Source: an uncultured Gammaproteobacteria bacterium (GTDB lineage Bacteria; Pseudomonadota; Gammaproteobacteria; Ga0077536). From it: DNA of 64,000 nucleotides. Below are positions 1 to 64,000 of the stretch, one piece after another. Every line of letters begins with the position of its first letter. The first letter of the stretch is position 1. Where the stretch lies: the NCBI GenBank assembly GCA_903866355.1, contig CAIPNE010000714.1, positions 64,825 to 128,824 of the forward strand, read 5' to 3'. The notes under the pieces are model-generated. The model worked only from the letters and a program-made list of their open reading frames with translations. It was not told where the DNA came from and ran no database searches. The translations under genes were made by a program, and so were the position numbers.

Positions 1-3000
1 CAGCGCCACTTCGTTGGTCGGCTCAGTGCAAGTGACAATCGCATCCCCGGTTGGTGAGTGTGCCAGTTCAGTCACGTCGAGGTTGACTGCGTTCGGGTTG
101 CTCACACCACCCAGCCGCATGAAGTATCTGATGTGGGCAATTTCGGTGTACAGATCGGAGACGTAGAGGTCATCCTCAAAGGTGCCGGTGAGGTCGATTT
201 CCACAATGTAGACCTGATCCAGGGTGTCGGGTACCTCAAAGAATGAGGACTGGTAGGTGAACCACTTTCCGACTGTAGGATTCTGGATTTCTTCTTCGTG
301 TATGTAGACGCCGTCGCTCACTCGTCGCAGTCGCAGCGTGATGAAGTTGCTGTTCTGGATCGGCTTGTAGAACGTGCAGCAGATCCGCACCTGAGCGCCG
401 GGGAAGTAGTTGGTCTGCTGGATAACCCGTACGCCCGCAGATCCGGACCCGGCAGCCCGCCGGAAATGCAGTGCCCGGTTGCCTTTATAGGTCCGCTCAG
501 GGTCAATCCAGATAGCGACGGTAGCGCGAGCGTTGCCCCAGTTGACATTCTCGTCGGCCCACTCTGCGAACTGATCGCCCCACATACCCGGCGGCATGGT
601 CGTCGGACTGGTGTACCACGACAAAGCATTCTTATCGACGTTCTTGTTCAGCGGATCGTTTTGCGCCCACATCCGGTCAGAGCGGCGCAGACCTGAGTCG
701 CGGAAATCGCAAATGACCTTGTTGAACTTGGAGAACGTGATGAATCGGTTGTACAGGAAGCCCCGGCCACCGTTGCGCGGCTCAGCCTTGACCTCTGCGA
801 TCCAGAACTGGCCTGCGGTGACCCCAGCCGTGATTCTGAATCGGATAGCAAGGGCATCGACTCCATCGGACGGGACGGCATAGGTGCCCAGCAGGTGGGT
901 GAACGTAACGCCGTTCGTCCTGCCGGTTGGGTTGTCAATCGACACCCGTGATGCATTGCCGTCCAGCGCCGTGGGCGGGGTGTACCCCGGCGCAGCGGTA
1001 TTGGCCGATGCCGGGTCGAGGGTTTCGACACCCACCACTTCGCCGTCTAAGTAGGAGATAACATCCATGACGATTTGGGCGGTCGGAGACATCGGCTCAC
1101 CCCAGTAGGCGGTGCCGGGAGTGTAGCCGGGGTTGGGTTCCCCGATTCTCTCCCAGTAGAAGCCTCCGTAAAAGACAACTTCGCCGGGATAGTAGTCGGC
1201 TCCGTTATTGTAATTGCCTTTGTAGCTTGTCCCAAAAGCGGCGGGGAAGGTCGCACTCTCTGCGCCGACAAACTTAACGGATGCGCCGATAACCACTTCG
1301 TCCAGCGGATCGACCTTAAAGGGCGTCTTGGCCGTCAAGCTGACTTCGGTGCCGTCTGCAACGATACTGGCCGACCCCACCCGGTTTCCGGAGTAGCTGT
1401 CTTGGGTGCCGTCCCACACCCAGTCGCCCACCGTGACCCAGGAGTCGAGGTCGGCGAGGTCGAGGTCGGCATCGGTGTATGGCGATCCGGCGGCGGTGAC
1501 CGCACCAGTAATCGCTTGTGAGACATTGGTGAAGCGCCACTGGTTTGGGTCGTACACCTTAAAGTCGAAGGACAGCGGATCTTCATAGTCGATGTAGGTC
1601 GTCGCGTATGCGGCCACTTCACGGATACCGGCGAAGTACCCGATTGCAGCAGTGCGTGTTGCGGTCAGTGTGCGGTAGACGTGCGTTTCGGTGGTATTGA
1701 AGCGCACCCGCTGAGTAGTTGACGTTGTCGTAGTCAGGCTGGTTGAAACCGGCCCGCTCATAGGCGACGAGCCTTGTACGACGGAGTTGGTTCCGAAAAG
1801 CCCCCACTGGATTCCGGAGAAGATCGACTCCATGATCGCAGCAGGCATCTTCAGCAGACCGCCGGGGAAAAGCCAATAGTCTTTGCCCATCGCTGGGGTG
1901 ACCGGGGCCGCACCAGGATAAGACACGGTCGGCGCGAAGGCAGTAGATATTGCAGTGGCGATAGGTGTGGACACAGTCGCACCCAGCCCTTGAATGGGCA
2001 TGGTGCCTATGATTTTGTTGACCGTTTGTCCCGCAAGAATCTGCGGCTGAATATCCCTGCGTCGGTAGATCAGGCTACTGGTGGCTTCGTTCCGCAGCGC
2101 AATAGATGTACTGGGGTCGGCGGTTGCTCCGGTGGATTGGCCCAGTGCGGTAGCTACGGTGTTCGGGATACTGCCAGTTTCGGATGCTGACCCAATGGCT
2201 GCCGCCACGGGCTGAACCGTAGAAACCGTCGAGGCTTCAATAGCAGCATTAACGGCTCTGGGGTCTAGCCAGTTGACGCTGGAAATCCCCGCGACAAGGT
2301 TCCCGACATTGCCCAGCAGACCGTTGATGGATTCCCCGATATTGGTGACCGCACCCTTGACCGCACCAACAACGGTTTCAATTGCTCCTGGCGTATGAAC
2401 ATTCTTCGGAGACGGCAGGACAGTGGCCTGCATGTCGGTCCCCGGCACGTTTGTCGTCGTAGAGGTCGTGGTGGTCACATCGGCGTACACCGAAATCGGG
2501 AAAACCTCGTACGTCGTCTGGATGCCAGTGTCGTAAACCGGATAGGGTTCGGCAGTGAGCTTGGAGAACTCCATCTTGATCCACTTGGTGGAGATTTGCC
2601 TGGGGAAGAAGATCTTGCCCCGCTGGACGGTGTAGTCCCGCCAGATCGGGGTCCACCTACGGCTAACGTGCATGCTGGGGGACGAACCGCCGACCGGGAA
2701 GCGCTGTGCCGTCCAGTCGCACGAAAATACAGAATTGTCCAGGCTGCTGGAAGTTACCTCGCCTTGGGAGTCCGGAGTGATCGGGTCGGGATCAACGTAG
2801 GCAATCGGGTTGACCATAAAGCTCTCATGGTCATTGAGCCAGCTTGACAGCTTGATGATGTGTGCGGTCAAGAGGCCACGGAACTTGGAGAAGCTGACTT
2901 CGCCGTCGAGGGTGATGTAGTTCGGAAGGGCAAGGGTGTTCGGCGTATAGGAGTAGCCGATCTGACTGCCCTTCGACATCACCGAAATAAACACCGCAGA

Positions 3001-5106
3001 GCCGGGTGAGTCGTATGCCCATCCGGCGACGATGCGCAACGGCTCATTCTGAGTCAGCGGTGGCGACAGCGGTGCTTCAAAGTATTTCGATGTCGTACCG
3101 TTGGTGAACTCCAGCACGATCTTTCCGTAACCCAGGTTGCCCACGTCGTAGTACAGGCGCGGCCAGAATTGGCCGGATTCGGGGTTTTCAGGAATGATTT
3201 CCAGCAGTACCGGGTTGTCTCCTGGCGGGCTGGTGGCGGTGAAGTCGGGGGTCCACTCCACACCGATCCAGCAGTTCTTTTTGACCAGCGGGCCAACCCT
3301 GAACGGAGCGACAAACTCCGATTCCTCCGACCCCGTCGCTACATCCCACAGACCCCTGCCTGCTTGCCAGCGGGTGTGGGCTTCGACGGTTGGGGGAACA
3401 GAAATCGGTGACGGGTTGAGCGTGACCCCGTCCGGATCATCGTTGGTGTAGTAGATATTGAGGGCATTGCCGGTATAGATAGGGTCGATGTACAGAGTGT
3501 CGATGAGTTGCGGTGACCCATCCGCAGTTCGTACGTCAAGATAGAGCGAAACCACAGCGTCAGGAGTCGGCTGAGCCGACGAGCGCCAGAATGTGGCAGG
3601 GTTGTTGTCGATAGCTTTCGGGGCGTCCCAGTCCTTGATGTACGTCTCTACTACGTTGCCCAAAGCATCTTCAGTGATGGTGGTGGCGCGGATGCCGGAA
3701 GGCCGGTCGTACATATTGCGGCGCATCAGGACGTTGCGCAAACCGACGCAGTAGGGGCGGGTTCCCATGGCCGGGTCGGGCAGTCGAGTCAGTCGGAACT
3801 GAACCGCCTTGGCAAGGGTGGGACTGGTGTAGGCGGTATAGGGGTGCCAGTTCTCCGTGAATGACGCAGGCAGCGTCAGACTGACTGGGTTGCGGTTTTC
3901 ATCCAGCATGGCCCGCCAGTTGTCCTGCCGGTCGTGGTACCATACGTCGATTCTGGCCGGAACCTTGACCGCCTGGAATGACACATCATTGATCGGCATG
4001 GGGAGCTTGAAATTGACCTGGAGGACTTCGGTCTTCTGTTCAAACGTGCGAGCGGTCTTGTATTTTTGACCGACATCCCGCAGGTACTGAAGAGCGATCT
4101 GGTAGCTGGTCATCCCATTTCGTGGGTCGCCAGGAGGTGGTTCGGTGGGGTAGGTCATGTGACCACCACCTACTGTTCCAATGATGTCAAAAATCTCAGT
4201 AATGCCCTCAAAAACTTCAGTAATGGTGTTCCAGTTAAGAGCGTTTAGGTTGGCACCGATGAACGCAGCGAGGTCATTCCCGGTGAATCTCCCGATGAGT
4301 AGTGACCACAAAGTTGTCCAGTCCACACCTAGCAAAGAGTTGCCGGTTGCCCCGATAAGTTCTTTATCGTTGGCGAACTCCCACCACAGATCCGGAGTAT
4401 TTTTTAGGCGCTGTTCGGCAGAAAAGTTTCCGTGACTCAGCCCGTTCGACCCATCCAGGTCATCCCATGCAACCGGCTCAATTGCCCCAGGAAAAAGTTT
4501 TCCGGCCTGTCGGCAAGGATTACCAAAAGATATGCCAGCAAGGAGGTCTGCTTTTCTGTGCTGTAGCCGACCACCTTGAATCTCTTCCAACACCTTGGAC
4601 ATAACGGCAGCGCCCTGGCTATACCCTCCCAAAGCGAATGCGCCTGGGGTGTCGTTAATCATAGAGATTGTTTTCTCGACGCCCTCCCTCATTGATTGAC
4701 CAAACGGGAACATTGCATTGGCAAAGCTAACGGTCTTTACCGTCCACAAGTCAGCGTCAACCATTCGGTGGAAGGGGTCATTGGCGGGTGCCCAGGCCCA
4801 TTCGTAGAGCTTTCCATCAAGATCGCTGAAGGTCACACTCATTGGGGCGTAGATGGGCAACACCCCGAATCCAAAAAAATCAAACCAGTTGTGGGTTCCG
4901 GTGGAGTAGAAAAACGTCGGCTTCGGGACATCGCCTTGAGAGGCGGGTCGTGGCTGAGAGAACCACTCGCGGCCCTTGGAGGCGTCCACTATGGCATTGG
5001 GGGAATTGGGAGATTCGGCCTGCTGGGACAGCAGCTTGCGGATAGCGTTGTAGATGCCCAGCGGGATGTGGAACTCGTAGTACATGCTGTCGATAGGGTT
5101 AGTCAT
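1..5106 (-). CDS. Giant distal tail/baseplate-associated structural protein. It is 3'-truncated by the window edge, with more than 1,700 codons open. Its N-terminal region carries a cutinase/lysin-B-like serine esterase motif.
   Basis: Own reverse-complement translation from the ATG at 5104-5106 (ATGA overlap with the stop of the upstream gene) shows no stop codon down to position 1. The track does not list it, presumably because it is incomplete. Residues about 150-200 read ...TPGAFALGGYSQGAAVMSKVLEE... followed by ...LAGISFGNPCRQAG..., which matches the G-Y-S-Q-G nucleophile elbow and FGDP-like motif of cutinase-family esterases. It is the last gene of the baseplate/fibre block. Confidence 0.6.
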   Translation of the reverse strand, partial: MTNPIDSMYYEFHIPLGIYNAIRKLLSQQAESPNSPNAIVDASKGREWFSQPRPASQGDVPKPTFFYSTGTHNWFDFFGFGVLPIYAPMSVTFSDLDGKLYEWAWAPANDPFHRMVDADLWTVKTVSFANAMFPFGQSMREGVEKTISMINDTPGAFALGGYSQGAAVMSKVLEEIQGGRLQHRKADLLAGISFGNPCRQAGKLFPGAIEPVAWDDLDGSNGLSHGNFSAEQRLKNTPDLWWEFANDKELIGATGNSLLGVDWTTLWSLLIGRFTGNDLAAFIGANLNALNWNTITEVFEGITEIFDIIGTVGGGHMTYPTEPPPGDPRNGMTSYQIALQYLRDVGQKYKTARTFEQKTEVLQVNFKLPMPINDVSFQAVKVPARIDVWYHDRQDNWRAMLDENRNPVSLTLPASFTENWHPYTAYTSPTLAKAVQFRLTRLPDPAMGTRPYCVGLRNVLMRRNMYDRPSGIRATTITEDALGNVVETYIKDWDAPKAIDNNPATFWRSSAQPTPDAVVSLYLDVRTADGSPQLIDTLYIDPIYTGNALNIYYTNDDPDGVTLNPSPISVPPTVEAHTRWQAGRGLWDVATGSEESEFVAPFRVGPLVKKNCWIGVEWTPDFTATSPPGDNPVLLEIIPENPESGQFWPRLYYDVGNLGYGKIVLEFTNGTTSKYFEAPLSPPLTQNEPLRIVAGWAYDSPGSAVFISVMSKGSQIGYSYTPNTLALPNYITLDGEVSFSKFRGLLTAHIIKLSSWLNDHESFMVNPIAYVDPDPITPDSQGEVTSSSLDNSVFSCDWTAQRFPVGGSSPSMHVSRRWTPIWRDYTVQRGKIFFPRQISTKWIKMEFSKLTAEPYPVYDTGIQTTYEVFPISVYADVTTTTSTTTNVPGTDMQATVLPSPKNVHTPGAIETVVGAVKGAVTNIGESINGLLGNVGNLVAGISSVNWLDPRAVNAAIEASTVSTVQPVAAAIGSASETGSIPNTVATALGQSTGATADPSTSIALRNEATSSLIYRRRDIQPQILAGQTVNKIIGTMPIQGLGATVSTPIATAISTAFAPTVSYPGAAPVTPAMGKDYWLFPGGLLKMPAAIMESIFSGIQWGLFGTNSVVQGSSPMSGPVSTSLTTTTSTTQRVRFNTTETHVYRTLTATRTAAIGYFAGIREVAAYATTYIDYEDPLSFDFKVYDPNQWRFTNVSQAITGAVTAAGSPYTDADLDLADLDSWVTVGDWVWDGTQDSYSGNRVGSASIVADGTEVSLTAKTPFKVDPLDEVVIGASVKFVGAESATFPAAFGTSYKGNYNNGADYYPGEVVFYGGFYWERIGEPNPGYTPGTAYWGEPMSPTAQIVMDVISYLDGEVVGVETLDPASANTAAPGYTPPTALDGNASRVSIDNPTGRTNGVTFTHLLGTYAVPSDGVDALAIRFRITAGVTAGQFWIAEVKAEPRNGGRGFLYNRFITFSKFNKVICDFRDSGLRRSDRMWAQNDPLNKNVDKNALSWYTSPTTMPPGMWGDQFAEWADENVNWGNARATVAIWIDPERTYKGNRALHFRRAAGSGSAGVRVIQQTNYFPGAQVRICCTFYKPIQNSNFITLRLRRVSDGVYIHEEEIQNPTVGKWFTYQSSFFEVPDTLDQVYIVEIDLTGTFEDDLYVSDLYTEIAHIRYFMRLGGVSNPNAVNLDVTELAHSPTGDAIVTCTEPTNEVAL

Positions 5107-6455
5107 CAGGTACTCACAAAGGTGGCAGGATCGACCCAATCACCGGCCAGAGTGTTGGGTCGCTGGGCAGTAAGACTGGTCGATACCGTGGACTCCTGGG
5201 CAGGAGCAGAATAGGCCACAGCGTATTCGGCCCAGTAGGTGGTCTTAGGATTGCTTGACACCTTAATAGGCAGCTTGTAGTGCAGATCGTCGGCAATGCC
5301 GCCTTGGGCTTGGACATTTATCTTTTTGTCTGCGATGTAAGCCGACTGACTTGCCCACGGGAACTGATACGGGCTACGGTCGGGATTCAGAGCAGGGACC
5401 GCTAGTGGTGTGATGCCGTATTTGCCGCCGGGGTAATTGTCGGGAGCATCGGCCTTTTCGTAATTAATCCACTCAGTGTATGCCCCGGTGGACCGAAAGA
5501 TTTCAAAGTTCGGCTCAGATTTGATTGAGCCGTCAGGCTGTAGCGTCCCGTAGGTAACGGAGTCGATGGGTGACCTTTCGCCGCCGCCAATCAGGTAGTA
5601 GTACGAATACTCGCTGGTGACGTTGAATGCAGCGTAGGGCGCTAATTGAGCGTTATCGGTGGCATCGAAGAGCCACAGTTCGGATGGATTGAGGTTGAGG
5701 TTCAAGTCGGTGGAGGTCATCGTTTTGATGACCGGGCTGGCAACCACGCTCTTTTGGACTTCGTAGTATGTCGAAGTGGCGGCAATAGCTGAAATCTTCG
5801 CGGGCGCGAGCATCGACAAGCCACGAAGGTTGATGGAAATAATCGTGTCAACAGGAGTAATCCTGTCCAGCATGTCGCGCAGCAGCCGGAACTCTTCGGG
5901 CGACAACACATCCTTATGGGGGCGAACAGTCAGTTCGTTTCGGGCAGAGTACTGAGCGCGACCAAGGTTCTCCCCCAGGCCGAAGGCGTCGATGTATCGC
6001 CACGTCTCCAGAAGCGTGCAGTCGGTCCCGGTGGCAGCTTGCGAACACATCCGGACGCCTTGCGGAGTCCCACCTAGCGAGCAGGCAGCGAAGAAGTTTT
6101 TGATCCTGGCCCGATACCACGCATCCTTGACCCTGACTTCATTCCACTGATCCGACGTAAGCATGTCAGTCATTGGGCTGTACGAGTAGGACTCTGCCGG
6201 GGAGCGACCCAGGAAATTGATCTTAGAGAAGATGTAGTCCAGGTCATTGAAGTAAATCGTCTCCAGCGCGTTGGTGAGCCGCGCTAGGAAGGACTGGTTC
6301 AGTAGGCTCCCGGCCCCGGTGGTGCCACAGATGGAGTCAACGAACTTATAGAGCAGGGTGTCGGGAGTAGCCGTGTAGATCTGCTCATCGAAGTGAGCTA
6401 GCCGAAGCTCCGTAGAGATTGGCGGCAATACGGGGAAGGGGGCGACTGAAACCAT
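5106..6455 (-). CDS. Baseplate wedge / fibre-attachment protein, possibly gpI-like by its position after the J-like gene
   Basis: 449-aa ORF sharing the ATGA junction with the giant gene. Its position follows the Baseplate_J-like gene. No diagnostic motif was recognised. Confidence 0.4.
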   Translation of the reverse strand: MVSVAPFPVLPPISTELRLAHFDEQIYTATPDTLLYKFVDSICGTTGAGSLLNQSFLARLTNALETIYFNDLDYIFSKINFLGRSPAESYSYSPMTDMLTSDQWNEVRVKDAWYRARIKNFFAACSLGGTPQGVRMCSQAATGTDCTLLETWRYIDAFGLGENLGRAQYSARNELTVRPHKDVLSPEEFRLLRDMLDRITPVDTIISINLRGLSMLAPAKISAIAATSTYYEVQKSVVASPVIKTMTSTDLNLNLNPSELWLFDATDNAQLAPYAAFNVTSEYSYYYLIGGGERSPIDSVTYGTLQPDGSIKSEPNFEIFRSTGAYTEWINYEKADAPDNYPGGKYGITPLAVPALNPDRSPYQFPWASQSAYIADKKINVQAQGGIADDLHYKLPIKVSSNPKTTYWAEYAVAYSAPAQESTVSTSLTAQRPNTLAGDWVDPATFVST

Positions 6456-6456
6456 T

Positions 6457-8262
6457 CTAGGTAGCAGCCTTCCGGATGATCCTGACGTTGCGGTACATCA
6501 TCACTTGGTTGTCGGCCAGCTTGAAGTCCTCCGTCCTGATGACATCCGGAACGGTGTCGGCAGAGTTGGTGAATAGCTGGATTCCGTAGTTGGTCGAGTT
6601 CTCTGCTGCCGTGGTCACCTTTACGTCCACCACACCCAGGCATTGCTGGACGGCCATGCAGATGTTCGACAGCTTGAAGCTGGCCCCAAAGTTCAGGCCC
6701 TGGAAATACTTCTGGAGCCGGTTGATGATTGCGCTGTTCACCACAGATATGGAATAGGCGCGGTCGTATTCGATAGATAGGCACGGCTGGACGTACTGAT
6801 AGTCAGCCTGGTGAACCAGCACATCTGTCGTGATCTGCTTGTTCTGTGCCACCAGCGAATTAACTACTTCCGGCACGCGGTTATACACAAACTTCAGCGT
6901 GGTTTCGGTGCCGTTGGTGGGGCCTCTCCCCGACAGCCACTCAATGCCGCATATCTCGCGGTGGGAACCCGTCAGCAGAGTCGTGGTGTTGGCGTAATTC
7001 CTGGTCGTGGTCCGGATGACGTGGTAGTCAACCCCTTGGGTGTAAACAGAAGAGCCGATGGTGAGCTTTTCGGGGAAAGATACAATCGGAACACTGCCCA
7101 GCCTGATAAACCGACTGCTCAATGCAGGGGTGGAGTTGTCCCCGATCCGCTCAAAGTTCATGTTGTATAGCGGATCTGCGGACACCGCAGACAGCGTCTG
7201 CGCAGTGACTACGGTGCGCTCCGTTACAGGAAACGGATCAATTCCGTCTACAAAGATGTCTACCTTATTTGTAACCTTGTTGTCAGGATCATTTCGGGAG
7301 GCCGATGGGGTGTACTGGAACTCCACGTCCACTACGTCGCCAACCGACAGCGCACTTCCGGTAGACAGATTCAGGGTTGGCGTGGTGTAGCCCGACAGGC
7401 TGTAGTCAGTTTCGGGGACGTAGAAACGCTCCGTTGATTGCCCCAGGTCGGTGAAGACGCTGGCTCCGTCGCGCCAAATATGCTTGACGCCGCTGACGGG
7501 AATCGTAGTCGCGGTGTTCAGGATTTCGACCTGGGTCTTGTACAGCTTGATCGGGCCGACCACACTGGCGCGACTGACGTTGACATTCTGCAAAGCCAGG
7601 GAAATGTACCAATCGCTCGTCCCGGCAATGTTGCGCAGCAGCGTGTCCTTGAACCGCTGGCGCAAAGCAGGATCTGTTTCGGTATCAACCCCTCCGGTCG
7701 TGGAGGCCAGGTTCGTGACGGTGGTAGCGCCAAGCTGGGCGCTGACGGCGGCGATGGAGTCGGGCGGCACATTCCCGACGCTGCCGACCACGGTACATTC
7801 CACCGGGATGTCAATGCTGTAGTTGCCCGACGTGAGGATCGCCGCCTGGGACGTGGAGAAGCTGATTGTCCCACTCGTCCCGGCCATACCTGGCTTGGTG
7901 GTGAACTGGGTACCGACCGGAATCGGAGTGTCTACACTGCTGGCAGTCTCTACCTTCATTCGGACCACCCCTTTGGAGGGGCGTCCCTGGAGCCGTCCGA
8001 AACCAAAAATCCCGACAAACTGCTCCAGTTCCAAACCGACTTTGGTGTCGATGTCCAGCAGCGAGCCGGTCAGGTACTGGCTGATGTAGGCGGCAGAGAT
8101 AGCCTCTGAGCAGGCGTCGATGATTTTCCGCTCAGGTGTACCAAGCTCGCAGGACAGGCCGGGAGCCGTGGTGTTCAGCGTGGCGATGATGGAGGCCGAA
8201 ATGTCGGCAGGACTTTTAGGCACCTTGGGATACCGCAATCGTGGCTTGGGCATTATCGGCAT
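6457..8262 (-). CDS. Baseplate_J-like (gp47/gpJ-type) baseplate protein
   Basis: 601 aa. The N-terminal region ...ELGTPERKIIDACSEAISAAYISQYLTGSLLDIDTKVGLELEQFVGIFGFGRLQGRPSKGVV... resembles the conserved Baseplate_J signature. It sits between the small W-like gene and the wedge gene. An alternative start at the ATG at 8253 is possible. Confidence 0.5.
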   Translation of the reverse strand: MPIMPKPRLRYPKVPKSPADISASIIATLNTTAPGLSCELGTPERKIIDACSEAISAAYISQYLTGSLLDIDTKVGLELEQFVGIFGFGRLQGRPSKGVVRMKVETASSVDTPIPVGTQFTTKPGMAGTSGTISFSTSQAAILTSGNYSIDIPVECTVVGSVGNVPPDSIAAVSAQLGATTVTNLASTTGGVDTETDPALRQRFKDTLLRNIAGTSDWYISLALQNVNVSRASVVGPIKLYKTQVEILNTATTIPVSGVKHIWRDGASVFTDLGQSTERFYVPETDYSLSGYTTPTLNLSTGSALSVGDVVDVEFQYTPSASRNDPDNKVTNKVDIFVDGIDPFPVTERTVVTAQTLSAVSADPLYNMNFERIGDNSTPALSSRFIRLGSVPIVSFPEKLTIGSSVYTQGVDYHVIRTTTRNYANTTTLLTGSHREICGIEWLSGRGPTNGTETTLKFVYNRVPEVVNSLVAQNKQITTDVLVHQADYQYVQPCLSIEYDRAYSISVVNSAIINRLQKYFQGLNFGASFKLSNICMAVQQCLGVVDVKVTTAAENSTNYGIQLFTNSADTVPDVIRTEDFKLADNQVMMYRNVRIIRKAAT

Positions 8263-8632
8263 TGCGCACAGATACCGTGGCAGACACAGTGTCGTACGAA
8301 ATAGCGACGTTAATGGCGTCGATGGAATACAGCAGTTCGGAATAGCTGTAGCGCTGAGGCGCAGCCTTCAGGCCCTGAAGCTGAACCGACTGGTAGTTCT
8401 GGAGGATGCGCAGCACTTCGCTCTGGATCTTGGAGCGGGTGTTGTCGGTAATGAGTGAACCAATGAAATCGGGCAGGACCGACCCCAGTTTGGGGTGGAA
8501 CCTGTCGATGCCATACCGTTCGGTAACCCACAGGCAAAGGTCTTGTTTCAGCTTTTCGCTGCCGTAGACGATAGCCATGGAGTTGCCGGTACGGACCAGA
8601 TCCCCGTTGGCGATAGCCAAGCTGTACGTCAC
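8216..8632 (-). CDS. Small baseplate protein (gp25/gpW-like by size and position only)
   Basis: 138 aa with a GTG start preceded by GAGGAGG at an 8-nt spacing. It lies immediately upstream of the J-like gene, as in Mu/P2-type baseplate gene order. Confidence 0.35.
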   Translation of the reverse strand: MTYSLAIANGDLVRTGNSMAIVYGSEKLKQDLCLWVTERYGIDRFHPKLGSVLPDFIGSLITDNTRSKIQSEVLRILQNYQSVQLQGLKAAPQRYSYSELLYSIDAINVAISYDTVSATVSVRNADNAQATIAVSQGA

Positions 8633-8683
8633 GGCTTTACCTCCTCATATCTTCTAGGAGGTCACCGGGGCGGGCACAGGGTT

Positions 8684-10822
8684 CTAGTAGGCGTACAGCC
8701 AGACTCGACCGGCTGCCCCGGCCCCACTGTTTGTTCCCCCCACCAATACACCGTCTCCACCTGACCCACCGCCGCCGGGGGCGTTTCCGTTACCTGAAGC
8801 CGTGGTCGAAGCGGCACCGCCGCTGTAGGTTCTGTTATTGAATGTGTAGTTTCCCGGCGAACCACCATTTCTGGTGACTGTGTAATAGAAATTAGCTGCA
8901 CCACCAGCCGCTACGGTAGATGGGCTGCTCAAAGTAGAGTTGCCACCGGCACCCGGCGCTGCGCCGAAGGCGATCCCTGCGGGCGCTCCAGCACCCACCA
9001 CCCCGCTAAGGGTGGTTACGGTCCAGCCGCCAGCAGGACGAGAAATAGTCACGCCCGACCAAGACCCCTGCTTGCCGCCGCCGCCGGTATTGAAGAAGGC
9101 ACCGCCCTGCCCACCAGCACCGCCGCCGCCGACCATGACTACGTCGATCTTGGTACACCACGTCGGGATTGTGTAGTTGTACGCACCTGCTGTTGAGTAG
9201 ATAGTCTCAGTTGGAATGTTGTAGTAGGCCGCGTTGGCTACCGAAGCGCTGCCGCCGGGGGTGGTGATGACCATGGACTTCCACCCCACAGTCATGGTCG
9301 GCCACGCCAGAGCCAGCGAGGTCGTGCTGTTTACATAGATCGTGGCTGATGTGCCTCCCACCGTTACCGTTGTCTGGCCGGGGACGAAGCCACTGCCGGT
9401 AATGGTGACTTGAGTTCCTGACGTGACCTGTGTTGCCGACGTGCCGCTATAGGTCGGTGCTGCGTAGTAGGTGAATACGTTAGATCCGGTGACCGACCCG
9501 ACAGAGTTAGTGATAACCAGGCTTTTTGCGCCTGCCGACGATATCGTGGGCACCTGAAAGCTCAACGAAGAAGTGCTGCTTATCGACAGCCCGATAACGG
9601 GAGCGCCGCCAAGCGTGACTGAAGTTCCGCTGATGAAGTTGCTTCCCGTAACGCTGATCGAATCCCCGGCCTTACCGCTGGGGGAAGAGATACCGGAGTA
9701 GGTCGGGGCCACAAGGGTGGTGAACACCCCGCCGCCGGTAACTGAACCCACCGGAGTGGTGATGACCACGTCTTTTGCCCCCGCAGAAAGCGAAGGAACC
9801 GTACAGGTCAGTGAGGTTCCCGATGCCACCGAAACATTCGTAGCGCTGACTCCACCGATAGTGACGGTGGTCGATCCGGATACGAAGTTGGTGCCGCCGA
9901 TAGTGACTGTTGCTCCTGACCCTGCGCTGGTTGGAGAAATTGCGGTGTAGGTCGGTGCCCCCAAATAGTTGAAGGTTCCGGTAACCGACCCTCCCTTGGT
10001 GGTGATGACGATATTTTTAGTGCCAGGGAGAAGGGTCGGAATTGTGCAGGTCAACGATGTATTGGAGTTGACAGTTACACCTACTGTTGCGCCGCCGATA
10101 GTAACTGTGGTGTCTCCCACCATGAAGTTTGTGCCGGTAACGGTGACAGCAGTTCCTGCGATGCCGGTATTGGGGGAAACGCTGGCGAAGGTCGGAACTC
10201 CGTAGTTGGTGAACACCCCGGTGCCCTTAACCGAAGATCCGGCAGTTGTGATGACAACGTCGAGGGTGACACTGCCGAATCCTTCAGGGATCTTGCACGT
10301 CAGCGATGTGCTTGATGAGACGCTGACGTTAGTAGCAGGCGGGAATCCGGTGACTCCGGTGACGCCGAAGGTCACAGCAGTATTCCCGACTACGAAGTTG
10401 GTTCCGGTGATCGTGACTGTAGTCCCGCCTCCACCGTTGATCGGAGAGATAGATGCATAGGTCGGGGATACGGCATAAGTGAATCCCCCCGTCAGCGTTG
10501 CTGTCCCTCCAGCACCGGCAACCACAACATCTTTTGTGCCGGAAGTGGTCAGGGTAGGTACCTTACACACAATTTGAGCGGTACCTAGCACAGATACATT
10601 TGTGGCCGCTACGCCGCCAATGCTGACCGTAGAGCCTGCTACGAAGTTGCTGCCGTTAATAGCAATATCAGTTCCGGCAGTTCCTGAGCTTGGCGAGATT
10701 GTCGTAATGGTCGGGGGTGTTGAGGCGCTATACGCCTGCGTGGTGCCGACATAAATAGCCTGGACCGGGGTTGACCCCAGGTAAATCCCTGCGGCGCTGC
10801 TGCCGCCCTGGTAGATAGGCAT
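8684..10822 (-). CDS. Tail protein with about 7 tandem IPT/TIG-like Ig-fold repeats and a C-terminal glycine-rich domain
   Basis: 712 aa. A roughly 85-aa repeat unit (ISPxSGxAGTxVTIxGTNFxxGxTxVTIGGVxATNVSVxSxTSLTCTVP...) recurs about 7 times. The C-terminus reads ...YNYTIPTWCTKIDVVMVGGGGAGGQGG...GRVWLYAY. It is coupled TAA-ATG to the upstream gene. Confidence 0.6.
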   Translation of the reverse strand: MPIYQGGSSAAGIYLGSTPVQAIYVGTTQAYSASTPPTITTISPSSGTAGTDIAINGSNFVAGSTVSIGGVAATNVSVLGTAQIVCKVPTLTTSGTKDVVVAGAGGTATLTGGFTYAVSPTYASISPINGGGGTTVTITGTNFVVGNTAVTFGVTGVTGFPPATNVSVSSSTSLTCKIPEGFGSVTLDVVITTAGSSVKGTGVFTNYGVPTFASVSPNTGIAGTAVTVTGTNFMVGDTTVTIGGATVGVTVNSNTSLTCTIPTLLPGTKNIVITTKGGSVTGTFNYLGAPTYTAISPTSAGSGATVTIGGTNFVSGSTTVTIGGVSATNVSVASGTSLTCTVPSLSAGAKDVVITTPVGSVTGGGVFTTLVAPTYSGISSPSGKAGDSISVTGSNFISGTSVTLGGAPVIGLSISSTSSLSFQVPTISSAGAKSLVITNSVGSVTGSNVFTYYAAPTYSGTSATQVTSGTQVTITGSGFVPGQTTVTVGGTSATIYVNSTTSLALAWPTMTVGWKSMVITTPGGSASVANAAYYNIPTETIYSTAGAYNYTIPTWCTKIDVVMVGGGGAGGQGGAFFNTGGGGKQGSWSGVTISRPAGGWTVTTLSGVVGAGAPAGIAFGAAPGAGGNSTLSSPSTVAAGGAANFYYTVTRNGGSPGNYTFNNRTYSGGAASTTASGNGNAPGGGGSGGDGVLVGGTNSGAGAAGRVWLYAY

Positions 10823-12646
10823 TTACGTCACAATGTAGACGGTCGTAGATGACTTGGTGCCGATTGCGGCATACTGTGCAGCGGTTCCTGTCCACAGCGT
10901 GAGCGTTGCGGCGGTTCCGGCGCTGCTACCCTGGACATATCCGGCAGGGATTGATTGCAATGCACTATTTGCCAAGCTCAGCGACTGCTGGACAGCAGAA
11001 GTTAAGTCGGTAGAGGGGATGCCGCTACCGGGCCGGGTATAGGTTCCAGCACCCAGCGAAGTGAGCGCCGCCGACGTGCTGGCGGCAGTCAGCAAAGCAC
11101 GCCCCGTAGCCGTCGAGTCGATAATCGTGCTGGCTGTCACCGACTGCAACGCAGTATCGGCCTTGCCCAGACTGGACTGAACTGCTGAGGCCAGATCAGT
11201 CAGGGGGATGCCCGTGGAGGGCTTGGAGTAGCTTCCGACACCCAATGTGCTTCGGGCTGCTGCGGCGTCAAGTGCCGTCAGCAGAGCCTTGCCGGTTGTC
11301 GTAGCGTCGGTGATGTTGCTGGATGCGACGGTCTGCAAAGCACTGTCGGCCTTATTCAGGCTTGTCTGGATGCCGGTCGCAAGGTCGCCAAAGGGGACAC
11401 CGCTGTTGGGCTTGGTGTAGGTTCCGGCACCCAGAGTGGTGCGTGCAGATCCGACATCGGCGGCAGTCAACAGAGAACGGCCAGTCACCGTCGAGTCAGT
11501 AATGGCTGCGGCGTTCACCGACTGCAACGCAGTAGCTGCGGCGGCAAGTGCGGTCTGCACAGCGCTGGTCATGTCATCGGAAGGGATGCCGTTGGACGGC
11601 CTGGAGTAGGTGCCGGTCCCGGCTCCGATAGCGGTGCGGGCGCTGGCCGAATCGACCGATGTCAAAAGTGCCCTGCCGACAACGGTCGAGTCCGTAATGT
11701 CGGATGCGGCGATGCTGGCGACATTTCCGGTGGTGGTCACGCCGATAAGGTTTCGGGCGGTAGCTGAATCGACAGCGGTCAGCAGGCTTCTTCCGACTGA
11801 TGTTGAGTCGCTGATGCTCGTTGCGGTTGGAGCGTAGTTGCCCGCCAGGGCGGTGGACGATGTTGTCCCCAGCGTCAGATTGGAGGTTCCGGCACCAATA
11901 ACGGCGCGGGCGGCTGCTGCTGACGCAGAAGTTATTAGACCTCGCCCCACCGATGTCGAGTCGCTGATACTGACAGAGGAAGGCGCATAGTTTCCTGCTA
12001 GAGCAGTGGTCGAGGTAGTGCCCAGCGCCAGATCGGATGTACCTGCGCCGATAGCGGTGCGGGCTGCCGCCGCCGTAGCTGCCGTCAGAACGGACCTGCC
12101 GGTTGCGGTGGAGTCAGAGATTCCCGCCGCGCTGACCGATTGCAGTGCGCTGTTGGCGGCAGCCAACGAGGTCTGTACCGCCGTGGTGAAGTCCGTAGAG
12201 GGGATTCCTCCGGAGGGCTTGGAGTAAGTGCCTGCACCCAGTGCTGTGCGGCCCGCAGCCGCGTCTACAGCCACCAAGACGCCCTTGCCTACCGTGGTGG
12301 CCCCAATGGCGTCCTGGGCGGCGCTGGTAGTGGCAGCCTTTAGGACAGCCCTGCCGACCGCCGTGGAGTCCACGATGTCGGTGGCGTTGATCGACGTACC
12401 CGTACCGATGCCCAGGACGGTGCGGGCGTCCTCAATCGTAAGGGCAGTCAGCAGCGAAACACCGACCGAAGAGGCATCCCCCAGGTTGGCGGCACTAATG
12501 CCGTACGGAAGGTTCTGCCAGTTGGTCAGGCCGTCGCCGTACTTGAACTTGCGGGTGTCGGTTTCGTACCCCATTTCTCCGACAGCAAGGATTGGGTCGG
12601 CAGACACCCACTGGTCTGAAGTTCCCCGGCGGGGTTGGATCAGCAT
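10823..12646 (-). CDS. Tail fibre protein built from about 12 tandem repeats of roughly 37 aa (phage tail-fibre-repeat-like)
   Basis: 607 aa. The motif I(T/S)DST(A/V)xGRxLLTAxDxAxARxAIGAGT recurs throughout. The N-terminus is MLIQPRRGTSDQWVSADPILAVGEMGYETDTRKFKYGDG. Confidence 0.6.
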   Translation of the reverse strand: MLIQPRRGTSDQWVSADPILAVGEMGYETDTRKFKYGDGLTNWQNLPYGISAANLGDASSVGVSLLTALTIEDARTVLGIGTGTSINATDIVDSTAVGRAVLKAATTSAAQDAIGATTVGKGVLVAVDAAAGRTALGAGTYSKPSGGIPSTDFTTAVQTSLAAANSALQSVSAAGISDSTATGRSVLTAATAAAARTAIGAGTSDLALGTTSTTALAGNYAPSSVSISDSTSVGRGLITSASAAAARAVIGAGTSNLTLGTTSSTALAGNYAPTATSISDSTSVGRSLLTAVDSATARNLIGVTTTGNVASIAASDITDSTVVGRALLTSVDSASARTAIGAGTGTYSRPSNGIPSDDMTSAVQTALAAAATALQSVNAAAITDSTVTGRSLLTAADVGSARTTLGAGTYTKPNSGVPFGDLATGIQTSLNKADSALQTVASSNITDATTTGKALLTALDAAAARSTLGVGSYSKPSTGIPLTDLASAVQSSLGKADTALQSVTASTIIDSTATGRALLTAASTSAALTSLGAGTYTRPGSGIPSTDLTSAVQQSLSLANSALQSIPAGYVQGSSAGTAATLTLWTGTAAQYAAIGTKSSTTVYIVT

Positions 12647-12662
12647 GTCAGTTCATTCCTTC

Positions 12663-13355
12663 TCATGGCGTACCACCCGTGACAAATATGTCTCCTGCAC
12701 TTTCTGGTGTGCCACCGTCCAAATCTGCTCCCAGGCCGGGGCCGGAAACCGATCCACCACTGACAATCGGGTCGTCATTCGGGGTCGTGGCGGTGCCGCC
12801 GCTGATACCGGAACCGGCCACCGAAAGCCCAAGAATGGACAGGACGGTGTTGACATCCGGCGCGGTCAGCAGGAGCCTCCCCAGCACGGTGGAGTCGGTG
12901 ATGTTGTTCGACGGCATGGTTGACGGCGCTGATGAAATTGAGGTCCAGGTGCCGTTTGCTTCCTGCCGCTGAAGCGTGCCCCCGTTGTCGCGGTAAGCCA
13001 CACCGTTGAGGGTCATGGTTTCGGCATTGATGTTGACCACCGACCCATTGATTTCGGTCGGTCCCCCCGCACCGATCTGCGTCTGTCCCTGCGTCGGAGA
13101 GATAAGCTCCCCGGCTGTCTGATAGGGAATACGGGCATGCAGCCGCCACTCTCCGCGATGCCGGGAGACATACCATTGCTCGCCCACTGCCGGGACAGAC
13201 ATCACCGACCCGACGTAATACCGGGTATTGATCCAGACTTCTGTCCCCTGCCGGGTGCGTCCGCAGGCTTTGTAGCTGGAAACATCAACCGACGTGATCG
13301 CCACGGCGTGAATGTTGACATCGTTGGGGCTTTGAGTGGTGTATCCGTTTATCAT
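12663..13355 (-). CDS. Baseplate spike / fibre-anchoring protein (tentative)
   Basis: 230 aa. It is ATGA-coupled to the hub-lysin gene. The C-terminal region contains one copy of the fibre repeat (ITDSTVLGRLLLTAPDVNTV) and a glycine-rich tail. The N-terminal half has spike-like beta-rich composition. Confidence 0.4.
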   Translation of the reverse strand: MINGYTTQSPNDVNIHAVAITSVDVSSYKACGRTRQGTEVWINTRYYVGSVMSVPAVGEQWYVSRHRGEWRLHARIPYQTAGELISPTQGQTQIGAGGPTEINGSVVNINAETMTLNGVAYRDNGGTLQRQEANGTWTSISSAPSTMPSNNITDSTVLGRLLLTAPDVNTVLSILGLSVAGSGISGGTATTPNDDPIVSGGSVSGPGLGADLDGGTPESAGDIFVTGGTP

Positions 13356-16189
13356 TCTGGCGACACCACCGTGGGATACGTCGTCGGTTCTGGCAGCAGG
13401 TCGTAGCTTCCGAAGTTGTCGGACGGCCAGCGCCAGTTGGTCAGTGAGTTCTCGTTCAAAATGGTCTGTGCCGCCGCCGGATCGGTCGGGGAGGACAGGA
13501 CGGCTCGCGTCGAGAATCCTTGCTCATAGTCGAATGAATGTTCGACAGCAGAGCAGTACATCTGAAGATTGTGCTTGCGCAGCAGCACCCTCATGCCGGG
13601 ATACAGTTCGGGCATAAATGTGAAGGAGACGTTGGCCCGGTACATAGACGAGAACTTCCCCATGAACAACTGGGTCGCCAGCAGAAACTCCATGGCCGGG
13701 TTGCTGACCATCGTGTAAGTCTGCTTAAAGGGTCGCACGCCAAACTTTCGGATAATCTCCCTGCCGGTCATCCCCTGCATGTCGCCAGGAGCCACCTTGC
13801 GAAGCTGATTGAATAGCGGTTCATTCTCCATCGTGGCTACACCGGCTGACATGATCCAGCCTGTCAGCCCACGATCCTGACCAAAGCCCACATAGTCACC
13901 ATCTACATAAACGTGAGTGGTTAGCGGATCGTCGGACAGGTCAATCCGGAAGTCTTTGATTTCGATGTCCTCCAAAGACAGAATGGCGGGCTTGCCATAC
14001 AGGCCAAACTCGTCGGGCGTGTACGCCATGAAGTCGCCGTTCGGGGCGCTCTGGAAGTTGCGCAGGCTGGCACGGCAGAGTGCCTGCACCATCTGTATCA
14101 GCGGCTGACCGTCGATGAACTGCTTCTCGCCAGGAAGCAACTGGGAGATACTGGTTGACCACGTTCCTGGCCGGAACTGGAAGGAGAACAGATTTCGGGC
14201 GATGGGTTCGGTGATTTCTCCCATAGCGCCTCCACCGCCTCGCTGCCCGGTTCCTGCTGGCAAGCCACGGGGAAGTCCCATGATGGGCGGGGTGTACGGA
14301 GCGCTGAGGTCGGGTCCACCATTCGGACAGGCACGGCGTGCCGTCATTGTGGACAGCGGCTCAGGTATCGGCTCAATCTGGCCGGGTGAGCCTTCTGGCC
14401 CTCCGGTGTTGATCCACATTCCCGCACCCAGGTAGATCCCGACATGGTCGTACATTGACGTGAATAGCAGATCGCCACGCTGAGCGGCGGTAGAGGGGAT
14501 TACTGCTGGCAATGCACTCTGGCCTGACGTTCCGTCTCCGATATCGACGTTGATGCACCGGAACGCCCAGTTGGTCAAACCGGAGCAGTCCAGTCCGACG
14601 CCGGGGGTTTTCCCGCCATACTCGTAAGGAGTCTGATACATCAACAGCGCAGCGTTAATCGCGCCTTCGGAGTCGGGTACCGGCTTACCTGCACGGGTGT
14701 TGGCTAGGGCTGGTCCCGACCCTGTGCCGGTTGATGCCAGCGTGCTGTAGTTGCTCACCGCCGAATTGATGGAACTGGTGACCGTACTGGTTACTGAGCT
14801 AGCCAGGGGGATTGTGTTAATGATCGCCCAGGATGCCAGCGCCGTACCTTCCTGCTGAGCTTTCCGGTAGGCGAGAACAATGCCTTTGGCTGCTTCAAAT
14901 GCCGCGCCGTACAGTTCAGGGGTGGCCCCTACTTGAACTTTGTAGATCGCTGAGCCGGGAGCCATGTTGCGCCAGTTAAACTGCCCCAGCTTGTCGTAGA
15001 ACATTCCCGCCGCCGCATACGGATTCATCCGCTGGGCCACAATGCCCCATCCGGCTCGCTGCTGGAAGAGGCCGACAGAGTCGAGGTTCGGGTTCGGGGG
15101 GAATCCATCGTTGGGGAAGGTCGCTGATTCTTTTACGGTCGGATTGGCAAAGTTCTTCCAGGTGCCGCCGGTTTCTACCAGAATGCAGGCCACTGCCAGG
15201 GCAGCAGCATCTGACTGATCTTCCTGCACGCCCTGAGCAATACCTAAGTTACCGATCTGTTGCCATGAAGCCTGGTCGCTACTGCCGACCGATGCCTGCG
15301 CTGCACCGGCTTCACCGGCAGCCTTGAGGGCATTGGCTTGCTGAATGTTGGTGGTCGTCGGACCCATGCCACGGGCATCGCATGCGGCGATGATGTACGG
15401 GAGATAGGCGACCTGACCCGTTCCTCCGATTCCGGCACCGGGTGGAGGCCATGCACCCAGCGGAGCGGATGCGTTGTATCCCGCTGCCGACCGCTGAGGG
15501 AAAGAGTGGTCGGGGCCTAGCATCATGGTGTAGAACGAATCTTCTGCTGCCCGGTATCCCGGCATGTTGCGGTCCAGGTATTCCTTGACGAACGGGAAGA
15601 AGGCCATGGGGAAGTTCTGGATGTGAAGCTGGTTAGGGTTCCAGTTGCCGACGCGGATCATAATTTCGCGCAGCATGCCGCCAATGCCAGAGTCAATCGG
15701 GAACTGGCCGTCCCCGCCGACCATAGAGTTGAAGCCATACTGACTCATTAGCGCCTGGTTTTGCGGCGTGGCCGGGTTCCACCAAGTGTGCAGTAGCTTT
15801 TTGAGCGTGCAGGTTGCGCGGAACTCTGCAATGCCAGGGTGTAGCTGGCGATAAGGGATCTCATCTAAGAATCCGGTGAAGACCTGGATCATCCGTGTGC
15901 GCTTTAGGTAAAGGGTCACTACGTCCATGCGACTGAAAGCGAACGGCTCCCCGGCGTTGTATCGGGGCTGCCCGCCGGGGACCAGTGGCTTATTGGCAAG
16001 GGCAAAGGACAGCGTAGAAGCGGAGTTCTCTTTGCGAGAGACAGCGCCACGGATGAGGTCTGCCGATACGTCATAAAGGACGTTTTTGTGAGTAATGAAA
16101 ATCTTGGCCTCCGGTGAGTACACCAGAGTTTTCATTTCGTTAGGGGCGTAGGGGTTAAGCTGCGGCCCCGAATCGGGGTAAGTCACCAA
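13352..16189 (-). CDS. Baseplate hub / tail-associated lysin with lysozyme-(SLT/GH23)-like and NlpC/P60 peptidase domains
   Basis: 945 aa. One region reads ...GVGLDCSGLTNWAFRCINVDIGDGTSGQ...RGDLLFTSMYDHVGIYLGAGMWINTG, which is the NlpC/P60 Cys...His signature. Another reads ...ACILVETGGTWKNFANPTVKESATFPNDGFPPNPNLDSVGLFQQRAGWG, which is like the SLT motif E...GLFQ. It lies directly downstream of the tape-measure and small distal-tail genes. Confidence 0.7.
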   Translation of the reverse strand: MVTYPDSGPQLNPYAPNEMKTLVYSPEAKIFITHKNVLYDVSADLIRGAVSRKENSASTLSFALANKPLVPGGQPRYNAGEPFAFSRMDVVTLYLKRTRMIQVFTGFLDEIPYRQLHPGIAEFRATCTLKKLLHTWWNPATPQNQALMSQYGFNSMVGGDGQFPIDSGIGGMLREIMIRVGNWNPNQLHIQNFPMAFFPFVKEYLDRNMPGYRAAEDSFYTMMLGPDHSFPQRSAAGYNASAPLGAWPPPGAGIGGTGQVAYLPYIIAACDARGMGPTTTNIQQANALKAAGEAGAAQASVGSSDQASWQQIGNLGIAQGVQEDQSDAAALAVACILVETGGTWKNFANPTVKESATFPNDGFPPNPNLDSVGLFQQRAGWGIVAQRMNPYAAAGMFYDKLGQFNWRNMAPGSAIYKVQVGATPELYGAAFEAAKGIVLAYRKAQQEGTALASWAIINTIPLASSVTSTVTSSINSAVSNYSTLASTGTGSGPALANTRAGKPVPDSEGAINAALLMYQTPYEYGGKTPGVGLDCSGLTNWAFRCINVDIGDGTSGQSALPAVIPSTAAQRGDLLFTSMYDHVGIYLGAGMWINTGGPEGSPGQIEPIPEPLSTMTARRACPNGGPDLSAPYTPPIMGLPRGLPAGTGQRGGGGAMGEITEPIARNLFSFQFRPGTWSTSISQLLPGEKQFIDGQPLIQMVQALCRASLRNFQSAPNGDFMAYTPDEFGLYGKPAILSLEDIEIKDFRIDLSDDPLTTHVYVDGDYVGFGQDRGLTGWIMSAGVATMENEPLFNQLRKVAPGDMQGMTGREIIRKFGVRPFKQTYTMVSNPAMEFLLATQLFMGKFSSMYRANVSFTFMPELYPGMRVLLRKHNLQMYCSAVEHSFDYEQGFSTRAVLSSPTDPAAAQTILNENSLTNWRWPSDNFGSYDLLPEPTTYPTVVSPE

Positions 16190-16809
16190 CTACCACCTCC
16201 CCCGCCGCCGCCGCCCAAGCCCCCGCCGCCGCCGTCCGAAGGCGGGGTGACCGGGCTGGGCTGGATCGGAAAGGATGGGGTTTCGGTGGGTGTGTCGTCA
16301 ACCGGAGTCGGCGGCTGAATTAGCACGTCGGCCAATCCGCTGCCGTCCAGCACGCCGCCTGCGGTGTTCTTGCCCCAGATTTCTTCGATGTTTGATGACA
16401 AAGAGGCCAGGTTGGTTCGGGAACTGACCATAGAGTCCACTAGGTCGATGGTGAACTTTGCTCTGGGCATGAAGTTGGACCTGACACCGCCCGCCCTGAA
16501 TGCCTTGATAATCCCCGTCCAGTTATAGATGGAGCGCTGCGGCCACCACAGCGTGAGAATCGGAGAGATAGCGTTGTTTTGGGCGTCGATCTGGACGTTA
16601 CGCACCCACAACTGAAAGTCCTCGTAGTTGTTCTCGTTTCGGAAAACAACCTCAACTTCCAGTTCGGGCTGGAGCGCCTTGATCGGGAAGTGGTGGACTA
16701 GCGTTCGGGTTTGGGCCGAATCAATCATTCCCGTGATGGGGGAGGAGAACGAGGTTACGTTAAGGTATCTCGTTCCCCACCTTGTGCTGTACAGCCGAAG
16801 CTGACTCAT
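16183..16809 (-). CDS. Hypothetical distal-tail/baseplate protein with a poly-Gly C-terminus
   Basis: The track ORF spans 16183..16899. I prefer the internal ATG at 16807-16809, which makes an ATGA overlap with the upstream stop and has AGGA 7 nt upstream. This gives 209 aa ending ...PPSDGGGGGLGGGGGGGGSW. Confidence 0.45.
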   Translation of the reverse strand: MSQLRLYSTRWGTRYLNVTSFSSPITGMIDSAQTRTLVHHFPIKALQPELEVEVVFRNENNYEDFQLWVRNVQIDAQNNAISPILTLWWPQRSIYNWTGIIKAFRAGGVRSNFMPRAKFTIDLVDSMVSSRTNLASLSSNIEEIWGKNTAGGVLDGSGLADVLIQPPTPVDDTPTETPSFPIQPSPVTPPSDGGGGGLGGGGGGGGSW

Positions 16810-16985
16810 CAATAGTCCTGCGGAGATATGCCGATGGGGAGCTTGATCGGCTCTTCTCGTTCCGGCGCGTTGAACACCATCCCGTACTGGTAGCTCCACC
16901 CAATGCCATTGAGGTCCACGTCGGGCTTAGCGAAGGCGTGCCATATCGGACCAGAGATTGGTGTGTTGCTCATGTAGCTTGCCAC
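16809..16985 (-). CDS. Small hypothetical protein
   Basis: The track ORF spans 16809..17063. The likely start is the GTG at 16983-16985, with GAGAGAGGA upstream and positioned after the stop of the 256-aa gene at 17005. That gives about 58 aa. Confidence 0.3.
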   Translation of the reverse strand: MASYMSNTPISGPIWHAFAKPDVDLNGIGWSYQYGMVFNAPEREEPIKLPIGISPQDY

Positions 16986-17004
16986 AGTTATGTCCTCTCT
17001 CTCT

Positions 17005-17775
17005 TTATTGCATGGTGGGGATCGTGAACAGATTGAACTGCGGCGATACCGTGCCGAAAGCATTGACGATTCCGGAACCCAACGCGCCGCCGGTCACGCT
17101 GGGAGGGGAAGCAATTGTTGGGATGTTCAGTGAGGCCGCTGCCGATGCGGGGATGCCGCTGATTTTGGAGCCGATGTTCCCCACTATCGGAAGCGAACCT
17201 CCCTTAAATGTTTCTGAGTTTCCGATAAGACCTTCGTCATTGTTCGGGGCGTAGAAGAAATCGTTGTATTCGTTGCGCTCCCAGCCGATGCCGTTGATGA
17301 AGGATTGCAGCGCAGTGCTGATGGTCGTGGAGGACACGATGCCGGAAATGTCCTCCTGCACCTTGAAGTTCAAGGTCAGTTCACGGGTGGTGGAGTTGAC
17401 TTGATCGGCAAAGGGGAAGCTGGCGGCATAGACCTTTAGCTTCCAGTTGCGGGTGGTGTACTCAAAGACAGCGGTCTGGCCGTTGCGCTGGGCCACCATG
17501 AGGTCGCGCATAAAGGCCACTACCTTGATGAGATAGGGCCAGCCTCCCTGACCGCAGTCCACCTTGACGGTGAGGTCGTCAATCCTGGTCCCCAGGATCT
17601 GCACTACCCGGCCACCATAGGTTTGGTCTGTTTTGGTGATGAGGCTGTAGTTCCAGGTGACCTCGTTTGGGTTTGTCCGGAAGCGCAGGACGTGACTACC
17701 CCAGGTAAGTGAGGCGATTCCCCGCTGCGGATTAAACGACGAGTTTGATTGCTGCTGGATATTGGGGGCGGTCAT
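17005..17775 (-). CDS. Distal tail / baseplate-initiator protein (tentative)
   Basis: The track ORF starts at 17787 (TTG). I prefer the ATG at 17773-17775, which overlaps the tape-measure stop as ATGA. 256 aa. It sits immediately after the tape-measure gene. Confidence 0.45.
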   Translation of the reverse strand: MTAPNIQQQSNSSFNPQRGIASLTWGSHVLRFRTNPNEVTWNYSLITKTDQTYGGRVVQILGTRIDDLTVKVDCGQGGWPYLIKVVAFMRDLMVAQRNGQTAVFEYTTRNWKLKVYAASFPFADQVNSTTRELTLNFKVQEDISGIVSSTTISTALQSFINGIGWERNEYNDFFYAPNNDEGLIGNSETFKGGSLPIVGNIGSKISGIPASAAASLNIPTIASPPSVTGGALGSGIVNAFGTVSPQFNLFTIPTMQ

Positions 17776-20120
17776 TACGGCAACCAACCTGGCTCACCGG
17801 GTTGGGGGTCATTGCGTGCCGCGCCGCCGCGCCCTGCGTTAGCCCCCGCAGTACTGGGGCTAAGTGCGACAGTCGCAGGAGCAGTCGCCCTGCCGCTCTG
17901 GTCAATGGTGACCGTCAATGTTCCGTAGACGGGAGCGACGGAGAAGTTATTGGCTCCCCCGCCGAAGCCACCGCCGAAGCCGCTCTTGCCGCCGTCACCG
18001 ATTTGGGCCAGCGTCATACCTGCACTCTTGTCGTCTTTAGGACGCAGCTTGAGCTTGCCCGACGTTATGTCCTTTAGCTGCTGCTCATTGCTGATGTCCA
18101 GCTTGCCCCACTTCCCGCCCGATCCGACCTCAATCCCGCTGCCGCCATATTGCTGGATAAGATTTTCCAGCGCGGCAGAGCGCTCGTCGCTCTGGCTGTA
18201 GGCCGCAGAGTCGGAGGCAATCTTTGTCTTATCCCAGTTCCACTCTTCTCCAGGCGTCTTGCCGAAGATGTTGCTTCCAAGGTCGCTCAGGAATGCACCG
18301 GCAGTCTGAATCTGTCCTGAAATAAAGCCGCCGATCTTTTGTCCGGTCCCTCTGGGCTTTGCCCTCGCCGCCTCTTTCTGGGCCTGTTCGTTCTTGGCCT
18401 TGCCTTGAGCAACGGCGTTGGGGTTGGCGATAACTTCTGATAGGAACTTTTCAACCATCGTTCGGTTGCGCCAGTCCATGTCGGGGAACATCTCCATGAG
18501 CCATTGCTGAAATGCCGTGACAGCCCTGCCCTTGTTGCCGCCGGAACTCTGGACAAAGCGCTGTGCCCAATAGCGGATGATGTTGTAGGTGGCCTGAGTC
18601 TGCCCTTCACCCATAGACTCCATGGCCGTGTAGGGGTCAGTTCCCGGCGGCAGCTTCACTCCACTCATTTGCGGGTTGAGCATCATGCCACCAAGAGGGC
18701 TGCCCATGCTCGTCGCTGACTGGACTAGCTGCGGCATCTTGTCCACAAGATCCGATATACCGTTGAAGGTGAAGGCGGCTGCTCCAGCCTCCTGGCTGGC
18801 AGATCTGCCGGGGACACCGGCATTTATCAAGGATGCGGATGTGTTGGCGTAGTTCGCTTCTAACTGAGGCAGGCTGGCGTAGCCCGTTTTTGATCCTTCC
18901 TTCAGTCCCCCCAAAGCGCCTGCAAGCCCTTCTTGAGTCATGCCACCCTCCACAACATTCTTCTTAAACAGACTCATGGATTCGGCCACCGACATATTCA
19001 TGTCTTTGAGGTTGTTCGCCATAAACTGAGTGACAGTATCGAACTCTTTGCCGGTGAAGCCGGAACTGAGGCCGGATGACACGATCTGTCGCGCCTGGTC
19101 GGTCGTAATGAACGGGTTGAGGGCCATAGAGCGGATTGACATTTCATAGCCCAACCCCTCTTGCAGGCCACCGCCACGGACTTGCCCCATAGAGCGGTAA
19201 TTCTGTACCGCCTGCCCGCCCTCTTGAAACAGGTAATTGCCACCGGCCAGCAAGCCGACTCCAGTGGCAGCGGCACCTAATCCTGTTCCGGCAAAGGCTG
19301 CCAAAGCGCCCAGTCCGCGAGACGCCAGACCGGCTTGACCGCCAGCCATAGGAACAGACGCAGATCCCTCTGAAAGTGCCGGAATGGCGGCTCCAGATGC
19401 CCGTGCCAGCCCACTGAGGCTGTTCATGCCTCTTTGCGCGAAGCCCATCGCGTCCCCGCCGGGAGCAAGTTCGCCAAGAAGTTGGGCTGCGCCGGAAGTC
19501 ATACCGGAAATCCGGCGCTGCATCGGGGAGTACGGGTCACTCATCTGGCTGGCGACATTCTGATCGTTCTGGGCCTTGTCGCGGGCATTATGGCGCTGAG
19601 CGTGCTGCGCTAGATCGTTGTCGCTGGGGGAGTGCGCCGGAACGTCTCCAGTACGGACGTTGCCCCAGTTGCTCTGCATGTTGAAGTACTGGCGCGGATC
19701 TTGAGACGCCATATTCCCCAGGAAGGCGCTGGTGTCATTGATCGTCGGTGCCCGGTTGGCCCCTCCCGCCCCGCTGCCGCCGCCCATTCCGGACAGAGGA
19801 TCGACCCGGCCTTGCGGGAAGCCCCGGCTGACCTGAGTGCCCTGGCCGGTCATTACGGCCTGCTGGGTATCCGTCATCCGCTGGAGCGTATTGACAAGGT
19901 TGGTCTGTGCTTCGTTGGCCTGGTTGGTCAGGGCCGTCATCTGCTGGAGATACTTGAGGAAGTCGGACCCCGTCCGATTGGCAGCTTCGGTCGAGGTACG
20001 GAAATTGTTGAGCGATTCAGTCAGTTCTTTCAGGCTGGAGACGCCCGAATTGTCGATGTCAAAACTGACCCGTGCGGCAACGTAATCCGACCCGGCCTCA
20101 AAGCCACCAGCTTGCGTCAT
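17775..20120 (-). CDS. Tail tape-measure protein
   Basis: 781 aa, and the largest gene between the chaperones and the baseplate. It has a coiled-coil-like N-terminus, Gly/Ala-rich middle segments and a glycine-rich C-terminus. It is ATGA-coupled to the frameshift-extension ORF. Confidence 0.6.
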   Translation of the reverse strand: MTQAGGFEAGSDYVAARVSFDIDNSGVSSLKELTESLNNFRTSTEAANRTGSDFLKYLQQMTALTNQANEAQTNLVNTLQRMTDTQQAVMTGQGTQVSRGFPQGRVDPLSGMGGGSGAGGANRAPTINDTSAFLGNMASQDPRQYFNMQSNWGNVRTGDVPAHSPSDNDLAQHAQRHNARDKAQNDQNVASQMSDPYSPMQRRISGMTSGAAQLLGELAPGGDAMGFAQRGMNSLSGLARASGAAIPALSEGSASVPMAGGQAGLASRGLGALAAFAGTGLGAAATGVGLLAGGNYLFQEGGQAVQNYRSMGQVRGGGLQEGLGYEMSIRSMALNPFITTDQARQIVSSGLSSGFTGKEFDTVTQFMANNLKDMNMSVAESMSLFKKNVVEGGMTQEGLAGALGGLKEGSKTGYASLPQLEANYANTSASLINAGVPGRSASQEAGAAAFTFNGISDLVDKMPQLVQSATSMGSPLGGMMLNPQMSGVKLPPGTDPYTAMESMGEGQTQATYNIIRYWAQRFVQSSGGNKGRAVTAFQQWLMEMFPDMDWRNRTMVEKFLSEVIANPNAVAQGKAKNEQAQKEAARAKPRGTGQKIGGFISGQIQTAGAFLSDLGSNIFGKTPGEEWNWDKTKIASDSAAYSQSDERSAALENLIQQYGGSGIEVGSGGKWGKLDISNEQQLKDITSGKLKLRPKDDKSAGMTLAQIGDGGKSGFGGGFGGGANNFSVAPVYGTLTVTIDQSGRATAPATVALSPSTAGANAGRGGAARNDPQPGEPGWLP

Positions 20121-20510
20121 GTCCAGCTACCCCAATCGTTCCGGAAGTCGGCTGGGGTTTCAGCACCGCTCATGGTGAAGCGGTTTCCTCTTTCCAACCG
20201 CTCCATGAACTTGTCCAGGTCGTCCAGGTCGTCCTCCGTTAGGGGGACTTCGCCCTCTTCATTAGCGATACCCAGAGCGCCCATTAGCTGGTCCTTGTAC
20301 AGTTCGACCCAGCGCTCCGGAGCGAGATTGAACGTCTGATGCTCTAGTTCGGCGGTCTTGTCCTCAATGCGAATGCGCCGGTCCATATAAGCCCAGTACA
20401 CCAGTGCCCAGTGCTGGAAGAAGTTAAGGCTCCGCTGCTTCAGCAGCCCCTGTTCATAGGCTAGACGCACCTCTACCTCAGATCGTGCGTCTAGCCGCTG
20501 AGTTTTCCCA
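20117..20510 (-). CDS. gpT-like -1 frameshift extension of the tail-assembly chaperone (it carries the G-GT-type fusion product together with 20491..21051)
   Basis: A GGGAAAA heptamer lies 12 nt before the chaperone stop. The -1 frame is exactly the frame of the 117-aa track ORF (20117..20470), which ends in an ATGA overlap with the tape-measure start. Confidence 0.6.
20459..20496 (-). promoter_or_regulatory. Frameshift-stimulatory stem-loop: a perfect 12-bp stem with a 14-nt loop, beginning 6 nt 3' of the slippery site
   Basis: On the mRNA, GGCTAGACGCAC..(14 nt)..GTGCGTCTAGCC. The arms lie at 20485-20496 and 20459-20470. The stem contains the zero-frame TAG stop. Confidence 0.65.
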
Positions 20511-21051
20511 ATTTACGGGCCAACTCAGCGAACTCTGTGTCGAGGTCCATAATTGCGCGGTAAATCTCCGTGATGACCACCGGATAGAACTTGCTCATGC
20601 GGCTGACCTTCTCCGCAAATACCGCACCTTCATCTTCAGACTCTGTGATCGGCTGATACAGAGGTCGCCCGTCGATGCTCCGGACGCCGGAAGCACACAC
20701 TGCGATCTGGTAGGCGCGGGGGTATGCGTCGGAATCTTTGAAGTCTTTGGTGTACAGGCCGATGCGGAGGTCGTCGTCGGCATTGAGTGTTTGGACGGCC
20801 ACCTTGTGGTCGCCCATCACGGTGATGGTCTTGTGCCTCCGACCGCAAGTAAGCAGCGTCGAGAACCAGACCCGCTCTTCGTCGGAAAGCTCCGTGACTT
20901 CTTCGACAACCTCATCGGCTACCTTTTGGCGATCTTCTTCCACGGGCACGTCGGCGCTGGGGAACTCTTCCGGAGCAGCGATGGGCATATCGCTGTCTGA
21001 AAGAATCATTTCCGGCGGCACCGGGGTGGCAGTGATTCGGCGTCCAGCCAT
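20491..21051 (-). CDS. Tail-assembly chaperone (gpG-like), acidic
   Basis: 186 aa and acidic, located between the tube and tape-measure genes. Its 3' end carries the slippery site and stimulatory hairpin. Confidence 0.55.
   Translation of the reverse strand: MAGRRITATPVPPEMILSDSDMPIAAPEEFPSADVPVEEDRQKVADEVVEEVTELSDEERVWFSTLLTCGRRHKTITVMGDHKVAVQTLNADDDLRIGLYTKDFKDSDAYPRAYQIAVCASGVRSIDGRPLYQPITESEDEGAVFAEKVSRMSKFYPVVITEIYRAIMDLDTEFAELARKLGKLSG
20503..20509 (-). promoter_or_regulatory. -1 programmed ribosomal frameshift slippery heptamer GGGAAAA (X XXY YYZ, with zero-frame codons GGA AAA)
   Basis: Seen directly in the sequence. The reverse complement of ttttccc lies in the frame TTG GGA AAA CTC of the chaperone gene. 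Confidence 0.7.
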
Positions 21052-21085
21052 TTGTCCTCCTGGGGTTTAGGGCAGTTACCTTGGG

Positions 21086-21646
21086 TCAGTACTCTTCAGC
21101 GGCCCTATCGAAAGCGGCCTTGCTTTCCGCGCCGGAAACGTCACCCAGCGCCTGATCCAGCACGCCGCCGCCGTCGCCGCCGTCACCACCCATCCCCATT
21201 CCCATCAGGGGAAGGAGACGCAGGAGGGCGGGATTGGCGGTGCGGAAGCCTTCCCGGCGGCGCTCCACCAGATCTTCGGGGACGTAGCGTTCGCGGGACT
21301 CCAACTCGTCCTCTAGGTCTAGCTCTTCGGCGTTGGGTTCGTACACGTCTTCTTCTTCGGGCACAAAGTTTTCCGGCGAGTACGTCCACTCTTGGCCCTC
21401 GCGCCACGACATGCGCGTCCCCATCGGCACGTCCAGCCGGTCGTAGGCATCTTCGATGTCGTCGTCCAGATCGGCCTCAGAATCCTCATCCGAAGCCGTA
21501 CGGGTGTTCATCATGCCCTGCGGGATTCTGACGCCTCTGGTGAAGTCCGAAATCTGCTGAGCCGTCAGGGTGGCACGGTGAATCTCCGGACGGTCCAGAC
21601 TGTAGTAGTCAGACTGACGCTGAATCTCCATGATGCCTCCTAGCAA
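21086..21646 (-). CDS. Acidic hypothetical protein (tail-assembly or tube-associated)
   Basis: 186 aa, very Asp/Glu-rich, with a C-terminal GMGMGGDGGDGGG segment. It lies between the tube gene and the chaperone. Confidence 0.4.
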   Translation of the reverse strand: MLGGIMEIQRQSDYYSLDRPEIHRATLTAQQISDFTRGVRIPQGMMNTRTASDEDSEADLDDDIEDAYDRLDVPMGTRMSWREGQEWTYSPENFVPEEEDVYEPNAEELDLEDELESRERYVPEDLVERRREGFRTANPALLRLLPLMGMGMGGDGGDGGGVLDQALGDVSGAESKAAFDRAAEEY

Positions 21647-21663
21647 ACTTCAGATTTTTATTG

Positions 21664-22134
21664 CTAGACAGGTGTGCTGTAGCAATACTGGAATGTTAGG
21701 GTCTTCGGCAAAGTCATCGTGCCAATGTTGACGTTCTCGCCTTCGTCAATGTCGGTGATGACCACTTTGTGGTACACCTTTGACCGCATCACTCCGTTGG
21801 GGGATTTGATGACCTTTTGCATCGTGACGTTACCCAGGCTGATCTGACGCTTCAGCACGTCGAGCAGGTTGTGGGAGCCGTCGAGGCCGGGGAGCATCTG
21901 CCACACTGGCTGGTTCCACAGTTCGTAGAACGTCGCTCGCAGAGTGCCGACGCCGACCGCCATGGAGGTCACAATCTCCAGCGGTACAGACTCGTCAATC
22001 GGCTGCACCGCCTGGGCGGTTGCCACCGGGGTCGGCGGGGTGTCCTGCATGACCTGGAGGTACGCCATACGCGCACCATTCCACATCATGGTGGTGAACC
22101 CAGAACCGCCAATGCGGCTCGCTGTCGCTACCAT
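21664..22134 (-). CDS. Tail tube protein
   Basis: 156 aa immediately downstream of the sheath gene. RBS AAGGTGG precedes the ATG. The size and position are canonical. Confidence 0.55.
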   Translation of the reverse strand: MVATASRIGGSGFTTMMWNGARMAYLQVMQDTPPTPVATAQAVQPIDESVPLEIVTSMAVGVGTLRATFYELWNQPVWQMLPGLDGSHNLLDVLKRQISLGNVTMQKVIKSPNGVMRSKVYHKVVITDIDEGENVNIGTMTLPKTLTFQYCYSTPV

Positions 22135-22149
22135 TTAGCCACCTTCTTC

Positions 22150-23727
22150 TTAGAGCGTTGACTGCAAGGTGTTGGAAGAGCCGCCAAAGTCATTGACGGT
22201 CGGGGTGGCCGGGGCGGTAATCGCTCCGACCTGGCTGTTCGACGTGAAGTTCGGGTTATTCGGGTTGTTACCCTGAGCCGTCACACTGCCCGAAGTCAGG
22301 CTGACGGCGAACGTCACGACGATGTAGTTCAACGGCATGGCCGGGAGCCAGCTAAAGCTGACTTCGATCACGTCGGGGTTGGTCAGAAGCTGACGGGCCT
22401 TCAGACCGGAGTAGTTGACGAGCAGGCCGTCGCGCAGCAGCGACTGGAGAGCGGCTTCTGCCGACGCCTTGACGTTGACCAGCGTGTAGTCGTAGATCGG
22501 CTGGCCGATGAGGTTGGCGTTCTCCAGGTAGTCGCGCAGCCGGTAAACCAGAGCGTCCTGCTGGCCGATGATGTTCCACTCACGGTGCAGCAGGTCGGAG
22601 GGGTCGGTGGTGACACCGTGACGAACCCACATCTTCTGGCGGCGGGTCTTTTCGATGACCATGAGTCCGTTCTTGGACTCATCGTTCTTTTCCTGCTCCT
22701 TCTGAAGATCCACCACGCCTTCCCAGCCGGTGATGACCTTGTGGGTCAGCGGCTGGGCGTAAGACATCGACACGGTCATTCCGGCCAGGGAGGCAGCGAG
22801 GTACTGTCCACCCAGTTCGATGGATTTGTTCAGTTCAGGGCTGTAGTAGGTGAACTTCGTCGGGCTGACCAGGGCAATCCGCTGCTCACCGATCTGGTTG
22901 GCGTAGGTGCGGCGCTGATCCGACGAAATGGAGCCGTCCATCCCGATAATGGCGCGGCGCTCAAACCTGTTGGCCGACTGAGTAACCACATGCTGACGAA
23001 CCTGCTCGTTCAAAGGCTGCATGCCTCCGTTGCAGGGGACAACAAGAGCGACCAGGGCCTGGTCATTCAGCTTCTCCAGGGCGGCGACGTACTCAGCCAC
23101 CACTGGGGACTCCGGATCATCGGGCTGCACGGCTACACAGACAACTTGGTATGCGCCGTTCATAAACGCGAACTTCGCAGCCAGAGTCAATTCCGACAGC
23201 ACGCCGCCGGGGGCGACTCCGTTGACCGTCTCGCTAGTCAGGTTGAACGGTTCGCCGTAAGCGGTACGAACATCGTCGTAGTCGTAGAAGACGAAGGGGT
23301 TGAAGTAGTCGGGGTCGGTGTAGCGGTAGCTCACCGTGACGGTGTCACCCGACAGGATGGTGCCGCCGTCGATCACCCGGCTGACCGCATACAGAGCTTC
23401 GGAAGTGCCTTGCGTGCCGCCGACGAGGACTACAGTGTAGTCCTGGTTCTCATCGAACACAGCCCCGGTGTAGGGGTTGGTGACCACCAGGGTGGTCAGG
23501 TCGATGCCCTTCTGGGCGAGGGTGCGCGACACTGCCGGAACGGTCAGTTGCTGGTCGGCCTCAACGTAGATTGACTCAGTGAACTTCCGGTAGCCAATCG
23601 TGGTGCCGAAAAGGGCCACCGCCGTGGGCAGCGTAGAGTTCACCACCAACTGAGGACCGGGCATCGGGTTGGTGTAGACACCAGGCGGCAAGTACCGACT
23701 GAAGTCTACCGCCGAAGTCTGGGTCAT
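22150..23727 (-). CDS. Contractile tail sheath protein
   Basis: 525 aa. The N-terminus MTQTSAVDFSRYLPPGVYTNPMPGP matches the sheath PGVY-type start. AGGAGG precedes the ATG, and the gene is followed by the tube gene. Confidence 0.7.
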   Translation of the reverse strand: MTQTSAVDFSRYLPPGVYTNPMPGPQLVVNSTLPTAVALFGTTIGYRKFTESIYVEADQQLTVPAVSRTLAQKGIDLTTLVVTNPYTGAVFDENQDYTVVLVGGTQGTSEALYAVSRVIDGGTILSGDTVTVSYRYTDPDYFNPFVFYDYDDVRTAYGEPFNLTSETVNGVAPGGVLSELTLAAKFAFMNGAYQVVCVAVQPDDPESPVVAEYVAALEKLNDQALVALVVPCNGGMQPLNEQVRQHVVTQSANRFERRAIIGMDGSISSDQRRTYANQIGEQRIALVSPTKFTYYSPELNKSIELGGQYLAASLAGMTVSMSYAQPLTHKVITGWEGVVDLQKEQEKNDESKNGLMVIEKTRRQKMWVRHGVTTDPSDLLHREWNIIGQQDALVYRLRDYLENANLIGQPIYDYTLVNVKASAEAALQSLLRDGLLVNYSGLKARQLLTNPDVIEVSFSWLPAMPLNYIVVTFAVSLTSGSVTAQGNNPNNPNFTSNSQVGAITAPATPTVNDFGGSSNTLQSTL

Positions 23728-23804
23728 AATGACCTCCTACTAGCTGGTGGCACGGGGTCTTTTCTCTCTTTCTGGTCGGCCCTCTGGGGTTTCACAGGGC
23801 AGGG

Positions 23805-24614
23805 CTAAATCGTTCGCCACCGGGGGAAGGGTACTTCCGCTTGCATAACCGGAACGTGATCCACCCGCGACAGCGTGTAGGCACCGTCATTATCGAACCG
23901 GATATTGAAGTTCCCGATGATGTCGAACGAATAGTTGTCCTCGTACGCCAGCACATCGGACTGCCAGGGAACGTCCATGCTGGCACTTTGCCCGCCGGGG
24001 GTGATGACATCGGTGTTCAACGCCATAGCGACGTACGGGTTCTCTGACAAAGCTGTCAGAAGCTGCCGGTACTGCTTGGTATTGGCGTTGGGCTGAGTGA
24101 TGACCAACTCAGGTGTACGGGCAAACGCCAACATATTGATGACCGTGTCGGCAATCCGGTCCCGCTCACGGCTGCGGAGCGCCACGATGGTCAGGGTGAC
24201 CCTGCCGTTGAACATCCACTCCTGAATGGGCGTCCAGTTGCCTTTTTCGTCTTGGGTCCAGACTTCGTGGGAAATACCGGCCCGGTTGAGCTTGGTGAAG
24301 CTGAACTGCACCCACACGCCGGGGTACTGCTCTTTCTTCATCGGGTATTCCAGGTCCACATAGACCGGGTCGCCGTCCACGGTGATGTTGGTCCGCAGGA
24401 GAGCGTCCCGAAGGGCCAGGATCACGGCCCGCTTGACGGCCTCAATCAGACCGCCTTCGGAGCCGGGGATTGTTTCACTGACTTCGGTACCCGGCTGTGG
24501 AAGATCCTGGTCGGATGCGAAGATGCTGGCGCTGAGCCTGGTGGTGAAGGTGCCGATGCCGACTGTCGGGTTAGCGGCTACCGCCAGCTTGGAATTAGCT
24601 CTGAGGTTAGCCAC
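23805..24614 (-). CDS. Hypothetical neck/tail-terminator-region protein
   Basis: 269-aa ORF directly upstream of the sheath gene. No motif was recognised. Confidence 0.35.
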   Translation of the reverse strand: MANLRANSKLAVAANPTVGIGTFTTRLSASIFASDQDLPQPGTEVSETIPGSEGGLIEAVKRAVILALRDALLRTNITVDGDPVYVDLEYPMKKEQYPGVWVQFSFTKLNRAGISHEVWTQDEKGNWTPIQEWMFNGRVTLTIVALRSRERDRIADTVINMLAFARTPELVITQPNANTKQYRQLLTALSENPYVAMALNTDVITPGGQSASMDVPWQSDVLAYEDNYSFDIIGNFNIRFDNDGAYTLSRVDHVPVMQAEVPFPRWRTI

Positions 24615-25071
24615 GGTAGCCGCCCTTCAGGGCTTCCATCAGTTCTGCGCGAATAGAGTCCTGCTCTTCATTGATCGCACGGAGGATCGCATCCCGCATG
24701 AAGTTCTTCGGCTTCAAGCCAGGGTGCCGCCACTTCTGGTCGCGCCAGACCCGGCCACGGTGCGGGATATCGACGTATCCCGGCTTACCGACGCCCCGGC
24801 CCCTTCGGATGTGGGGGCCGTCGCCTTGCTTACAGCCCAGCGGAACGGTTCGCCCTTCCACCCAGTGCATAAGGAAGGGGTTGATGCCCTGCTCCTGGCG
24901 CATAAGGTATTTCGCGCTGGTCTTGATGCCGACCAGGCCCTTGTCGCTGTACGGGTTGAGAGCCGCCATGGCGCGGTTTGACCAGCCACGATTGACTACG
25001 TCCTCGCGGGCGTACTGAACAGCCTTCATAGACAGGCGGGCGCAGATTTCTGGCGGCAGAGGAATCCTCAT
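24607..25071 (-). CDS. Head-tail joining / neck protein (HK97 gp10-like, tentative)
   Basis: 154 aa and basic. Its size and position in the neck block suggest the assignment. It shares an ATGA junction with the upstream gene. Confidence 0.4.
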   Translation of the reverse strand: MRIPLPPEICARLSMKAVQYAREDVVNRGWSNRAMAALNPYSDKGLVGIKTSAKYLMRQEQGINPFLMHWVEGRTVPLGCKQGDGPHIRRGRGVGKPGYVDIPHRGRVWRDQKWRHPGLKPKNFMRDAILRAINEEQDSIRAELMEALKGGYRG

Positions 25072-26138
25072 GCGACGATCACCACTCTCAGAGAGTCGGT
25101 AGCAGGTGGATCTTGGAAGGTCAGGGTGACCGAATTGCTGTCGGTGGCGTAGATGTTGGTATCCACCTGCTCGCCGGTAGCGGAGTCGTAAAGCTGGGTC
25201 AGGATGTTGGTCGTCCCCAGGTTGTGCTGAACCACGATGGTTGTGGCGTCCCCGTCTCCGATAGTGAAGGCGTGCCGGGTGCCGAAAGCCGTGATGACCG
25301 CCCGCAGCGAGTTGAGCGAGGGCGCAGTATCGAACACCAAAGTAACGGTGGACATAGTGGCGGCAAAGACGTTGGCATCGACCTGCTCGCCGGTCGCCAG
25401 GTTGTATAGCTGCACGATGACATCAGATGTGCCCAGTTCGTGCGGGATCGTGATGCTGTGCGACTGACCGTTGCCGATTACGACGGCGTGCCGCACATCT
25501 GGTGCCGGTGCGAAAGGGAACGGATTGGTGCGGGTAATCATCGGGGTGTGCGGGGCGATGAAGGCTTCCGGTGACAGGAAGGGAATACCGATCACCGGGT
25601 ACTTGGCGATATTGGTGACGTTAGACAATTCGCTGATCTGGGCCTTTTGGCCGATGATGTCGGACGCCGACTGGCCGAAACGGGTTCCGGTTCGCAAGCT
25701 GTCTTTGGTAACTTCCTTGATTCCGTAAAAACCCTCAAGCTCTGCCGGGGTTCCGTTGGCATTCCATCTTCGCACCCGAATGACGTAGTCGTGCTGCATC
25801 AGTATCGGGAAGGCTTCGGTCTGGAACTCCCGATTGTCGGCCTGCCAAATACCGCGCTTGCGGTACTGCTCCCCTTCGACGTTATCGGTGAACAGTCCCC
25901 ATACCTTCGCTGCCTGCCTGACCCCGCCCTGGATGGTGGTGCCCCAGCAGATGTTGCAGACCTCGCCGCTGTCGGTGTACACATCGTCGGTGCAATACGG
26001 GCACAGCGGCATGTCGGAGTCGGTAAAGCGGTGGTACATCGACAGCAGAATGCACTGCTCGCCATGGGCCTGCAAGCTATCCTTGACGGCTTGGCGGGCC
26101 TGATTGACCGCGTAGTTCTCTACGAGGTTGATGCTCAT
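25068..26138 (-). CDS. Neck-region protein with an N-terminal 4-Cys zinc-ribbon and two tandem Ig-like repeats of about 70 aa
   Basis: CPYC...CNIC at the N-terminus. The repeats are HAVVIGNGQSHSITIPHELGTSDVIVQLYNLATGEQVDANVFA... and HAFTIGDGDATTIVVQHNLGTTNILTQLYDSATGEQVDTNIYA... Confidence 0.45.
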   Translation of the reverse strand: MSINLVENYAVNQARQAVKDSLQAHGEQCILLSMYHRFTDSDMPLCPYCTDDVYTDSGEVCNICWGTTIQGGVRQAAKVWGLFTDNVEGEQYRKRGIWQADNREFQTEAFPILMQHDYVIRVRRWNANGTPAELEGFYGIKEVTKDSLRTGTRFGQSASDIIGQKAQISELSNVTNIAKYPVIGIPFLSPEAFIAPHTPMITRTNPFPFAPAPDVRHAVVIGNGQSHSITIPHELGTSDVIVQLYNLATGEQVDANVFAATMSTVTLVFDTAPSLNSLRAVITAFGTRHAFTIGDGDATTIVVQHNLGTTNILTQLYDSATGEQVDTNIYATDSNSVTLTFQDPPATDSLRVVIVA

Positions 26139-27124
26139 TAGGTGATCCTGGTCGAACCCCAGGCGATAGCCGGGGCTGCCGGGTAGAACCGCCAGCCGCG
26201 CACCTGGGCCGCATAGGTACCGGCCTTGAAGATCCCCCTGGCCTGACCGCCATAGATGCCACCGGCCACCAGCAGCGAGCCACGGCCCAGGTTCAGCATC
26301 TTGCGCTTAGCCATTTTGACGTAGCGGACGTAGTCGGGGTATTCGGTGGACAGGATCTGCTGCCACCGCATGGAGTAGTCACGCCGGTCGGTGAAGGTCA
26401 CGTTCATGCCCTGGAAGGCCGGGATCTCTGTGTAGCTGCGCACCAGATGTCTGACAACTTCGTAGTACGTCCCCAGGACCAGCAAGCCGTTCAGTTCATT
26501 AGGCGGGGGAACTGTCCCTGGCCCGACGCCCCAGTTATTGATAGGGAAGCCGGTCAGACCCATCTTCAGCGCGGCTTGGCTCAGAAGCTGGGCGATCCGC
26601 TCGTAGTCAAAGTGGGTCTGGAACGGTTCGATGATATGCGGCCCGCCTTCGGTCGAGTCAAACATATCGCCAAACATCCAGCTAACCTGCTCCACGACGC
26701 TTTTGAGCGGTTCCGACAGCGACTCGTACAGAGGCATCGGGTTGAGGATCTGAAGGTGATCGCTGAATGTGAAGGACGTGCCGTTAACCTGATAGCGCCA
26801 CTGAACGGTAACCAGGCCCCGGTAAGACGTATTTGGCGGGCCGATCTGGTAGTCGTATTTACCGACATCTTCCCGGTGGATCTGGCTGGCCGGGACGGTA
26901 GACAGCTTGGTGCCGCGAGGGTCGCCGGATGGAGTGGCGGTGACATCGTTGAACCAGACATCCAGGCTGAGGGTGTTGGGGTCGGGATCTACCGACGTAG
27001 CGCCGTCATAGATGTCGATAGCGACGTAGCCCCGCCCGCCTTGGGAGACGAACTTCCGGACCAGGGCCTGCTCGCGGATTTTGGGCGAGTAGACCGACTC
27101 ACCGCTAGGCTGGGTGATCGGCAT
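26138..27124 (-). CDS. Hypothetical structural (neck/head-completion region) protein
   Basis: 328-aa ORF with consistent GC3 bias. No motif was recognised. Confidence 0.45.
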   Translation of the reverse strand: MPITQPSGESVYSPKIREQALVRKFVSQGGRGYVAIDIYDGATSVDPDPNTLSLDVWFNDVTATPSGDPRGTKLSTVPASQIHREDVGKYDYQIGPPNTSYRGLVTVQWRYQVNGTSFTFSDHLQILNPMPLYESLSEPLKSVVEQVSWMFGDMFDSTEGGPHIIEPFQTHFDYERIAQLLSQAALKMGLTGFPINNWGVGPGTVPPPNELNGLLVLGTYYEVVRHLVRSYTEIPAFQGMNVTFTDRRDYSMRWQQILSTEYPDYVRYVKMAKRKMLNLGRGSLLVAGGIYGGQARGIFKAGTYAAQVRGWRFYPAAPAIAWGSTRIT

Positions 27125-27127
27125 GGG

Positions 27128-28150
27128 TCACGCTCCGACGTTGACGATGTCAAGGCGGCTGGCGAGTGCCCCGCTGTTTTGTCCGCTGATAGCGTCCACT
27201 ACCTGCTCCACGAAGCTAAAGATCTGGCCGATGATGTTGTTGGGTGCTTCAAAGGATGCCTTCACCGTCAGTACGTCATCTTTTTCAAAGCGCAGCTTGC
27301 CCGACAGCGACAGAGTCTGGGAGAAGCCCGGTGTGTAAAGGTTCCCGCGCATGAACTGCTGGGTCCGCAGGGTCGTCTCCTGGCCGTTGATGCACAGCAC
27401 CATTTTGGCGACATCCGGCACGATCTGTGGGTTCCACTGGACGGCGCAGTCGATCTGATAAAGACCGCCCTGTCGGACGGTGATTGCCGTGAGGCTCGCT
27501 GCCGGATTGAAGCAGTTGTACGGATCTTCCAGTTCGTCCTGCCACTCCAAGATGGTTCCGGACCAGACGAGCTTCTGTGGGTTGCGCTGACGCACCCGGC
27601 AGATCAAGGCAGGCTGGGGTACCGGCGGGTTGACCACGGTGGGGTAGTAGTTGTTGATGACCGGCTGCTGCGGCGGGGAGCCGAATACCGTGTGCCAGCC
27701 GGTCGTACCGCCATAGGTAGCCCAAACCTGCACCAGATTGGTGTCCGTTTCAAAGATCATCAGGCCGGGATAGGCGCTGGGCCGTGATCCGGACGTGCAG
27801 AGGCGGTAGTGCTGAGGGACTTCCGCGACGGTATGAGTGTGGTTACCCGGCGCTGCCTGCCATGCGCCCGTCCCCAGCGTGTGGTGGATCGCCGTGGTGG
27901 ACGAATCGGTGTCCGCATTCTGGTGGGTGTTAGCCTGCGACAGCTTTGGGCCATGCCCGATTCCGCTCGCACCACTGTGGTCGTGGGTTTTGAGCGCGGC
28001 ATTAGCCTCCAACGCCATGACGGCTTTGTTGATGTCGTCATGTAGCTCCGTATGGTTGCGGAGCGCCGTACCCGCCGAAGAGAGAGAAGTCTCTTCGGGA
28101 AGGGTGGGGACGTTGAAGAAGTCGAAGTCGCCGGGGTAGACGATGCCCAC
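27128..28150 (-). CDS. Hypothetical structural protein with a His/Gly-rich N-terminal region
   Basis: 340 aa, containing ...HDHSGASGIGHGPKLSQANTHQNAD...HHTLGTGAW...HTHTV... Confidence 0.45.
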   Translation of the reverse strand: MGIVYPGDFDFFNVPTLPEETSLSSAGTALRNHTELHDDINKAVMALEANAALKTHDHSGASGIGHGPKLSQANTHQNADTDSSTTAIHHTLGTGAWQAAPGNHTHTVAEVPQHYRLCTSGSRPSAYPGLMIFETDTNLVQVWATYGGTTGWHTVFGSPPQQPVINNYYPTVVNPPVPQPALICRVRQRNPQKLVWSGTILEWQDELEDPYNCFNPAASLTAITVRQGGLYQIDCAVQWNPQIVPDVAKMVLCINGQETTLRTQQFMRGNLYTPGFSQTLSLSGKLRFEKDDVLTVKASFEAPNNIIGQIFSFVEQVVDAISGQNSGALASRLDIVNVGA

Positions 28151-28187
28151 CTAAGACCCCTCTCTGTATTGCAGGGAGCGGGCAGAT

Positions 28188-28520
28188 CTAGCTGATCGGA
28201 TCGCCGTTCTCGTCCTTGAGGACCGACGCGGAGTCGTAGAAGTCGCGCATGTAATCCTGGTTGCGGCTCGCCAGAGCAGCGACCCGTGCGCCAGCAGCGG
28301 CACCGGCATTGCCAACGTCGATGGTTCCCGCTTCGACGGCCAGAGCCTGGATCACAGCTTCGCCGGTCACGATGCTGGAGGTATCACCATTGATGGTGCA
28401 GGACTGAACCTCGTAGAGAGCGTCGGACACAGACGGCCCGCCGGGGATACCGGCATTCGGCTGCTTGGTCAGATACAGGCCGTTGACAACGGGTCCGTAC
28501 TGCGGATAGGGAGCGGTCAT
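28188..28520 (-). CDS. Small paralogue 3 of a three-gene family
   Basis: 110 aa. It shares the ...SCTI(N/D)G(D/E)(T/E)SS(I/A)VTG... block with the 72-aa paralogue. RBS GAAAGG precedes the ATG. Confidence 0.45.
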   Translation of the reverse strand: MTAPYPQYGPVVNGLYLTKQPNAGIPGGPSVSDALYEVQSCTINGDTSSIVTGEAVIQALAVEAGTIDVGNAGAAAGARVAALASRNQDYMRDFYDSASVLKDENGDPIS

Positions 28521-28535
28521 GGTGATTTACCTTTC

Positions 28536-28703
28536 TTACGGGGTCGGGAGGGTAGGCGTGTCTGCGGCTGCCTCAGCGACCACCATGGCTGCTGGGGGGT
28601 TGGCAAGGGCACCCGTGATGCGCGGCGTGGAGACGCCGAACTGGCGAACCTGATAGGTCGCCTTCGGGTAGGGGTCGCTGCTGCTGAGTGCCCAGTCGCT
28701 CAT
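28536..28703 (-). CDS. Small paralogue 2 (55 aa), not in the ORF track
   Basis: Own translation gives MSDWALSSSDPYPKATYQVRQFGVSTPRITGALANPPAAMVVAEAAADTPTLPTP. AGGAG lies 8 nt upstream of the ATG. It shares the Y(Q)xRQF(P/G) block with the 72-aa gene and fills an otherwise 186-nt gap. Confidence 0.4.
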   Translation of the reverse strand: MSDWALSSSDPYPKATYQVRQFGVSTPRITGALANPPAAMVVAEAAADTPTLPTP

Positions 28704-28706
28704 GGC

Positions 28707-28925
28707 TTAGGCTCCTGTTGCCCCGGCGGCGGGATCGTAGCGGGTAGCGTCACGGGCGGTAACCGCGCTGGACTCTTCGCCGTCGATGGTGCAAGACGGA
28801 GGGGTGGCGAGCGAGTCGGCCACCGTCACGTCGGGGTTGCCGTCCTTGGTGAACGGAAACTGGCGAGTCTGGTACCCCAAGACGAAGGGGTTGTCAGCGC
28901 CGGGGTGGGGTGCGGGGGCGGTCAT
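28707..28925 (-). CDS. Small paralogue 1 (72 aa)
   Basis: MTAPAPHPGADNPFVLGYQTRQFPFTKDG...PSCTIDGEESSAVTA. It is ATGA-coupled to the upstream 200-aa gene. Confidence 0.45.
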   Translation of the reverse strand: MTAPAPHPGADNPFVLGYQTRQFPFTKDGNPDVTVADSLATPPSCTIDGEESSAVTARDATRYDPAAGATGA

Positions 28926-29524
28926 TTTGCTCCTTTTCGGGGTGCGGTCACGGTGGTGGTGGCGAAGGTCCAGGTTTCGTTACCCTGAGAGTCGGTGGTC
29001 AGACTGCCGGGGAACAGTGCCGCCATGTCGGCGTGAAGCGCACACAGAGGGGCGATGCCCTCCTTGAGTTCCCGTGCCGACTGGAACACCCGGCCACGGG
29101 TGACCACGCCCGACTTGGGGTCGGTTTCACCGCACTGGAGGCATGCCTTTTCGACCAGATCCCTGCCGGTGTTCGCCTCTTCAACCTCGCCGCGCAGATT
29201 CGCCATTTGCTCGTCGGAAGCGGCGATGGACTGGCTCATCAGCAGGGTGATGTGATCCTCCATGGCCTCGTCGGTCGAGACGGTGATGCTGCCCTTCATC
29301 CACAGCTTCTGAAGGCCGCGCATTTCCAGAGCGAGCTTGGGCAGGTGGGCGACAGAGTCGGAGGTACCAGCCGGGGAAAGCTCAAAGTCCACGTTCCCCT
29401 CGCCAATGCGCTGGTGAAAGCTCATGTGGTGGGGAGTGTTGTTCTTGATGTACAGCGAACCCTCATGCTTGCGGAGTTCCGGCAGCGTGAGCTTCTTGTC
29501 CTGCTGCTTAGTGCTTGTAGCCAT
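28922..29524 (-). CDS. Hypothetical protein
   Basis: 200-aa ORF. GAGGAAGAGAGATAAGG precedes the ATG. Confidence 0.45.
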   Translation of the reverse strand: MATSTKQQDKKLTLPELRKHEGSLYIKNNTPHHMSFHQRIGEGNVDFELSPAGTSDSVAHLPKLALEMRGLQKLWMKGSITVSTDEAMEDHITLLMSQSIAASDEQMANLRGEVEEANTGRDLVEKACLQCGETDPKSGVVTRGRVFQSARELKEGIAPLCALHADMAALFPGSLTTDSQGNETWTFATTTVTAPRKGAK

Positions 29525-29601
29525 GCCTTATCTCTCTTCCTCGACGGTTGGCTCTTACATACTTTCAGGCTGCCGGGGCGCAGAGGTACAGGGTGAAGGG
29601 T

Positions 29602-29880
29602 TTAGGCTCCGGTGTCGCCACCTGTGCTGCCGGTTGCCCCGGTGTCTCCACCAGTCGATCCGGTGGCACCCGCGCCGCCAGTAGAGCCGGTTGCCCCAGT
29701 GTCTCCACCAGAGGACGCTCCGGTATCCCCTCCGGTGGCTCCGGTGTCTCCACCGCCTGTGGAACCAGTAGCCCCTCCGGTGTCGCCGCCCGTAGCCCCG
29801 ACATCACCCTTAGTTGATTCCGTTGCGCCCGTATCGCCACCCGATCCCGTTGCGCCCTCCGATGAGCCGGTCGGCTCGGG
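29602..29880. repeat. Tandem nucleotide repeat encoding the collagen-like G-D/A/S-T region
   Basis: Repeated ggtgtctccacc / ggtggcaccc / ggttgcccc units of 9 to 27 nt are visible on the plus strand. Confidence 0.5.
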
Positions 29881-30135
29881 TTCAGGCGTAGGCTCAGGTG
29901 CAGCAACGTCGGGCACTGCGTCGGCCAGTACCTGGCGAACCTCTAAGATGACGTTGTTCAGCGCGTTGGCGCGAGCATCATCCTGGGCCTGCTGCTCTTG
30001 GACTTCAGCAGCGGTCACCGCCCCGTCAATGGCTGCCTTTACCTGAGCAGCGATGTCGGGGTGAGCGGCGATGACCTCCATCGCAGCGCCCATCTTGGCA
30101 GTCAGTTCCGCGAAGACCTCATCGAATGTTGCCAT
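29602..30135 (-). CDS. Fibre-stalk-like protein: helical N-terminal half, Pro/Glu linker and a collagen-like Gly-X-Y C-terminal region
   Basis: 177 aa. The C-terminus reads GDTGATGSTGGDTGATGSTGGDTGA... Confidence 0.5.
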   Translation of the reverse strand: MATFDEVFAELTAKMGAAMEVIAAHPDIAAQVKAAIDGAVTAAEVQEQQAQDDARANALNNVILEVRQVLADAVPDVAAPEPTPEPEPTGSSEGATGSGGDTGATESTKGDVGATGGDTGGATGSTGGGDTGATGGDTGASSGGDTGATGSTGGAGATGSTGGDTGATGSTGGDTGA

Positions 30136-30155
30136 TATGTGTTCCCTTCAATCTT

Positions 30156-30893
30156 TTAGATGAGATACCGAATGATGACGATGCCAGAAGCACCACTACC
30201 AGCGCCACCGTCATAGTTACCGCCGCCACCGCCGCCCCAACCCTGACCACCGAAGCCGCGATAACTACCAATACCATTACCCCCGCTTGGGCTGGAAATG
30301 ACTGAAGCGGAAGTAATTACCCCACCGCCCCCACCGCCGCCGCCCCAACTGGCACCACCACTTCCCCCGCTGCCTGCGGAAATAAATGTCCCGATAAGGG
30401 CAGCAGTGTCACTCCAACCACCACCACTACCGGGTGCCCCACCACCAGCACCAGTACCGCCGTTGCCGTAAGAACCGCCGCCGCCGCCGCCGTAACCGCC
30501 GGAACCGCCAGTACCGCCGCCGCTTCCACCACCGCCACCACCGTTGTTGCTGACACCCTGACCGCCGCCGTTGGCGGTTAAGCCAAGAGCCGTAGAGGTA
30601 CCGCCACCGTTGCCGCCAGTACCGCCTGCGCCCACTGTGATCGAATACACGCCACCGGCAAACTGACTGCTGCTGGTGACCAGTCTCCCGCCACCACCGC
30701 CGCCGGAATATCCCGCTGTCGCGCCGCCGCCCCCGCCGCCGACAAGTACAGCCTGCATAGTTACCGATCTACCAACCGTGAAGGTTTGACCAGAAGTGGT
30801 GAAGATGTGGTAGCGGTAGCCACCTGTGTCAACGACGGTGCCGCCGATTGCGATTGGCCCCCCGGCCAAGATAGCGTTGCGTGCGGCGAACAT
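30156..30893 (-). CDS. Glycine-rich-domain protein, paralogous to the C-terminus of the IPT-repeat tail protein
   Basis: 245 aa with YRYHIFTTSGQTFTVGRSVTMQAVLVGGGGGG... poly-Gly ...GIVIIRYLI. Compare YNYTIPTWCTKIDVVMVGGGGAGG...RVWLYAY in 8684..10822. Confidence 0.5.
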   Translation of the reverse strand: MFAARNAILAGGPIAIGGTVVDTGGYRYHIFTTSGQTFTVGRSVTMQAVLVGGGGGGATAGYSGGGGGGRLVTSSSQFAGGVYSITVGAGGTGGNGGGTSTALGLTANGGGQGVSNNGGGGGGSGGGTGGSGGYGGGGGGSYGNGGTGAGGGAPGSGGGWSDTAALIGTFISAGSGGSGGASWGGGGGGGGVITSASVISSPSGGNGIGSYRGFGGQGWGGGGGGNYDGGAGSGASGIVIIRYLI

Positions 30894-31747
30894 TACGGTG
30901 TGTACCCCGCCGACACCGATCCGTACCAGTTGACCCCGTCACTGACGAAGCTGAGAATATCCATCTTCCCAGGAGTGACAGTAATGGTCGGAACACTTGT
31001 CCACTTGACGTTGGTGAAGGTGGCCGATCCGTTTCCAGTGGTCGGGGCTTGTTTGAGCAGCAAAATGAAGCTCTTCCCGGCCCCTACCGCAGGCATAGTG
31101 AAGGTGCAGGCGGTGCTTGCGGTGAGGGTTGCGGTCAGTACGGTTCCGCTGGTCAGAGACAAAGTCGCCGCCGTCGTGACGGTGCCGATGGTGACAACCG
31201 ACTCGGTGTAGTTGGTGATTGTCGGCGCGGTAAGGGTTTTGTTCGACAAGCTCTGAGTGGCAGCAATTGTAGTCACCGTGTCGGAGGCACCGGGGAAGGT
31301 GAACGTCGTCCCGTCCGTACCGGCCAGCGTCAACGTGGTGTTGACGTTTAGCACCTTGCCTGCGGCGAAGTTCGACCCAAAGAAGCTGTCCTCCCAGTGT
31401 TCAGGAAGGGTCGGGTCTGCTACCAGGGCGGTGAACATACATTCGATGCTCGGGCCAAGCACATGGATGACGCCCATGTTGGAGGACAGTGTGGTGATGG
31501 TGCCCGACGAGTTGTTGATCCCAATGATCTGCGTTCCGGCTTCGACTCCGGTCGTCGGCAGCACCAAAGTGTGGTTCGCGCTGCCGGTGAACTCTTGAGT
31601 CCTAGCAGAGGCAGAGGTTAGCGTCAACGTACCGCCCGATGTCGCCGTGGAGGCGAAGCTGGATAGCCGGTTGACCTGGGACACGACGGTATTAAAGTCG
31701 CTGGCCCCTAGTGAGTCACCAGTGTTGTAGTTATCCTTTAGCGGCAT
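30893..31747 (-). CDS. Fibre-like protein with a conserved N-terminal MPLKxNY..GD..(D/E)(F/L)N motif
   Basis: 284 aa, Thr/Ser/Gly-rich and beta-rich. Its N-terminus is paralogous to that of 36043..36321. Confidence 0.45.
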   Translation of the reverse strand: MPLKDNYNTGDSLGASDFNTVVSQVNRLSSFASTATSGGTLTLTSASARTQEFTGSANHTLVLPTTGVEAGTQIIGINNSSGTITTLSSNMGVIHVLGPSIECMFTALVADPTLPEHWEDSFFGSNFAAGKVLNVNTTLTLAGTDGTTFTFPGASDTVTTIAATQSLSNKTLTAPTITNYTESVVTIGTVTTAATLSLTSGTVLTATLTASTACTFTMPAVGAGKSFILLLKQAPTTGNGSATFTNVKWTSVPTITVTPGKMDILSFVSDGVNWYGSVSAGYTP

Positions 31748-31800
31748 TGGTGTTTCCTCTCTACATCACTTAAAGTCGCTGGTGGCGGGGAGTACAGGTA

Positions 31801-34500
31801 TCAGGCGAAGGGGACGGCGGGAGGGGTGAAGTCGGCGGTGTACCGGGCGGCTTGAGTGATCCGAAGGTTTTCAATTTGCCCCTGGAAATCCTGGGCTACC
31901 CCTGCCGACAACCGACCGATATGCAGCGGGGTCGTGGGGGTGATCGCGGTGGCGTTGCTGACGGTCGCCCCTTGGAGGACTCCACCGACATACATCCGCA
32001 GGGTTCCGCTGGCTCGGGAGACAGCGACATGCACCCAGTCTGTTCCTGTGTATGCGCGTGTCATCAGGGTGGTGTCGCCGTTGCCGAACTCAAAATTGTT
32101 GCCGTTGCGCCGCAGCCACCACCCCATTGACGGCCCACCGTAGGTGCTGGCGATGACCAGACCTGCGGCCCATTTGACCCACGCCTCGACGGTGAAGTCA
32201 CCGGGGAAGCTCATGTGCCCCGCCCGGTATGGGATGGTCAGGTAATCTCCGGTGCCGTCGAGGGTGACACTACTGGTGGAGAACTTAGTCACCGCCGTCG
32301 AGGTCTTCGCATCGCCGTAGTTGGTCAGGTTGGTCATCCCAGTCGAGTCGTAGATTCCGGCGTTGTCGAAATCCACCAGCAGGCTGGTGCCGGAAATGGC
32401 GGCGACTGGGGCGGTCGGCGGTGTGAACGCGGCGGTGTAGACGGCGGTGCTGGTTATCCGAATGTTGGCGGCATAACCGATGAAATAACCTCCTGCGCCG
32501 TTGGACTCGCAACCAACATAAAACGGGCTAGTCGCCCTGGAGGTCAAATCATTGTTCGTTGTCGTGGAGCCGACCAGCACGCCGTTGAGGTAGAGGCGGG
32601 TGGTGCCGCTGGCGCGTGACAGTGCGACATGGTTCCAGGTGTTGAGCGTCATGGCTGTAGATGCGGCGATGAGGGCGGTGTCATTGTTCCGGTATGCCAG
32701 CACGCCGGAAGTGTCCACGTTGAGTGTCACGTCATTGGCGGGGCCGGTGCCGAAAGACCAGAGCCTCTGGAAGTAGGTGGTGCGGATCGTGAAGTCGCTA
32801 AAGTTCCACCACCCCTCGACGGTGAAGTCTCCCGTCCCGATTCCGGTCAGGTACCCAGCCGGAACAGTCAGATAATCCCCTGTCCCGTCGAAGTACCCGC
32901 TGCCACCGTAGGGGTAGGTGACCCGCTTGAACGGGGCAGCCTCGTTCGCACTGAGGGTCACGTTGCCATAGACCCCGGTGCCGTTCTTGGTGATAGTGAA
33001 GTTGTTAGTGCTGGCATCGGTGATGGTGGACGCACTCTGGCACGTCAGCAGGCTGGTGTTGGCGATAGCAGTGAGTGGAGCGGTGGGCACCGTCAAAGTA
33101 GTCTGGGTCGGGTTGTAGACCGCCGTGCCCTTCACCAGACGCAGATTGGAAATGTACCCGGCGTAGAAGGAGCCACCACCGTCATCGGCCACATAGGAGG
33201 TTCCCTGGACGAAAGTGGTGCTGTTGGTCACCGTGGCTACCCTGATGCCGTTGAAGAACAGCGACAGAGTGGTCCCGCTTCGGACTACGGCTATATGAGT
33301 CCAAACCTTCACCGTGGGGAGTGCCGCCTGCAACAGGTCGGCAACGTAGGCGGTTCGCACGACGAAGTTGCTGCCGTTTTTGCCGATCCACAATCCGGTG
33401 TTCACCAAAGTGACAAAGATTCCGCTCGTGGTGTTTGTCCAGTTATTGGGATTAAGCCAGCACTCAAACGTGAAGTTGCCAGAGGCGGGATTCAGTGCGG
33501 CACTACTGGGGATCGACAGGTTGGTTGGGACACCGTAGTTCAACCAATCGGTGGGGTCACCGTTGAAATACACGCTGCCGGTGCTGGTGGCCCCCGCCGT
33601 GATGCGGGGTGGGGCGAACGGGGAAAACCGGGTGACGGCGGTGTCACCCGATTTGGTGATCGTGAAGTTGTTAGTCGAGTTGTCCTTGAAGCGGTTGTCC
33701 TGCAAGGTGAGCAGGCTGGTGTTGGCGATGGCAGTGAGCGGAGCCGTAGGCACCGTGTAGGACGTTCCCTCGTAGACAGCCGTTCCCTTGACGAGCCGCA
33801 CATTGGAGAGGTACCCGAAGGTGTATTCGTTCGTACCACTGTTGCCGATATACGGGGAAGACGCTGATGCCTGGGCAGTGGTGAAGGCTGCGGTGGCCGT
33901 CCGTGTGCCGTTCAGGTACAGCGACAGCGTGTTGCCGGATCGGACAACGGCGCAATGGTTCCAGGTGTTGTTGACGATGGTGCCACCGGCAAGAAGCTCA
34001 ACACTGTTACCGGCCTTCAGGACATTGCTCTGCACATACAGGGCCATGCCAAGTCCGTTGCCCCCAGCACCGATTCTGGTGTCAATGAGAACGTCAAGGT
34101 TGCTGCCCGTCTTGTAGAACCAGCACTCCATCGTCCAGTCGCCCGAACCGAACCCGAACGCGGCATTGCTTGCCAGCGAGAGAAAGTCGCCGCTGCCGTC
34201 GAAGTACCCCGACCAGTACCCGCTTGGGAAGTACGGGGAGAAGGTTCCCTGCGTCACGTCCCCGGTGCGGGTCACCGCGAAGTTGTTGGTGCTGCCGTCG
34301 CGGAAGACACTGTTGGTCGCACCGGGAATACCGATGGTCCTCATTGACAGGACGTTGCTGGCCGGAATGGAGTCGGGGGCGACATCAACCGGCCAGGTGC
34401 CTGCCCGAACGGCTAGCTGGTTCTCTTGGAGGTTCCAGATGCCCGGTGCCGACGTGGTGGTCGGTGTGATGAGCTTGCCCATGACGTTGCCGGTACTCAT
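31801..34500 (-). CDS. Protein with about four tandem LamG_3-like (concanavalin-A-like lectin/glucanase) domains
   Basis: 899 aa. Each domain repeats FDGSGDYL...W...GYxSNxRxVKGTAVY signatures, for example GYLSNVRLVKGTAVY, GYISNLRLVKGTAVY and ANIRITSTAVY. Confidence 0.6.
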   Translation of the reverse strand: MSTGNVMGKLITPTTTSAPGIWNLQENQLAVRAGTWPVDVAPDSIPASNVLSMRTIGIPGATNSVFRDGSTNNFAVTRTGDVTQGTFSPYFPSGYWSGYFDGSGDFLSLASNAAFGFGSGDWTMECWFYKTGSNLDVLIDTRIGAGGNGLGMALYVQSNVLKAGNSVELLAGGTIVNNTWNHCAVVRSGNTLSLYLNGTRTATAAFTTAQASASSPYIGNSGTNEYTFGYLSNVRLVKGTAVYEGTSYTVPTAPLTAIANTSLLTLQDNRFKDNSTNNFTITKSGDTAVTRFSPFAPPRITAGATSTGSVYFNGDPTDWLNYGVPTNLSIPSSAALNPASGNFTFECWLNPNNWTNTTSGIFVTLVNTGLWIGKNGSNFVVRTAYVADLLQAALPTVKVWTHIAVVRSGTTLSLFFNGIRVATVTNSTTFVQGTSYVADDGGGSFYAGYISNLRLVKGTAVYNPTQTTLTVPTAPLTAIANTSLLTCQSASTITDASTNNFTITKNGTGVYGNVTLSANEAAPFKRVTYPYGGSGYFDGTGDYLTVPAGYLTGIGTGDFTVEGWWNFSDFTIRTTYFQRLWSFGTGPANDVTLNVDTSGVLAYRNNDTALIAASTAMTLNTWNHVALSRASGTTRLYLNGVLVGSTTTNNDLTSRATSPFYVGCESNGAGGYFIGYAANIRITSTAVYTAAFTPPTAPVAAISGTSLLVDFDNAGIYDSTGMTNLTNYGDAKTSTAVTKFSTSSVTLDGTGDYLTIPYRAGHMSFPGDFTVEAWVKWAAGLVIASTYGGPSMGWWLRRNGNNFEFGNGDTTLMTRAYTGTDWVHVAVSRASGTLRMYVGGVLQGATVSNATAITPTTPLHIGRLSAGVAQDFQGQIENLRITQAARYTADFTPPAVPFA

Positions 34501-34501
34501 G

Positions 34502-34987
34502 TCAGCCCCATACCTGAAACTCCAGCGTCATAACGTAACCGCTGGCGTTGTACAACCTGATGTACCGCCAGTTGTTATTGACGTTGATCGACACAAGACC
34601 GTTGGTTGAGCCGGTAGACGTGTAGGTCGGGGTGGTAGTGATGGTCGTCCAGTTGGTGTTGTCGGTGGAACCCTGAACGGTTCTTCCTTCGGCGTAGGAG
34701 GTTCCCCATCCACCGGGGAGGTTGCTCAGGTAGTCGTACCCGATCACGATGCGGTTAACGAACTTGGTTGACCCCAGGTCGGCCTTGATGAAGGCGTTGG
34801 CTTCGGAGTTCGTGCCCGTTTGGTAGCCGTTGGTCGCCACCGACCCGTTGGCGTTATTATCGTTCATCCCGGCATAGGTGGCCGCGACATTGCTGCCGTA
34901 GACAGAACTCTGAGTATAGGTGATCCCAGTGTATTGGCTCGCAGGGATCGCCTTCTCGTAGGCCGCTGTCATGCTCCACACACTCAT
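34502..34987 (-). CDS. Discoidin (F5/8 type C)-like carbohydrate-binding domain protein
   Basis: The track ORF spans 34502..35059. I prefer the ATG at 34985-34987, which makes an ATGA overlap with the upstream stop, giving 161 aa. The C-terminus reads ...NNNWRYIRLYNASGYVMTLEFQVWG. Confidence 0.45.
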   Translation of the reverse strand: MSVWSMTAAYEKAIPASQYTGITYTQSSVYGSNVAATYAGMNDNNANGSVATNGYQTGTNSEANAFIKADLGSTKFVNRIVIGYDYLSNLPGGWGTSYAEGRTVQGSTDNTNWTTITTTPTYTSTGSTNGLVSINVNNNWRYIRLYNASGYVMTLEFQVWG

Positions 34988-35670
34988 GTGAGTCCCAGCT
35001 TGGACTTGTAGGAGTTGTAGACAGAGGTCATCTCCGTGGTGGAGAGAATCCTGTTCCATACCGCGATGAAGGACACCTCACAGTTGGAGTTCTCTCCGTA
35101 AGAAATATTGACCCCCAACCCGTTGAATCCGGTTGATCCTCCGGTCGAGTTGGTCACCACGGCGGTGTTGTTGACGTAGAACGATCTTTGATTGGCCGCG
35201 TAGTTTTCGGTTCCGGCGTAGATTCTCCACGCCGTGTCAGCGGAGCCGCTGTAGTGAATCCAACCGTTGGCGTAATACGCCTGCGTATAGCCACCGTAGT
35301 GACCGAACAGCCAGTTGGTGCCAGAAGATGCGATGACCCGACCATTGGTGCCACCCGTGTAGCGCGAACCGCAGATGATGGTCAAGTTGTTATACAAATA
35401 GTTCAGCGGAGCGGTTGCGCTCTGCGTGGTCGTGAACCGCAGCACGCCGCCGTTGGTGGACTGGAAGGTGGGGCTTCCGGCCAACGTCATGTTGTTGCCG
35501 CTCCCGCTCAGGTCAGTCCAAGTAGTTCCGGTGCCAGGGTAGGAGCGGGTGTCTCCGGCATCCACATGCAGGGTCAAGCCGGAAGGCAAGACCGGGGGTA
35601 TAGGAATGGCCGTGCCGAAGGTTGCCTTGTAGCCGACGTAGCCACCGTTGTCGAATACGGTCTTGGTCAT
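34984..35670 (-). CDS. LamG-like lectin-fold protein
   Basis: 228 aa with ...TWTDLSGSGNNMTLAGSP... and ...WNRILSTTEMTSVYNSY... Confidence 0.5.
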   Translation of the reverse strand: MTKTVFDNGGYVGYKATFGTAIPIPPVLPSGLTLHVDAGDTRSYPGTGTTWTDLSGSGNNMTLAGSPTFQSTNGGVLRFTTTQSATAPLNYLYNNLTIICGSRYTGGTNGRVIASSGTNWLFGHYGGYTQAYYANGWIHYSGSADTAWRIYAGTENYAANQRSFYVNNTAVVTNSTGGSTGFNGLGVNISYGENSNCEVSFIAVWNRILSTTEMTSVYNSYKSKLGLT

Positions 35671-35673
35671 CGT

Positions 35674-36033
35674 CTAGCTGATTTCCTCATACGAGCAGAC
35701 GGCTTCCAAACTGGTATTCGCGCTGGCCGTCACCCGCAAGCTGTCATTTTCCTCCAGGTAGATGCTGGTGTCCTTGGAGATAACCACCAGGGTTGCAGCC
35801 ACCGGGACGGTGATGGTGAAGGCGAGCCGGAAGGCGGTGGTCTGGTTCTTGTAGACATCCACGGTGATCGTCGCCGCTGCCGCCCCGATGTTAGCGATGG
35901 ACAGCGAGTTGATCTTGAGGATTTTGCCGCTGGAGGCGGCGTTGGTCACCAGGGCGGCGGCAGAGGTCGTGACGGCGGCACCGGCCACCTTCCCCAAAAT
36001 GGTGGTGACGTTGACAATGTTGGGGTTAGCCAT
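35674..36033 (-). CDS. Small beta-rich hypothetical protein
   Basis: 119-aa ORF, Ala/Thr/Val-rich. Confidence 0.4.
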   Translation of the reverse strand: MANPNIVNVTTILGKVAGAAVTTSAAALVTNAASSGKILKINSLSIANIGAAAATITVDVYKNQTTAFRLAFTITVPVAATLVVISKDTSIYLEENDSLRVTASANTSLEAVCSYEEIS

Positions 36034-36042
36034 GGGATTTCC

Positions 36043-36321
36043 TTACCCGAAAACGATTGCCATGGCAATCGCCTTGCCGGTGCTGAATGTCGGCGGGGTG
36101 GCCCAGGTGCCGTCACCGCGCAGGTAGGTGGTGGAGCCGGGAGATCCGCTGGATGTGCTGATTCCCGCCACCGGCAGGCCGGTGCAGTTGGTCAGGGTTC
36201 CGGAGGTAGGAGTTCCCAGCGCCGCGCCCGAAACCACCGCAGCGTTAATCGCCGTGTTGGCGCTGTTCAGTTCGGTGGCGGTCACCACGTCGCCATTGAC
36301 ATAGTTAGTCTTGAGCGGCAT
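36043..36321 (-). CDS. Small fibre-associated protein sharing the MPLKxNY..GD N-terminal motif
   Basis: 92 aa: MPLKTNYVNGDVVTATELNSANTAINAAV... ending ...YLRGDGTWATPPTF... Confidence 0.4.
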   Translation of the reverse strand: MPLKTNYVNGDVVTATELNSANTAINAAVVSGAALGTPTSGTLTNCTGLPVAGISTSSGSPGSTTYLRGDGTWATPPTFSTGKAIAMAIVFG

Positions 36322-36345
36322 TTTGGCTCCTTACTCTCTCTCTCT

Positions 36346-39240
36346 TTATAGGTAGAACGGGAAGAAGTTACTACTGAGCAGTTCTGATACGTCAGAAGTG
36401 ACAGCGGCAGGAATCTCCAGCAACGCTCCGGTGACAGCGTCGAAGTTGAGCATGTTAACGGTCAGGACAGTCACGGCCTGATCGGTGTACAGGAACCGGC
36501 CCATGTTGACATTGGGGATGTCTCCGCTGAAGGCTTGTAGAGCGGAGTTGGAGAACAGATCCGACTTCAGCCGCTCTTCGGTGGGTGCCAGCAGCGCCAG
36601 CAGACCATCCAGGCTCATCCCCTTCGTAAAGTCAATCAGGCTAGATGGGGTGACGGTGAGGTTGGAGTTCAGTAGAGCATCGAAGTTAACGGCACCGCCG
36701 GGACCATTACTGACCGGCATGTTGGCGTCGAGGAACTGGTTGTACAGAGGGTCGGTGTCGGTTGTGACAATGCCCAGTACGTCGGAATCCAGAAGTTGAC
36801 CCCGGCTGGGTTCCGGAGAGGTCACTTCGGCGGTCACCGAAAGGTCAGCGTCGATGAACTGATTTCGGGTGACTTCGGCGTTCGATGATGACGTAACGAA
36901 GAATTGCGCTTCAGTTTCGGCATCGTTGTAGATAAGGACGAAATGACCGGCAGTAACATCCAGGTGAGAGTTGACTCTGGCATTCCGAAGGAAGTCGATG
37001 TAGGTCGATGCGGTGACCGGAAGATCCGCGTCGAGCAGTGCGTCGAAGTCCACCGCGCCGGTCGTCTCGTCGGTGATTCCTAATAGAGCGTCAGCGTTGT
37101 GGTTGCGGATAATTTCGCCGTACCGGGAAGAGGTTACTGCCAGGTCGGTATCTACCCGTGCCCCAAACAGAACGGCAGAATCCACACCGGCTTCGGTGGA
37201 GAGATTGTCAGATTCTGAGAACTGGTTGCGGATGAATGTGGTAGATAGAGAGGCTGTGACGGGGAGGTCACCGTCCAGCGGCTGTTGTTGGGAGAATCCG
37301 GCGGTGGCTTCGGCGGTGGAAGTGTGATCGGCGTCCAGCGGCTGGCCGTAAGTTGTGTCAGCGCTAAGTTCGGCGGTCACCAAAAGTTCAACGAATCCGA
37401 TGCGCCCCTTCACCGGATCAGATTGTGCTGTGGCCGTGACGGCTAGTTCGTCGGAATCAATATCGACCAAAACGGATCGGATCGCAATGAAGGTGGCTTC
37501 TACCGGCAGGTCAGCATCAACACCGACATTGCGGAGGGATTCGGAGTCCGGAATCGTGACGGTGATTCCAACATCTTCAGATTCAACAAAGACATTGCGG
37601 GTCGCTTCGGCAGTGATGCCAACGGCGACCTCCCCGCCGAATATATCGCTGACCATATCGGCAGCTTCGACGGCGACAAAATCAGCGATGCCTGCTAGGT
37701 CAGCGGTAAGGCTCTGAGCATCCCAGTTTACAGCCGACTCGACGGTTGCCGTCGCCACCAAGACGGAGTCCACAATGGCGTTACGGTCGGCTGCTGGGGA
37801 GTCTGATACGACAACGGTTATCTCTTCGGCGTCGGCGCGGGCGACAATGGATGCTTCCGCACTGGGCTGTGCGGTAATGATCTGGTCGTAAGAGAAGAAG
37901 TTCGCATTGCGAGTGCTGTCAGATTCCGTCGTGACGGTGACAGCCGTATCGCTATCGGAATACAGGGAGGTCGAAGCATCAGCCGGATTCGTCACTGTGA
38001 CGTTGATGGTGTCGGAGTAGACGTTTCTGCCTTGCACTACGTCACCAGAAGGACTGGCTGTCCCCGCGAGGTCAGTATCTTCGATTGCGTTACGGGTACC
38101 TGTTGTATCCCGACTGACTGTCACGTCCTGGCTGGAGTCTAGGAGTGCAGAGAAGTCCACGGCATCGGTGGCGGTTGCTGTCCCGTCTAGTAGAGAATCT
38201 GCGAACTGGCCGCGAATCGTATCGTTAGTGACTTGACTGTTTGCCGAAGTGACAGTGGTCGTCAGTGACGTATCGCCAAACACGCCCCTGGTGGTGTCTA
38301 CCAGTACGGATGAGAATATGACGGGGAAGACGTAGGGGAACGCAGAGTTGTAGCTGACTGTGGTGAGCAATGACGAGTCAACGGTCTGTCCCCGGCCTCC
38401 AGTTGCCTCTAGGGATACCGTCCCTGACAGGCTGGCTGCGATGGTAGTCGAGACTGTTGCGGCGGCAGACAGTCCTGCGACAATCTCCCCTGATGACTGA
38501 GCGTAGGCAGTCCAGTTGACTTGTGCTGTGGGTGTCGCAGTAACTGCTGTATCTGTATCTCCACCGTAGGTCTTTGCCAGGACGTTGCTGGTCTGGAAGG
38601 TGAACGGGAAGGTGTACGGAAATTGATTGCCAAGGCCAGCAGTGACCGTCAGATCAGCGGCAAGTCCCTGAGCATCCCAGTTGACTACCGAATCGGCGGT
38701 TGCCGTCGCGGCCACCAGGACGGAGTCCACATTGGCGTTGCGGTCGGCAGCCGGGGAGCCTAGTGCCGTCCCTGACAGGCTGGCTGCGATGGTAGTCGAG
38801 ACTGTTGCGTTGGCAGAAAGTCCTGCAAAGATTTGTCCCGATGACTGAGCGTAAGCGTCCCAGTTGACTTGGCCGGTGGGTGTTGCGGTGACTGCTGTGT
38901 CTGTATCGCCGCCGTAGGTCTTGGCAAGCACATTGCTGGTTTGGAAGGTAAATGGGAAGGTATACGGGAACTGGTTGCCAAGCCCAGCCGTGACCGTCAG
39001 CGAAGCGTCGGCTGTCAGGACGTATCCGACAAGGGTTTCGGTGGTCGTGCCCACCACAAAGGGGACGGTGTAAGGAATAGTATTATTGGTGGATACGACA
39101 ACATCCAGAGATGCGTCGGCCACTTCTTCTTTGGCGAAGATTACGACAACATCCAGAGAAGCGTCGGCAAAAAGCCTTCTTGTCGTATCCCTTAATACTT
39201 GGCTAGAACCAACCGGATATGACCTACCTAGCCGTGCCAC
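36346..39240 (-). CDS. Large repetitive fibre-like protein (964 aa) with internal tandem domain duplication
   Basis: Short motifs (DADLxVT, NAIVDSVLVA...) recur through the protein. An exact 118-aa duplication is present (...DLTVTAGLGNQFPYTFPFTFQTSNVLAKTYGGDTDTAVTATPT...). Confidence 0.55.
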   Translation of the reverse strand: MARLGRSYPVGSSQVLRDTTRRLFADASLDVVVIFAKEEVADASLDVVVSTNNTIPYTVPFVVGTTTETLVGYVLTADASLTVTAGLGNQFPYTFPFTFQTSNVLAKTYGGDTDTAVTATPTGQVNWDAYAQSSGQIFAGLSANATVSTTIAASLSGTALGSPAADRNANVDSVLVAATATADSVVNWDAQGLAADLTVTAGLGNQFPYTFPFTFQTSNVLAKTYGGDTDTAVTATPTAQVNWTAYAQSSGEIVAGLSAAATVSTTIAASLSGTVSLEATGGRGQTVDSSLLTTVSYNSAFPYVFPVIFSSVLVDTTRGVFGDTSLTTTVTSANSQVTNDTIRGQFADSLLDGTATATDAVDFSALLDSSQDVTVSRDTTGTRNAIEDTDLAGTASPSGDVVQGRNVYSDTINVTVTNPADASTSLYSDSDTAVTVTTESDSTRNANFFSYDQIITAQPSAEASIVARADAEEITVVVSDSPAADRNAIVDSVLVATATVESAVNWDAQSLTADLAGIADFVAVEAADMVSDIFGGEVAVGITAEATRNVFVESEDVGITVTIPDSESLRNVGVDADLPVEATFIAIRSVLVDIDSDELAVTATAQSDPVKGRIGFVELLVTAELSADTTYGQPLDADHTSTAEATAGFSQQQPLDGDLPVTASLSTTFIRNQFSESDNLSTEAGVDSAVLFGARVDTDLAVTSSRYGEIIRNHNADALLGITDETTGAVDFDALLDADLPVTASTYIDFLRNARVNSHLDVTAGHFVLIYNDAETEAQFFVTSSSNAEVTRNQFIDADLSVTAEVTSPEPSRGQLLDSDVLGIVTTDTDPLYNQFLDANMPVSNGPGGAVNFDALLNSNLTVTPSSLIDFTKGMSLDGLLALLAPTEERLKSDLFSNSALQAFSGDIPNVNMGRFLYTDQAVTVLTVNMLNFDAVTGALLEIPAAVTSDVSELLSSNFFPFYL
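38414..39120. repeat. Direct tandem duplication of two units of about 354 bp, roughly 85-90% identical, inside the 964-aa gene
   Basis: gtccctgacaggctggctgcgatggtagtcgagactgttgc... recurs at 38414 and 38768. The right boundary is approximate. Confidence 0.6.
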
Positions 39241-39246
39241 TCAGCA

Positions 39247-39753
39247 TCACTCTTCCCAGATGACGTAGCACCACATATTGACGGCAGCGGCAGACGTAGG
39301 GGTGGCTCGGATGCGAAGCGCCATGCTGGCGTTGACTTCCGGCTCGCGTCCCAGCGGGAACTGCTGCTTAAAGTAAAGGGAAGTGTCGTAGTTGTACGCG
39401 AACAGCCGGGAAGCGGTAATGATGCCTTCGTCGGTGGAGTTGAAGCCGGTGGCCCTGACTGCGCTCACCACAGCACTGGAAGCTGGCCCGGTGGCATCGT
39501 TGTAGCGGGTGACAGCCGTGATCTGGGTGATTTCGGCGAACACTCCGGTTTCGACAAGCTCCACCCTTACCGGGGAAGCCGGGGCGGCATCGAAGCCGTA
39601 GCCCCACTCCACGATGCGGAACTTCTGGGCACCCGCCTTGACTTGAAGGATCGTCTTGACTGTGCCCGACGTAGCGGAGGTCGCAGTAGCGGCGGGGGGT
39701 CCGCTCAGTCCCGACGTATTGGCGTTCCAGGCGATGAACAGCGGTGCGGCCAT
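39247..39753 (-). CDS. Hypothetical structural protein
   Basis: The track ORF spans 39247..39864. I prefer the internal ATG at 39751-39753, which follows AAGGTAAAGGAAA and lies after the upstream stop at 39765. 168 aa. Confidence 0.45.
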   Translation of the reverse strand: MAAPLFIAWNANTSGLSGPPAATATSATSGTVKTILQVKAGAQKFRIVEWGYGFDAAPASPVRVELVETGVFAEITQITAVTRYNDATGPASSAVVSAVRATGFNSTDEGIITASRLFAYNYDTSLYFKQQFPLGREPEVNASMALRIRATPTSAAAVNMWCYVIWEE

Positions 39754-39764
39754 GAGGGTTTCCT

Positions 39765-40445
39765 TTACCTTATTGAGGCGTGATTGACGGCGGCAGATAA
39801 CTGGGAAGTTTTTACGCCGGGGGTCGGACTGAACGATAAGGGGATGCCAATAGCTCCACCCCACTGAGTATTGTTAGTTGTGGTGACCGTACTGGAAGTT
39901 ACGCCGTCCGAAACGGCATAGAAGCCGCCAGCCGAATTATTTCCGCTGGTGTTCGTCCAGAAAGCTAACGTGGCTCCGGTGTAGCTATTAAGCGGTGAGG
40001 CGTAGGTTTCTCCGACGCTGAACACCACCATGCCGTTAGCTGGCCCCTGCGCCGTGACCGTGTGGGGGGAGCCTTGCTGTAAAGCCGTGACTGGGGTGCC
40101 GATTTTTCCAGCCCCCTTGAATGACATGGAGTTGGCTGCCCAGGTGTAAGACTTGCCATTCGGGTTTAGGTTGACCGTCTTGGTTCCTGAGCCGCCAATT
40201 TCCAAGTAGAACGAGGCGCACCGAAAAGTTGATGCCAAAAACTTCATGGCGACACCATCGAAGGTTAGCACTACATCATTCGGCCCCATTGCGTCATTGC
40301 CGTTCGTCAGAGAGACATTTAGGCCGGGGCAAATGGTGACGATAACGAGGTTGTGGTCGGCGGCGACAGTGTGATTCCATGACCCCGCCACGTTCGCGGA
40401 GGACTGATAAAATCCGGTCCCGGCAGAGCCGAAAGTAACGGGCAT
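39765..40445 (-). CDS. Hypothetical structural protein
   Basis: 226-aa ORF, Gly/Thr/Ser/Asn-rich. Confidence 0.45.
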   Translation of the reverse strand: MPVTFGSAGTGFYQSSANVAGSWNHTVAADHNLVIVTICPGLNVSLTNGNDAMGPNDVVLTFDGVAMKFLASTFRCASFYLEIGGSGTKTVNLNPNGKSYTWAANSMSFKGAGKIGTPVTALQQGSPHTVTAQGPANGMVVFSVGETYASPLNSYTGATLAFWTNTSGNNSAGGFYAVSDGVTSSTVTTTNNTQWGGAIGIPLSFSPTPGVKTSQLSAAVNHASIR

Positions 40446-40482
40446 GGGTCACCTTTCAGTTCGCCGGATGACGTACTGAGGG

Positions 40483-40866
40483 CTACGCCGCCAGTGGAGC
40501 CAGTGACAGACCGCAGGTGTTGAGCGTCAGGGTGTCACCGTTGGCGACCGTCTTGCTCACCGAAAGCTGCGCCGACCAGAGGAAGGAGCCGCCGGTCGAA
40601 GCCGACCAGACCGAAATGTAGGCTACGGTTTCGGAGGTCGTCATGTTCCATGCGGTCGGAGTAGCCGACAGAGCGATAGCACCCGACGAGGCGGCAGCGA
40701 AGGTCGCCTGCTGACGCACCGTTACGGCGCTCTGATTGCTCGTTCCGCTGGCACCTGGGTCACCAGTGTGCAAGCCGATGTAGGTCGCAGAGTTAGAGAA
40801 CGAAGTGCCACGAATGCCATTCAGCATTGCATTGGCGAGGTTGGTGGTGGAGAGGCCCACAGTCAT
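40483..40866 (-). CDS. Small fibre/minor-tail-like protein with an ...YIGLHTGDPGASGTSN... motif
   Basis: 127 aa. GAAAGAAAGG precedes the ATG. From memory, the LHTGDPG block resembles N-termini of actinophage minor tail proteins, but this is unverified. Confidence 0.45.
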   Translation of the reverse strand: MTVGLSTTNLANAMLNGIRGTSFSNSATYIGLHTGDPGASGTSNQSAVTVRQQATFAAASSGAIALSATPTAWNMTTSETVAYISVWSASTGGSFLWSAQLSVSKTVANGDTLTLNTCGLSLAPLAA

Positions 40867-41017
40867 CGGTTATACCTTTCTTTCGGTGGAGGCGGTAGCC
40901 TCCGTATCGGGGTTGGCCGGGTCCGTGGCCTCATCCATCCAGAGATTTTGCGGCGCTCTGGTCACCGATGCCGATGCTTCCGTCACGATTTCACCCAAGA
41001 TGTTCATGTCATTTCTT

Positions 41018-41203
41018 TCAGGCTTGGAGGGCAGTGGATAACAGGAACCAGGCCCCGGCGTGGCTTGACCACCGGAAGCCCAGGAAGGCGGTCTTGTGTG
41101 GCTCCAGCGTGATGGAGGGGTGAGCGCCCAGGCAGGGGATCACGTCGGACGGTGAGAACACCAGAACCCGATCAGGCCCTGCTTTGACCTCAAACACTTC
41201 CAT
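41018..41203 (-). CDS. Small hypothetical protein (low confidence)
   Basis: The track ORF spans 41018..41419 with a GTG start. Only the 3' third, from the ATG at 41201-41203 (MEVFEVKAGPDRV...), shows the local GC3 bias. No RBS was found. Confidence 0.25.
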   Translation of the reverse strand: MEVFEVKAGPDRVLVFSPSDVIPCLGAHPSITLEPHKTAFLGFRWSSHAGAWFLLSTALQA

Positions 41204-41478
41204 CTGATGCTCGTCCGGATCTTCGGGCAAGCTCAAGTGCAGATCGGACTGGGCGACGATGTGATTGCTGTATGAAGGATAGGCAGTACGCGCCCAGCCC
41301 AAAGTAAGCTGGTCGTGTTCACCGACTGGTGTCGGCCCTAAGTCCTTGCGTGTCACCAAGACCTCCCTCACCACTTCTGAAGGGTGAGAGGGCTGGTTAC
41401 AGGGCAGAAAGGCCCCCACCCTGCGAACAGGATGAGGGCCGGTCCTACCGAAGGATCGTGTGCGGCGAGTGCCCCTCG

Positions 41479-41685
41479 TTAGGACGTTTCGATGATGGGG
41501 ATATGGCTGGCGGTCTTTTCGTCAATGTCGATGACCACCGGGTTGCTGATCTTCAGGTCAGATAGACCGTTGATGAACTCCTGCATGTCGTGGATGCAGC
41601 TAGTTTGCACAATGATCTTCTGTATCTCACCGTCGTCATTAGACAGCGTGACGAGATAAGACCTCCCCACAGCTTCTGCGCACAT
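41479..41685 (-). CDS. Small Ile-rich hypothetical protein in an AT-richer island (moron-like)
   Basis: 68 aa (MCAEAVGRSYLVTLSNDDGEIQKIIVQTSCIHDMQEFINGL...). No SD precedes the ATG. TAGCCT lies 6 nt upstream of it, consistent with a leaderless TANNNT promoter. Palindromes lie immediately upstream. Confidence 0.45.
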   Translation of the reverse strand: MCAEAVGRSYLVTLSNDDGEIQKIIVQTSCIHDMQEFINGLSDLKISNPVVIDIDEKTASHIPIIETS

Positions 41686-41715
41686 AGGGTTAGGCTAGCA
41701 CTTCTAACTGTTGAA

Positions 41716-41748
41716 CCCTATAGGGCATTAAATCCCTAGACCGTAGGG
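41716..41748. promoter_or_regulatory. Palindromic element CCCTATAGGG (perfect 10-bp palindrome) plus CCCTAgaccgTAGGG, flanking the stop of the 232-aa gene and upstream of the 68-aa gene
   Basis: Seen in the sequence: 41716-41725 and 41734-41748, with an AT-rich spacer between them. Confidence 0.5.
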
Positions 41749-42431
41749 CCACTATCCCCAGTCTCGACCGGGGTGACCACGGCGTCCGGAGGAAGCTCTC
41801 CAGCCACGGCCAGAGTCGCACCTTCAGGTACGGCTACGGGCGATACGTCGGGAACCTCCACCACCGTAGTGGCCGGATGCAAGTCGCCTGCGTGTACCGG
41901 ATCGGCTGTCGGATCAACCGGGACCGGGGTGACCGCCTCAGCCGGTGTTTCGACCGTCTCAGCGCCCGCAGGAACCTCTGCCGGGACAGACGGTACCTCT
42001 GCGGTGATGCTGGCGTCAATCAGCCCTCCATCGGCCACCTGGCCTGCCGGGGTGCTGGCCTCGACGGCGACAGCCGGAACCTCAACGGGAGCCACCGGCT
42101 CCAGCGCGTCAGCCTGCGCCTTGACGGCATCAGCAGCCACGACGAGTTCATCGACAGCCTGGATGAGTTCCGGATCGGTTGCCGTACCGGCAGCGGTCAG
42201 GCTAGCCACCTGCTGCTGAAGGCTGGTCACCTGGCCGGTCAGTGAGGTCAGGTTGCTCTTCAGGTTCCCGACGTTGATGTTGTTGTCCGCGACAGCCTCG
42301 TTGAGCTTGGCGACAGCGGCTTCGATCTGGTCAGCGAGTGACATGATTTCTCCGATTTTATTGAGGATGAAGAAGGTCACAAACAGCGTGAACCCCTGAA
42401 AAAGCAAGGCGGCTGCGGTGAACCAGATCAT
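41736..42431 (-). CDS. Membrane-anchored coiled-coil protein with a Pro/Val/Ala-rich C-terminal half
   Basis: An N-terminal hydrophobic helix (IWFTAAALLFQGFTLFVTFFIL) is followed by heptad-like segments and then PVAPVEVPAVAVEAS... AAGGAG lies 6 nt before the second ATG. Confidence 0.5.
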   Translation of the reverse strand: MIWFTAAALLFQGFTLFVTFFILNKIGEIMSLADQIEAAVAKLNEAVADNNINVGNLKSNLTSLTGQVTSLQQQVASLTAAGTATDPELIQAVDELVVAADAVKAQADALEPVAPVEVPAVAVEASTPAGQVADGGLIDASITAEVPSVPAEVPAGAETVETPAEAVTPVPVDPTADPVHAGDLHPATTVVEVPDVSPVAVPEGATLAVAGELPPDAVVTPVETGDSGPTV

Positions 42432-42447
42432 CACGGACTCCTTGGGA

Positions 42448-42487
42448 GGGGAGCGCCAACGGACGGGGGGTGGGGTCGGCGCTCCCC
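42448..42487. terminator. Inverted repeat GGGGAGCGCC / GGCGCTCCCC (10-bp stem, 20-nt loop) in the 5' leader of the 232-aa gene
   Basis: Seen in the sequence. Its function (terminator or leader structure) is not resolved. Confidence 0.35.
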
Positions 42488-42552
42488 TACTCTTTCTCCC
42501 ATCATTGAGTGAGCTTTACAGGTTGAGCGGGAAAAGTGGTACGCACATACAG

Positions 42553-42589
42553 AAATCCCCCTCCCAGATGTTTGCTAGGAGGGGGATTT
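42553..42589. terminator. Intrinsic-terminator-like hairpin about 40 nt downstream of the major capsid gene: a 12-bp perfect stem AAATCCCCCTCC / GGAGGGGGATTT with a 13-nt loop
   Basis: Seen in the sequence. The stem is flanked by T/A-rich runs on both strands and could act bidirectionally. Confidence 0.5.
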
Positions 42590-42629
42590 CTTGCCTGTAC
42601 GAGTTTGCTGTACAGCTATCCTTGCAGGT

Positions 42630-43631
42630 CTACGCCTTGCGGAGGATAACTATGCCTCTCGGGTTTAGGATAGCTAGGCCAACGAGTTCGTCCATAACCC
42701 AGCCTTTGTGGAACTGTTCCACGTTATTGTTCTCTTCCACGTCGAGCGAGTACATGACGGGGAACACGCCCAAGAAGGACGGCTCCGGAGTCAGGTAGGT
42801 CGTACCCGGCGGGATGATGACGGACTTGCCGATCTGGAACTCACCGAACTGCACGATGCGCTCGCCAGCAACGACAGAGTCTTTGAACGCCCACCCTGTC
42901 GTATTGATGTCCCACCTGTAAAAATCCCGATATTCTGCGGGATTGCAGAGCAGGCGAGACGAATCCAGCAAACGCTGATCGGTGAAGGTGACCGCCGTGT
43001 AGAGGTCATCCGGCGACAGGTAGTTGCCTGCAACCTGGATTTCATTCGGCAGCGAGCCGGTACCGGGGACGGACGAGGAATCGACCAGACGATACTGTGC
43101 TGCGGCGACCTCCAGCAAAGTAATCAGGCGGCTATCTTCCTGCCGCATGATCGCCTGTTTCGTCATATCCTGGGCGTACTCAACCACGTTTGACCTCAGG
43201 TAATAGAGGTCTTCCTTCTTGATCTTCGGGAAGGCGGCGATGCGGAACAAGCTAACTGGCACACGTTTGCCCTCGAAGGGTGTGATTTTGACCTCACCCT
43301 CGTCGCCGTGGAGTAGGTAAGCCTGTCCTAAGTCGTCCAGAACGTCGTACTCAATGGGCACGCCGGGGGTCAGCGTGTCCTCCAGCAGGACGTTACGCAG
43401 GATGCCCTGGTAACGAAGCTGAAGCTGGATGGGGCCGATCATGGACTGGCCCAAGCGGACCATTCCGTTCTGGCGATCACCCAGGATGTTGGCGAGCTTG
43501 GACTGCTTCTCGCGGGCACTGAGCTTGCGACCACCCAGACGTGTCATCACGTTCTGGATATCAGCCACATACTCATCAGAGTGACGGGCAAGCCGACCGA
43601 AGCCGGAACCCGTAGCTACTGGGAGACTCAT
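42630..43631 (-). CDS. Major capsid protein (HK97-fold type, inferred)
   Basis: 333 aa. GGGAGGA precedes the ATG. A strong hairpin follows the gene. It lies downstream of the portal-protease block. A spine-helix-like segment FPKIKKEDLYYLRSNVVEYAQDMTKQAIMRQEDSRLITLL is present. Confidence 0.5.
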   Translation of the reverse strand: MSLPVATGSGFGRLARHSDEYVADIQNVMTRLGGRKLSAREKQSKLANILGDRQNGMVRLGQSMIGPIQLQLRYQGILRNVLLEDTLTPGVPIEYDVLDDLGQAYLLHGDEGEVKITPFEGKRVPVSLFRIAAFPKIKKEDLYYLRSNVVEYAQDMTKQAIMRQEDSRLITLLEVAAAQYRLVDSSSVPGTGSLPNEIQVAGNYLSPDDLYTAVTFTDQRLLDSSRLLCNPAEYRDFYRWDINTTGWAFKDSVVAGERIVQFGEFQIGKSVIIPPGTTYLTPEPSFLGVFPVMYSLDVEENNNVEQFHKGWVMDELVGLAILNPRGIVILRKA

Positions 43632-43646
43632 TTTTCTATTCCTCCC

Positions 43647-44174
43647 TTAGCTTCCGGCACCAAGGGTGACTGCACCCAGGTTGAAGCGGTTCAGACGGAT
43701 CAGGATTTTGTCGGTCGTCTCGACATCCAGAAGCTCCGCAATGGCGTTGGCGTTGGTAGCGCCGACCGGAGTGAGCTTGCCCTGAGCATTGCCGGTCAGC
43801 AGTTGCTGACCGCCGTTGGTCGGAGCGGTCCACGTTGCGGTGGTGTCGAAGGCCGGGGCCAGGATCTCAAACACAGCGTCGGAGTCACCGACCCAGACGG
43901 TGAAGAGGTTGGTCCCGGTTGCGGTGACCTCGTCAATGCCCAGGTTGGGCGCGACGAACAGAGCGGACAGACCAAAGGGCTTCTGGCCTGCTGCTCCAGT
44001 GAAGGGCGTGAAGATTTCGGCACTCTTGCGAGCCATGACCGTGCCGGGAAGAATGTCGAAGGACTTCGTCCAGGCCGGGTCGAGGAAACCACCCCACGTC
44101 GTAGCTTGATGCTGCGCGTAGATCGGTCGGATCGTACGCTTCTGCGACGGGTTGGTGATAGTTGCGCGGAACAT
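43647..44174 (-). CDS. Head decoration- or scaffold-position protein (beta-rich, hypothetical)
   Basis: 175 aa with a strong RBS GAAAGGAGG. It lies immediately upstream of the capsid gene. Confidence 0.4.
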   Translation of the reverse strand: MFRATITNPSQKRTIRPIYAQHQATTWGGFLDPAWTKSFDILPGTVMARKSAEIFTPFTGAAGQKPFGLSALFVAPNLGIDEVTATGTNLFTVWVGDSDAVFEILAPAFDTTATWTAPTNGGQQLLTGNAQGKLTPVGATNANAIAELLDVETTDKILIRLNRFNLGAVTLGAGS

Positions 44175-44205
44175 TTCTCGCCTCCTTTCTTAGTGATGAA
44201 GGGGG

Positions 44206-47200
44206 TTATTTGAAGAAGAGCAGTGAGTCACTGCTGGGATCATTGGCTGCAATCCGGTTGGTCTGGGCGGTGCGCTGACCACTTCCCAGTCCGCGAGGAA
44301 TGCTGGTCCCGCGAGAAACAGCAGCGGAACGCTGACGGTTGGCCGCAGAGCGGTCAACATCGTTCTTGGCTTCAAGAAGCCGGGTACGGTCCACCACAGT
44401 GGCGTGCCGCATGGTCTGGAACCGGGCGATCAGCTTCCACTTCTCGCTGGACGGAGCCAGACCGGCGTTGATGTATGCCTCAGCGCAACGAACCGCCGCG
44501 ACTGCATCAGCCGTCCGATTGGACGTTTTCTCGCCGCCGCCGGGTGCCCAGAACTGTGAATCCGTGCTGAGGTCGGGATCGGCAAGATTGTCACCGGCAT
44601 TGCTGCCGTAGTCAGACAAGTCGTACTGGCTTGCCTGAGCGTCGGCGTCGGTGACATCTTTGACGGGAGCTTCCACGTCGGCGCGTGCCATAGGCGCTGC
44701 GGTTTCCAGCGACTCATTGGCTTTGCGATTCATGGTGGCCTCCCTTGTGGTTTCAGCCTTTCTGGCCTCAACCAGAACCTTTTCCAGGGTGGGGAACAGA
44801 TTGCCCAGCGGAACTCCGGTGGCGCGGATGTAGCGAGCGGCCTCACGCCGGATGAAGTTGGCGTTGCCATGCTGGCGAGCCGTCTTTCCGGTCGAGCGAG
44901 CGAGCCAGTCATCGAAGGCGGCGAAAGCATGAATGCTCGCATCCTTCGGCTGAGTGGCGACGTTGTCCAGAGCGATGGAGTCGAAGTCGTCGCCCTTCAG
45001 GGACTGATCGTCGGTACCCGACAGGTCGGGGTTGACGGTCGTCGGCTCCACGATGTTGTCGCCTGCGAGGAAGCGCCGGAAACCCTGCTGCGTCGGACGC
45101 ACACCGGCTTGGCGGCACAGCGAGGCGTACTTGTTGGCGGCGGCGTGCTGAGGACCAGAAGGAGCAGTCGGCTCTCCGACCGTCACATCAATCGGGCCGA
45201 ATGTGCTGCCTCCGGTGTAGGGGTTGACAGCATCCGGACCAGCGGTGTCGAGGCTATGCTCGCCAGCCACCTTCTTCTGACGCAGACGAGCCAGTGCGGC
45301 AGCATCACGCCGAAGCTGATCGGTCCCACGCTGAACGCGGGCGACGAGAGTGTTCTCCGTGTTGGAAATGGAGTCACCGACAGTCGGGTTCACCAGTGCC
45401 TCTTCGGCAGGGGTCTGGCTCAGGAAGATCTCTTCCTGCGCACCCTGGTCATTGCGACCGTAGGGGCCACCATCGACGTGACCACTTTCGTCGGCATGCA
45501 GACGGCGACCACGGGATGCGACCTTCCCGCGTTCGGACAGGTTAATTCCCATGGAACGTCCTTTCTGTATCCTTCGTTCTTTCTTTTGCGAAGCGGTGTT
45601 TCTCACAGGGCGCTTCTTCCCTTTGGACGGTCGAGTCCAAAAGTTTTCTGTCGTACCTTGAATGAAATAGTCGATGCTGCCGGGGTCAGAGGGATCGCAG
45701 CCGTTCTTTTTGCAGAACTCCACATATGCCTGCTGGTCATCTTTGGCCGTGCGATAACGAGCTTCGATTTGGGGCGGCACGCTGGACGGATTGACCGGCT
45801 GCTCTTCCTCTTCGTACTCTTCTTCCGGTTCACCTTCGGCGTAGGGCTGGCTTTCTGCACCCATGTCGCCACCCATCGACGGATCAACAGGACCGCCGCC
45901 GTACAGTTCCGACTCTGCATAGGCCAGATCGCCTTGTGCCTGGTTGAGCAGAGCGAGTTCCTGCTCCGGTCCCATTTGACCCAGGTTGGGGTCCAGTGCA
46001 GGCTGGCCCATCGACGGATCGCCGCCCATCATCGACGGATCAACAGGAGCGCTGCCCATGTCCTCCGCGTAGCGATATCGGGGCATTTTTCTTCCTCCTT
46101 TGCGGGTCGGGATGCCGACCTCTTCAACATCCTCAACCCGCCGGTCGGCGTCGAGGCCCGCATCTTCCTGGGCACGGTCTAGCCGCTTAGCCTGGTCGAA
46201 GTCAGGGGTGCTTAACTCTTCGGGAGAATCCACATAGTGGTGGAAGTCGTCGCTTCCGTCGTCCTCCGACTGCTCGCGCAGAGTGTCAATATCTTCGGGA
46301 GCTTCAGTTTCCCCCCAGGCATAGCGGCGATTCGCGGCACGCATGATGTTGTTTCCTCCCGGCTGATACCAGATATGAACGTGATCCATGTGGTCTTGGG
46401 TTGCGTTTCCGGTATTACCGGCGCTGTAGGGGCTTGGATCGGCTCCATTCCCGTAGCCGTAAACTTGGTTATTCCAGATCAACCCATGCACATTAGGATC
46501 TTGAAGAGCCTGTTGCAGAACTCTGTCACCCGACTCAATATCGGGCACCATCACGTCGAGGGCACCGTTTTGATGCTCGCCATACTGGTCTGCTTCATGG
46601 TCACCGACAGTGAACCCTTGGTTTTCCCAGTGCGGCATCATCGAATGGGCAAAGTCTCTAGCGCTGCCGTCTCCGGTAACTCCACCACCGCTGCTGCTGC
46701 TACCGCCTCCACCGCCGCTAGTCCCGCCTCCACTGGACGATCCACCACCACCACCACCAGGATTGACCCAGCCTTCGCCGGGGGTGAGGTTGTACTGCGT
46801 CGGGGCTGACGGCATTCCTGTCATGTCACCCGGCGTCAGATCCTTCATGGTGGACATGGTCTTGTTTTCGTCTTCTTCATAAGCGGCTGCATACCGCCGC
46901 AAAGCATGGCGCTTAGCCATGTCGTAGCCTTGCTCGTACCGACCGCGAACGAAGTCTGCTTCTTGAGAGTTAAGGCCCTTTAATGCATCGGCCACATCGG
47001 GGTTTTCGTCGGCAGTATCCGAATCACCCCGGTCGTATGCTTGCCGACCGATATCTGACCAATCAACTTCAGAAGCACGATTAGCCGTCAGGAACTCAGG
47101 CTGAACCCGCAGGAACTCACGGAGCTTGCGCAGCCTCTTGTCCCTCTCCAGGTCGTCCAAGATCCTGTCAGGAATACTGCGCCGGTTCTTCTTCTTCTCC

Positions 47201-48162
47201 AGCCGCTTCTTCTCTTTAGCGTCGGCTAAAGCAAGCTCTTCGCGGGTGGGGATGTAGGACTGCTTCTTGTTCCACGCCAACGTCTTGAAGGCTTGCGGGT
47301 CGGAGCTTCCCGTTGTGCTGTTCTTGTCTTCGATGAAGGTGCCGGAAACGGGTTCGGTCGCCATGGTAAAGGCCCGCGCCGGATTCATTCCCCCACCAGC
47401 GATGCCACTGTCCAATGGCTGCGGCTGGAAGTCGCCGTATCCGGCATCAAACCCGCCGCCCCTCATGGGGTCGATGGTGTCGGGGTCGATGTCGCCAATT
47501 TGCTCGCCGTGGCGACGATTAGCCACCACGACACGGCTGACCACAGCAGTTTCGTCAGCAGGATCGAACACATAGCTGAGTTCAAAGAAACCCAGCTTGA
47601 AACAGTTCTCGTAAACCAGCGTTGGCTCTCCGGTTTTGGCGTGCCGCAGCGTCTCACCTTTGTGATGCTTAACGTGGTCGCACATATCGGAGATATCGGT
47701 GGCTTTATTGTCGCAAACAGAACACTTCGTGAACCCGGCTTCGACGCCCATAGAGACGGAGTCCATGCCGCCTTCATGGATTTCCTTAGCGAGCTTGGGG
47801 AAGCGAACAGCGTCGATTTCCTGAATGACCTCGACGTATTTGTCATTACCGGCTTCGCGGTACCTAGCGGCAACCACCCGGCCACGGGCCTTTTCTGGAT
47901 CAAAGTTCTGGTGATTGACGAACACCGGCTTGCCCAGGAATGTGCGGAAAGACTTCTTCAGTTCCTCGCTGGGCCACGCATCGTAGTTCTGATTGATCCG
48001 CGCACTGATCGCCCGCACCTGGGTGTAGATCATCCCCGGCTGCATCTTGAAGTCGTCAATGACGGCGGCGTAGCGCCCTGTATAGGACGCCACAAGCTGC
48101 CGCACGCCATTATCGGTCAGACCGCGTGAGGCCGCAGCGCTGTACCGCATAGTCGCCGTCAC
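44206..48162 (-). CDS. 1318-aa protein consisting of an N-terminal HK97-type prohead serine-protease-like domain (Peptidase_S78-like) fused to an extension of more than 1,000 aa
   Basis: The N-terminal 220 aa read ...GKPVFVNHQNFDPEKARGRVV... (the His motif) and ...GGMDSVSMGVEAGF... (the Ser motif). A GTG start follows GGAGGG. The extension is acidic and Gly/Ser-rich, with one compact histidine-rich segment ...GLIWNNQVYGYGNG...DHMDHVHIW... Confidence 0.55.
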   Translation of the reverse strand: MTATMRYSAAASRGLTDNGVRQLVASYTGRYAAVIDDFKMQPGMIYTQVRAISARINQNYDAWPSEELKKSFRTFLGKPVFVNHQNFDPEKARGRVVAARYREAGNDKYVEVIQEIDAVRFPKLAKEIHEGGMDSVSMGVEAGFTKCSVCDNKATDISDMCDHVKHHKGETLRHAKTGEPTLVYENCFKLGFFELSYVFDPADETAVVSRVVVANRRHGEQIGDIDPDTIDPMRGGGFDAGYGDFQPQPLDSGIAGGGMNPARAFTMATEPVSGTFIEDKNSTTGSSDPQAFKTLAWNKKQSYIPTREELALADAKEKKRLEKKKNRRSIPDRILDDLERDKRLRKLREFLRVQPEFLTANRASEVDWSDIGRQAYDRGDSDTADENPDVADALKGLNSQEADFVRGRYEQGYDMAKRHALRRYAAAYEEDENKTMSTMKDLTPGDMTGMPSAPTQYNLTPGEGWVNPGGGGGGSSSGGGTSGGGGGSSSSGGGVTGDGSARDFAHSMMPHWENQGFTVGDHEADQYGEHQNGALDVMVPDIESGDRVLQQALQDPNVHGLIWNNQVYGYGNGADPSPYSAGNTGNATQDHMDHVHIWYQPGGNNIMRAANRRYAWGETEAPEDIDTLREQSEDDGSDDFHHYVDSPEELSTPDFDQAKRLDRAQEDAGLDADRRVEDVEEVGIPTRKGGRKMPRYRYAEDMGSAPVDPSMMGGDPSMGQPALDPNLGQMGPEQELALLNQAQGDLAYAESELYGGGPVDPSMGGDMGAESQPYAEGEPEEEYEEEEQPVNPSSVPPQIEARYRTAKDDQQAYVEFCKKNGCDPSDPGSIDYFIQGTTENFWTRPSKGKKRPVRNTASQKKERRIQKGRSMGINLSERGKVASRGRRLHADESGHVDGGPYGRNDQGAQEEIFLSQTPAEEALVNPTVGDSISNTENTLVARVQRGTDQLRRDAAALARLRQKKVAGEHSLDTAGPDAVNPYTGGSTFGPIDVTVGEPTAPSGPQHAAANKYASLCRQAGVRPTQQGFRRFLAGDNIVEPTTVNPDLSGTDDQSLKGDDFDSIALDNVATQPKDASIHAFAAFDDWLARSTGKTARQHGNANFIRREAARYIRATGVPLGNLFPTLEKVLVEARKAETTREATMNRKANESLETAAPMARADVEAPVKDVTDADAQASQYDLSDYGSNAGDNLADPDLSTDSQFWAPGGGEKTSNRTADAVAAVRCAEAYINAGLAPSSEKWKLIARFQTMRHATVVDRTRLLEAKNDVDRSAANRQRSAAVSRGTSIPRGLGSGQRTAQTNRIAANDPSSDSLLFFK

Positions 48163-48165
48163 CGA

Positions 48166-51100
48166 CTAGCCCTCCAGGTAGTGGGTTCCCCGAAGGTCAA
48201 GACCGGGGAGATTGCGGGCACCCTGCGGGTGCGCTTCGTCCATCAACTCTTGCTGCTCAGCCAGCGAGTAAACCCGGCCAGCCGTACGCAGGAAGCCTTG
48301 TGCAGCGTTGGCTATAGCGTCGTCGCTATAACCGCCGCCAGATATGGCACCGCCGCCTAAGGCTGTGTTGCCGATGTTGGCCTGGAACTGACGGACGATG
48401 TCGGAGCCGTCGTCGTAAGCCGCCTGCTTGGGCTGAACCTTGTAGTTGATGAGGTCGCTTTCCGGCTCATCCAACAGGTCGATGTAGTCGTGGTGGTTGT
48501 CCCACTCTTCGCTGGTGGAGAACCAGTCCTTACGAGACGGACCACTGCCTGCAAACGCGGGATCAACAGCACTGGAGTCATCGTTGAAGTTGCTGAGTTG
48601 GGAATCATCACCGTCTGCTACGACGCCTGCGGTAAGCAGGCCAGAAATACCGTTGCCGATAGCAGATCCGATGCCGGATGCAATGGGACCAAGGGTTTGG
48701 GTAACCATCGGTAGGACAGCACCGCCGACATCCTGCAAAATCGGCATTACATTGTTGAGAAAGAAGTCGCCGTCTAGTCCGCTACCCACTCCGCTAGTGG
48801 AATTGGCATTCTGCGGAAGATCTTCTTCCAGCTTCTTGCCGCCGTCAGACTGAACCGGCTGCTGCGGCTGACTCCGGTTGTTGAAGTTGTCCGTCGTGAT
48901 CTGAGGAAGAGGATCTACCCCACTAGACGGTGGGCCGGTAGGGGCCTGCTGCTGTGGCTGCTGAACAGGAACGGCTGGCTGCTGAGCGGCAGGCTGCTGC
49001 GGTTCGCCCGCCCCACTCAAGGCACCCAGATCTTCGTCTTCGTCGGCAAAAAAGTGACGGCTACCCTGGAATTGAGTCAGGCCAGGATTGCCAAGGGGTT
49101 GCCCTCCAGTGCCGGGTATCGCCGTATTCTCAAGGCCCGCCGAAGGCGTCGGGGGCATAGAGAAGCTGGTGCTGTTCGGCGGGCCAGGATCGGGGGCGTA
49201 GTCAGAAATCCCGTCAGCCGGGGCTGGGCCAGGGGCTGGAGGAACGCCTGGAGTTCCCGACGTAGGTGCAGAGCCACCAGGCTCAACCGGAGGCGGCTGG
49301 GTTCCTGTGTCGGGCGAATCAGCCGTTGCCGCCGGGGCACCGGGGATCTTCAGGGTGTCGTCGGCAAAGATCAAATCTTTGTTGGTGATCTGAGAGTTGC
49401 CACCCATCAGATCGTCAATGCCCACACCAGAACGCTCACTGATGCTGGTCAAGGTGTCACCGGACTGAATCTTGTAGTCACCGGCCCCAATGGCATCTTT
49501 GTTGCCGTTGGGGGACCAGTCGGAGCCACCGCCGCCACCACCGGCTGCGCCACCGCCACCAGTGCCAACGGGGGTTTCAGTCGCCGTGTTCTTGACCTCC
49601 GGACTACCACCGCCTAAATCCTTAAAAGCATCAGGATCAGAGCTTCCGGTTGGTGACGATGGAGCGTCTGGAGCGTCCTTGGGCTTGTTGTTGTAGTCGC
49701 CAGATCCTGTGGGGTTTAGCCGCGTAGGGGCGTCATCGTTATAGAACGGGTTCCGAAGGTCAAAGTTCTCCGTAAGAAAACCGTTGCCATTGTCGCGCTC
49801 AAAAGGGGAGCGGGTGCTTTGGCCTATCCAGTCGAAAAGATCACCTACAGGATCGGGCTTCTCTGCGGTGCGCCGCATAGCGACGAACAGGCTGGCGTCG
49901 TAGCCACGATCACGAAGCTCGCTGACGATTTCGGAGACTTCATGGTTACGCTCAGCCATATTCCCGAAGTTCTCAGCCGCCGGTTCAGCGCTGAGGTCGC
50001 GGAGTTTTTTTAGTAGATTCTCGTCAGCGGTGTAGGTCAGAGCTTCCTTGCGCATGCTGAAGCGGACGATGGGGGTGTCCTCGTCGTCCAGCTTGCCGTG
50101 GTTCTTGGCCCAGGACTTATCGACCTTGGCAGCTTTCTCCTGCCACGCATCGGTCCACCCTGGCCGCTTGTTCCCCTGAGCCTGATCCTTCATCACCTGT
50201 GCCCAGATTTTTGCGGTCATAGGGTCTTCAGGGTCGATGCCGTGGTGGTCGGCCCACTCCAGAAACTGGTTGGTGGCGACACCGGCTGTGATCTGATCCG
50301 GCCCGGTGGTCTTGCGCTCGTCCTTCTCCACGTCGATGGAGGTCGGATCTGCCGGATCGGGGATGCGGTACAGATCCGGCGACAGCCGGTCGGGCTTCCC
50401 TTGTGAACGCAGCGTGGGGTTGTCGTGGCCGTTGCCACCCTCCCAGACCTCATTGGGGTCGAAGGTGTAGCCGTCTACGTCGTAGTTACGCTGCGGACGC
50501 TCCGTGAAGTTGTCGTAGATGTAGTCGTAGACCTTTTTTGCATCTTCGGACGTAGGTTCGTCGTCAAGCTGAGACATGAAGGCGTCGGCTGACGGAAGAT
50601 CCACCACGCCCATGTTCACGTCACTCACCCAGGACTTGTAGTCCTCCAGCACACTGCCGCCGCGAGAGAGGAATCGGTCGTACGCCGATTCGGGGAGCAT
50701 TTCCCCCCGTGCAGAAGCACCAGGCTTGGGGAGCGAGGCCCAATAGCTCTCTGCATTCGGGAACTCGCTTTGTGCCGCTTCCGGCTTCGCGTTGATTTCC
50801 TGCTGGTACCAGTCCTTGGCCTTCGGGTGATCCGGCGCAATGTTATGGACTCGCAGGAACGTCTCGTACGGCAGCTTGCCGTCTGGACCCAGAAGGTGTT
50901 CGTCGTAGGCCAGCTTCTGCGAATGCCGGGACCGCGAACTGGGGCTGACCACAGGCAAGCTGCGGCGCGGCTTATTCTTCTTCGGCAGCTTCTGCTGGCG
51001 GGGCCTGCCGGTCTGGTGGGCCGACTGCATGGTGAAGTACGCGGCAAGGCCGTGGCTGCACAGACGGCCAACGAAGGTCTTCTTGCGCCGGAATGCCCAC

Positions 51101-52623
51101 TTACCCCACTCGCAGCCGCAATGCCATTGGTCGATGGAGTTCGACCCGGTCAAGCTGGCACCCTTGAAGATGACCACGTCGTAAGTGCCGTTGTCACCGA
51201 CCACCGACGCCATGATCCTGTTGGGGGCCATGTCCTTGACCGTTACCGCGCCGGAAGTCTTGAGGCGCATCGCTTTGGTCCGCACATCCGACCACGCCGC
51301 CTCGCGGATCATCGGATCGGCTTCCACCAGATCCATGTACTGGCCGACGCGAGGGTCCAGGCCGGTAGCCGACTCAATGATGTAGGCGGTGCGCTGGATG
51401 AAGGTGACCGGATCGGTGCGGAACTGATTCAACGGATCATTGGCAGCAGCCCGGTGAATCGGCAGGTCGATGTACTTATCGCTCAAACCGGCAGGGCGCT
51501 CTACAGAAGAGTGCCTCCTATTCGGGGAGTGGCACCACTCGCAATGCTCTTCGCCGTCATCTTCACCGAAGTCGCAGCCGTGTGTGTAGCAGCCTTCGTC
51601 AAGGAAGGCTTGGTCATCGTCACTACCTGCCGTGACGTAGATCGGCTCGTAGTTGTGCAGTGCCCGGTCGAAGAGTTCTTCGTCTCCGACATGCTTCTTG
51701 ACATACTCTTCGTAGCGCTTCTGCTCGCGGGGGTCGTCAAACTTCGGGGCGGGATGGGCAGCCAGCCAGTCCTCATCGTCCCAGACCTCTACCTCGTTGG
51801 GCAGAAGCATTTCCGGCTCCGGAGCTTTGCGGTGCTTGCCGGGATAGGCGGTGTGAATGCTAGCTCCGCGCTGGTTGAACTTGTCCAGCAGGCCGTAGCC
51901 GTCTACGCCGTGGGTTTTCCCGTACAGATTGGCGGTGGCATCCTGGTCAGGCTGAAGGCCAGCCTGCTGTGCCCACTGAACGTAGTGATTCATTGAGCCG
52001 GGGCGGGCGGTGCGGAGGCTGCCCTCGCGGAACGGAATTGCTTGGTGCATAGCCGGGATCGGATCGCCGTACTCATCAACGTGGCCCCATGTGCCGTCCG
52101 ACTCTTGAGTCAACTGCTCGCCGCACTCCTCGCAGCCAGATTCTGCCGACTCCCGGCTGCTGGTGGCGAACAGATGCGGGGCGGGGCCGGGGTAGGGGCC
52201 ACCCTCTTCGCTCTCGCCGGTCACAGAGTTAGTCGGCGTCATCCGCTCTTCCAGATCTACGTCGTGATCCGGAGTGATGGTCTGATCTTCTTCGTACATC
52301 TCAGTCGGGTGCTGAGGCTCGTAGTCGTAAGGCAGGGTGGTGGACATCGACTCGTCCACGTCGCCTAGAGCGCCAGCGCGAGTTCGGGTCAGCCAGGTTT
52401 TGCGGGTGTCTTCCGGCTGCTCCAGAAGCTCCTGACGGTACCCCTCATAGTCAGGCTCTTCACCCTCGCTGGAGTCCTCACTGGCTGCAATCTTCGTCTC
52501 GTCAATCCAGACGGAAAAGCCCTGACCGGCAACCTTGTACTGGGTACGGCCTCGCGTCGTCTCCGTATCGGTGACGGTACCGGGGCCGTGGGCAGTATGG
52601 ACGGCGCTGCCGATTTTAAGCAT
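48166..52623 (-). CDS. 1485-aa head-module protein with several Cys clusters, a SWIM-type zinc-finger motif (CxCx(n)CxH), a LysM domain and a long Pro/Gln-rich region
   Basis: AGGAGG precedes the ATG. The zinc-finger segment is ...DQWHCGCEWGKWAFRRKKTFVGRLCSHGLAAYF... The LysM-like segment is ...DYKIQSGDTLTSISERSGVGIDDLMGGNSQITNKDLIFADDTLKIPG... Another cluster reads CYTHGCDFGEDDGEEHCEWCH. Confidence 0.6.
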   Translation of the reverse strand: MLKIGSAVHTAHGPGTVTDTETTRGRTQYKVAGQGFSVWIDETKIAASEDSSEGEEPDYEGYRQELLEQPEDTRKTWLTRTRAGALGDVDESMSTTLPYDYEPQHPTEMYEEDQTITPDHDVDLEERMTPTNSVTGESEEGGPYPGPAPHLFATSSRESAESGCEECGEQLTQESDGTWGHVDEYGDPIPAMHQAIPFREGSLRTARPGSMNHYVQWAQQAGLQPDQDATANLYGKTHGVDGYGLLDKFNQRGASIHTAYPGKHRKAPEPEMLLPNEVEVWDDEDWLAAHPAPKFDDPREQKRYEEYVKKHVGDEELFDRALHNYEPIYVTAGSDDDQAFLDEGCYTHGCDFGEDDGEEHCEWCHSPNRRHSSVERPAGLSDKYIDLPIHRAAANDPLNQFRTDPVTFIQRTAYIIESATGLDPRVGQYMDLVEADPMIREAAWSDVRTKAMRLKTSGAVTVKDMAPNRIMASVVGDNGTYDVVIFKGASLTGSNSIDQWHCGCEWGKWAFRRKKTFVGRLCSHGLAAYFTMQSAHQTGRPRQQKLPKKNKPRRSLPVVSPSSRSRHSQKLAYDEHLLGPDGKLPYETFLRVHNIAPDHPKAKDWYQQEINAKPEAAQSEFPNAESYWASLPKPGASARGEMLPESAYDRFLSRGGSVLEDYKSWVSDVNMGVVDLPSADAFMSQLDDEPTSEDAKKVYDYIYDNFTERPQRNYDVDGYTFDPNEVWEGGNGHDNPTLRSQGKPDRLSPDLYRIPDPADPTSIDVEKDERKTTGPDQITAGVATNQFLEWADHHGIDPEDPMTAKIWAQVMKDQAQGNKRPGWTDAWQEKAAKVDKSWAKNHGKLDDEDTPIVRFSMRKEALTYTADENLLKKLRDLSAEPAAENFGNMAERNHEVSEIVSELRDRGYDASLFVAMRRTAEKPDPVGDLFDWIGQSTRSPFERDNGNGFLTENFDLRNPFYNDDAPTRLNPTGSGDYNNKPKDAPDAPSSPTGSSDPDAFKDLGGGSPEVKNTATETPVGTGGGGAAGGGGGGSDWSPNGNKDAIGAGDYKIQSGDTLTSISERSGVGIDDLMGGNSQITNKDLIFADDTLKIPGAPAATADSPDTGTQPPPVEPGGSAPTSGTPGVPPAPGPAPADGISDYAPDPGPPNSTSFSMPPTPSAGLENTAIPGTGGQPLGNPGLTQFQGSRHFFADEDEDLGALSGAGEPQQPAAQQPAVPVQQPQQQAPTGPPSSGVDPLPQITTDNFNNRSQPQQPVQSDGGKKLEEDLPQNANSTSGVGSGLDGDFFLNNVMPILQDVGGAVLPMVTQTLGPIASGIGSAIGNGISGLLTAGVVADGDDSQLSNFNDDSSAVDPAFAGSGPSRKDWFSTSEEWDNHHDYIDLLDEPESDLINYKVQPKQAAYDDGSDIVRQFQANIGNTALGGGAISGGGYSDDAIANAAQGFLRTAGRVYSLAEQQELMDEAHPQGARNLPGLDLRGTHYLEG

Positions 52624-52698
52624 GGGTGCTACCTCCTACCTTTTCTGGCAGGGCGTGGCAGCGGTTACAGGTTTAGATCCTGGTGAGAAGCCCTTGCG

Positions 52699-52947
52699 TC
52701 AGGGCTTGTAATACACCGGAAGGCCGAAGAGTCCGGAGTCGGAATGCTCCCAAAATCTCTTCCAGCTACAGTGCAGGTTGTAGACCTCAGAGGCTAGGTC
52801 AGGGCTTTCCATTGGGCAGGTGACCATTTCTGTGCCCTCCCGCGCCGCCATAATCCCGTGCTGGTTCAGGTACTCCGATAGCGACACGGCCTGGTCGGCG
52901 CTGTCGGTTGGGAGAGTCATATAAAAGACGGAAACCTCTGACTTCAC
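52699..52947 (-). CDS. Small hypothetical protein
   Basis: 82-aa ORF with a GTG start and an uncertain start choice. An alternative ATG at 52918-52920 exists. Confidence 0.3.
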   Translation of the reverse strand: MKSEVSVFYMTLPTDSADQAVSLSEYLNQHGIMAAREGTEMVTCPMESPDLASEVYNLHCSWKRFWEHSDSGLFGLPVYYKP

Positions 52948-53038
52948 TGGGCTGGGCCTCTCTTTTGTTGGGGGTCTGGGTCACCCTAATCTAAGGGACT
53001 AGAGAGGCGCTAGATCTTGGATCGTTTTCAGGAAATGT

Positions 53039-53314
53039 TTATGGGGCAGTGCAGACTTCATCGCTGTCGATAGGGTAGTTCTTAGTGTCCCGAATGGTGG
53101 TGGTTACAGAGCGGGACACCCAGCCGTAGCAGGACAGGAACTCGTCCTCATCGAAACCGATTTCTTCGGCAGTTTTGCGCAAGACCTGGAGCAGTAACCA
53201 TCGCTGCTGTTCGTCTTGAATGGGGTGCGTCCGGTATTCGTTCCATGCAACGGTTCCGTTGGGCAGGGATAGTCCGTACTCCGTACGGGCAGATATCACG
53301 TCGTCGTCACTCAC
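53039..53314 (-). CDS. Small acidic hypothetical protein
   Basis: 91 aa. It is ATGA-coupled to the portal gene. Confidence 0.4.
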   Translation of the reverse strand: MSDDDVISARTEYGLSLPNGTVAWNEYRTHPIQDEQQRWLLLQVLRKTAEEIGFDEDEFLSCYGWVSRSVTTTIRDTKNYPIDSDEVCTAP

Positions 53315-55713
53315 CAGCGGGGCCTCACTCCGGTTGCTTCCTCGTACTGCTCAACTAGCTCTTGCAGCAGCTTGCGGGATTCGGGTGCCCCGCCAGCCTG
53401 GATTTCCGGCCAGTCAGCACGAATCTGCGACTCGTAGCCAGCCATGCCGGTGATTGCATATGCTTCCGGATCTTCCACGATGTCACCAACCGACACGCCG
53501 CTAGCTCGCCGCCGGATCGCCTTTTCCACCCGCTTGGCGTCGGCAGTGCGAGCCTTACCGTAAGAGGACGGACCCTTTTCAAACTTTGTCAACGGTCGGT
53601 TGGTTCGCAAGGTAGACACCTTGGCACCCTTGGGCATGGCCCCTCGCTGCTCGTCAGACTCCACCGGACGCTGCCGGTTACGAGGAAGCTCAGTTACCGT
53701 TTCGGAAGCGTCCTCGACGCCGCCTGGGCCGCTGGACTTCGGGCCTTCTCCGTGTGGTCCGGTAGCCGCAGCTTTCTGTTGACCGCCCTCTTCTTCCGGC
53801 GGCGGTGGGGAGACGCCGGGGAGCAGACCCATCTGACCGGCAGGCGACATCTGCTTGATCTGCTGCTCCTGCATTTCGGCCTGACCTTCGACCATTTCGG
53901 TCTGGGCCAGCCCCTGACGCAATTGCAGTGTGGCTGACAGTGCTGCCACCAGATCGTCGGGGTACGGGATGCCTTGGGAGTCGCAAAGCGTTTGCAGCTT
54001 CGCCATAGCCTGCGCCTTCGCCAGACCTTTGGAGACAGTCTCTTCGGCCTGCATTTCCAGTTCCCGGCTGAACTCAATCGGAATGTTGACGGCCAGAGTG
54101 CCGTCCGACACCGGCACGCCCATCGACTTGAGTTGGGCGATGAACTGCCTTTCCTGAGCTTCGTCGCGCAGGTTGAGGGTAGCGAACTTAATTTCGGGCA
54201 GCAGCAGCTTGGGCACGCGGACGATTTCTTCTTCGCCAGTTTCCTCGTTGTACTGAACGATTTCCCGATAGATAGGAACCCTCAGCCCGCCCTTGAGTTC
54301 GTAATCGTAATGCTCCTGGGCTTCCGCGATGACCTCAGCCCGCTTCTGCATATGGCGAAGCACCTTCTTCTGGAAGGTGAGCATCAGTTGCTCGCAGACC
54401 TCGCGGTTCAGTGCGGAAGAGGCGTAAGTTCCACCGGCTCCGGAGCCGCCAGCAATAAGGGCCTGACCGATCCCCCACGCCTGAAGCAGCTTGGCGTCGA
54501 TGCGGTCGTAGTCCTGGTCGAATCGGGGAACAGCCTCCCGGCCAAACACCGACTGGACGTTTACACCAAAGTTGTGTACGAGCAGCTTGAAGTCAGCAGC
54601 CAGCGCGTTCTGCATATCGTCGCGCAAATCATCCAGTTCGCCCTGGTCCGGAATCCAGGGTTCGCCGTCGCCCATATTTTCGATGCCCATTGTCGCCAGG
54701 ATCAGCGGGGCGTAGAGCCTGTCTGCCACCGCATCCTGGGCCGCGTTGAGGCTTTCTTCCATCATCAACGTGCGGAAAGATCGCAGCAGATGAGGGGTTC
54801 CCCGCAGATCCCAGAAAGCAGCTTTGTTGACCAGGCGGGAGACGAGGGCATCGGAGATATCCAGGCCGTCATCCTGGGCAGCAGCCTTGACGATTTCGGG
54901 GTAGTGCTTGACTAGCTGCTGGTACTCCCAGGTGCGCTCCATGCGCTCACTGGGGGTTTCTTCCGACTCGCCGCCGCCGTTAGGTCCGGAGCGCAGATTC
55001 TCCACCAACTCCTTGACCATGAGTTGGACGCGCTCTTCCTGAACGAACAGCGACTTTGAGACGCGGACCATGTCGGGGTTGAGGATTTCTTCACTTGACC
55101 AGATACCCAGCGACTCATTGAAGTGAGCCAAGCTGGTGACCTCACCAACCGTGAAGTATTCCCGCCCCAGACCTTCAGACAGGAACTCTCCGTAGTTCAG
55201 ATCCTGCATGAACATTTGCTCGTAGAACTCTTGGATCTTCTTGTCGGTGGACTGGAACTCCAACCCGACAACCGGAAACTTGCTGTAGATGTCGATGAGC
55301 AGCGGCACCAAGTCGTGGGTCGTGTACCACAACCGGCACCACCGACGAAGCTCAGTTAGCTCTTTCGGATCTTGGACATTAAAGGGGATACCTTTGTCCT
55401 CTAGGCTAGAGAAGGGCTGCCGGATCTTTGGCATCGCCATTTGGACATTGGAGGCGGTTCGGGTCATTCCGGTAGTTGATCCCCGCACACTCGACATCTT
55501 CTGTCGGCGCATCTGTGCAGCCAACGCCTTGTTGGTGGAGTCGGTTACAGAGCCACGGGTGGCCGTATCTGCCACCTTCTTGGCTTCAATCCGTGCCTGG
55601 ACAGGAGAGTTAGGAAGGGTGTATCCGGCTTGGCGCAGCCTGCGCATTTCCGTTTCGGGATTGCCGACGTAAAAGTTCGATGACCGCCGGTCAGAGAAGG
55701 AGAAGTCACTCAT
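53311..55713 (-). CDS. Portal protein (large, with an acidic C-terminus; inferred from position and size)
   Basis: 800 aa. It is the first large gene of the portal-protease-capsid series. The C-terminal third is Glu/Gln-rich. No Walker motif is present, so it is not the terminase. Confidence 0.5.
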   Translation of the reverse strand: MSDFSFSDRRSSNFYVGNPETEMRRLRQAGYTLPNSPVQARIEAKKVADTATRGSVTDSTNKALAAQMRRQKMSSVRGSTTGMTRTASNVQMAMPKIRQPFSSLEDKGIPFNVQDPKELTELRRWCRLWYTTHDLVPLLIDIYSKFPVVGLEFQSTDKKIQEFYEQMFMQDLNYGEFLSEGLGREYFTVGEVTSLAHFNESLGIWSSEEILNPDMVRVSKSLFVQEERVQLMVKELVENLRSGPNGGGESEETPSERMERTWEYQQLVKHYPEIVKAAAQDDGLDISDALVSRLVNKAAFWDLRGTPHLLRSFRTLMMEESLNAAQDAVADRLYAPLILATMGIENMGDGEPWIPDQGELDDLRDDMQNALAADFKLLVHNFGVNVQSVFGREAVPRFDQDYDRIDAKLLQAWGIGQALIAGGSGAGGTYASSALNREVCEQLMLTFQKKVLRHMQKRAEVIAEAQEHYDYELKGGLRVPIYREIVQYNEETGEEEIVRVPKLLLPEIKFATLNLRDEAQERQFIAQLKSMGVPVSDGTLAVNIPIEFSRELEMQAEETVSKGLAKAQAMAKLQTLCDSQGIPYPDDLVAALSATLQLRQGLAQTEMVEGQAEMQEQQIKQMSPAGQMGLLPGVSPPPPEEEGGQQKAAATGPHGEGPKSSGPGGVEDASETVTELPRNRQRPVESDEQRGAMPKGAKVSTLRTNRPLTKFEKGPSSYGKARTADAKRVEKAIRRRASGVSVGDIVEDPEAYAITGMAGYESQIRADWPEIQAGGAPESRKLLQELVEQYEEATGVRPRW

Positions 55714-56068
55714 CTGCGGACACCTTCTCGCTGACCTTGGTCAGGCACGATTCGGTGTACCACAGCGTTTCGGGGACGGTTTCGTATGCCTTCTCTTCAA
55801 AGCGAACCAGGAAAGAGGGATGCACCCAGGTGCCGCCGTTCTTGAGGTCGGTAGAGACTTCCTCCACCACGCCGATACCGTCGTAGAGTTGCCCGCCGGT
55901 TCGGCACTCCACCCTGTCCCCCACCTTGAAGGGGACGGTGAGCGCCATGAAGTTCATGGCATATATAAGGTCACGCGGAACGAAGCATTTGTCGCAGTAC
56001 CCACGATCTAGCTCGTCGGTATGGACAATCCCCTTTAGCCTCTTGCAGGAGTAACAGACCTTCTTCAT
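55706..56068 (-). CDS. Zinc-ribbon plus KOW/SH3-like small protein
   Basis: 120 aa with CYSC...CDKC followed by FKVGDRVECRTGGQLYDGIGVV. Confidence 0.45.
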   Translation of the reverse strand: MKKVCYSCKRLKGIVHTDELDRGYCDKCFVPRDLIYAMNFMALTVPFKVGDRVECRTGGQLYDGIGVVEEVSTDLKNGGTWVHPSFLVRFEEKAYETVPETLWYTESCLTKVSEKVSADE

Positions 56069-57513
56069 GCCTTACCCGTCCAGCGCTGATTCTTGTCCCG
56101 CCGATGCCAGTCATCGGGAGTGGACTTCAGCTTATTGCCATTATCGGGATGATGGTCGGAAGGCCACGCATCAGTTGCAAAGTCCTCGCCGTCGTCGTCA
56201 TTCCCGACAGGCTTCTGCTGGAGAGCATCTAGCAGATTGGCCTTGCGCTCCTTGTCCATCTGCTTCTTGATGCCGTCAGGCAGGCATCCGGAACACCACT
56301 TCTGGCCGCGATGATCGACGGTCCCACTCAGGTCGTAGTCACGGATACCCTTGCCGCAGGCAGGGCAGGAGTCCTTGGCGGCTTGGCGCATAGCCTTGCG
56401 GTGGCCGTCGCACTTCCGGCAGGAGCCTTCGGCGCACGGCTTGGTGCCGGGGACGCGCTCGTAGCCTTCCCAGCATTCGCACTTACCTTTGGCTTGATGC
56501 TTCCGACTCAGCCGCATCTTGCCCTTCTGGTCAAGATTGCGCACATACTCGTTGTACTCCTGAGAGAAGCTGCGGCGCTCCTCTTCGGGGAGCCGATTAA
56601 AAGCGTTATGGTCGAGGTTCTTGTCAGGATGCGTCAGTCTCAGCCAACGCTCAAAACCGACACCCGAAGCCAGTTCCTCTTCGGAAGCTGTTCGCTTCTT
56701 ATTCGCCACGATGACGTTATCCCTGACCGGAACCTCACGGCACAGGTACTTCTCGACGGCAGCCTGACGGTTCTCCCCGCCGGTACCGATGACGTAGGAG
56801 TTCCAGATCTTGCCGCACTTGCAGTTATGGTAGCCGGGAACCGACAGCTTGGCCCCGCACTTGCACATAAAGCTATCGGGCGTTTCGGTAGCAACGTACG
56901 CCGACAGCCGCTGGTTCCATTCCCAGCCGTCTACGTTGTGCTGACGAGAAGCCTGAACCGGACCCCAGCCCGTCCAAGCCTGCTTTTTCTGGCGGCGCTC
57001 TTCGTCTTTGCGCTTCTTGTAGAAGTACGGGTTTTCGGTGTGCTGGTTTTTAGAGCGATCTACCTGCTTCTTGCGCTCTTCAAACAGCTTGTACCAGCCG
57101 TCATGGACTTCAGCGCTGCGCTGACCACCAAAGAGATACCGGCGTAGCTGGCTGACGCCGCGCTCTCCGATACCGTATTCGCTGGCGAAGTCGTAGAGGT
57201 CTTTGTCTCCACCAATACCTAGCTGACCCTGCTGGGCACGCTGCTGTACCCACTGCTGCCACTTATCGAACATAGAGGCTTCGCGGTACTGACCAGGCTT
57301 TTTACCCGGCCCGTGATGACGGCTCAAAGCATTAAGTAAACGCTCTGCACAATTCCGGCAAAACCCGGTAGGCCCCAACAGCTTGAGGTCTATGGTTCCT
57401 TCAGCGGGTTTGCCGCACAGGTTCTGGCAGTTTCCCAAGTCCTCACCAGCGGTGCGGCTTAGCCTTTTGGGTAACCACGCTCCGTTTCGACAGAGGCGCG
57501 GAAGTCCATCCAC
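56065..57513 (-). CDS. Basic cysteine-rich protein with multiple zinc-ribbon motifs
   Basis: 482 aa with a GTG start. Its first 55 nt overlap the 3' end of the upstream 797-aa gene. Cys clusters include CRNG..NCQNLC..FCRNC, CKCGAKL..CKCGKIW and CECWEGY..CAEGSCRKCDGH..CPACGKG..CSGC. The protein is Arg/Lys-rich. Confidence 0.5.
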   Translation of the reverse strand: MDGLPRLCRNGAWLPKRLSRTAGEDLGNCQNLCGKPAEGTIDLKLLGPTGFCRNCAERLLNALSRHHGPGKKPGQYREASMFDKWQQWVQQRAQQGQLGIGGDKDLYDFASEYGIGERGVSQLRRYLFGGQRSAEVHDGWYKLFEERKKQVDRSKNQHTENPYFYKKRKDEERRQKKQAWTGWGPVQASRQHNVDGWEWNQRLSAYVATETPDSFMCKCGAKLSVPGYHNCKCGKIWNSYVIGTGGENRQAAVEKYLCREVPVRDNVIVANKKRTASEEELASGVGFERWLRLTHPDKNLDHNAFNRLPEEERRSFSQEYNEYVRNLDQKGKMRLSRKHQAKGKCECWEGYERVPGTKPCAEGSCRKCDGHRKAMRQAAKDSCPACGKGIRDYDLSGTVDHRGQKWCSGCLPDGIKKQMDKERKANLLDALQQKPVGNDDDGEDFATDAWPSDHHPDNGNKLKSTPDDWHRRDKNQRWTGKA

Positions 57514-59852
57514 TCCTTGTCGTCGTGGCCTTCGCCGCCGTCCTCTTCTTCGGACTCTTCGTCGTACTCTTCGGGGCCGAAGTCATCGTCGTAATAGTTG
57601 CCCTCTTCGGCAGACATCTGGTCGAGGTAATCCTCAAACCGGGCTTCTGCTCCACCGATAATCGGCTCGCCTTCTTCGTTGAAGTAGCGACTTTCGGCAA
57701 CCCGGCGACGGCCTTCGTACAGGGAGTCGTGACCGTGTACGTCGTGAACTTGCGGGCCGTCCCAGTAGGCAGGATCAACCTCTTCTTCGTGACCGTCATC
57801 CCCAATGCCGTGATACAAAAACTCAATGGCTTCGGGATCACCTTGGTCGGCCAGATGATTGAGGGTGTCCCACAACTCCGTAGCCTTGAGGTCATCGGGG
57901 TCGATGTACTTGTACTCTTCGATGAGTTCGGCGGTCTGGCTGGCGTACCGGCGACGGCGAGCCTGCATCTGCATCTGCTGGGCGATTTCCGGCGGGAGCG
58001 CACCCTGACCGGCGGCTGCCGGGGGAGGACCACCAGGAGCGGCACCACCCATAGCGGACGGATCGACGCCGCCCTGACCCATCAGTTGCGCCAGCATGGC
58101 CGGATCAATCTGGCCGGAAGCCGGATCGACTCCCTGCGGTGCCGGTCCCTGCGGAGCCTGGGTCTGAGGAAGGACGTTGACGGTGCCAGCCGGGGGCATG
58201 ACATTCATCGGGTTCTGTGCCTGCTGAACCTGCTCCGCGTACTGGATGGTCTGGAGCGCCTGCTGCAACGGCTGGATGGACTCTTGGAACTCTTCGGCCT
58301 TCTCATTGAGCAGGTTGGTGATCGCCTCATCGGCCTGCATGAGGTAGTCCTTGCCAGCAGCGGTACGGCGAGCTTGGTACTCCATAAGGCCCAGGTCCAA
58401 AGGCTCCTTGACGTTAGACATACCATCGGGGAACAGGCCGCTAGTGCCAGCCATGGGGTTGACCGCTGGTGGTGTGTAGGGGTTGGTGAGGTTATTGATG
58501 TTGACGCCACCGATTTCCGGCGCTGAGCCACCAGGAACCTCAGCGTGACGCTGAAGAGCAGCGGTCAGGATGAAGTACTCCTTGTCGGGGCGGTTAACGG
58601 CGTAGTACTCCAGCGTCCTAGCAGACGGGCGGGCCAGGTTATCCACGCACCACTGGGCGTACCGCTTGATGATTGCTGCGGTAACCGCACCGCTACCTGC
58701 GCCAGGAATGCCAGATCCGCTGGTGCCGGGTACCGGGGGCGGGGCAGCGGGGTCGGTCGGCGTCATCCCCGAAGCATCGGGAGCAGCCGGGGCGGTGGTA
58801 GGGGGATATCCCATCATTTCATTGGCCTGACGGCGGGCATGCTTGCCCGAATCCCCGCCGGGGGTGAAGTTGCTGCTTGGCGGGCCGTCGTATCCGTTCT
58901 GGGAGACGGAATCCAGGTAGCCGTGGAAGTCGCCTTCCGGAATCAGATCGTCGTCGGACGGCTGGAAGGTCGCGTCGATGTCCTGCACCGGGCCGGTGGT
59001 GTCGGCCTGACGGCGACGAGACTCCTTGTTGCCGGAAGCGCCTTCCCACTTACCATCGGTGTCGGGGAAAGGCTTGGCCTTCGGACGAGGGGGCTTCTCG
59101 TCATTGGTCATCATTTCCCGGTAGGCATCCAACTCGTCGCCGGAATAGGCCACCCGGCTGGCGCGACGGTTGACTAAGCCCTTCAGTTCGTCCTTGATGC
59201 GCTTGGCTTCCGGCCCACGCCAGGTACCGGCGTTGGAGAGGAAGTAGTTGACGATGTGCTTGGCCGGATCTTGGTAGTACATATCATCGACGCTCTCCAG
59301 TTCGTGGAGGGCATCCAGATACGGCTGAGCGGCGAAGTTGACCTTCGGCCAGTTGCGCTTGATGTCCCGCGCAATCTCATGCAGCGGACGAGGGCCTTGC
59401 TGCTGCCGCTGAGCCTTGGCGTCCAGTATGTCGCCAACAGTGCCCAGGCTGGGCATATCTGGCGAGTGAACGTCCCAGTCCTTCAGGTCGCCTTCGTAGT
59501 CTTCCTTCTCAAAGTCAGGATGATCGACGGGGTCGAAGTCGGGGCTACTCTCGTCGCGGGGGTCGCCCTTAGCAATCCGCTCACGCCACTCGCGCTCCAT
59601 GGTCTTGCAGACCTTGCGCATCACGCCGGTCACCGGCATCAGGTGGGCGTTGACCGTTCGGATCATGTCGTCTTTGCACAGGGCGACCCGGTCGTGGAAC
59701 TCTTCCTTGGTCTTGGCGCAGAACAGGTGTGCCCCGTACTGCTCCCGCACGTCGTAGATCGCAGCGGCCAGCTTGTCGGTCGCGGCCTGCTTGGCGATCT
59801 TCTGCTCAGAATCCGAAGCTACAAGCGCCTCAAATGCGGTGATGTCAGACAC
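57459..59852 (-). CDS. 797-aa hypothetical protein with Pro/Gln/Ala-rich low-complexity segments
   Basis: A GTG start follows GGAAG. The protein has an acidic C-terminal tail (...EEYDEESEEEDGGEGHDDKEW...). Confidence 0.5.
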   Translation of the reverse strand: MSDITAFEALVASDSEQKIAKQAATDKLAAAIYDVREQYGAHLFCAKTKEEFHDRVALCKDDMIRTVNAHLMPVTGVMRKVCKTMEREWRERIAKGDPRDESSPDFDPVDHPDFEKEDYEGDLKDWDVHSPDMPSLGTVGDILDAKAQRQQQGPRPLHEIARDIKRNWPKVNFAAQPYLDALHELESVDDMYYQDPAKHIVNYFLSNAGTWRGPEAKRIKDELKGLVNRRASRVAYSGDELDAYREMMTNDEKPPRPKAKPFPDTDGKWEGASGNKESRRRQADTTGPVQDIDATFQPSDDDLIPEGDFHGYLDSVSQNGYDGPPSSNFTPGGDSGKHARRQANEMMGYPPTTAPAAPDASGMTPTDPAAPPPVPGTSGSGIPGAGSGAVTAAIIKRYAQWCVDNLARPSARTLEYYAVNRPDKEYFILTAALQRHAEVPGGSAPEIGGVNINNLTNPYTPPAVNPMAGTSGLFPDGMSNVKEPLDLGLMEYQARRTAAGKDYLMQADEAITNLLNEKAEEFQESIQPLQQALQTIQYAEQVQQAQNPMNVMPPAGTVNVLPQTQAPQGPAPQGVDPASGQIDPAMLAQLMGQGGVDPSAMGGAAPGGPPPAAAGQGALPPEIAQQMQMQARRRRYASQTAELIEEYKYIDPDDLKATELWDTLNHLADQGDPEAIEFLYHGIGDDGHEEEVDPAYWDGPQVHDVHGHDSLYEGRRRVAESRYFNEEGEPIIGGAEARFEDYLDQMSAEEGNYYDDDFGPEEYDEESEEEDGGEGHDDKEWMDFRASVETERGYPKG

Positions 59853-59926
59853 GTCTGCCCTGCTTCCAGTCGTCGTCGGGAGAGCTTCCTCGTAACTTCT
59901 GTCGGCGGGATCAGCCGGTTACAGGA

Positions 59927-60262
59927 TTAAAGAGCCTGCTTGGCGTGCTTGCTGATTTTTGACGCCTTAGTGATGATGTCGGCAGGCGCGTCTTTGATGT
60001 ACGGGATCAGCATGTCGATGACTTCAATCATGCTGGATAGCGCTTCTCGCAGTTCACGGTTATCCCGGTCTAGCTTCTCGTTCAGGCTGGACAGCCGGTC
60101 TGCCAATCCCCCCGCTGCGTTGCTCAGGATTTCAGCGGCGTGAGCGCGAGACTCGCCCCGACTGGAGCGAGCGGCAACAATTGAAGCGCCAACCGTCCCC
60201 AGGCCCGCCCCAATGCCTGCATAAGAAAGTGCCGACAAAACAGCACTAACGCCACTAGACAT
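59927..60262 (-). CDS. Small membrane protein (one N-terminal transmembrane segment plus a coiled coil), holin-like topology
   Basis: 111 aa: SAVLSALSYAGIGAGLGTVGASIVAA followed by charged helical segments. Confidence 0.45.
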   Translation of the reverse strand: MSSGVSAVLSALSYAGIGAGLGTVGASIVAARSSRGESRAHAAEILSNAAGGLADRLSSLNEKLDRDNRELREALSSMIEVIDMLIPYIKDAPADIITKASKISKHAKQAL

Positions 60263-60713
60263 CCTTCTTCTCCAGTCGTGATGCCAGCCGCTCCACCCCG
60301 ATTAACTGGTTGATGTCCCACAAGGCCAGGTAGCCGACGTAACCCAGCGCCGCGAAAAGCACAGATGTTGAGTAAACATGGTAGTCCCCGGTGTAGAACC
60401 TGAGGATCATGTACACCAGGATGGAGACGAACTGCCCGACATCAGCGCCCATCCGGAGCCACATGGCACGGTATTTGCAGGGCGGTGATCTGTGAATCAG
60501 GTAGTCAGACAGGATAGCGGTAGGGGTTGCCCATAATGTCAGCCCGCCCCAGACCCAGAAGGCCCCGGCTGCTTCGTCCTGAAGCTCGCGGGGGATTGCG
60601 GCGAAATCCCCCTTCACAATGATGACGAGAGTGCCAACCCAGATGGTCAGGTAGAGGAAGTGCCGGAAAGAAAGATACTTCTCTGACACATCAACTTTTC
60701 CCCAAAAGCTCAT
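60255..60713 (-). CDS. Four-helix integral membrane protein
   Basis: 152 aa with four hydrophobic helices (LYLTIWVGTLVIIV, AFWVWGGLTLWATPTAIL, VGQFVSILVYMILRF, VLFAALGYVGYLALW). Confidence 0.5.
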   Translation of the reverse strand: MSFWGKVDVSEKYLSFRHFLYLTIWVGTLVIIVKGDFAAIPRELQDEAAGAFWVWGGLTLWATPTAILSDYLIHRSPPCKYRAMWLRMGADVGQFVSILVYMILRFYTGDYHVYSTSVLFAALGYVGYLALWDINQLIGVERLASRLEKKDV

Positions 60714-60725
60714 TGGGTGACTCTC

Positions 60726-62210
60726 CTAGAGGAACAGAGCTTCAGAGGGCAATGATGCAGCACGATCCAGTGCAGGTCTGCTGGCACTCCGCAGCAGGGC
60801 GATGTGATTACTCCGCTGGGTAGCACCATCGACCACCCTCTGAACGAAGGCTGTCGTAATGGTTCGGGAGCGGTCTACGGAGTAGGACGAAGTTGCCTTC
60901 TGCGCGTAGTGCATAGCGCGGGTTCCAAGCTCACGGGCATCGTTGGTGTCGATGTTGTCGGCCAGGAACCGGCTGGACTCCAGGGTGACGTAGCGCCGGT
61001 CTTGGGGGGATAGGCCCCCTTTGCGTGGCCCGCCTCGCACAATTGCGTCGGCTAATTCTCTCAAGCCTTCGTTGCGCTGGTCCTCGCCACGCTGGACGTT
61101 TTCCGGCGAGAACTCTTCCAGGTACTCAGCGATCACGTCAGGATCGGTGCGCAGTTCATGCGGTGTGCGGTCGAACCGACCCTCATCAGCCCAGTGACCT
61201 GAACCTTCGGTGCAGTTATCTCCCGGCTTAGACCCACACTCAGGGCACTCAATACTGCGCCACTCAGATCCGGCAGCCTTTTTGTCCCAGCCCTTTTCGG
61301 AGTCGGCAGCTTCCCACGGAGCTAGACCATCATGCTCTTCTTTGAGGGAACCGGCAGCCTCTTTGTAGACCTCTTCCTCTTCCCCACCCTTGAACTCTTC
61401 TTCGTCGCCGCAGTTACCTTTCTTGCGACGATCCCGTTCGGCCTTCTCTTCCCGTGCCTGGGATTCGGGAACGTAGGGATCTAGGCCGGTGCGGTCGATG
61501 TACTCCTGCAACCGCTGATCGCGCTGCTTCGTCAGTTCACGCCACCGGGCACGGTCTTCGGCATCCGGCTCCAGACCGTAGTCGGAGAACCAGTCACCGT
61601 CTCCGTAGTAGATATCGCCATGCTCCCCACCCTCAGTGCGGGGAGTGAAGTGCGGATCTGTGCCACGCGGGGCTGGCATAGCGATGCGCCGACGCGCCTC
61701 TTTGCCTTCGCCCTTGCGATCCCGCTTTAGGCGTTCTTCTAGGTCTTTCCCGCCGGGGCCGCGCTTCCATTTCTTGCCCCACTCCTGGGACTCTTCGTCG
61801 TCGTCTTCGTCGGCAAGCTCGTTGTAGATGTCCCAGCCAACCGGGTTGCCGTCATCGTTGGTTTTGCCGCCCCAGTCTCCATAGCTTCCTGCCGCGATGT
61901 GAACTCCGGCGATGGGCGAGGTATCCTCACGGTCATAGGCCCCGGTCAGCAGATCCTCGCGGAGAGCGACGAGGGCGCGAGCATCGGTTTCCAGTTCGGC
62001 CAGCCGGTGCAACGGCCCGACCTCAGCGCCACGGCGAGCAACGTGAGTACGAGCAATGTTCATCAGTCGGCGGCACTGGGCCAGCCGGTTGTCGATGGAG
62101 AACGGGGTGCCGTCAAACCAGGAATCCGTCGCGGCAGCGTACTTCTTGTGGGCGGTATCGAAGCTGGCGGCGGTCGCCCGGTCGTCAATGGATCGGCTAT
62201 TGGTAAACAT
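60726..62210 (-). CDS. 494-aa highly charged hypothetical protein with one Cys4 zinc-ribbon (CPECG...C)
   Basis: The ORF is Glu/Asp/Arg/Lys-rich and contains ...IECPECGSKPGDNCTEGSGHW... No NTPase motifs are present. Confidence 0.45.
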   Translation of the reverse strand: MFTNSRSIDDRATAASFDTAHKKYAAATDSWFDGTPFSIDNRLAQCRRLMNIARTHVARRGAEVGPLHRLAELETDARALVALREDLLTGAYDREDTSPIAGVHIAAGSYGDWGGKTNDDGNPVGWDIYNELADEDDDEESQEWGKKWKRGPGGKDLEERLKRDRKGEGKEARRRIAMPAPRGTDPHFTPRTEGGEHGDIYYGDGDWFSDYGLEPDAEDRARWRELTKQRDQRLQEYIDRTGLDPYVPESQAREEKAERDRRKKGNCGDEEEFKGGEEEEVYKEAAGSLKEEHDGLAPWEAADSEKGWDKKAAGSEWRSIECPECGSKPGDNCTEGSGHWADEGRFDRTPHELRTDPDVIAEYLEEFSPENVQRGEDQRNEGLRELADAIVRGGPRKGGLSPQDRRYVTLESSRFLADNIDTNDARELGTRAMHYAQKATSSYSVDRSRTITTAFVQRVVDGATQRSNHIALLRSASRPALDRAASLPSEALFL

Positions 62211-62248
62211 ACTGACCTCCTACTCTTTCGGTAGCAGGGCGGCAGGGT

Positions 62249-62514
62249 TCACAGTGAGGACACCTGCTCTTTGTCCATTTCGGGTGTCCGGACATACCGA
62301 AGCTCTACGCGCCCGTCAATGGCGACAATCTTGTCGAATCGGTACGCCAGGACGGCCAGCTTGTCGCGGAGGATCAGCCGGTTGAGATTGCCGTGTGCTG
62401 CGCGAATCTTTTCAACATCGGCCAGCGGGACGGCATAGAACACTTCCGGACAGTTGCTGGTAGCAACTCGCACGGTGTGGCCGTCCTGTTCTCCCCCCAC
62501 TAACTGAAGATCGG
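62249..62514 (-). CDS. First gene of the long leftward operon (hypothetical, 88 aa)
   Basis: The track start is the GTG at 62536. I prefer the ATG at 62512-62514, which is preceded by AGGAGG at a 5-nt spacing. Confidence 0.45.
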
Positions 62515-62536
62515 GCATGACACCTCCTGCGCTCAC

Positions 62537-62709
62537 TCTTTAAGGTGTCTGTCGGTGCGGATGGGACTGCGATGAGGCAGTCCTGTCCCTACGCTATAAC
62601 TCACACTAGGGCGACACGATCACGGGGAAAAGACAACTTGCTCCGACAGCATAAAGGTTGCAGCATCAGTTTTCTCCCCGCCCACCCCTCGACGCAGAAA
62701 TGAGCTTCC
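62537..62709. promoter_or_regulatory. Divergent intergenic control region between the leftward structural operon and the rightward nrdH-like gene
   Basis: It is the only sizeable strand-switch gap. It contains a hairpin GGACTGC-gatgag-GCAGTCC (62564-62583) and an element CCCTAcgctataactcacacTAGGG (62587-62611) that carries TANNNT-like hexamers. Confidence 0.45.
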
Positions 62710-62955
62710 ATGCCCGCCGTCACCGTATTCACCACCGGACCTACCTGCCAAATGTGCCGCACCACCAAGATCCACATGAAGCGCAAAGGCATCAATTTTG
62801 AAGAGGTACGGCTGGACGAGAAGCCGGAACTGGCCGACATGGTGCGGGCGATGGGGTTCACCATGGCACCTGTGGTGCTGGTCAATGACGAAGATGTATG
62901 GGACGGTTACCGTTCCGACGCCATTGACCAGCTAGCCAAAGATATTGCGGCCTAG
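62710..62955 (+). CDS. nrdH: NrdH-like glutaredoxin
   Basis: 81 aa: MPAVTVFTTGPTCQMCRTTKIHMKRKGINFEEV...VVLVNDEDVWDGYRSDAIDQL, with the CxxC redox motif and glutaredoxin fold signatures. It is the only convincing plus-strand gene. Confidence 0.65.
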   Translation: MPAVTVFTTGPTCQMCRTTKIHMKRKGINFEEVRLDEKPELADMVRAMGFTMAPVVLVNDEDVWDGYRSDAIDQLAKDIAA

Positions 62956-63392
62956 TCGTCAGTAGGTACGACGGCCCGGTAGTAGCCCTTACCGATCCGG
63001 ACGGCGTACCCCATCTTGACGAGGGTGGCGCACCGGGCCGACGCTGCGGTACTGGACAGCCTGAACCGATGAGCCAGACCGCTGAGGGCGATTCCCCGCA
63101 CCCGATCATTTCGGCGCAGATACAGCCACGTCTCTAGCTGCTCGCGGGTTTGAAGGCGAGCCGCAATCCGCTCATCTTCACTGAAGTTGTTGCTGGCCGG
63201 AACGATGAGATCTTCCGCAGGCAACTCGTCGTCGTCGTCGGAAGCGAACATCAGCAGCGTGCGAGCAGTATCCGCAGTCTGCGTCCCGTTGCGCATCTGC
63301 TGAGCCAGCAGGAGGGCCTGCCCAACATCTGTTGGGTTGTGTGCGTCGATATCGAAGCTGATTTCTCCGTTGGAGGTAATCGTTATCTTCAT
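62952..63392 (-). CDS. Hypothetical protein with a C-terminal winged-helix-like segment (possible DNA-binding regulator)
   Basis: 146 aa. GAAGGAGAAAACACC precedes the ATG. The C-terminus reads ...LSGLAHRFRLSSTAASARCATLVKMGYAVRIGKGYYRAV. It overlaps nrdH convergently by 4 nt at a shared CTAG. Confidence 0.5.
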   Translation of the reverse strand: MKITITSNGEISFDIDAHNPTDVGQALLLAQQMRNGTQTADTARTLLMFASDDDDELPAEDLIVPASNNFSEDERIAARLQTREQLETWLYLRRNDRVRGIALSGLAHRFRLSSTAASARCATLVKMGYAVRIGKGYYRAVVPTDD

Positions 63393-63428
63393 CCTGGTGT
63401 TTTCTCCTTCGGCAGAGGATGACTCTTC

Positions 63429-63455
63429 ATTTATACCACTTGTGTTGAGTGTAAT
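63429..63455 (-). promoter_or_regulatory. Sigma-70-like promoter candidate in an AT-rich patch upstream of the 146-aa gene
   Basis: On the minus sense, TTACAC...TATAAAT lies about 40 nt upstream of the RBS. The region is locally AT-rich in otherwise GC-rich DNA. The -35/-10 spacing of about 13 nt is short, so only the -10 is convincing. Confidence 0.35.
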
Positions 63456-63465
63456 TGGCTCTGTC

Positions 63466-63719
63466 TCAGCACGGAGTTTCGTAGTCGTAGTCGGTTGGCA
63501 TCAGCCGTCCGACGTTGTCCATGCAAGCCTGGTAGCAGTTACGGTAGCTGGATGATCCAAAGCCCACCGACTCGCAGTGCTGGAAGCTGCCGTCAGCCTG
63601 AGGCAGAGTGTCACAGAATCCCCCGAAGGGCGACTGCCAACACTGACCTGGCACGGCAGAAGCCTGGGGAGCCAGACACAACCCGACTGCCGCTAACGCA
63701 GCACAAAGTAAACGAAACA
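63466..63719 (-). CDS. Small secreted cysteine-rich peptide (signal peptide plus about 62-aa mature region with 6 Cys)
   Basis: The track ORF extends to 63933. I prefer the ATG at 63717-63719, which follows a perfect AGGAGAAAA RBS. The product is MFRLLCAALAAVGLCLAPQASA|VPGQCWQSPFGGFCDTLPQADGSFQHCESVGFGSSSYRNCYQACMDNVGRLMPTDYDYETPC. Confidence 0.5.
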
Positions 63720-63754
63720 TTTTTCTCCTTCCCAAACCGGCGGGTGCCGGAAGC

Positions 63755-63988
63755 TCAGTAATCTCCTTGCCAGTCCTCCCCGGCTTCATTGCGCATCTTG
63801 ATGTACTCCTGAAGGGCTTCGGTAATCCCTTCGGGGGTGAGGCCCAAGGAGGGGGCACCATCAAGCTCACGTTTTTGGCGCAGGCGTTCGCCCAACTCCC
63901 TGACCAGTTCTTCCTGGCGTGGAGTGAACACAACCTTGGTGCCCTTCAGCAGTTCGGGGTTCTGCTCAGCTTGCTTTCGGATCTTCAC
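63755..63988 (-). CDS. Hypothetical charged/helical small protein
   Basis: 77-aa ORF with a GTG start after GGGAG. It lies close to the window edge. Confidence 0.4.
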   Translation of the reverse strand: MKIRKQAEQNPELLKGTKVVFTPRQEELVRELGERLRQKRELDGAPSLGLTPEGITEALQEYIKMRNEAGEDWQGDY

Positions 63989-64000
63989 GGCGACTCCCTT

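Follow-up and report, generated by a model that had tools for sequence, protein, structure and literature searches.

How bacteriophages pass the mycolic-acid outer membrane of their hosts at entry is essentially unknown. The stretch of DNA analyzed here (64 kb, hereafter the window) opens onto a giant phage tail gene that carries an esterase of the lysin B (LysB) type, and this raises the question of what such an enzyme does inside a structural protein of the tail.

Extent and integrity of the giant gene

Translation of the reverse complement yields 1,702 codons without a stop on the minus strand, from position 5106 to position 1, as a preliminary description of this DNA had claimed. That description had also remarked that the frame is missing from the supplied list of open reading frames, and the only reason is that the window ends before the frame does. 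The ATG at 5106-5104 is the start both in the metagenome gene calls and by comparison with the N-terminal ends of homologous proteins. The proposed extension to the C-terminus was achieved via two metagenome contigs, L037 and L038, on which the gene encodes 1,724 aa; the window thus holds 1,702 of the 1,724 codons and the last 22 fall beyond position 1. The L038 protein is 100% identical to the window's 1,702 aa, and the L037 contig is 99.99% identical. These two loci and a third, L039, were reached via the exact sequence of the neighboring g2 protein, which occurs in identical form on at least 16 contigs; at each of the three loci, g2 is followed by the same giant gene. A 149.6-kb contig of this phage is available in ERZ1426767. 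Megablast of the giant gene against 50,697 phage records gave no match, nor did exact 46-mers against the IMG/VR, JGI metagenome and GTDB genome collections.

Two details of the preliminary description need to be revised. The supposed ATGA coupling to the preceding gene (5106..6455) is in fact a TGATG junction, in which the upstream TGA stop (5108-5106) shares one base with the ATG rather than overlapping it by four. Likewise, the GC3 bias is not uniform along the frame, at 0.57 in the esterase module versus 0.77 in the N-terminal segment and 0.72 in the tail body. The features of the locus, all on the minus strand, are:

1..5106, minus: giant baseplate/minor tail protein gene (open frame; phrog_2840 minor tail protein, E=0)
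4936..5106, minus: conserved N-terminal segment, aa 1-57 (…YYEFHIPLG…REWFSQPRP), from alignment and tblastn, ~40 loci
4036..4935, minus: LysB/cutinase-type alpha/beta-hydrolase insert, aa 58-357, equivalent to a whole free-standing esterase protein
4618..4620, minus: predicted nucleophile Ser163, codon AGC, in G-Y-S-Q-G, aligned with Ser82 of D29 LysB
4516..4527, minus: FGNP, aa 194-197 (GNP motif), aligned with D29 WGNP
4360..4362, minus: predicted acid Glu249 (ANDK-E-LIGA), aligned with D29 Asp166 (HDG-D-MYAS)
4159..4161, minus: predicted catalytic His316 (GGG-H-MTYP), conserved within the clade
1..4035, minus: tail body, aa 358-1702, starting KTEVLQVNFKLP, homologous to Phrappuccino gp88 and Cali gp141
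5106..6455, minus: g2, DUF7297 virion structural protein (PF23970, E=3.5e-204; phrog_2813; synteny)
6457..8262, minus: g3, baseplate wedge of the Baseplate_J family (synteny; PF04865 on the identical L037 gene)
13352..16189, minus: g8, large virion protein with an NlpC/P60 peptidoglycan peptidase domain (PF00877, E=7.8e-17; phrog_2810)

A frame of this length could be an artefact, either an assembly chimera or read-through of an esterase gene into a tail gene, and both the frameshifts seen in a relative (P0001/L001) and the free-standing esterase genes that adjoin tail genes in other phages would fit such an origin. It is nevertheless extremely improbable, since the identical 1,724-aa gene is called in two independent assemblies from different samples, L039 carries its first 319 codons before that locus is cut off within the gene, and the same fusion architecture recurs in 12 diverged cluster representatives. 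A chimera was rejected on these identical loci on other contigs and on the diverged relatives of the same architecture. Furthermore, the esterase is internal rather than an upstream gene, because the 57-aa segment that precedes it is that of the tail protein in all homologues.

An esterase module inserted in a baseplate protein

The tail body is 41.9% identical to Phrappuccino gp88 over ~1,345 aa (aa 359-1702; tblastn), and its identity to Cali gp141 is 36-38%; each of these two proteins bears the annotation minor tail protein. These phrog_2840 proteins (1,264 and 1,282 aa), each encoded by the last gene of the Cluster C/AA baseplate module, are homologous to the window protein over their full length, that is, in the N-terminal segment and in the body from aa 358 (36-42%), but in them the N-terminal segment is joined straight to the body, without an enzyme module. 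Some 30 relatives of the giant protein lack the insert, and alignment and tblastn find the 57-aa segment in such homologues as well; compared with them, the window's insert sits cleanly and in frame between this segment and the tail body.

The surroundings agree with this picture. Gene order from sheath to baseplate fully matches that of Cluster C mycobacteriophages, which include the myovirus I3, and of Phrappuccino. The giant gene comes last in the baseplate module, after the Baseplate_J and DUF7297 genes, so that the earlier view of it as the last and largest gene of the baseplate/fibre block, and as a structural tail protein, is borne out by synteny and by ~36-42% identity to minor tail proteins. 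By homology and gene order, then, the giant protein is the terminal and largest baseplate protein of an uncultivated myovirus akin to the Cluster C and Phrappuccino phages. We infer its presence in the virion from homologues annotated as minor tail or virion structural proteins, and the module would be displayed on the virion, because it is inserted in frame between the N-terminal segment and the conserved tail body. The g8 protein, a homologue of Cali gp131, probably serves as the enzyme of the hub or central spike and would supply a second activity for entry alongside the module. Against the PDB, the tail body sequence had no meaningful match, and no Pfam or NCBIfam family scored above threshold on it; an F5/8 type C match was weak (E=0.14) and was set aside. 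The 64-kb window holds no tRNAs.

The preliminary description had placed a cutinase/lysin-B-type serine esterase in the N-terminal region. The enzyme type stands; the module is an insertion behind the conserved 57-aa segment rather than the N-terminus itself. The module has a predicted cutinase-like alpha/beta fold and matches the phrog_102 profile strongly (3e-31). Both motifs quoted earlier are present: GYSQG, at aa 161-165, forms the G-x-S-x-G nucleophile elbow, and FGNP supplies the GNP motif, which is conserved in LysB enzymes (PMC7022511). The Pfam Cutinase profile scores the module at 21.1 bits, below the gathering score of 25.9, but this threshold is uninformative here, since even the canonical LysB of the same phage falls below it (18.2). 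No other Pfam family reached threshold on the module, and an NCBIfam profile search returned nothing.

The putative triad differs in its acid from the one reported for LysB. Asp is described as the absolutely conserved acid of LysB, and some lipases use Glu at that place in the triad (PMC7022511). Across ~150 homologues of the module the acid position is occupied by D or E; the window protein, its nearest representative fusion (P0018) and many close free-standing relatives have E. In the predicted model the lid region, in which the acid and the His lie, has pLDDT <50, and residues 243-260, just upstream of the His, are among those below that value. The GGGHxxYP motif around His316 is kept within the clade, and its alignment to D29 His240 is poor in this region.

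Relatives of the module and a separate lysin B

Several enzymes invite comparison with the module. The characterized mycobacteriophage LysB proteins (D29 gp12, PDB 3HC7; Ms6 LysB) are mycolylarabinogalactan esterases of the lysis cassette, whereas the module is internal to a 1,724-aa baseplate protein and has no peptidoglycan-binding N-terminal domain, which the phage's own 337-aa LysB appears to possess. Among cultured phages, homologues of the module occur solely as lysis-cassette lysin B, one per genome, and it shares at most 32% identity with any of them. The mycobacterial cutinase-like lipases Rv3802c (5W95) and MSMEG_6394 (3AJA) are host cell-wall enzymes with 13-16% identity to the module. 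Its closest sequence kin are the tail-module esterases of metagenomic actinophages (P0003-P0016, e.g., P0005 and P0014), with 33-39% identity over the full insert and a common PTFFY..GT start and GGGHxxYP…TSYQIALxYL end; unlike the insert, these are separate genes, not fused to a gp141-like protein, and none has been characterized.

The genomic setting of these free-standing relatives is consistent. All five that were examined lie in tail or baseplate blocks, two of them in related myoviruses, flanked by the hub gene on one side and the Baseplate_J gene on the other, and the phages that carry them have separate lysis cassettes. The siphovirus L040, for instance, encodes one esterase in its tail module and another within an amidase-holin cassette. 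An exhaustive metagenome search recovered the fusion in 12 representative clusters of giant tail proteins, together with many fibre-type fusions; the modules number about 340 in total, and the arrangement is common rather than rare in metagenomes. The nearest of these representatives, P0018, is 52% identical to the window fusion, and all of eight other long fusions combine phrog_102 with minor-tail families.

The phage of the window likewise has a canonical LysB of its own. Tblastn of the module finds no second esterase within the 64 kb, and the paralogues lie just outside: two more LysB-type genes, of 337 and 952 aa, follow the tail gene. The 337-aa protein, 1.9 kb downstream, is a canonical LysB (phrog_102, 5e-91) with D29-like sequence and 29% identity to the insert. 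A recent duplication of this LysB was considered as the source of the insert and rejected, as the insert is 35-39% identical to the tail-module clade. The module, for its part, is not produced on its own from a gene grouped with those of lysin A and holin; as an internal domain of a baseplate protein in a phage with a separate canonical LysB, it is here called LysB-type rather than lysin B.

These data bear on whether the module could act late, either as an extra dose of LysB from unassembled tail protein or as a receptor-destroying enzyme that spares progeny from binding to debris and lysed cells. The closest characterized relatives of the module are indeed lysis enzymes, and the two LysB-type genes behind the tail gene may mark a hybrid tail/lysis region. 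Such a late role is nonetheless quite unlikely, given that the phage already encodes a canonical LysB, that a 1,724-aa structural protein is a poor vehicle for a diffusible lysis enzyme, that the genes of its relatives sit between those of hub and baseplate, a long way from the lysis cassettes, and that L040 retains a separate cassette esterase. Comparative genomics thus backs the earlier proposal that the module is not the lysis enzyme.

Entry, adhesion and the mycomembrane

The available data are compatible with a model, which we favor with modest confidence, in which the module is a virion-borne mycomembrane esterase used at entry. In its favor are the complete open frame, the baseplate synteny, the clean insertion, the occupied Ser, GNP, acid and His positions, the separate canonical LysB, the tail or baseplate setting of the free-standing relatives, the pairing of phrog_102 with minor-tail families in other long fusions and the NlpC/P60 domain of g8; the Glu at the acid position, the low model confidence of the lid, the Pfam score below threshold and the loss of the serine in part of the family weigh against it. 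At adsorption, it would hydrolyze ester-linked lipids of the mycomembrane, with acyl-trehalose or mycolate esters of the outer leaflet and, deeper, mycolyl-arabinogalactan as candidate substrates. Hydrolysis would loosen or process the outer membrane locally, which would let the contractile tail, together with g8, the hub protein with the NlpC/P60 domain, reach and cut the arabinogalactan-peptidoglycan layer; the separate canonical LysB would do the equivalent job from inside, at lysis. The ester bonds of mycolyl-arabinogalactan are located at the inner leaflet, where they are not what a virion encounters first, and this counts against an entry role.

The concept of an envelope-degrading activity in a tail protein used for entry is shared with virion-associated lysins and tail-borne depolymerases, such as the peptidoglycan hydrolase motif of the TM4 tape measure protein and T4 gp5 (PMC6116005, PMC6116114). 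At the level of domain architecture, the giant protein likewise holds an enzymatic domain within a tail structural protein. Known mycobacteriophage virion enzymes target peptidoglycan, and g8 is this phage's virion enzyme of that classical kind; the module, in contrast, belongs with the lipid esterases of the LysB type, and its target would be the mycomembrane. In the reviews and structural papers checked, the only virion components of this sort are enzymes directed at peptidoglycan and domains that bind glycans, and LysB figures purely as an exit enzyme; no virion-borne enzyme acting on the mycomembrane was found in the literature searched. The earlier impression that a LysB-type esterase in a tail protein is undescribed therefore holds for that literature, which was limited in scope, and for the 50,697 deposited phage genomes.

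A different function is suggested by the fate of the nucleophile. Gly takes the place of Ser in 4 of the 12 giant-tail fusions (P0019/L004, P0093, P0144 and P0153), in 11 of 37 modules from tandem-module proteins and in one of 29 other long single-module fusions; among free-standing proteins of up to 450 aa, the nucleophile is lost in one of 82, to Ala. Catalysis is therefore dispensable in part of the family, as judged by the giant-tail and tandem modules, and some copies probably bind rather than cut. Since one giant fusion in three no longer has the catalytic serine, the "penetration device" of the preliminary description may be an "adhesion device" in some lineages.

For the window's own module, this raises the possibility of an esterase-derived adhesin that mainly binds lipids or glycolipids in receptor recognition and anchors the baseplate to mycolate or acyl-trehalose lipids, with hydrolysis incidental or absent. 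Besides the recurrent loss of Ser in fusions, such a role would fit the only two SNPs between L037 and the window in 16.4 kb, both nonsynonymous and both in the module's lid, and the fact that surface glycolipids are known or proposed mycobacteriophage receptors, namely TPPs and, as a proposal for phage I3, GPLs (PMC10465359). We consider it unlikely for this copy, as the module keeps Ser163, the GNP motif, Glu249 and His316, P0018 retains S, E and H, and the serine is kept by eight of the 12 giant fusions. Whether through the favored entry esterase or through binding, the locus suggests that the virus particle itself attacks or grips the waxy outer membrane of its host during infection.

More tentatively, and with slightly less confidence than for the window's module itself, tail-borne LysB-type modules might constitute a broad, unrecognized class of devices with which uncultivated phages enter mycolic-acid bacteria, encoded as free genes of the baseplate module, as tandem-module proteins and as fusions with minor tail proteins of at least three kinds. 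Those that are active would open or process the mycomembrane from its outer side, and Ser-to-Gly copies would now be lipid-recognizing receptor-binding domains. The recurrent Ser-to-Gly variants would then present a natural enzyme-to-adhesin series. A baseplate-embedded LysB-type esterase offers a definite hypothesis, amenable to testing by cloning, and is backed by an architecture recurring in many uncultivated phages. If the broad class is real, it would provide a first molecular foothold for understanding phage passage across the mycomembrane. Modules evolved to work from outside the cell would have the very property sought for antimycobacterial enzymes based on LysB and for therapeutic phages engineered to an altered host range.

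A giant tail gene with an internal esterase

Reverse-complement translation of positions 1..5106 yields a frame that is stop-free over 1,702 codons, as the preliminary description had claimed, and the ORF listing lacks it solely because the frame exits the window edge. The start is not ATGA-coupled, as had been proposed: the actual junction is TGATG, in which the start ATG (5106-5104) and the TGA of the upstream gene g2 overlap by one base. An exact-sequence lookup of the g2 protein led to 16 metagenome contigs, counting those read, one of them 149.6 kb long, and extending the window in this way gives a full gene of 1,724 aa on contigs L037 and L038. The L038 protein matches the window protein at every one of the 1,702 residues, and 2 of 16,455 bases differ between L037 and the window. 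The giant gene is thus real and near-complete in the window. Both differing bases lie within a 900-nt esterase module (window 4036-4935) and are nonsynonymous (W267L, I305F), falling in a poorly modelled lid region, where they may reflect diversifying selection on substrate or receptor contact.

Every window gene lies on the minus strand, and local tblastn reveals a myovirus tail module colinear with the annotated loci of phages Phrappuccino and Cali, in the order sheath, tube, chaperones, tape measure, g8, baseplate protein, baseplate wedge, g2 and giant gene.

Tail-module genes, assigned by synteny with Phrappuccino and Cali
22150-23727, minus: sheath
17775-20120, minus: tape measure
13352-16189, minus: g8, large virion protein, homologue of Cali gp131
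8216-8632, minus: baseplate protein
6457-8262, minus: baseplate wedge
5106-6455, minus: g2, DUF7297 protein, upstream of the giant gene, stop TGA at 5108-5106

In the g8 protein, aa 520-596 form an NlpC/P60 peptidoglycan peptidase domain and aa 317-445 match an endolysin family less strongly; the protein is predicted to be a classical virion-associated peptidoglycan hydrolase. Megablast against 50,697 phage records found no DNA-level match to deposited phages; protein comparison matched 990 records, of which 968 are Mycobacterium phages. Genes g5 and g6 (8684-12646, minus) are without equivalent in the baseplate modules of Phrappuccino and Cali; with a Gly_rich_2 domain and six TIG/IPT repeats in g5 (712 aa) and Mtd_N and a Phage_tail_C tip domain in g6 (607 aa), they resemble a cassette for a fibre or receptor-binding function, inserted between hub-side and baseplate genes. 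Four more very large minus-strand ORFs lie upstream of the tail module, at 31801-34500, 36346-39240, 44206-48162 and 48166-52623 (900, 965, 1,319 and 1,486 aa, respectively).

Within the giant protein, PHROGs profiles assign aa 114-350 to phrog_102 ('endolysin', i.e. lysin B, LysB; E=3e-31) and the sequence from aa 352 to phrog_2840 (minor tail protein; E=0). Over residues 359-1702 the identity is 41.9% to Phrappuccino gp88, in a match that stops 23 codons short of the gp88 stop codon, and about 38% to Cali gp141. A 57-aa N-segment (…YYEFHIPLG…REWFSQPR) is common to the window protein, gp88, gp141 and two metagenomic proteins, and all aligned proteins rejoin after it at TEV..NFKLPLS; in the window protein and in P0001, a metagenomic representative, some 300 residues lie in between. 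The esterase, although near the start as first described, therefore sits inside the protein as an insertion (aa 58-357, nt 4036-4935) and is no N-terminal extension. The insert covers a whole free-standing esterase, from its PTFFY..GT start through the C-terminal helix TSYQIALxYL. Its GC3 is 0.57 against 0.77 and 0.72 in the flanks, so that the uniform bias reported earlier does not hold; the value is compatible with acquisition from elsewhere, yet one other 100-codon stretch of the tail body is equally low.

Two observations on related loci may be added. The contig of P0001 (L001, 1-5500) has several frameshift-like breaks in its DUF7297 and giant tail genes and is probably a low-accuracy assembly, so the 645-aa length of P0001 is probably an artefact. 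Precomputed Pfam annotation lists DUF7297 on a 1,389-aa gp141-like protein of a related myovirus (L042, 9523-13692), which hints at shared ancestry or domain overlap of the two adjacent baseplate genes.

Fold and predicted catalytic residues

In tblastn against cultured phages, the module matches solely annotated lysin B genes (best 31.7% identity, 9e-19), and a phmmer search of the PDB matches D29 LysB (3HC7). Against the expected Pfam Cutinase profile the module scores 21.1 bits, below threshold, yet the phage's own canonical LysB also falls short (18.2 bits). An AlphaFold model from 14 sequences (pTM 0.71) has a confident beta-sheet and nucleophile-elbow core and a poorly defined lid.

The triad of D29 LysB is Ser82/Asp166/His240 (PMC7022511; D29 sequence checked here). 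Ser163, in the GYSQG motif previously singled out, aligns with Ser82, and the FGNP block is likewise present, corresponding to the GNP motif of LysB. The anticipated Ser-Asp-His triad would be altered in its acid: by alignment, Glu249 (ANDK-E-LIGA) occupies the place of Asp166 (HDG-D-MYAS), and His316 (GGG-H-MTYP) that of His240 in a region where direct alignment is weak. Essentially all homologues have D or E in the acid column, and the Glu is the only departure from LysB, where Asp is reported invariant (PMC7022511).

Relation to lysis enzymes and spread of the fusion

Two more esterase genes of the same phage lie past the left edge of the window.

Further esterase genes of the phage
L037 18404-19417: canonical LysB, 337 aa, full-length phrog_102 match (5e-91)
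L037 19454-21350: 952-aa protein with two LysB-type modules, after the 337-aa LysB

The former has D29-like sequence (LFTVHGTG…NYPAAAFP) and an N-terminal peptidoglycan-binding-like segment; the latter reads SHSQG in module 1 and GNGVG, with the nucleophile lost, in module 2. With the tail insert, the total comes to at least four esterase modules in this phage. The insert shares only 29% identity with the 337-aa LysB, against 35-39% with a separate group of free-standing proteins of 327-352 aa; all five members of that group that were located lie in a tail block. Specifically, the P0005 gene is directly 3' of siphovirus minor tail genes, and that phage's amidase-holin cassette, which has its own esterase, is 4-6 kb further on; P0014 and P0010 are found in related myoviruses whose gp141-like proteins lack the insert, with hub-side genes on one side and the Baseplate_J, DUF7297 and gp141-like genes on the other; P0008 and P0011 lie amid siphovirus tail genes. 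On location and identity, the insert therefore falls in a clade of LysB-type tail-module esterases that is separate from the LysB of lysis cassettes. The earlier view that it is not a lysis enzyme agrees with this phage's separate canonical LysB; as an internal domain of the tail protein the module is no lysis-cassette enzyme, for which reason it is not filed as a functional 'lysin B'. On a siphovirus locus (L043, 1-1440), a 2,643-aa protein in the tape-measure position matches Pfam VldE (PF26571) and, weakly, an ADP-ribosylating exotoxin domain (PF03496).

Of 32 tail-gene relatives in IMG/VR, an insert at the same site is present only in L004, L005 and L033. The L033 insertion (4339-6800) comprises an Ig-like segment, a Beta-lactamase-family serine hydrolase (PF00144, 9e-43) and a LysB-type module, in that order, and so predicts two hydrolases within one baseplate protein. 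A neighbour-joining tree of the body, drawn without support values, groups together the three insert-bearing genes it took in (L037 of the window phage, L004 and L033). In cultured phages, module homologues occur in 1,705 records, at exactly one place each; the 60 sampled across the ranking and the top 40 are all annotated as lysin B or endolysin, and the fusion is absent from deposited phage genomes at this tblastn sensitivity. Searched exhaustively with phmmer, 1.84 billion representatives yielded 344 relatives (208 at E ≤ 1e-10), and the nucleophile position could be scored in 149 of the best 150.

Nucleophile residue by architecture, among the best 150 of 344 relatives
gp141-like giant tail proteins with module (n=12): Ser 8, Gly 4
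Tandem-module proteins (n=18, 37 modules): Ser 26, Gly 11
Other single-module proteins, 600 aa or more (n=29): Ser 28, Gly 1
Single module, 451-599 aa (n=8): Ser 8
Free-standing, 450 aa or less (n=82): Ser 81, Ala 1

All eight scanned proteins of 890-1,373 aa (seven of the third architecture listed, and two-module P0048) pair phrog_102 with minor-tail families; the fusion is recurrent in metagenomes. In P0144, a 1,193-aa gp141-like fragment, the module sits mid-body and not after the N-segment, which suggests a second, independent insertion site; it reads GTGQG, with the nucleophile lost.

Within these best 150 relatives, Ser loss is concentrated in fused and tandem copies, and in L004 an AGC-type Ser has become a GGC Gly, with acid and His kept. 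These losses argue that some members of the family dispense with catalysis and that their Ser-less copies serve as binding domains. Ser, Glu and His are all kept in the window protein and in the representative closest to it, P0018 (52% identical), and an active enzyme is therefore predicted here with moderate confidence.

A proposed role in entry through the mycomembrane

The terminal baseplate protein contains a LysB-type module, hub-side g8 contains a peptidoglycan peptidase domain, and lysis can draw on a separate canonical LysB. In the model we propose, the module would be exposed on the baseplate and, after adsorption, would hydrolyse ester-linked mycomembrane lipids, which Gly variants would merely bind. 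The contracting tail could thereby pass more easily to the arabinogalactan-peptidoglycan layer, where g8 would act. The host would be a mycolic-acid actinobacterium, since the relatives are Mycobacterium phages and the phage has a canonical LysB. The lipids reachable from outside are outer-leaflet acyl-trehaloses and related glycolipids. Phage I3 is a Cluster C myovirus. GPLs are proposed receptors for I3, and phages BPs and Muddy require TPPs (PMC10465359). Given this accessibility and these receptors, the natural substrate may be such outer-leaflet lipids instead of mycolyl-arabinogalactan.

The LysB-type esterase, the gp141-like minor tail protein and the concept of virion-associated lysins are each known. 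Their arrangement here had been thought undescribed, and the searchable literature indeed offers no precedent for a LysB-type esterase combined with a gp141-like tail protein. Two reviews from 2018 place LysB in lysis alone and name no virion enzymes of mycobacteriophages other than peptidoglycan-directed ones (PMC6116005, PMC6116114), and recent baseplate cryo-EM papers mention no esterase. In contrast to lysis-cassette lysin B, the module presents a LysB-type fold in a new structural context. The phages carrying the fusion are uncultivated, and the function we infer for its module bears on how phages enter through the mycomembrane, a problem for which the fusion offers a testable and recurrent architecture.

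Follow-up and report, generated by a model that had tools for sequence, protein, structure and literature searches.

A probable bead-on-rope fibre cassette in an uncultivated relative of mycobacteriophage I3/Bxz1

What does a phage build from a run of fibre- and lectin-like genes set between those for its neck and its capsid? The question is raised by a 64,000-nucleotide stretch of DNA (hereafter the window) from an uncultivated relative of mycobacteriophage I3/Bxz1. The original prediction read 29602–40866 as a lectin and fibre module and a second adhesin system. The gene run itself is real: all 12 ORFs were found where they had been placed, on the minus strand and between neck and capsid genes (Table 1). 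They agree with the gene calls of the source contig (public, metagenomic, 149.6 kb), on which two starts differ, giving a discoidin protein of 161 rather than 185 aa and a protein of 168 rather than 205 aa. The cassette most likely builds an extra fibre, with beads on a repetitive rope and sugar-binding tip proteins, a reading that we hold with moderate confidence.

Table 1. Cassette genes and structural landmarks in the window (L plus a number denotes a compared locus in the text)
Feature	Position	Strand	Description
Baseplate and tail fibres	5106–16189		Includes Baseplate_J, TIG + Gly_rich_2, NlpC/P60
Sheath	22150–23727
356-aa protein	25068–26138	−	Stopper-like neck protein; two C-terminal Ig-like domains; outside the predicted range
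177-aa protein	29602–30135	−	Last cassette gene; helical N-terminal domain and Gly/Thr-rich tail
245-aa protein	30156–30893	−	Stand-alone glycine-rich domain
284-aa protein	30893–31747	−	MPLKDNY N-terminal anchor; β-rich C-terminal domain
899-aa protein	31801–34500	−	Four LamG (concanavalin-like) domains after N-terminal anchor
161-aa protein	34502–34987	−	Discoidin (F5/8 type C)
228-aa protein	34984–35670	−
119-aa protein	35674–36033	−
92-aa protein	36043–36321	−	MPLKTNY-type N-terminal anchor
964-aa protein	36346–39240	−	Rope candidate; ~30–45 repeats of 20 residues
168-aa protein	39247–39753	−	Travels with the rope gene
226-aa protein	39765–40445	−	Globular domain; phrog_553 'minor tail protein', 3e-13
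127-aa protein	40483–40866	−	Bead; GP4 fibre-I gp80 / Bas63 whisker family
112-aa protein	41018–41356	−	First cassette gene; predicted small β-sandwich
Major capsid protein	42630–43631		81% identical to I3 gp105
Cement protein counterpart	43647–44174		Upstream of capsid gene

An optional cassette at a fixed site

The cassette is flanked here by a gene for a 68-aa protein and a homologue of I3 gp123. These two genes lie within ~0.3 kb of each other in L030, L029, L076/L095, L075 and Phrappuccino, and ~1 kb apart in L097 with three small ORFs between them; no rope, bead or lectin gene was found between the flanks in any of these. Since the flanking genes abut in some relatives, the ~12 kb from 29602 to 41356 form a cassette that is optional and has a fixed site. 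The predicted span stopped ~0.5 kb short, omitting the 112-aa gene and a 45-aa ORF (40870–41007).

Judged by gene content, the core appears to be bead plus rope, with LamG, discoidin and glycine-rich proteins coming and going. The L083/L093 cassette consists of a bead, a 195-aa protein and a rope only, and that of L090 has no 899-aa LamG protein. Lectins are present as predicted, but they are dispensable, and the bead and rope core had been overlooked. That the cassette encodes a second fibre system, separate from the baseplate fibres, is nevertheless supported: the cassette is optional, the baseplate cluster 13 kb beyond it has fibres of its own, and the bead has a homologue among virion fibre proteins whose structure is solved (PDB 8jou).

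The bead protein and its putative rope

The 127-aa protein matches Pfam PF23140 (6.1e-24; 85 bits against a cutoff of 27) and phrog_240 (1.4e-31). PF23140 is the family to which the beads of podophage GP4 fibre I and the Bas63 neck whisker belong; against the PDB, the protein matches 8jou_a at 3e-11 and, weakly, the Bas63 connector 9mt4_I (0.22). Homologues occupy 1333 representative clusters at E ≤ 1e-3, many of them with two tandem bead domains, and the family is labelled 'head protein' in PHROG and RefSeq. PDB 8jou contains 10 bead chains and three chains of a 93-aa adaptor, in agreement with the published five bead dimers per rope, which is held by an Ig-like collar at the neck (PMC12609058; PMC11445570). 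The window holds no sequence homologue of this adaptor.

The 964-aa protein is repetitive, as predicted, with a strict period of 20 residues. Its repeat core reads D-x-(D/S)-L-x-V-T-A, repeat listing and an HMM give 33 units, and autocorrelation peaks at lags 20 and 40 (z 5.6–7.1); its start codon is uncertain (964 or 925 aa, identical DNA). It has only six homologues among 5.8 billion clusters and no match in the phage collection, Pfam, PHROGs or the PDB. The contigs of three homologues were read: one homologue adjoins a called PF23140 gene, the second lies in a cassette with a PF23140 gene two genes upstream, and the third is near a Gly_rich_2 gene. The lag-20 period (z 5.6–10.9, with a harmonic at lag 40) is common to the 964-aa protein and its homologues in L093, L088 and L089. 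It recurs, within the same z range, in the C-terminal part of Tourach gp24, in Devonte gp33 and in the product of the gene that follows the bead gene in YL2, a GP4-like phage, and is absent from five control proteins. In a blind test on five further mycobacteriophage loci, only the gene immediately upstream of the bead gene had the period (z 7.2–10.3, against ≤2.7 for 32 other proteins). The repeat was found in a gene neighbouring the bead gene at 13 of the 13 loci examined.

The YL2 protein, YL2_62, has ~10–12 repeats, a count close to the 10 bead subunits that each GP4 rope is reported to bear (PMC12609058), which supports the reading as a rope. YL2_62 matches no PDB chain, and its identity with the published GP4 rope is therefore presumptive. 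The 964-aa protein has no significant sequence similarity to YL2_62, and the repeat HMM built from the window protein found no matches elsewhere.

From homology and gene linkage, we propose a fibre of 'beads on a rope', in which the 964-aa protein would form the extended rope, each of its repeats supplying one short β-strand that completes the open β-sandwich of one PF23140 bead subunit. The beads, as dimers, would then form an end-to-end stack on the rope, by analogy with GP4 fibre I and the Bas63 whisker.

Attachment at the neck or at the tail end

The fibre may hang from the neck, for which the 356-aa stopper-like protein is a candidate collar. The top PDB matches of its AF2 model (pLDDT 77) in Foldseek were the neck of phage 812 (8qkh_A, 9e-4), 8q01_S, the stopper 8qgr and the Douge connector 8zdl_M; in Rhodococcus phage E3, its homologue goes by the name 'structural protein'. 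Among 12 related genomes, the Ig-like domains occur on the neck protein in all six that bear the cassette and in one of the six that do not, Phrappuccino being the exception; with genomes that are related, this is a weak statistic. By analogy, these domains could serve as the counterpart of the Ig-like collar in GP4 and Bas63. Neck attachment is plausible, and taken on its own we put it at about even odds. In its favour, the solved bead homologues (GP4, Bas63 and Sf14) are all at the neck, the genes lie between those for capsid and neck, and the Ig-like domains co-occur with the cassette.

The same bead-on-rope fibres might instead be side fibres at the tail end, on the baseplate or distal tail, with their genes merely placed in the head-proximal part of the structural operon; we regard this as unlikely. 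Siphoviral mycobacteriophages have adaptor, bead and rope after the tape-measure gene among 'minor tail proteins', a context that counts against neck attachment. Bead and rope follow tape-measure and minor-tail genes in Tourach, Devonte, BigPhil and Kingsolomon, and likewise in Megabear, Enceladus and an M. abscessus prophage, with neighbours annotated as minor tail proteins. Gly_rich_2, the tip domain, is likewise found at the end of the baseplate-side fibre at 8684–10822 (4.4e-17). Moreover, virion position is not fixed by gene position: T4 wac adjoins baseplate and short-fibre genes. Against a tail-end site stand the neck location of every solved bead homologue, the co-variation of the Ig-like domains with the cassette, and the position of the cassette beside the neck genes rather than in the more distant baseplate cluster, which is already furnished with fibres. 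In a cryo-EM study of the Mysterious baseplate, other accessory proteins were resolved with no rope reported, and the table lists no further components, a comparison that bears on the rope only if Mysterious carries a bead gene.

Tip candidates, anchors and remaining genes

In the proposed fibre, the globular modules would be tips or branches touching the host envelope, with the 226-aa phrog_553 protein, the 245-aa Gly_rich_2 protein, the four-LamG and discoidin proteins and the 284-aa and 92-aa proteins as candidates. Several of the predicted folds were borne out, each above its Pfam gathering score. The 899-aa protein has four Laminin_G_3 domains (PF13385, 9.8e-60), the 161/185-aa protein matches F5_F8_type_C (PF00754, 2.9e-8; 34.3 bits against a cutoff of 28.2) and PF22633 (3.5e-8, above cutoff), and the 245-aa protein matches Gly_rich_2 (PF21722, 4e-6; 27.4 bits against 24.3). 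The closest phage relative of the 899-aa protein, in DSL-LC04 (35% identity over 99% of the query), follows the adaptor gene of that phage among lectin and fibre genes.

Two kinds of N-terminal anchor recur. The MPLKxNY motif that had been noted occurs as a start exactly twice in the window, at 31747 and 36321. The 284-aa protein, which has no Pfam or PHROG match, has homologues in L040 (68%), L045, L090 (79%) and L091, and a 152-aa protein of L096 joins the anchor to its C-terminal 125 aa (72%) without the middle part. The first ~26 residues of the 92-aa protein match the 284-aa protein (1e-3) and likewise the N-terminal ends of proteins in L088, L089, L090, L096 and L098 whose C-terminal domains are unrelated. 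The second motif, 'PTTS..GIWNLQE..GTWP', starts the 899-aa protein and is common to two DSL-LC04 proteins and the L090 discoidin protein (1.5e-8), the latter an 81% identical homologue of the window's own. Several tips may dock by two kinds of shared anchor peptide of ~30–50 residues.

Tip modules that are separate genes here are fused to the rope elsewhere. Gly_rich_2 is joined to a rope in Tourach gp24 (N-domain, Gly-rich domain, rope), Devonte gp33 and Kingsolomon gp22. Within the L093 rope are three globular domains of the Tourach gp24 kind, and the N-domain of this rope matches that of gp24 at 4e-15. The 226-aa protein resembles the L093 N-terminal domain weakly (0.044), and the L088 rope contains a segment similar to it; domains of this type are fused to the rope in other phages. 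L088 and L089 are small contexts unrelated to this lineage. The gene order is bead, anchor-type protein, 1598-aa rope, anchor-type protein in L088, and rope, anchor-type protein, Gly_rich_2 in L089.

These arrangements bear on whether the cassette encodes one system at all. Unrelated fibre and lectin genes, some possibly non-structural, might assemble independently, with only bead and rope paired. Content is highly mosaic from one relative to the next, as in L040 (177-like, 284-like and TIG-repeat proteins), L045 (284-like, LamG and 284-like proteins) and L090 (no 899-aa protein); I3 has the ordinary fibre-like gp120 and gp121 at this site and no rope; and two anchor motifs imply at least two docking sites. 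We nonetheless find independent assembly improbable, given that anchor-type proteins and Gly_rich_2 directly follow the rope even in L088 and L089, that the same domains are covalently rope-fused in Tourach, Devonte and L093, and that the genes form a dense run on a single strand in which neither promoter nor terminator motifs are enriched.

The remaining genes fit the predicted folds less well. Three proteins described as Gly/Thr-rich proved to be the bead, the phrog_553 protein and one without a family. This last, the 168-aa protein, has no Pfam or PHROG match; its gene sits immediately upstream of the rope gene in the window, L090 (74% identity) and L096 (75%), with a homologue in L009 (62%). 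The 228-aa protein, called LamG-like, matches neither Pfam nor a LamG HMM derived from the four domains in the 899-aa protein; its only matches are phrog_24074 (2e-25) and phrog_8510 (3.9e-5), on a different part of a multi-domain profile, and has a homologue in L090 (29%). The 119-aa protein has only a weak phrog_1276 match (6.5e-4) and, in the corresponding place in L090, a homologue with 81% identity. The 177-aa protein is not a canonical collagen: its tail repeats a 10-residue unit, GDTGATGSTG, its longest unbroken G-X-Y run is seven triplets, and it has no Pfam Collagen match. Its N-terminal 74 aa are 66% identical in L091, and its PHROG match, phrog_8745, is to low complexity only. Because the collagen and second LamG calls were not confirmed and the Gly/Thr-rich proteins had been misdescribed, the claim that all these proteins have carbohydrate-binding or fibre folds was overstated.

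The 112-aa gene occurs only in carriers of cassette genes: L007, L012, L083 and L090, in each of which it is beside the bead gene, and L009, in which neither bead nor rope was detected. Its AF2 model (pLDDT 86.8) has 69 Foldseek matches in BFVD at E ≤ 1e-3, led by 'Minor tail protein, Mycobacterium phage Charlie' (1e-7), and the fold type occurs inside phage minor-tail, tail-fibre and collagen-repeat proteins. PDB matches are weak only (Pa223 capsid spike, 9e-3, TM 0.40; CBA120 TSP4 N-terminus), with neither sequence homology nor a fold match to the GP4 93-aa adaptor. Shell-bound decoration or head fibres, Hoc-like as originally suggested or phi29-like, are highly improbable: the Pa223 likeness, the location just downstream of the capsid gene and the 'head protein' label, behind which we found no experiment, are outweighed by the better tail-fibre and minor-tail matches of the 112-aa model, by a Rosebush decoration protein (gp17) that is not a bead homologue, by a cryo-EM capsid of Myrna (cluster C2) showing only the counterpart of the window's cement protein, and by the lack of an Ig-like or Hoc-like Pfam domain in 10 of the 12 genes of the predicted range, the scan of the other two giving only PF23140.

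The analysis establishes which genes are present and their families, the 20-residue period, the linkage of bead to rope and the optional state of the cassette; bead–rope threading, a place in the virion, the attachment site and the ligands are putative. Only three other phages have so far shown the bead-on-rope design, each at its neck. Here, a rapidly exchanged cassette would probably equip the virion with a second fibre system and, if the shared anchors act as proposed, its tips could be swapped while the stalk stays unchanged.

Gene order and content of the cassette

The window (G+C ~59%) comes from an uncultivated phage of ~150 kb, found on dozens of metagenome contigs whose proteins are all labelled 'hypothetical'. 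Its distant kin are the cluster C mycobacteriophages (I3, Bxz1, Myrna), Phrappuccino, and Rhodococcus phage E3. The capsid protein shares 81% identity with I3 gp105, gene order is shared as well, and the capsid gene gave the only DNA-level matches in the phage collection. Almost all genes across 5106-64000 lie on the minus strand. The gene order along the window places the cassette between the neck and capsid genes and away from the baseplate fibres, and the position assigned to it in the original prediction is therefore correct.

Gene order along the window in the direction of transcription, from the portal to the tail fibres
Feature	Coordinates	Strand	Remark
Portal	53311-55713		
1485-aa protein	48166-52623	-	LysM / transglycosylase-like segment
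1318-aa protein	44206-48162	-	prohead-protease-like segment
Cement protein	43647-44174		PF23968
Major capsid protein	42630-43631		
232-aa gene	41736-42434	-	
68-aa gene	41479-41685		
Cassette	29602-41356	-	
Bead protein	40483-40866		127 aa
Candidate rope	36346-39240		964 aa
Block in common with I3	23805-29524		gp123-gp131
I3 gp125 homologue	27128-28150	-	
Stopper-like protein	25068-26138	-	356 aa
Sheath	22150-23727		
Tube	21664-22134		homologue of I3 gp133 (gene after sheath gene)
Tape measure	17775-20120		
Baseplate and tail fibres	5106-16189		
Baseplate-side fibre	8684-10822	-	TIG/IPT domains

Directly behind the capsid gene, the 232-aa protein combines a transmembrane-like helix at its N-terminus with a coiled-coil stretch and a tail rich in Pro/Val/Ala/Glu, with conservation in distant relatives limited to the C-terminal ~60 residues. 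The two giant proteins, whose genes lie upstream of those for the cement and capsid proteins, are possibly internal or ejection proteins. On the baseplate side, one fibre carries six TIG/IPT domains and a terminal Gly_rich_2 domain (4.4e-17), the same domain that forms the stand-alone 245-aa protein of the cassette. The I3 gp125 homologue, situated among the neck genes and kept in every relative examined, combines HxH and HDHSG motifs typical of phage fibres with a beta-rich C-terminal domain; it is possibly a neck fibre conserved throughout the clade. No tRNA or tmRNA genes were found across positions 1-64000; in I3, a cluster of tRNA genes lies just upstream of the portal region. Sequence searches returned no solved structures for the neck and cement proteins of the lineage. 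The cassette was also considered as an independent transcription unit and rejected, with no enrichment of promoter and terminator motifs.

All twelve ORFs of the range 29602-40866 are present, and profile searches upheld several of the proposed folds. In Pfam, the 899-aa protein contains the four LamG domains claimed for it (Laminin_G_3, 9.8e-60, 201.5 bits vs a gathering score of 27.6), the discoidin-like protein matches F5/8 type C (PF00754, 2.9e-8, 34.3 bits vs 28.2), and the glycine-rich-domain protein of 245 aa is Gly_rich_2 (PF21722, 4e-6, above the gathering score). Exactly two MPLKxNY starts are present in the window. Other assignments gave way. The 177-aa 'collagen-like' protein lacks a Pfam Collagen match, is built on a 10-residue GDTGATGSTG unit, and has a longest G-X-Y run of seven triplets. 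The 228-aa protein is not supported as LamG-like, matching neither Pfam nor an HMM made from the LamG domains of its neighbour, and the 'three Gly/Thr-rich proteins' are one PF23140 protein, one phrog_553 protein, and one orphan.

A Hoc-like decoration had also been proposed. Pfam detected no Ig-type domain in the twelve cassette proteins encoded at 29602-40866, and neither a coiled-coil fibritin-like protein nor a Hoc-like Ig protein was found among them with Pfam and PHROGs. The T4 fibritin (wac) whiskers and Hoc, which are non-essential head or neck accessory structures thought to aid adsorption, have no homology to the cassette. The 112-aa protein, which in its predicted model looks like a fibre-type beta-sandwich, was tried as a GP4-type Ig adaptor and set aside: it had no sequence match, and Foldseek against the PDB gave weak matches only, none of them 8jou. 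A second fibre system, as originally predicted, is supported; the stress on lectins and Hoc-like decoration was misplaced.

A bead protein and its candidate rope

The 127-aa protein belongs to PF23140, 'Podophage GP4 fiber I protein gp80' (6.1e-24, 85.2 bits vs a cutoff of 27), and matches PDB 8jou_a (3e-11), making it a clear sequence homologue of the beads in GP4 fibre I. The family spans 1333 representative clusters and 710 phage records, mostly from mycobacteriophages. According to papers on these structures or citing them, a separate 'rope' protein in GP4 strings five gp80 dimers and is interlocked with a ring that a 93-aa Ig-like adaptor forms around the head-to-tail adaptor (PMC12609058, PMC11445570). 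Homologous whisker dimers in the myophage Bas63 wrap 'like beads on a string' around the rope-like extension that an Ig-like collar protein carries, with the rope strand filling in the incomplete beta-sandwich of each whisker (PMC12609058, PMC11445570). The deposited 8jou unit, with 10 chains of the bead and 3 of the adaptor, fits the published five-dimer and adaptor-ring description. Many relatives of the window bead (the retrieved proteins P0108, P0110, P0114, and others) are ~250 aa long with two tandem bead domains; they are in effect covalent dimers, which fits beads acting as dimers.

The 964-aa protein of the cassette contains ~30-45 repeats of 20 residues with the core D-x-(D/S)-L-x-V-T-A. 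It matched nothing in Pfam, PHROGs, or the phage collection, a PDB search gave chance matches only, and just six homologues were found among 5.8 billion protein clusters. We measured the repeat period by BLOSUM autocorrelation against shuffled sequences, which gave peaks at lags 20 and 40. The same peaks appear in homologues from other contigs, in Tourach gp24 (C-terminal part) and Devonte gp33 (N-terminal part), and in YL2_62, the product of the gene behind the bead gene in a GP4-like Ralstonia phage. Lag-20 z-scores range from 5.6 to 10.9 across these rope candidates, and five control proteins show no such period. In a blind test, five further mycobacteriophage loci were selected solely for the presence of a bead gene. 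The gene immediately upstream of the bead was the only lag-20 carrier in all five (z 7.2-10.3), while the 32 other proteins had z-scores of at most 2.7. Altogether, a protein with the 20-residue repeat adjoins or neighbours the bead gene in 13 of 13 loci.

The ~10-12 repeats of YL2_62 agree well in number with the bead subunits on each GP4 rope, of which there are ten. Neither BLASTP nor phmmer found a significant match between YL2_62 and the window protein, an HMM of the 20-residue repeat had no match outside the window protein, and YL2_62 could not be identified as the deposited GP4 rope, having no match among PDB sequences. The label 'rope' is therefore one that we infer from period, position, and arithmetic, not from demonstrated homology. 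Phrappuccino gp57 and I3 gp110/gp111 were rejected as ropes, as they lack the lag-20 period, and an apparent strain variation in rope length (964 vs 925 aa) proved to be an artefact of start-codon choice on identical DNA. Within the candidate rope gene, a 236-nt direct duplication of 85% identity (37.5-38.6 kb, aa 79-156 and 195-272) suggests growth by unit duplication.

Separate genes, anchor motifs, and a fibre hot spot

Contexts were read for the contigs of three of the six rope homologues. The activated-sludge locus L088 encodes a bead, a VPLPTNY-start protein, a 1598-aa rope, and an MLKDNW-start protein; L089 has a rope, an MTLKTNW-start protein, a Gly_rich_2 protein, and a gp123 homologue. 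L090, from a close relative, keeps the order of the window minus the 899-aa LamG protein and with other substitutions. The compact cassette of the distant relative L093 consists of a bead, a 195-aa protein, a 1450-aa rope with three embedded globular domains, and a gp123 homologue; a 257-aa ORF immediately upstream of its bead gene (41-814, plus strand) appears glycosyltransferase-like by eye. Of the globular domains in the L093 rope, the first matches the N-domain of Tourach gp24 (4e-15), a protein that joins this domain to a Gly-rich domain and rope repeats. Ahead of gp24 come the bead gp23 and gp22, a 91-aa homologue of the GP4 adaptor (8jou_D, 1e-9). The Tourach/Devonte-type parts all occur in the window as proteins of 226 aa (phrog_553, 3e-13), 245 aa (PF21722), 964 aa, and 127 aa. 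Judged against the fused forms in Tourach and L093, the window therefore splits the phrog_553 domain, Gly_rich_2, and the rope into separate genes.

Two short N-terminal motifs recur on otherwise differing proteins. The anchor M-x-L-K-x-N-(Y/W)..G(D/E)..(A/T).(D/E)(L/F)N is common to at least 10 proteins with differing C-terminal domains. The second, PTTS..G(I/V)W.L.(E/Q)..G.WP, begins the LamG protein of the window, the discoidin protein of L090, and two adjacent proteins of DSL-LC04. Common short N-termini of this kind are the usual mark of interchangeable tips with a common docking site in phage tailspike and receptor-binding protein systems, and by analogy the anchor-bearing proteins of the cassette may be interchangeable tips that dock at a common site. 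In DSL-LC04 (L099), an unrelated 61-kb phage, the adjacent proteins with N-terminal 'GVWTL..Q..G.WP' (3347-5032 and 6287-10384) lie just after the adaptor gene, among lectin and chaperone-domain fibre genes.

Relatives were fetched from IMG/VR and metagenomes by searching with the capsid gene and with the gp127 homologue; the gp123 homologue returned no IMG/VR relatives. The cassette is optional. In the relatives L030, L029, L076/L095, and L075, and in Phrappuccino, the gp123 homologue comes within ~0.3 kb after the 68-aa gene, and in L097, also cassette-free, the two are ~1 kb apart with three small ORFs between. Some relatives carry alternative sets at the site (TIG-repeat proteins, single LamG proteins, or 284-like proteins), and I3 has ordinary fibre-like proteins there that lack the lag-20 period. 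The fibre-like proteins located at or beside the site in cultured phages are I3 gp120 and gp121 and Phrappuccino gp63, again without the 20-residue period. The site is thus a fibre hot spot throughout the clade, including phages that lack the cassette. Bead and rope are its recurrent core in the cassettes, and lectin proteins are accessories.

Comparison with solved fibres and possible attachment to the virion

These data support reading the cassette as a putative bead-on-rope fibre, a type discovered only recently, in an unusually long and split form whose tips would be exchangeable. Like GP4, the window encodes its candidate rope as a separate polypeptide, and the bead-adjacent gene carries the 20-residue repeat both here and in the GP4-like YL2. 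The window rope is about three times longer than the GP4-type one (964 vs 325 aa, ~30-45 vs ~10-12 repeats) and without detectable sequence similarity to it, the 93-aa adaptor has no sequence homologue in the window, and the phage is a myovirus whereas GP4 is a podophage. The separate lectin, Gly-rich, and anchor-type proteins of the cassette are extras, none having been noted beside the YL2 bead gene. The Felixounavirus collar-whisker of Bas63/Sf14 (PDB 9mt4) belongs to a myovirus and, like the cassette, is encoded near head and neck genes, with whisker dimers threaded at the neck like beads on a rope and Ig-like collar domains on a neck component. The window bead has marginal similarity to the Bas63 whisker (E 0.22). 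In Bas63 the collar protein itself supplies the rope, through a short extension at its N-terminus on which two dimers are held, whereas the rope of the window would be a separate giant protein, and lectin proteins are encoded in the cassette while lectin tips are not described for Bas63.

Siphoviral 'minor tail proteins' of mycobacteriophages (such as Tourach gp22-gp24 and Devonte gp33-gp34) share with the window the bead at 62% identity, the phrog_553 N-domain, Gly_rich_2, and the 20-residue repeats. Bead and rope genes are always adjacent in the siphoviral mycobacteriophages, but there the parts are fused into one protein of 385-760 aa encoded after the tape-measure gene, in contrast to the split genes between capsid and neck genes here. 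The window rope is much longer than these versions, and Tourach also keeps the GP4-type 91-aa adaptor.

Attachment of such a fibre at the neck, taken alone, has roughly even odds. All bead homologues with solved structures are neck components, the cassette abuts neck genes, and a stopper-like protein is encoded at 25068-26138. The predicted model of this protein (pLDDT 77) has two C-terminal Ig-like domains, and in the PDB it is matched best by the phage 812 neck and stopper and by the Douge connector. Stopper homologues have one or two Ig-like domains in six of six cassette-bearing genomes and none in I3, L030, L076/L095, L097, and L009/L092, with Phrappuccino as the exception; the genomes compared are related, so these counts are not independent. 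The homologues (P0024-P0066) come in lengths of ~200, 285, and 356 aa, corresponding to 0, 1, and 2 C-terminal Ig-like domains, and the one in Rhodococcus phage E3 is annotated 'structural protein'. Against the neck, no sequence homologue of the GP4-type adaptor is encoded in the window, though Tourach has one. The main rival is attachment of the same fibres to the tail end, in keeping with the siphoviral mycobacteriophages, whose same genes stand at the end of the tail gene block. The literature examined on I3, Douge, and Claus/Corndog/Mysterious makes no statement on bead or rope location, and the published mycobacteriophage structures examined do not place these proteins. Capsid decoration is unlikely; the capsid accessory protein of the lineage is the cement protein. 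The most specific form of the neck model is a tentative one, which we consider rather doubtful as a whole: a very long fibre, of the order of 100 nm, with some 15-20 bead dimers on one 964-aa rope, with swappable lectin tips. Ig-like domains grown onto the stopper protein would hold the fibre, and the lectin tips would plug into the stalk via the two short N-terminal anchor peptides.

Bead-on-rope fibres are known from only three solved virions (2023-2025), and our analysis suggests a widespread design in which a strict 20-residue period in the bead-adjacent gene gives the rope partner away. This signature and the constant bead pairing over 13 loci form a small general result, directly testable in cultured mycobacteriophages. 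Many mycobacteriophage 'minor tail proteins' thereby gain a concrete structural hypothesis, and several of the carriers are in culture; mycobacteriophages are also therapy candidates. The cassette would represent a natural modular host-binding design in which stalk, adaptor peptides, and lectin tips are separate swappable genes at one hot spot. If the proposed model is true, the glycine-rich 'minor tail proteins' of more than 600 sequenced mycobacteriophages would have an unrecognised rope-and-bead structure, and a widespread clade of soil actinophages would switch host range mainly through the anchor-and-tip logic.

Follow-up and report, generated by a model that had tools for sequence, protein, structure and literature searches.

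A conserved 68-codon gene with a predicted leaderless start in the structural block of an uncultivated actinophage

The window analysed here, a contiguous stretch of 64 kb (64,000 nucleotides), belongs to an uncultivated actinophage, a myovirus of about 150 kb with relatives in mycobacteriophage clusters C and AA and among Gordonia phages such as Skog. The locus of interest comprises a gene for a 68-aa protein, its two neighbours and a series of palindromic, hairpin and promoter-like elements, listed below with their coordinates in the window.

41018-41356, minus strand: downstream 112-aa gene, starting with GTG at 41356
41374-41403, minus strand: bipartite motif CCTGTAAC-N16-CAGAAG, immediately before the Shine-Dalgarno (SD) sequence of the next gene (GGGAGG, 41362-41367)
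41405-41440, minus strand: hairpin H2, candidate intrinsic terminator (13-bp GC-rich stem at 41411-41440, followed by UUUCUG)
41442-41485, minus strand: hairpin H1, overlapping the TAA stop codon of the 68-aa gene, loop partly conserved
41479-41685, minus strand: 68-aa coding sequence (7.5 kDa, pI 4.3)
41684-41721, minus strand: 8-bp inverted repeat ATAGGGTT ... AACCCTAT around a 22-nt loop, which forms in the minimum-energy fold
41692-41700, minus strand: TGcTAGCCT, extended -10-like element with the hexamer TAGCCT at -12 to -7 from the A of the ATG
41716-41725, no strand: perfect 10-bp palindrome CCCTATAGGG, centred at about -35.5 from the ATG
41734-41748, no strand: interrupted palindrome CCCTA-N5-TAGGG (CCCTAGACCGTAGGG), centred at about -56 from the ATG
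41736-42434, minus strand: upstream 232-aa gene, whose product combines a hydrophobic N-terminal helix with a coiled-coil region and a tail rich in Pro and Ala
42493-42592, minus strand: strong hairpin at 42546-42592 (z -5.5) after the major capsid gene, then the variant motif CCTGTAAA-N16-GAGAAA

The 68-aa open reading frame (ORF), which appears in the ORF list and is matched by homologues, is a real coding gene under strong purifying selection (dN/dS 0.07-0.17, eight homologues compared). As the original prediction had stated, it is rich in isoleucine (11 of 68 residues) and poorer in GC than its neighbours, its total GC of 0.502 lying at the bottom of the 72 minus-strand ORFs (mean 0.588). 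Its supposed foreign composition was not confirmed: GC at third codon positions (GC3) is 0.710, where the ORF set has a median of 0.695, and the deficit is confined to codon positions 1 (0.478) and 2 (0.319), which points to amino-acid content rather than foreign DNA. An in-frame TAG lies 12 nt upstream of the ATG, which in L014, L007 and L020 is the sole possible in-frame start ahead of the conserved SYLVT block. A GTG at codon 6 was considered as an alternative start and ruled out; as these three closest lineages offer no other in-frame start codon, the ATG stands as the start of the gene.

By sequence, profile and fold comparison, the 68-aa protein is a member of a small family confined to phages, to which also belong Phrappuccino gp59 (47% identity, tblastn E 4e-9), Myrna gp107 (hhalign probability 96.7%, E 3e-10) and a homologue in Skog. 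The similarity extends over the whole domain, and these small, stand-alone proteins, all annotated as hypothetical, share with it the signature YLVTL...C-x-H-x-MQEF...PVV-DI. Foldseek matched the proteins of Skog, Myrna and Phabba with probability 1.00, and PHROG 2997, an entry listed as 'unknown function', was matched weakly (E 5.6e-4). Within 1.8 billion proteins, the family accounts for 39 clusters at 50% identity and consists almost entirely of stand-alone proteins 56-107 aa long. In L003-L010, L013-L017 and L020-L024, the family gene lies between a homologue of the 232-aa gene and the 112-aa gene; overall, these two neighbours flank it in some ten distinct relatives from metagenomes as well as in nearly identical copies of the phage itself. 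The genes directly upstream of it in L004, L005, L007, L008, L009 and L020 match the 232-aa protein with blastp E values of 1e-47 to 1e-93. None of the relatives examined lacks the gene. In clusters C and AA and in Gordonia phages such as Skog, the homologues are likewise found in the structural region and, as annotated, are preceded in Phrappuccino, Myrna and Skog by an intergenic gap of 94-173 nt. Judging from synteny and composition, the gene is thus a conserved resident of the structural block of this phage group and not a recent insertion.

Two AlphaFold models (pLDDT 70 and subsequently 79) give the 68-aa protein a beta-beta-alpha-beta fold. Foldseek searches against PDB and BFVD returned no significant match outside its own family, the best non-family matches having E values of 0.07 (BFVD) and 1.2 (PDB 4njc), and a sequence-profile search of PDB found nothing below E 0.49. 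The BFVD match is a Dickeya phage protein annotated as 'RNA polymerase inhibitor' (probability 0.92, non-significant), and a match to the fold of YkzG (TM 0.50-0.66) is likewise non-significant. In size, net negative charge and small beta-sheet-plus-helix topology, the protein resembles phi29 p56, T7 Gp2 and YkzG, but the fold matches remain below significance (E >= 0.07, TM about 0.4-0.6) and sequence similarity is absent. Neither fold nor sequence places it among T7 Gp2-like or epsilon-like RNA-polymerase binders. Our guess is that it most likely has no enzymatic role and serves in binding or assembly.

The start region bears out the described combination of a missing SD and a hexamer, as TAGCCT ends exactly 6 nt ahead of the ATG, is preceded by TGc, and none of the SD cores GGAG, GAGG, AGGA, GGGA or AAGG occurs at -17 to -4. 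Most genes that follow intergenic gaps in the window have a GGAGG-type SD, with a spacing of roughly 6-9 nt in the clear cases. In a survey of start sites, a TANNNT motif 5-9 nt upstream of the first-listed start was found in one other case, the 712-aa ORF, the ATG of which directly abuts a TAA stop codon. Five diverged lineages lack an SD and carry a TANNNT hexamer 6-7 nt before the conserved ATG (equivalents of the hexamer in the window are TAGTCT in L014, TAGCCT in L007, TAACCT in L013/L020 and TACTCT in L009). Synonymous sites among these lineages are near saturation (dS 0.8-2.8) and the sequence further upstream is unrelated; the distance between hexamer and ATG is kept amid diverging sequence. 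L009 has a strong terminator hairpin (z -4.4) whose end lies some 30 nt ahead of the ATG, so that only a promoter with TACTCT as its -10 element fits in between. More distant relatives carry SD leaders (AAGGGG/GGAGG) at the homologous gene instead. TAGCCT matches TATAAT at only three of six positions, and a scan for sigma-70 consensus promoters found nothing at the start region.

Among primary transcription start sites in mycobacteria, 73% are preceded by a TANNNT centred 7-12 bp upstream, a -35 element is not conserved, and a TGN extension marks the strongest promoters, while only about one fifth of the TANNNT motifs of Mycobacterium tuberculosis are associated with a start site (PMC3898074). 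The motif definition used here follows that study, and these mycobacterial promoter rules are extrapolated to a phage whose host may follow others. The 68-aa gene has the layout of a leaderless sigma-A-type transcript, with TAGCCT at -12 to -7 of A41685, TGc in front of it, no SD and the ATG as first codon. It shares with leaderless actinobacterial mRNAs (PMC3898074) a TANNNT at -12 to -7 of the start codon and an ATG at +1, with neither a 5' UTR nor an SD, all of which are predicted in the present case. The suggestion of a leaderless-type start thus gains in silico support from the layout kept across five diverged lineages, and the gene probably has its own promoter at the start codon. All five SD-less lineages have a conserved RGGTG at a distance of 13-17 nt from the ATG, which could represent an SD with long spacing rather than part of an extended -10 element. 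Among phage genes, lambda cI transcribed from P_RM is leaderless. In contrast to cI, the 68-aa gene, with its predicted leaderless start, lies in a structural block, not in a repressor or immunity locus.

Upstream of the hexamer, the expected perfect 10-bp palindrome (CCCTATAGGG) and second palindromic element (CCCTAGACCGTAGGG) were both located, separated by the spacer CATTAAAT; the latter element overlaps the TAG stop codon (41736-41738) of the 232-aa gene. These palindromes are non-random and lineage-specific. Five CCCTA/TAGGG half-sites fall within 64 nt, a number (at least five) reached in none of 300 dinucleotide shuffles, and perfect 10-bp palindromes are otherwise avoided genome-wide (20 observed versus 67 +/- 9 in shuffles). 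No further copy of CCCTATAGGG with up to one mismatch occurs in the 64-kb window, exact-pattern scans of viral and genome collections for the palindrome region found nothing, and the palindromes are absent from the relatives covering that region. The 97% identical contig L017 ends inside it, and contigs with an identical protein represent the same phage at >=99.8% identity. The exact protein sequence occurs in 95 indexed blocks of the public assembly collection. An RNA structure or a terminator of the upstream gene was rejected as an explanation, since folding is no better than in shuffles (z -0.5 to -1.1). CCCTATAGGG contains the T7 core CTATAGGG, but a T7-type promoter was also rejected: the motif is single-copy, its only exact match being the palindrome itself without any excess at one mismatch, and none of six large ORFs screened contains a single-subunit RNA polymerase domain. 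The ATAGGGTT/AACCCTAT inverted repeat encloses the -10-like hexamer, with the last bases of its 3' arm falling on the AT of the ATG; the RNA stability of this region is ordinary (z -1.1 and -0.5). This repeat and the hairpin after the stop codon had been overlooked in the original prediction.

Downstream of the gene, H1 and H2 form a tandem hairpin with a folding energy of -45.5 kcal/mol (z -4.6), and none of 200 shuffles is as stable. The tandem is conserved with some compensatory changes: equivalents have z -4.8 in L014 and -5.2 in L009, and the pairing of H1 is kept with different bases (GTCCTAACGAGGG / CCTTCGGTAGGAC in the window versus GTCTTAGGTGGGG / CTCCCCTAAGAC in L009). A strict T-run terminator scan did not flag H2 on the minus strand, its tail containing only four T, and an Rfam search of positions 40800-42000 yielded no match at E <= 1. 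The signs of a promoter and terminator belonging to the gene itself are mixed, with a conserved -10-like hexamer and a hairpin followed by a U-rich tail (z -4.6) on one side and negative consensus scans on the other. Several relatives, including Myrna at gp107, carry a terminator hairpin upstream of the gene, whereas in the window lineage the candidate terminator is located downstream.

The bipartite motif CCTGTAAC-N16-CAGAAG recurs in the window in two near-perfect copies (52671 and 59925) and a variant (42522). Motifs of this type, which are not of the sigma-70 type, precede at least four genes and often follow a hairpin. They are absent from the examined stretches of Phrappuccino, Myrna and Skog, which still carry the 68-aa family gene. 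The 112-aa gene behind the motif truly starts at GTG 41356 and not at 41419, the start of a 133-aa ORF; its SD and start align across relatives, and in near-identical contigs its gene calls begin 122 nt after the 68-aa gene, equivalent to 41356. As no homologue of its product was found among isolated phages, it gives no functional lead. The layout of a hairpin and an CCTGTAAA-type motif after the major capsid gene is shared with L009, and we propose that it marks the start of a unit containing the 232-aa and 68-aa genes.

Taken together, we lean towards reading the locus as a small, vertically inherited gene that belongs to the virion-structural block and whose product would be made mainly by leaderless translation of an mRNA started from TGcTAGCCT. 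In a two-gene unit, the 68-aa gene would follow the 232-aa membrane/coiled-coil gene as the second and 3'-terminal cistron, the unit being bounded by the hairpin and CCTGTAAA-type motif upstream and the tandem hairpin/terminator downstream. Host sigma-A RNA polymerase would start an mRNA at the A of the ATG, from which most of the 68-aa protein may be translated, so that its amount or timing could be uncoupled from that of the flanking structural genes. Since no terminator lies in the 50-nt gap between the two genes, where structure is ordinary in the window lineage (z -0.5), co-transcription is expected as well, but such a read-through transcript should be translated poorly, as no SD precedes its ATG, which can become part of a weak stem. 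The CCCTA/TAGGG dyads, if active at all, might serve as a DNA-level site for a lineage-specific regulator. Alternatively, and in our view possible but rather doubtful, the gene is an ordinary late cistron, the last of a transcript starting upstream of the 232-aa gene, with SD-independent or long-spaced-SD initiation and a hexamer without promoter function. The unterminated gap agrees with this, as do intergenic distances of only 18-31 nt in L007, L013/L020 and L014, the RGGTG conserved in all five SD-less lineages, the negative consensus promoter scan and the M. tuberculosis precedent that most TANNNT have no mapped start site (PMC3898074). However, the 13-17 nt spacing of RGGTG is well outside that of the clear SDs in the window, the hexamer keeps its distance from the ATG in diverging surroundings, and the terminator of L009 sits directly upstream of the hexamer. 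The obvious SDs of the leader-bearing relatives furthermore show that its initiation normally depends on a dedicated signal.

Two further explanations assign the gene a specialised role. According to the original prediction, it is a moron, a horizontally acquired, independently transcribed accessory gene for superinfection exclusion, anti-defence or host conversion among structural genes. Morons, exemplified in lambdoid phages by HK97 gene 15 and lambda bor and lom, occur sporadically between genes that are adjacent in relatives, deviate in composition and are often expressed from the prophage. Those of lambdoid phages were reportedly treated by Juhala et al. in 2000 and Hendrix et al. in 2000. 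Like them, the 68-aa gene is a short ORF with its own promoter and hairpin terminator, both predicted, inside a late structural region, and the lowest total GC of all 72 ORFs would fit too, as would a small acidic product with a weak, non-significant fold likeness to phi29 p56 and the annotated polymerase inhibitor. Unlike them, it is always present, native in GC3 and without sign of lysogeny. A search for presence/absence polymorphism, advised in the original prediction, revealed no absence, and uniform conservation in relatives, which that prediction had itself named as evidence against the idea, is what was found, reaching as far as clusters C and AA and the Gordonia phages. Where relatives do show genuine insertions and deletions, these fall not here but between the capsid gene and the homologue of the 232-aa gene. 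A pattern-limited search across 185,579 bacterial and archaeal species, each represented by one genome, found no homologue, and hence no sign of a prophage, while PADLOC matched neither the 68-aa nor the 112-aa protein, so that nothing speaks for an exclusion or anti-defence role. With constant flanks, native GC3 and purifying selection, the moron interpretation is very improbable. The second explanation, to which we give hardly any credence, holds that the product is a T7 Gp2- or epsilon (YkzG)-like RNA-polymerase binder made from a host-type promoter, which would help to redirect transcription to the CCTGTAAC-N16-CAGAAG sites. Its acidity, the weak matches to two small RNA-polymerase-associated proteins (the Dickeya phage protein and YkzG) and the repeated non-sigma-70 motif before at least four genes would accord with this. 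Against it, no fold E-value reaches significance, phi29 p56 does just as well, the motif is missing from the family-bearing stretches of the three isolated phages, and the gene lies in the late structural block rather than among early genes. An elaborate form, in which such a factor arises from the leaderless promoter, takes part in switching transcription to these sites and is timed by the dyads as an operator, seems just as far-fetched.

Overall, this appears to be an ordinary small gene with a tidy predicted transcription layout. In itself it carries little weight, and it illustrates that a moron-like layout and low GC mislead unless GC3 and synteny are checked. The comparison of Phrappuccino gp59 and distant metagenomic relatives, which have SD leaders, with the window lineage, which has an SD-less ATG and a -10 hexamer, provides a clean, testable example of one gene that is predicted to switch between SD-led and leaderless starts among related actinophages, while in the same comparison the terminator shifts from upstream to downstream of the gene. 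Furthermore, with CCTGTAAC-N16-CAGAAG a widespread uncultivated phage offers a candidate for a phage-specific promoter or 5' element, which could aid the annotation of transcription units in this phage group and is perhaps more useful than the 68-aa gene.

All sequence features described in the original prediction were found where it had placed them. The 68-aa ORF (41685 to 41479, minus strand) is rich in isoleucine (11 residues) and has 15 close homologues, and an exhaustive profile search recovered 39 family clusters (50% identity), whose members are almost always stand-alone proteins 56-107 aa long. Compared pairwise with eight homologues, the ORF has a dN/dS of 0.07-0.17 and nearly saturated synonymous sites; it is a genuine gene. 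An in-frame TAG lies 12 nt upstream of the ATG, and in three related lineages no other in-frame start codon precedes the conserved SYLVT block, which indicates that this ATG is the correct start. The encoded protein (7.5 kDa, pI 4.3) was modeled by AlphaFold from 66 sequences (pLDDT 79, pTM 0.61) with strands at residues 8-15 and 21-28, a helix, a third strand (50-55) and a second helix. No Pfam family scored above threshold, the PDB yielded no match by sequence, and PHROG 2997 ('unknown function') matched weakly. Significant structural matches comprise only proteins of the actinophages Skog, Myrna and Phabba; neighbours outside the family (phi29 p56, a phage 'RNA polymerase inhibitor' and YkzG) were non-significant. 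The most economical guess is that the protein serves as a small binding or assembly factor.

All real genes of the window lie on the minus strand (GC ~59%), and it contains no tRNA genes. The capsid gene (42630-43631) shares 75-77% DNA identity with mycobacteriophage myoviruses of clusters C and AA (such as Myrna, I3 and Phrappuccino), and the neighbours encode a Phage_cement_3 protein, a Gp80-like fibre/head protein, laminin-G fibre proteins and a tail sheath protein. The same phage (at least 99.8% identity) is present on ~150-kb metagenomic contigs, and the 68-aa protein is found unchanged in 95 indexed blocks of a public assembly collection. One metagenomic contig, L023, otherwise 99.8% identical, carries a 347-aa gene (4211-5254) instead of the 226-aa gene after the Gp80-like gene (39765-40445; PHROG 'minor tail protein'), and the next aligned stretch drops to 87% identity. 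This swap is the real presence/absence polymorphism of the region and looks like the exchange of a tail-fibre or host-range cassette.

The original prediction interpreted the 68-aa gene as a moron, an acquired and independently promoted accessory gene wedged between structural genes. Its total GC content (0.502) is indeed the lowest of 72 ORFs, but the composition is not foreign, as GC3 is 0.710 compared with a median of 0.695; the deficit is confined to codon positions 1 and 2 and thus reflects a protein rich in Ile, Asp, Asn and Lys. The presence/absence polymorphism to be expected of a moron was not seen: the gene sits between the same flanking genes in every relative, with a homologue of the 232-aa gene directly upstream (blastp E 1e-47 to 1e-93) and the 112-aa gene directly downstream wherever contigs reach that far. 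Where relatives do show true insertions or deletions, these are extra genes (49-465 aa) that separate the capsid gene from the 232-aa homologue and do not adjoin the 68-aa gene. Conservation is also deep, with Phrappuccino gp59 47% identical and Myrna gp107 matching the family profile at 96.7% probability. A Myrna-type minor capsid protein has been reported as common to cluster C1, Phrappuccino and the Gordonia phages Pupper, Skog and SCentae, among others (PMC7150772); family members were found in Phrappuccino, Pupper, Skog, SCentae and the cluster C2 phages Myrna and Phabba. A pattern-limited search of 185,579 bacterial and archaeal species, each represented by one genome, revealed no prophage copy, and PADLOC defence models gave no match. 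Composition, synteny, depth of conservation and the lack of a prophage or defence signal together contradict a moron origin. The 68-aa gene is an uncharacterised small conserved phage gene, probably with a leaderless start.

The flanking genes have features of their own. The 232-aa product (41736-42434, minus strand) has a hydrophobic N-terminal helix (IWFTAAALLFQGFTLFVTFFIL) and also contains a coiled-coil segment, and its long tail, rich in Pro, Ala, Val and Glu, has a conserved end (GELPPDAVVTPVETGD); a membrane-anchored protein is unusual within a capsid-fibre block. The 112-aa gene (41018-41356, minus strand) was overcalled as a 133-aa ORF (41018-41419), its true start being the GTG at 41356 according to relatives and Shine-Dalgarno (SD) position, and no homologue of its product turned up among 50,697 records of isolated phages.

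As originally described, TAGCCT ends 6 nt ahead of the ATG and an SD is missing. TGc directly precedes the hexamer, and no SD core occurs between -17 and -4, whereas most window genes that follow an intergenic gap carry GGAGG-type SDs. Relatives split into two start types. The more distant ones (L003-L006, L008, L011 and Phrappuccino) show a clear SD 5-8 nt ahead of the start; in L003, L005 and L008 the upstream intergenic region is strongly structured and terminator-like (folding z against shuffles -3.6 to -6.9), and the intergenic gap ahead of Myrna gp107 is just as structured (z -5.2). Five closer lineages are SD-less and keep a TANNNT hexamer 6-7 nt before the conserved ATG.

Hexamer elements of the SD-less lineages
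Window and L017: TGcTAGCCT, 6 nt to ATG
L014-L016: TGcTAGTCT, 6 nt to ATG
L007: TAGCCT, 7 nt to ATG
L013 and L020-L022: TAACCT, 7 nt to ATG
L009 and L010: TGaTACTCT, 7 nt to ATG

The window and L014 are separated by a dS of 0.83, yet differ at just two positions from the extended -10 TG to the ATG; farther upstream their sequences are unrelated. The ATG of L009 is preceded, at a distance of ~30 nt, by the end of a strong terminator hairpin (z -4.4), so any promoter there must use that hexamer. Primary start sites of mycobacteria have a TANNNT centred 7-12 bp upstream in 73% of cases, the -35 region is not conserved and a TGN extension marks the strongest promoters, although only about one-fifth of TANNNT motifs in M. 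tuberculosis are associated with a start site (PMC3898074). The 68-aa gene start has the same geometry, but this rule may not be that of the host. Of the predicted leaderless promoter, the SD-less ATG and its hexamer are borne out and are kept in five lineages. A scan for E. coli-type consensus promoters was negative. Alternatively, the RGGTG that is conserved immediately ahead of the hexamer could serve as a long-spaced SD. A leaderless-type start is plausible and comparatively conserved.

The two palindromes originally described (41716-41725 and 41734-41748, with an AT-rich 8-mer between them) are real and clustered: five CCCTA/TAGGG half-sites fall within 64 nt, a number reached in 0 of 300 dinucleotide shuffles. 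They are absent from L014-L016, L007, L013/L020 and L009, are not repeated elsewhere in the 64-kb window, and their RNA is not unusually stable. Counted from a start at the ATG, the dyads centre near -35.5 and -56; they are possibly a DNA-level regulator site. Across the window, perfect 10-bp palindromes are strongly depleted (20 observed against 67 +/- 9 in dinucleotide shuffles) and CCCTA/TAGGG is under-represented (51 against ~85); both would fit an avoidance of restriction sites. The -10 hexamer lies inside an 8-bp inverted repeat (ATAGGGTT/AACCCTAT) whose end falls on the ATG. In L014 (protein 85% identical), a perfect 10-bp inverted repeat of different sequence (TCTGCGCACA/TGTGCGCAGA; 555-594, z -2.6) at the same position brackets the hexamer and takes in the start codon. 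These repeats in two lineages give only a hint of start-codon occlusion on read-through transcripts.

A tandem hairpin comes directly after the stop codon of the gene.

Hairpins after the 68-aa gene
41442-41485, minus strand: H1, in tandem with H2
41411-41440, minus strand: H2, followed by UUUCUG

The pair has a folding energy of -45.5 kcal/mol (z -4.6), and equivalents in L014 (z -4.8) and L009 (z -5.2) show compensatory changes at some base pairs. The H1 loop (GCACYCGCCGCACA) is conserved while its stem covaries. The ~75-nt element (window 41357-41478 against L003 6196-6244) is itself present or absent by lineage: it occurs in the window, L014-L017, L007 (with different hairpins) and L009, and is lacking in L003-L006, L008 and L013/L020, where the CCTGTA motif directly follows the stop codon. 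L003-type relatives have a terminator upstream of the family gene and none downstream, so the place of the gene relative to the terminator has shifted between lineages, and the start has shifted with it from SD-led to SD-less.

H1/H2 is followed by a bipartite motif, CCTGTAAC-N16-CAGAAG, and then by the SD and GTG of the 112-aa gene. The window holds three near-perfect copies (0-1 mismatch in 14 positions, exact 16-nt spacing), all intergenic, on the coding strand and upstream of the 797-aa, 1485-aa and 112-aa genes.

Copies of the bipartite motif
41374-41403, minus strand: near-perfect copy
52642-52671, minus strand: near-perfect copy
59896-59925, minus strand: near-perfect copy
42493-42522, minus strand: variant CCTGTAAA-N16-GAGAAA, between the strong post-capsid hairpin (z -5.5) and the 232-aa gene

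In the form CCTGTAAC-N16-CAGAA(G/A), with fixed spacing, the motif lies just upstream of the SD of the 797-, 1485-, 232- and 112-aa genes, and at two of these four sites (41403 and 42522) it comes shortly after a strong hairpin. Relatives share this layout, and the motif also occurs in L003 (2532, 5245 and 6200), L009 (5083), L008 (5750) and L007 (1939); it was not found in the stretches of Phrappuccino, Myrna and Skog examined. From the capsid gene onward, the proposed order is a hairpin, the motif and the 232-aa gene, then the -10 hexamer with the ATG and the 68-aa gene, and finally H1/H2, the motif and the 112-aa gene. The repeated motif may be a phage-specific promoter or 5' element and represents a more promising lead than the 68-aa gene.
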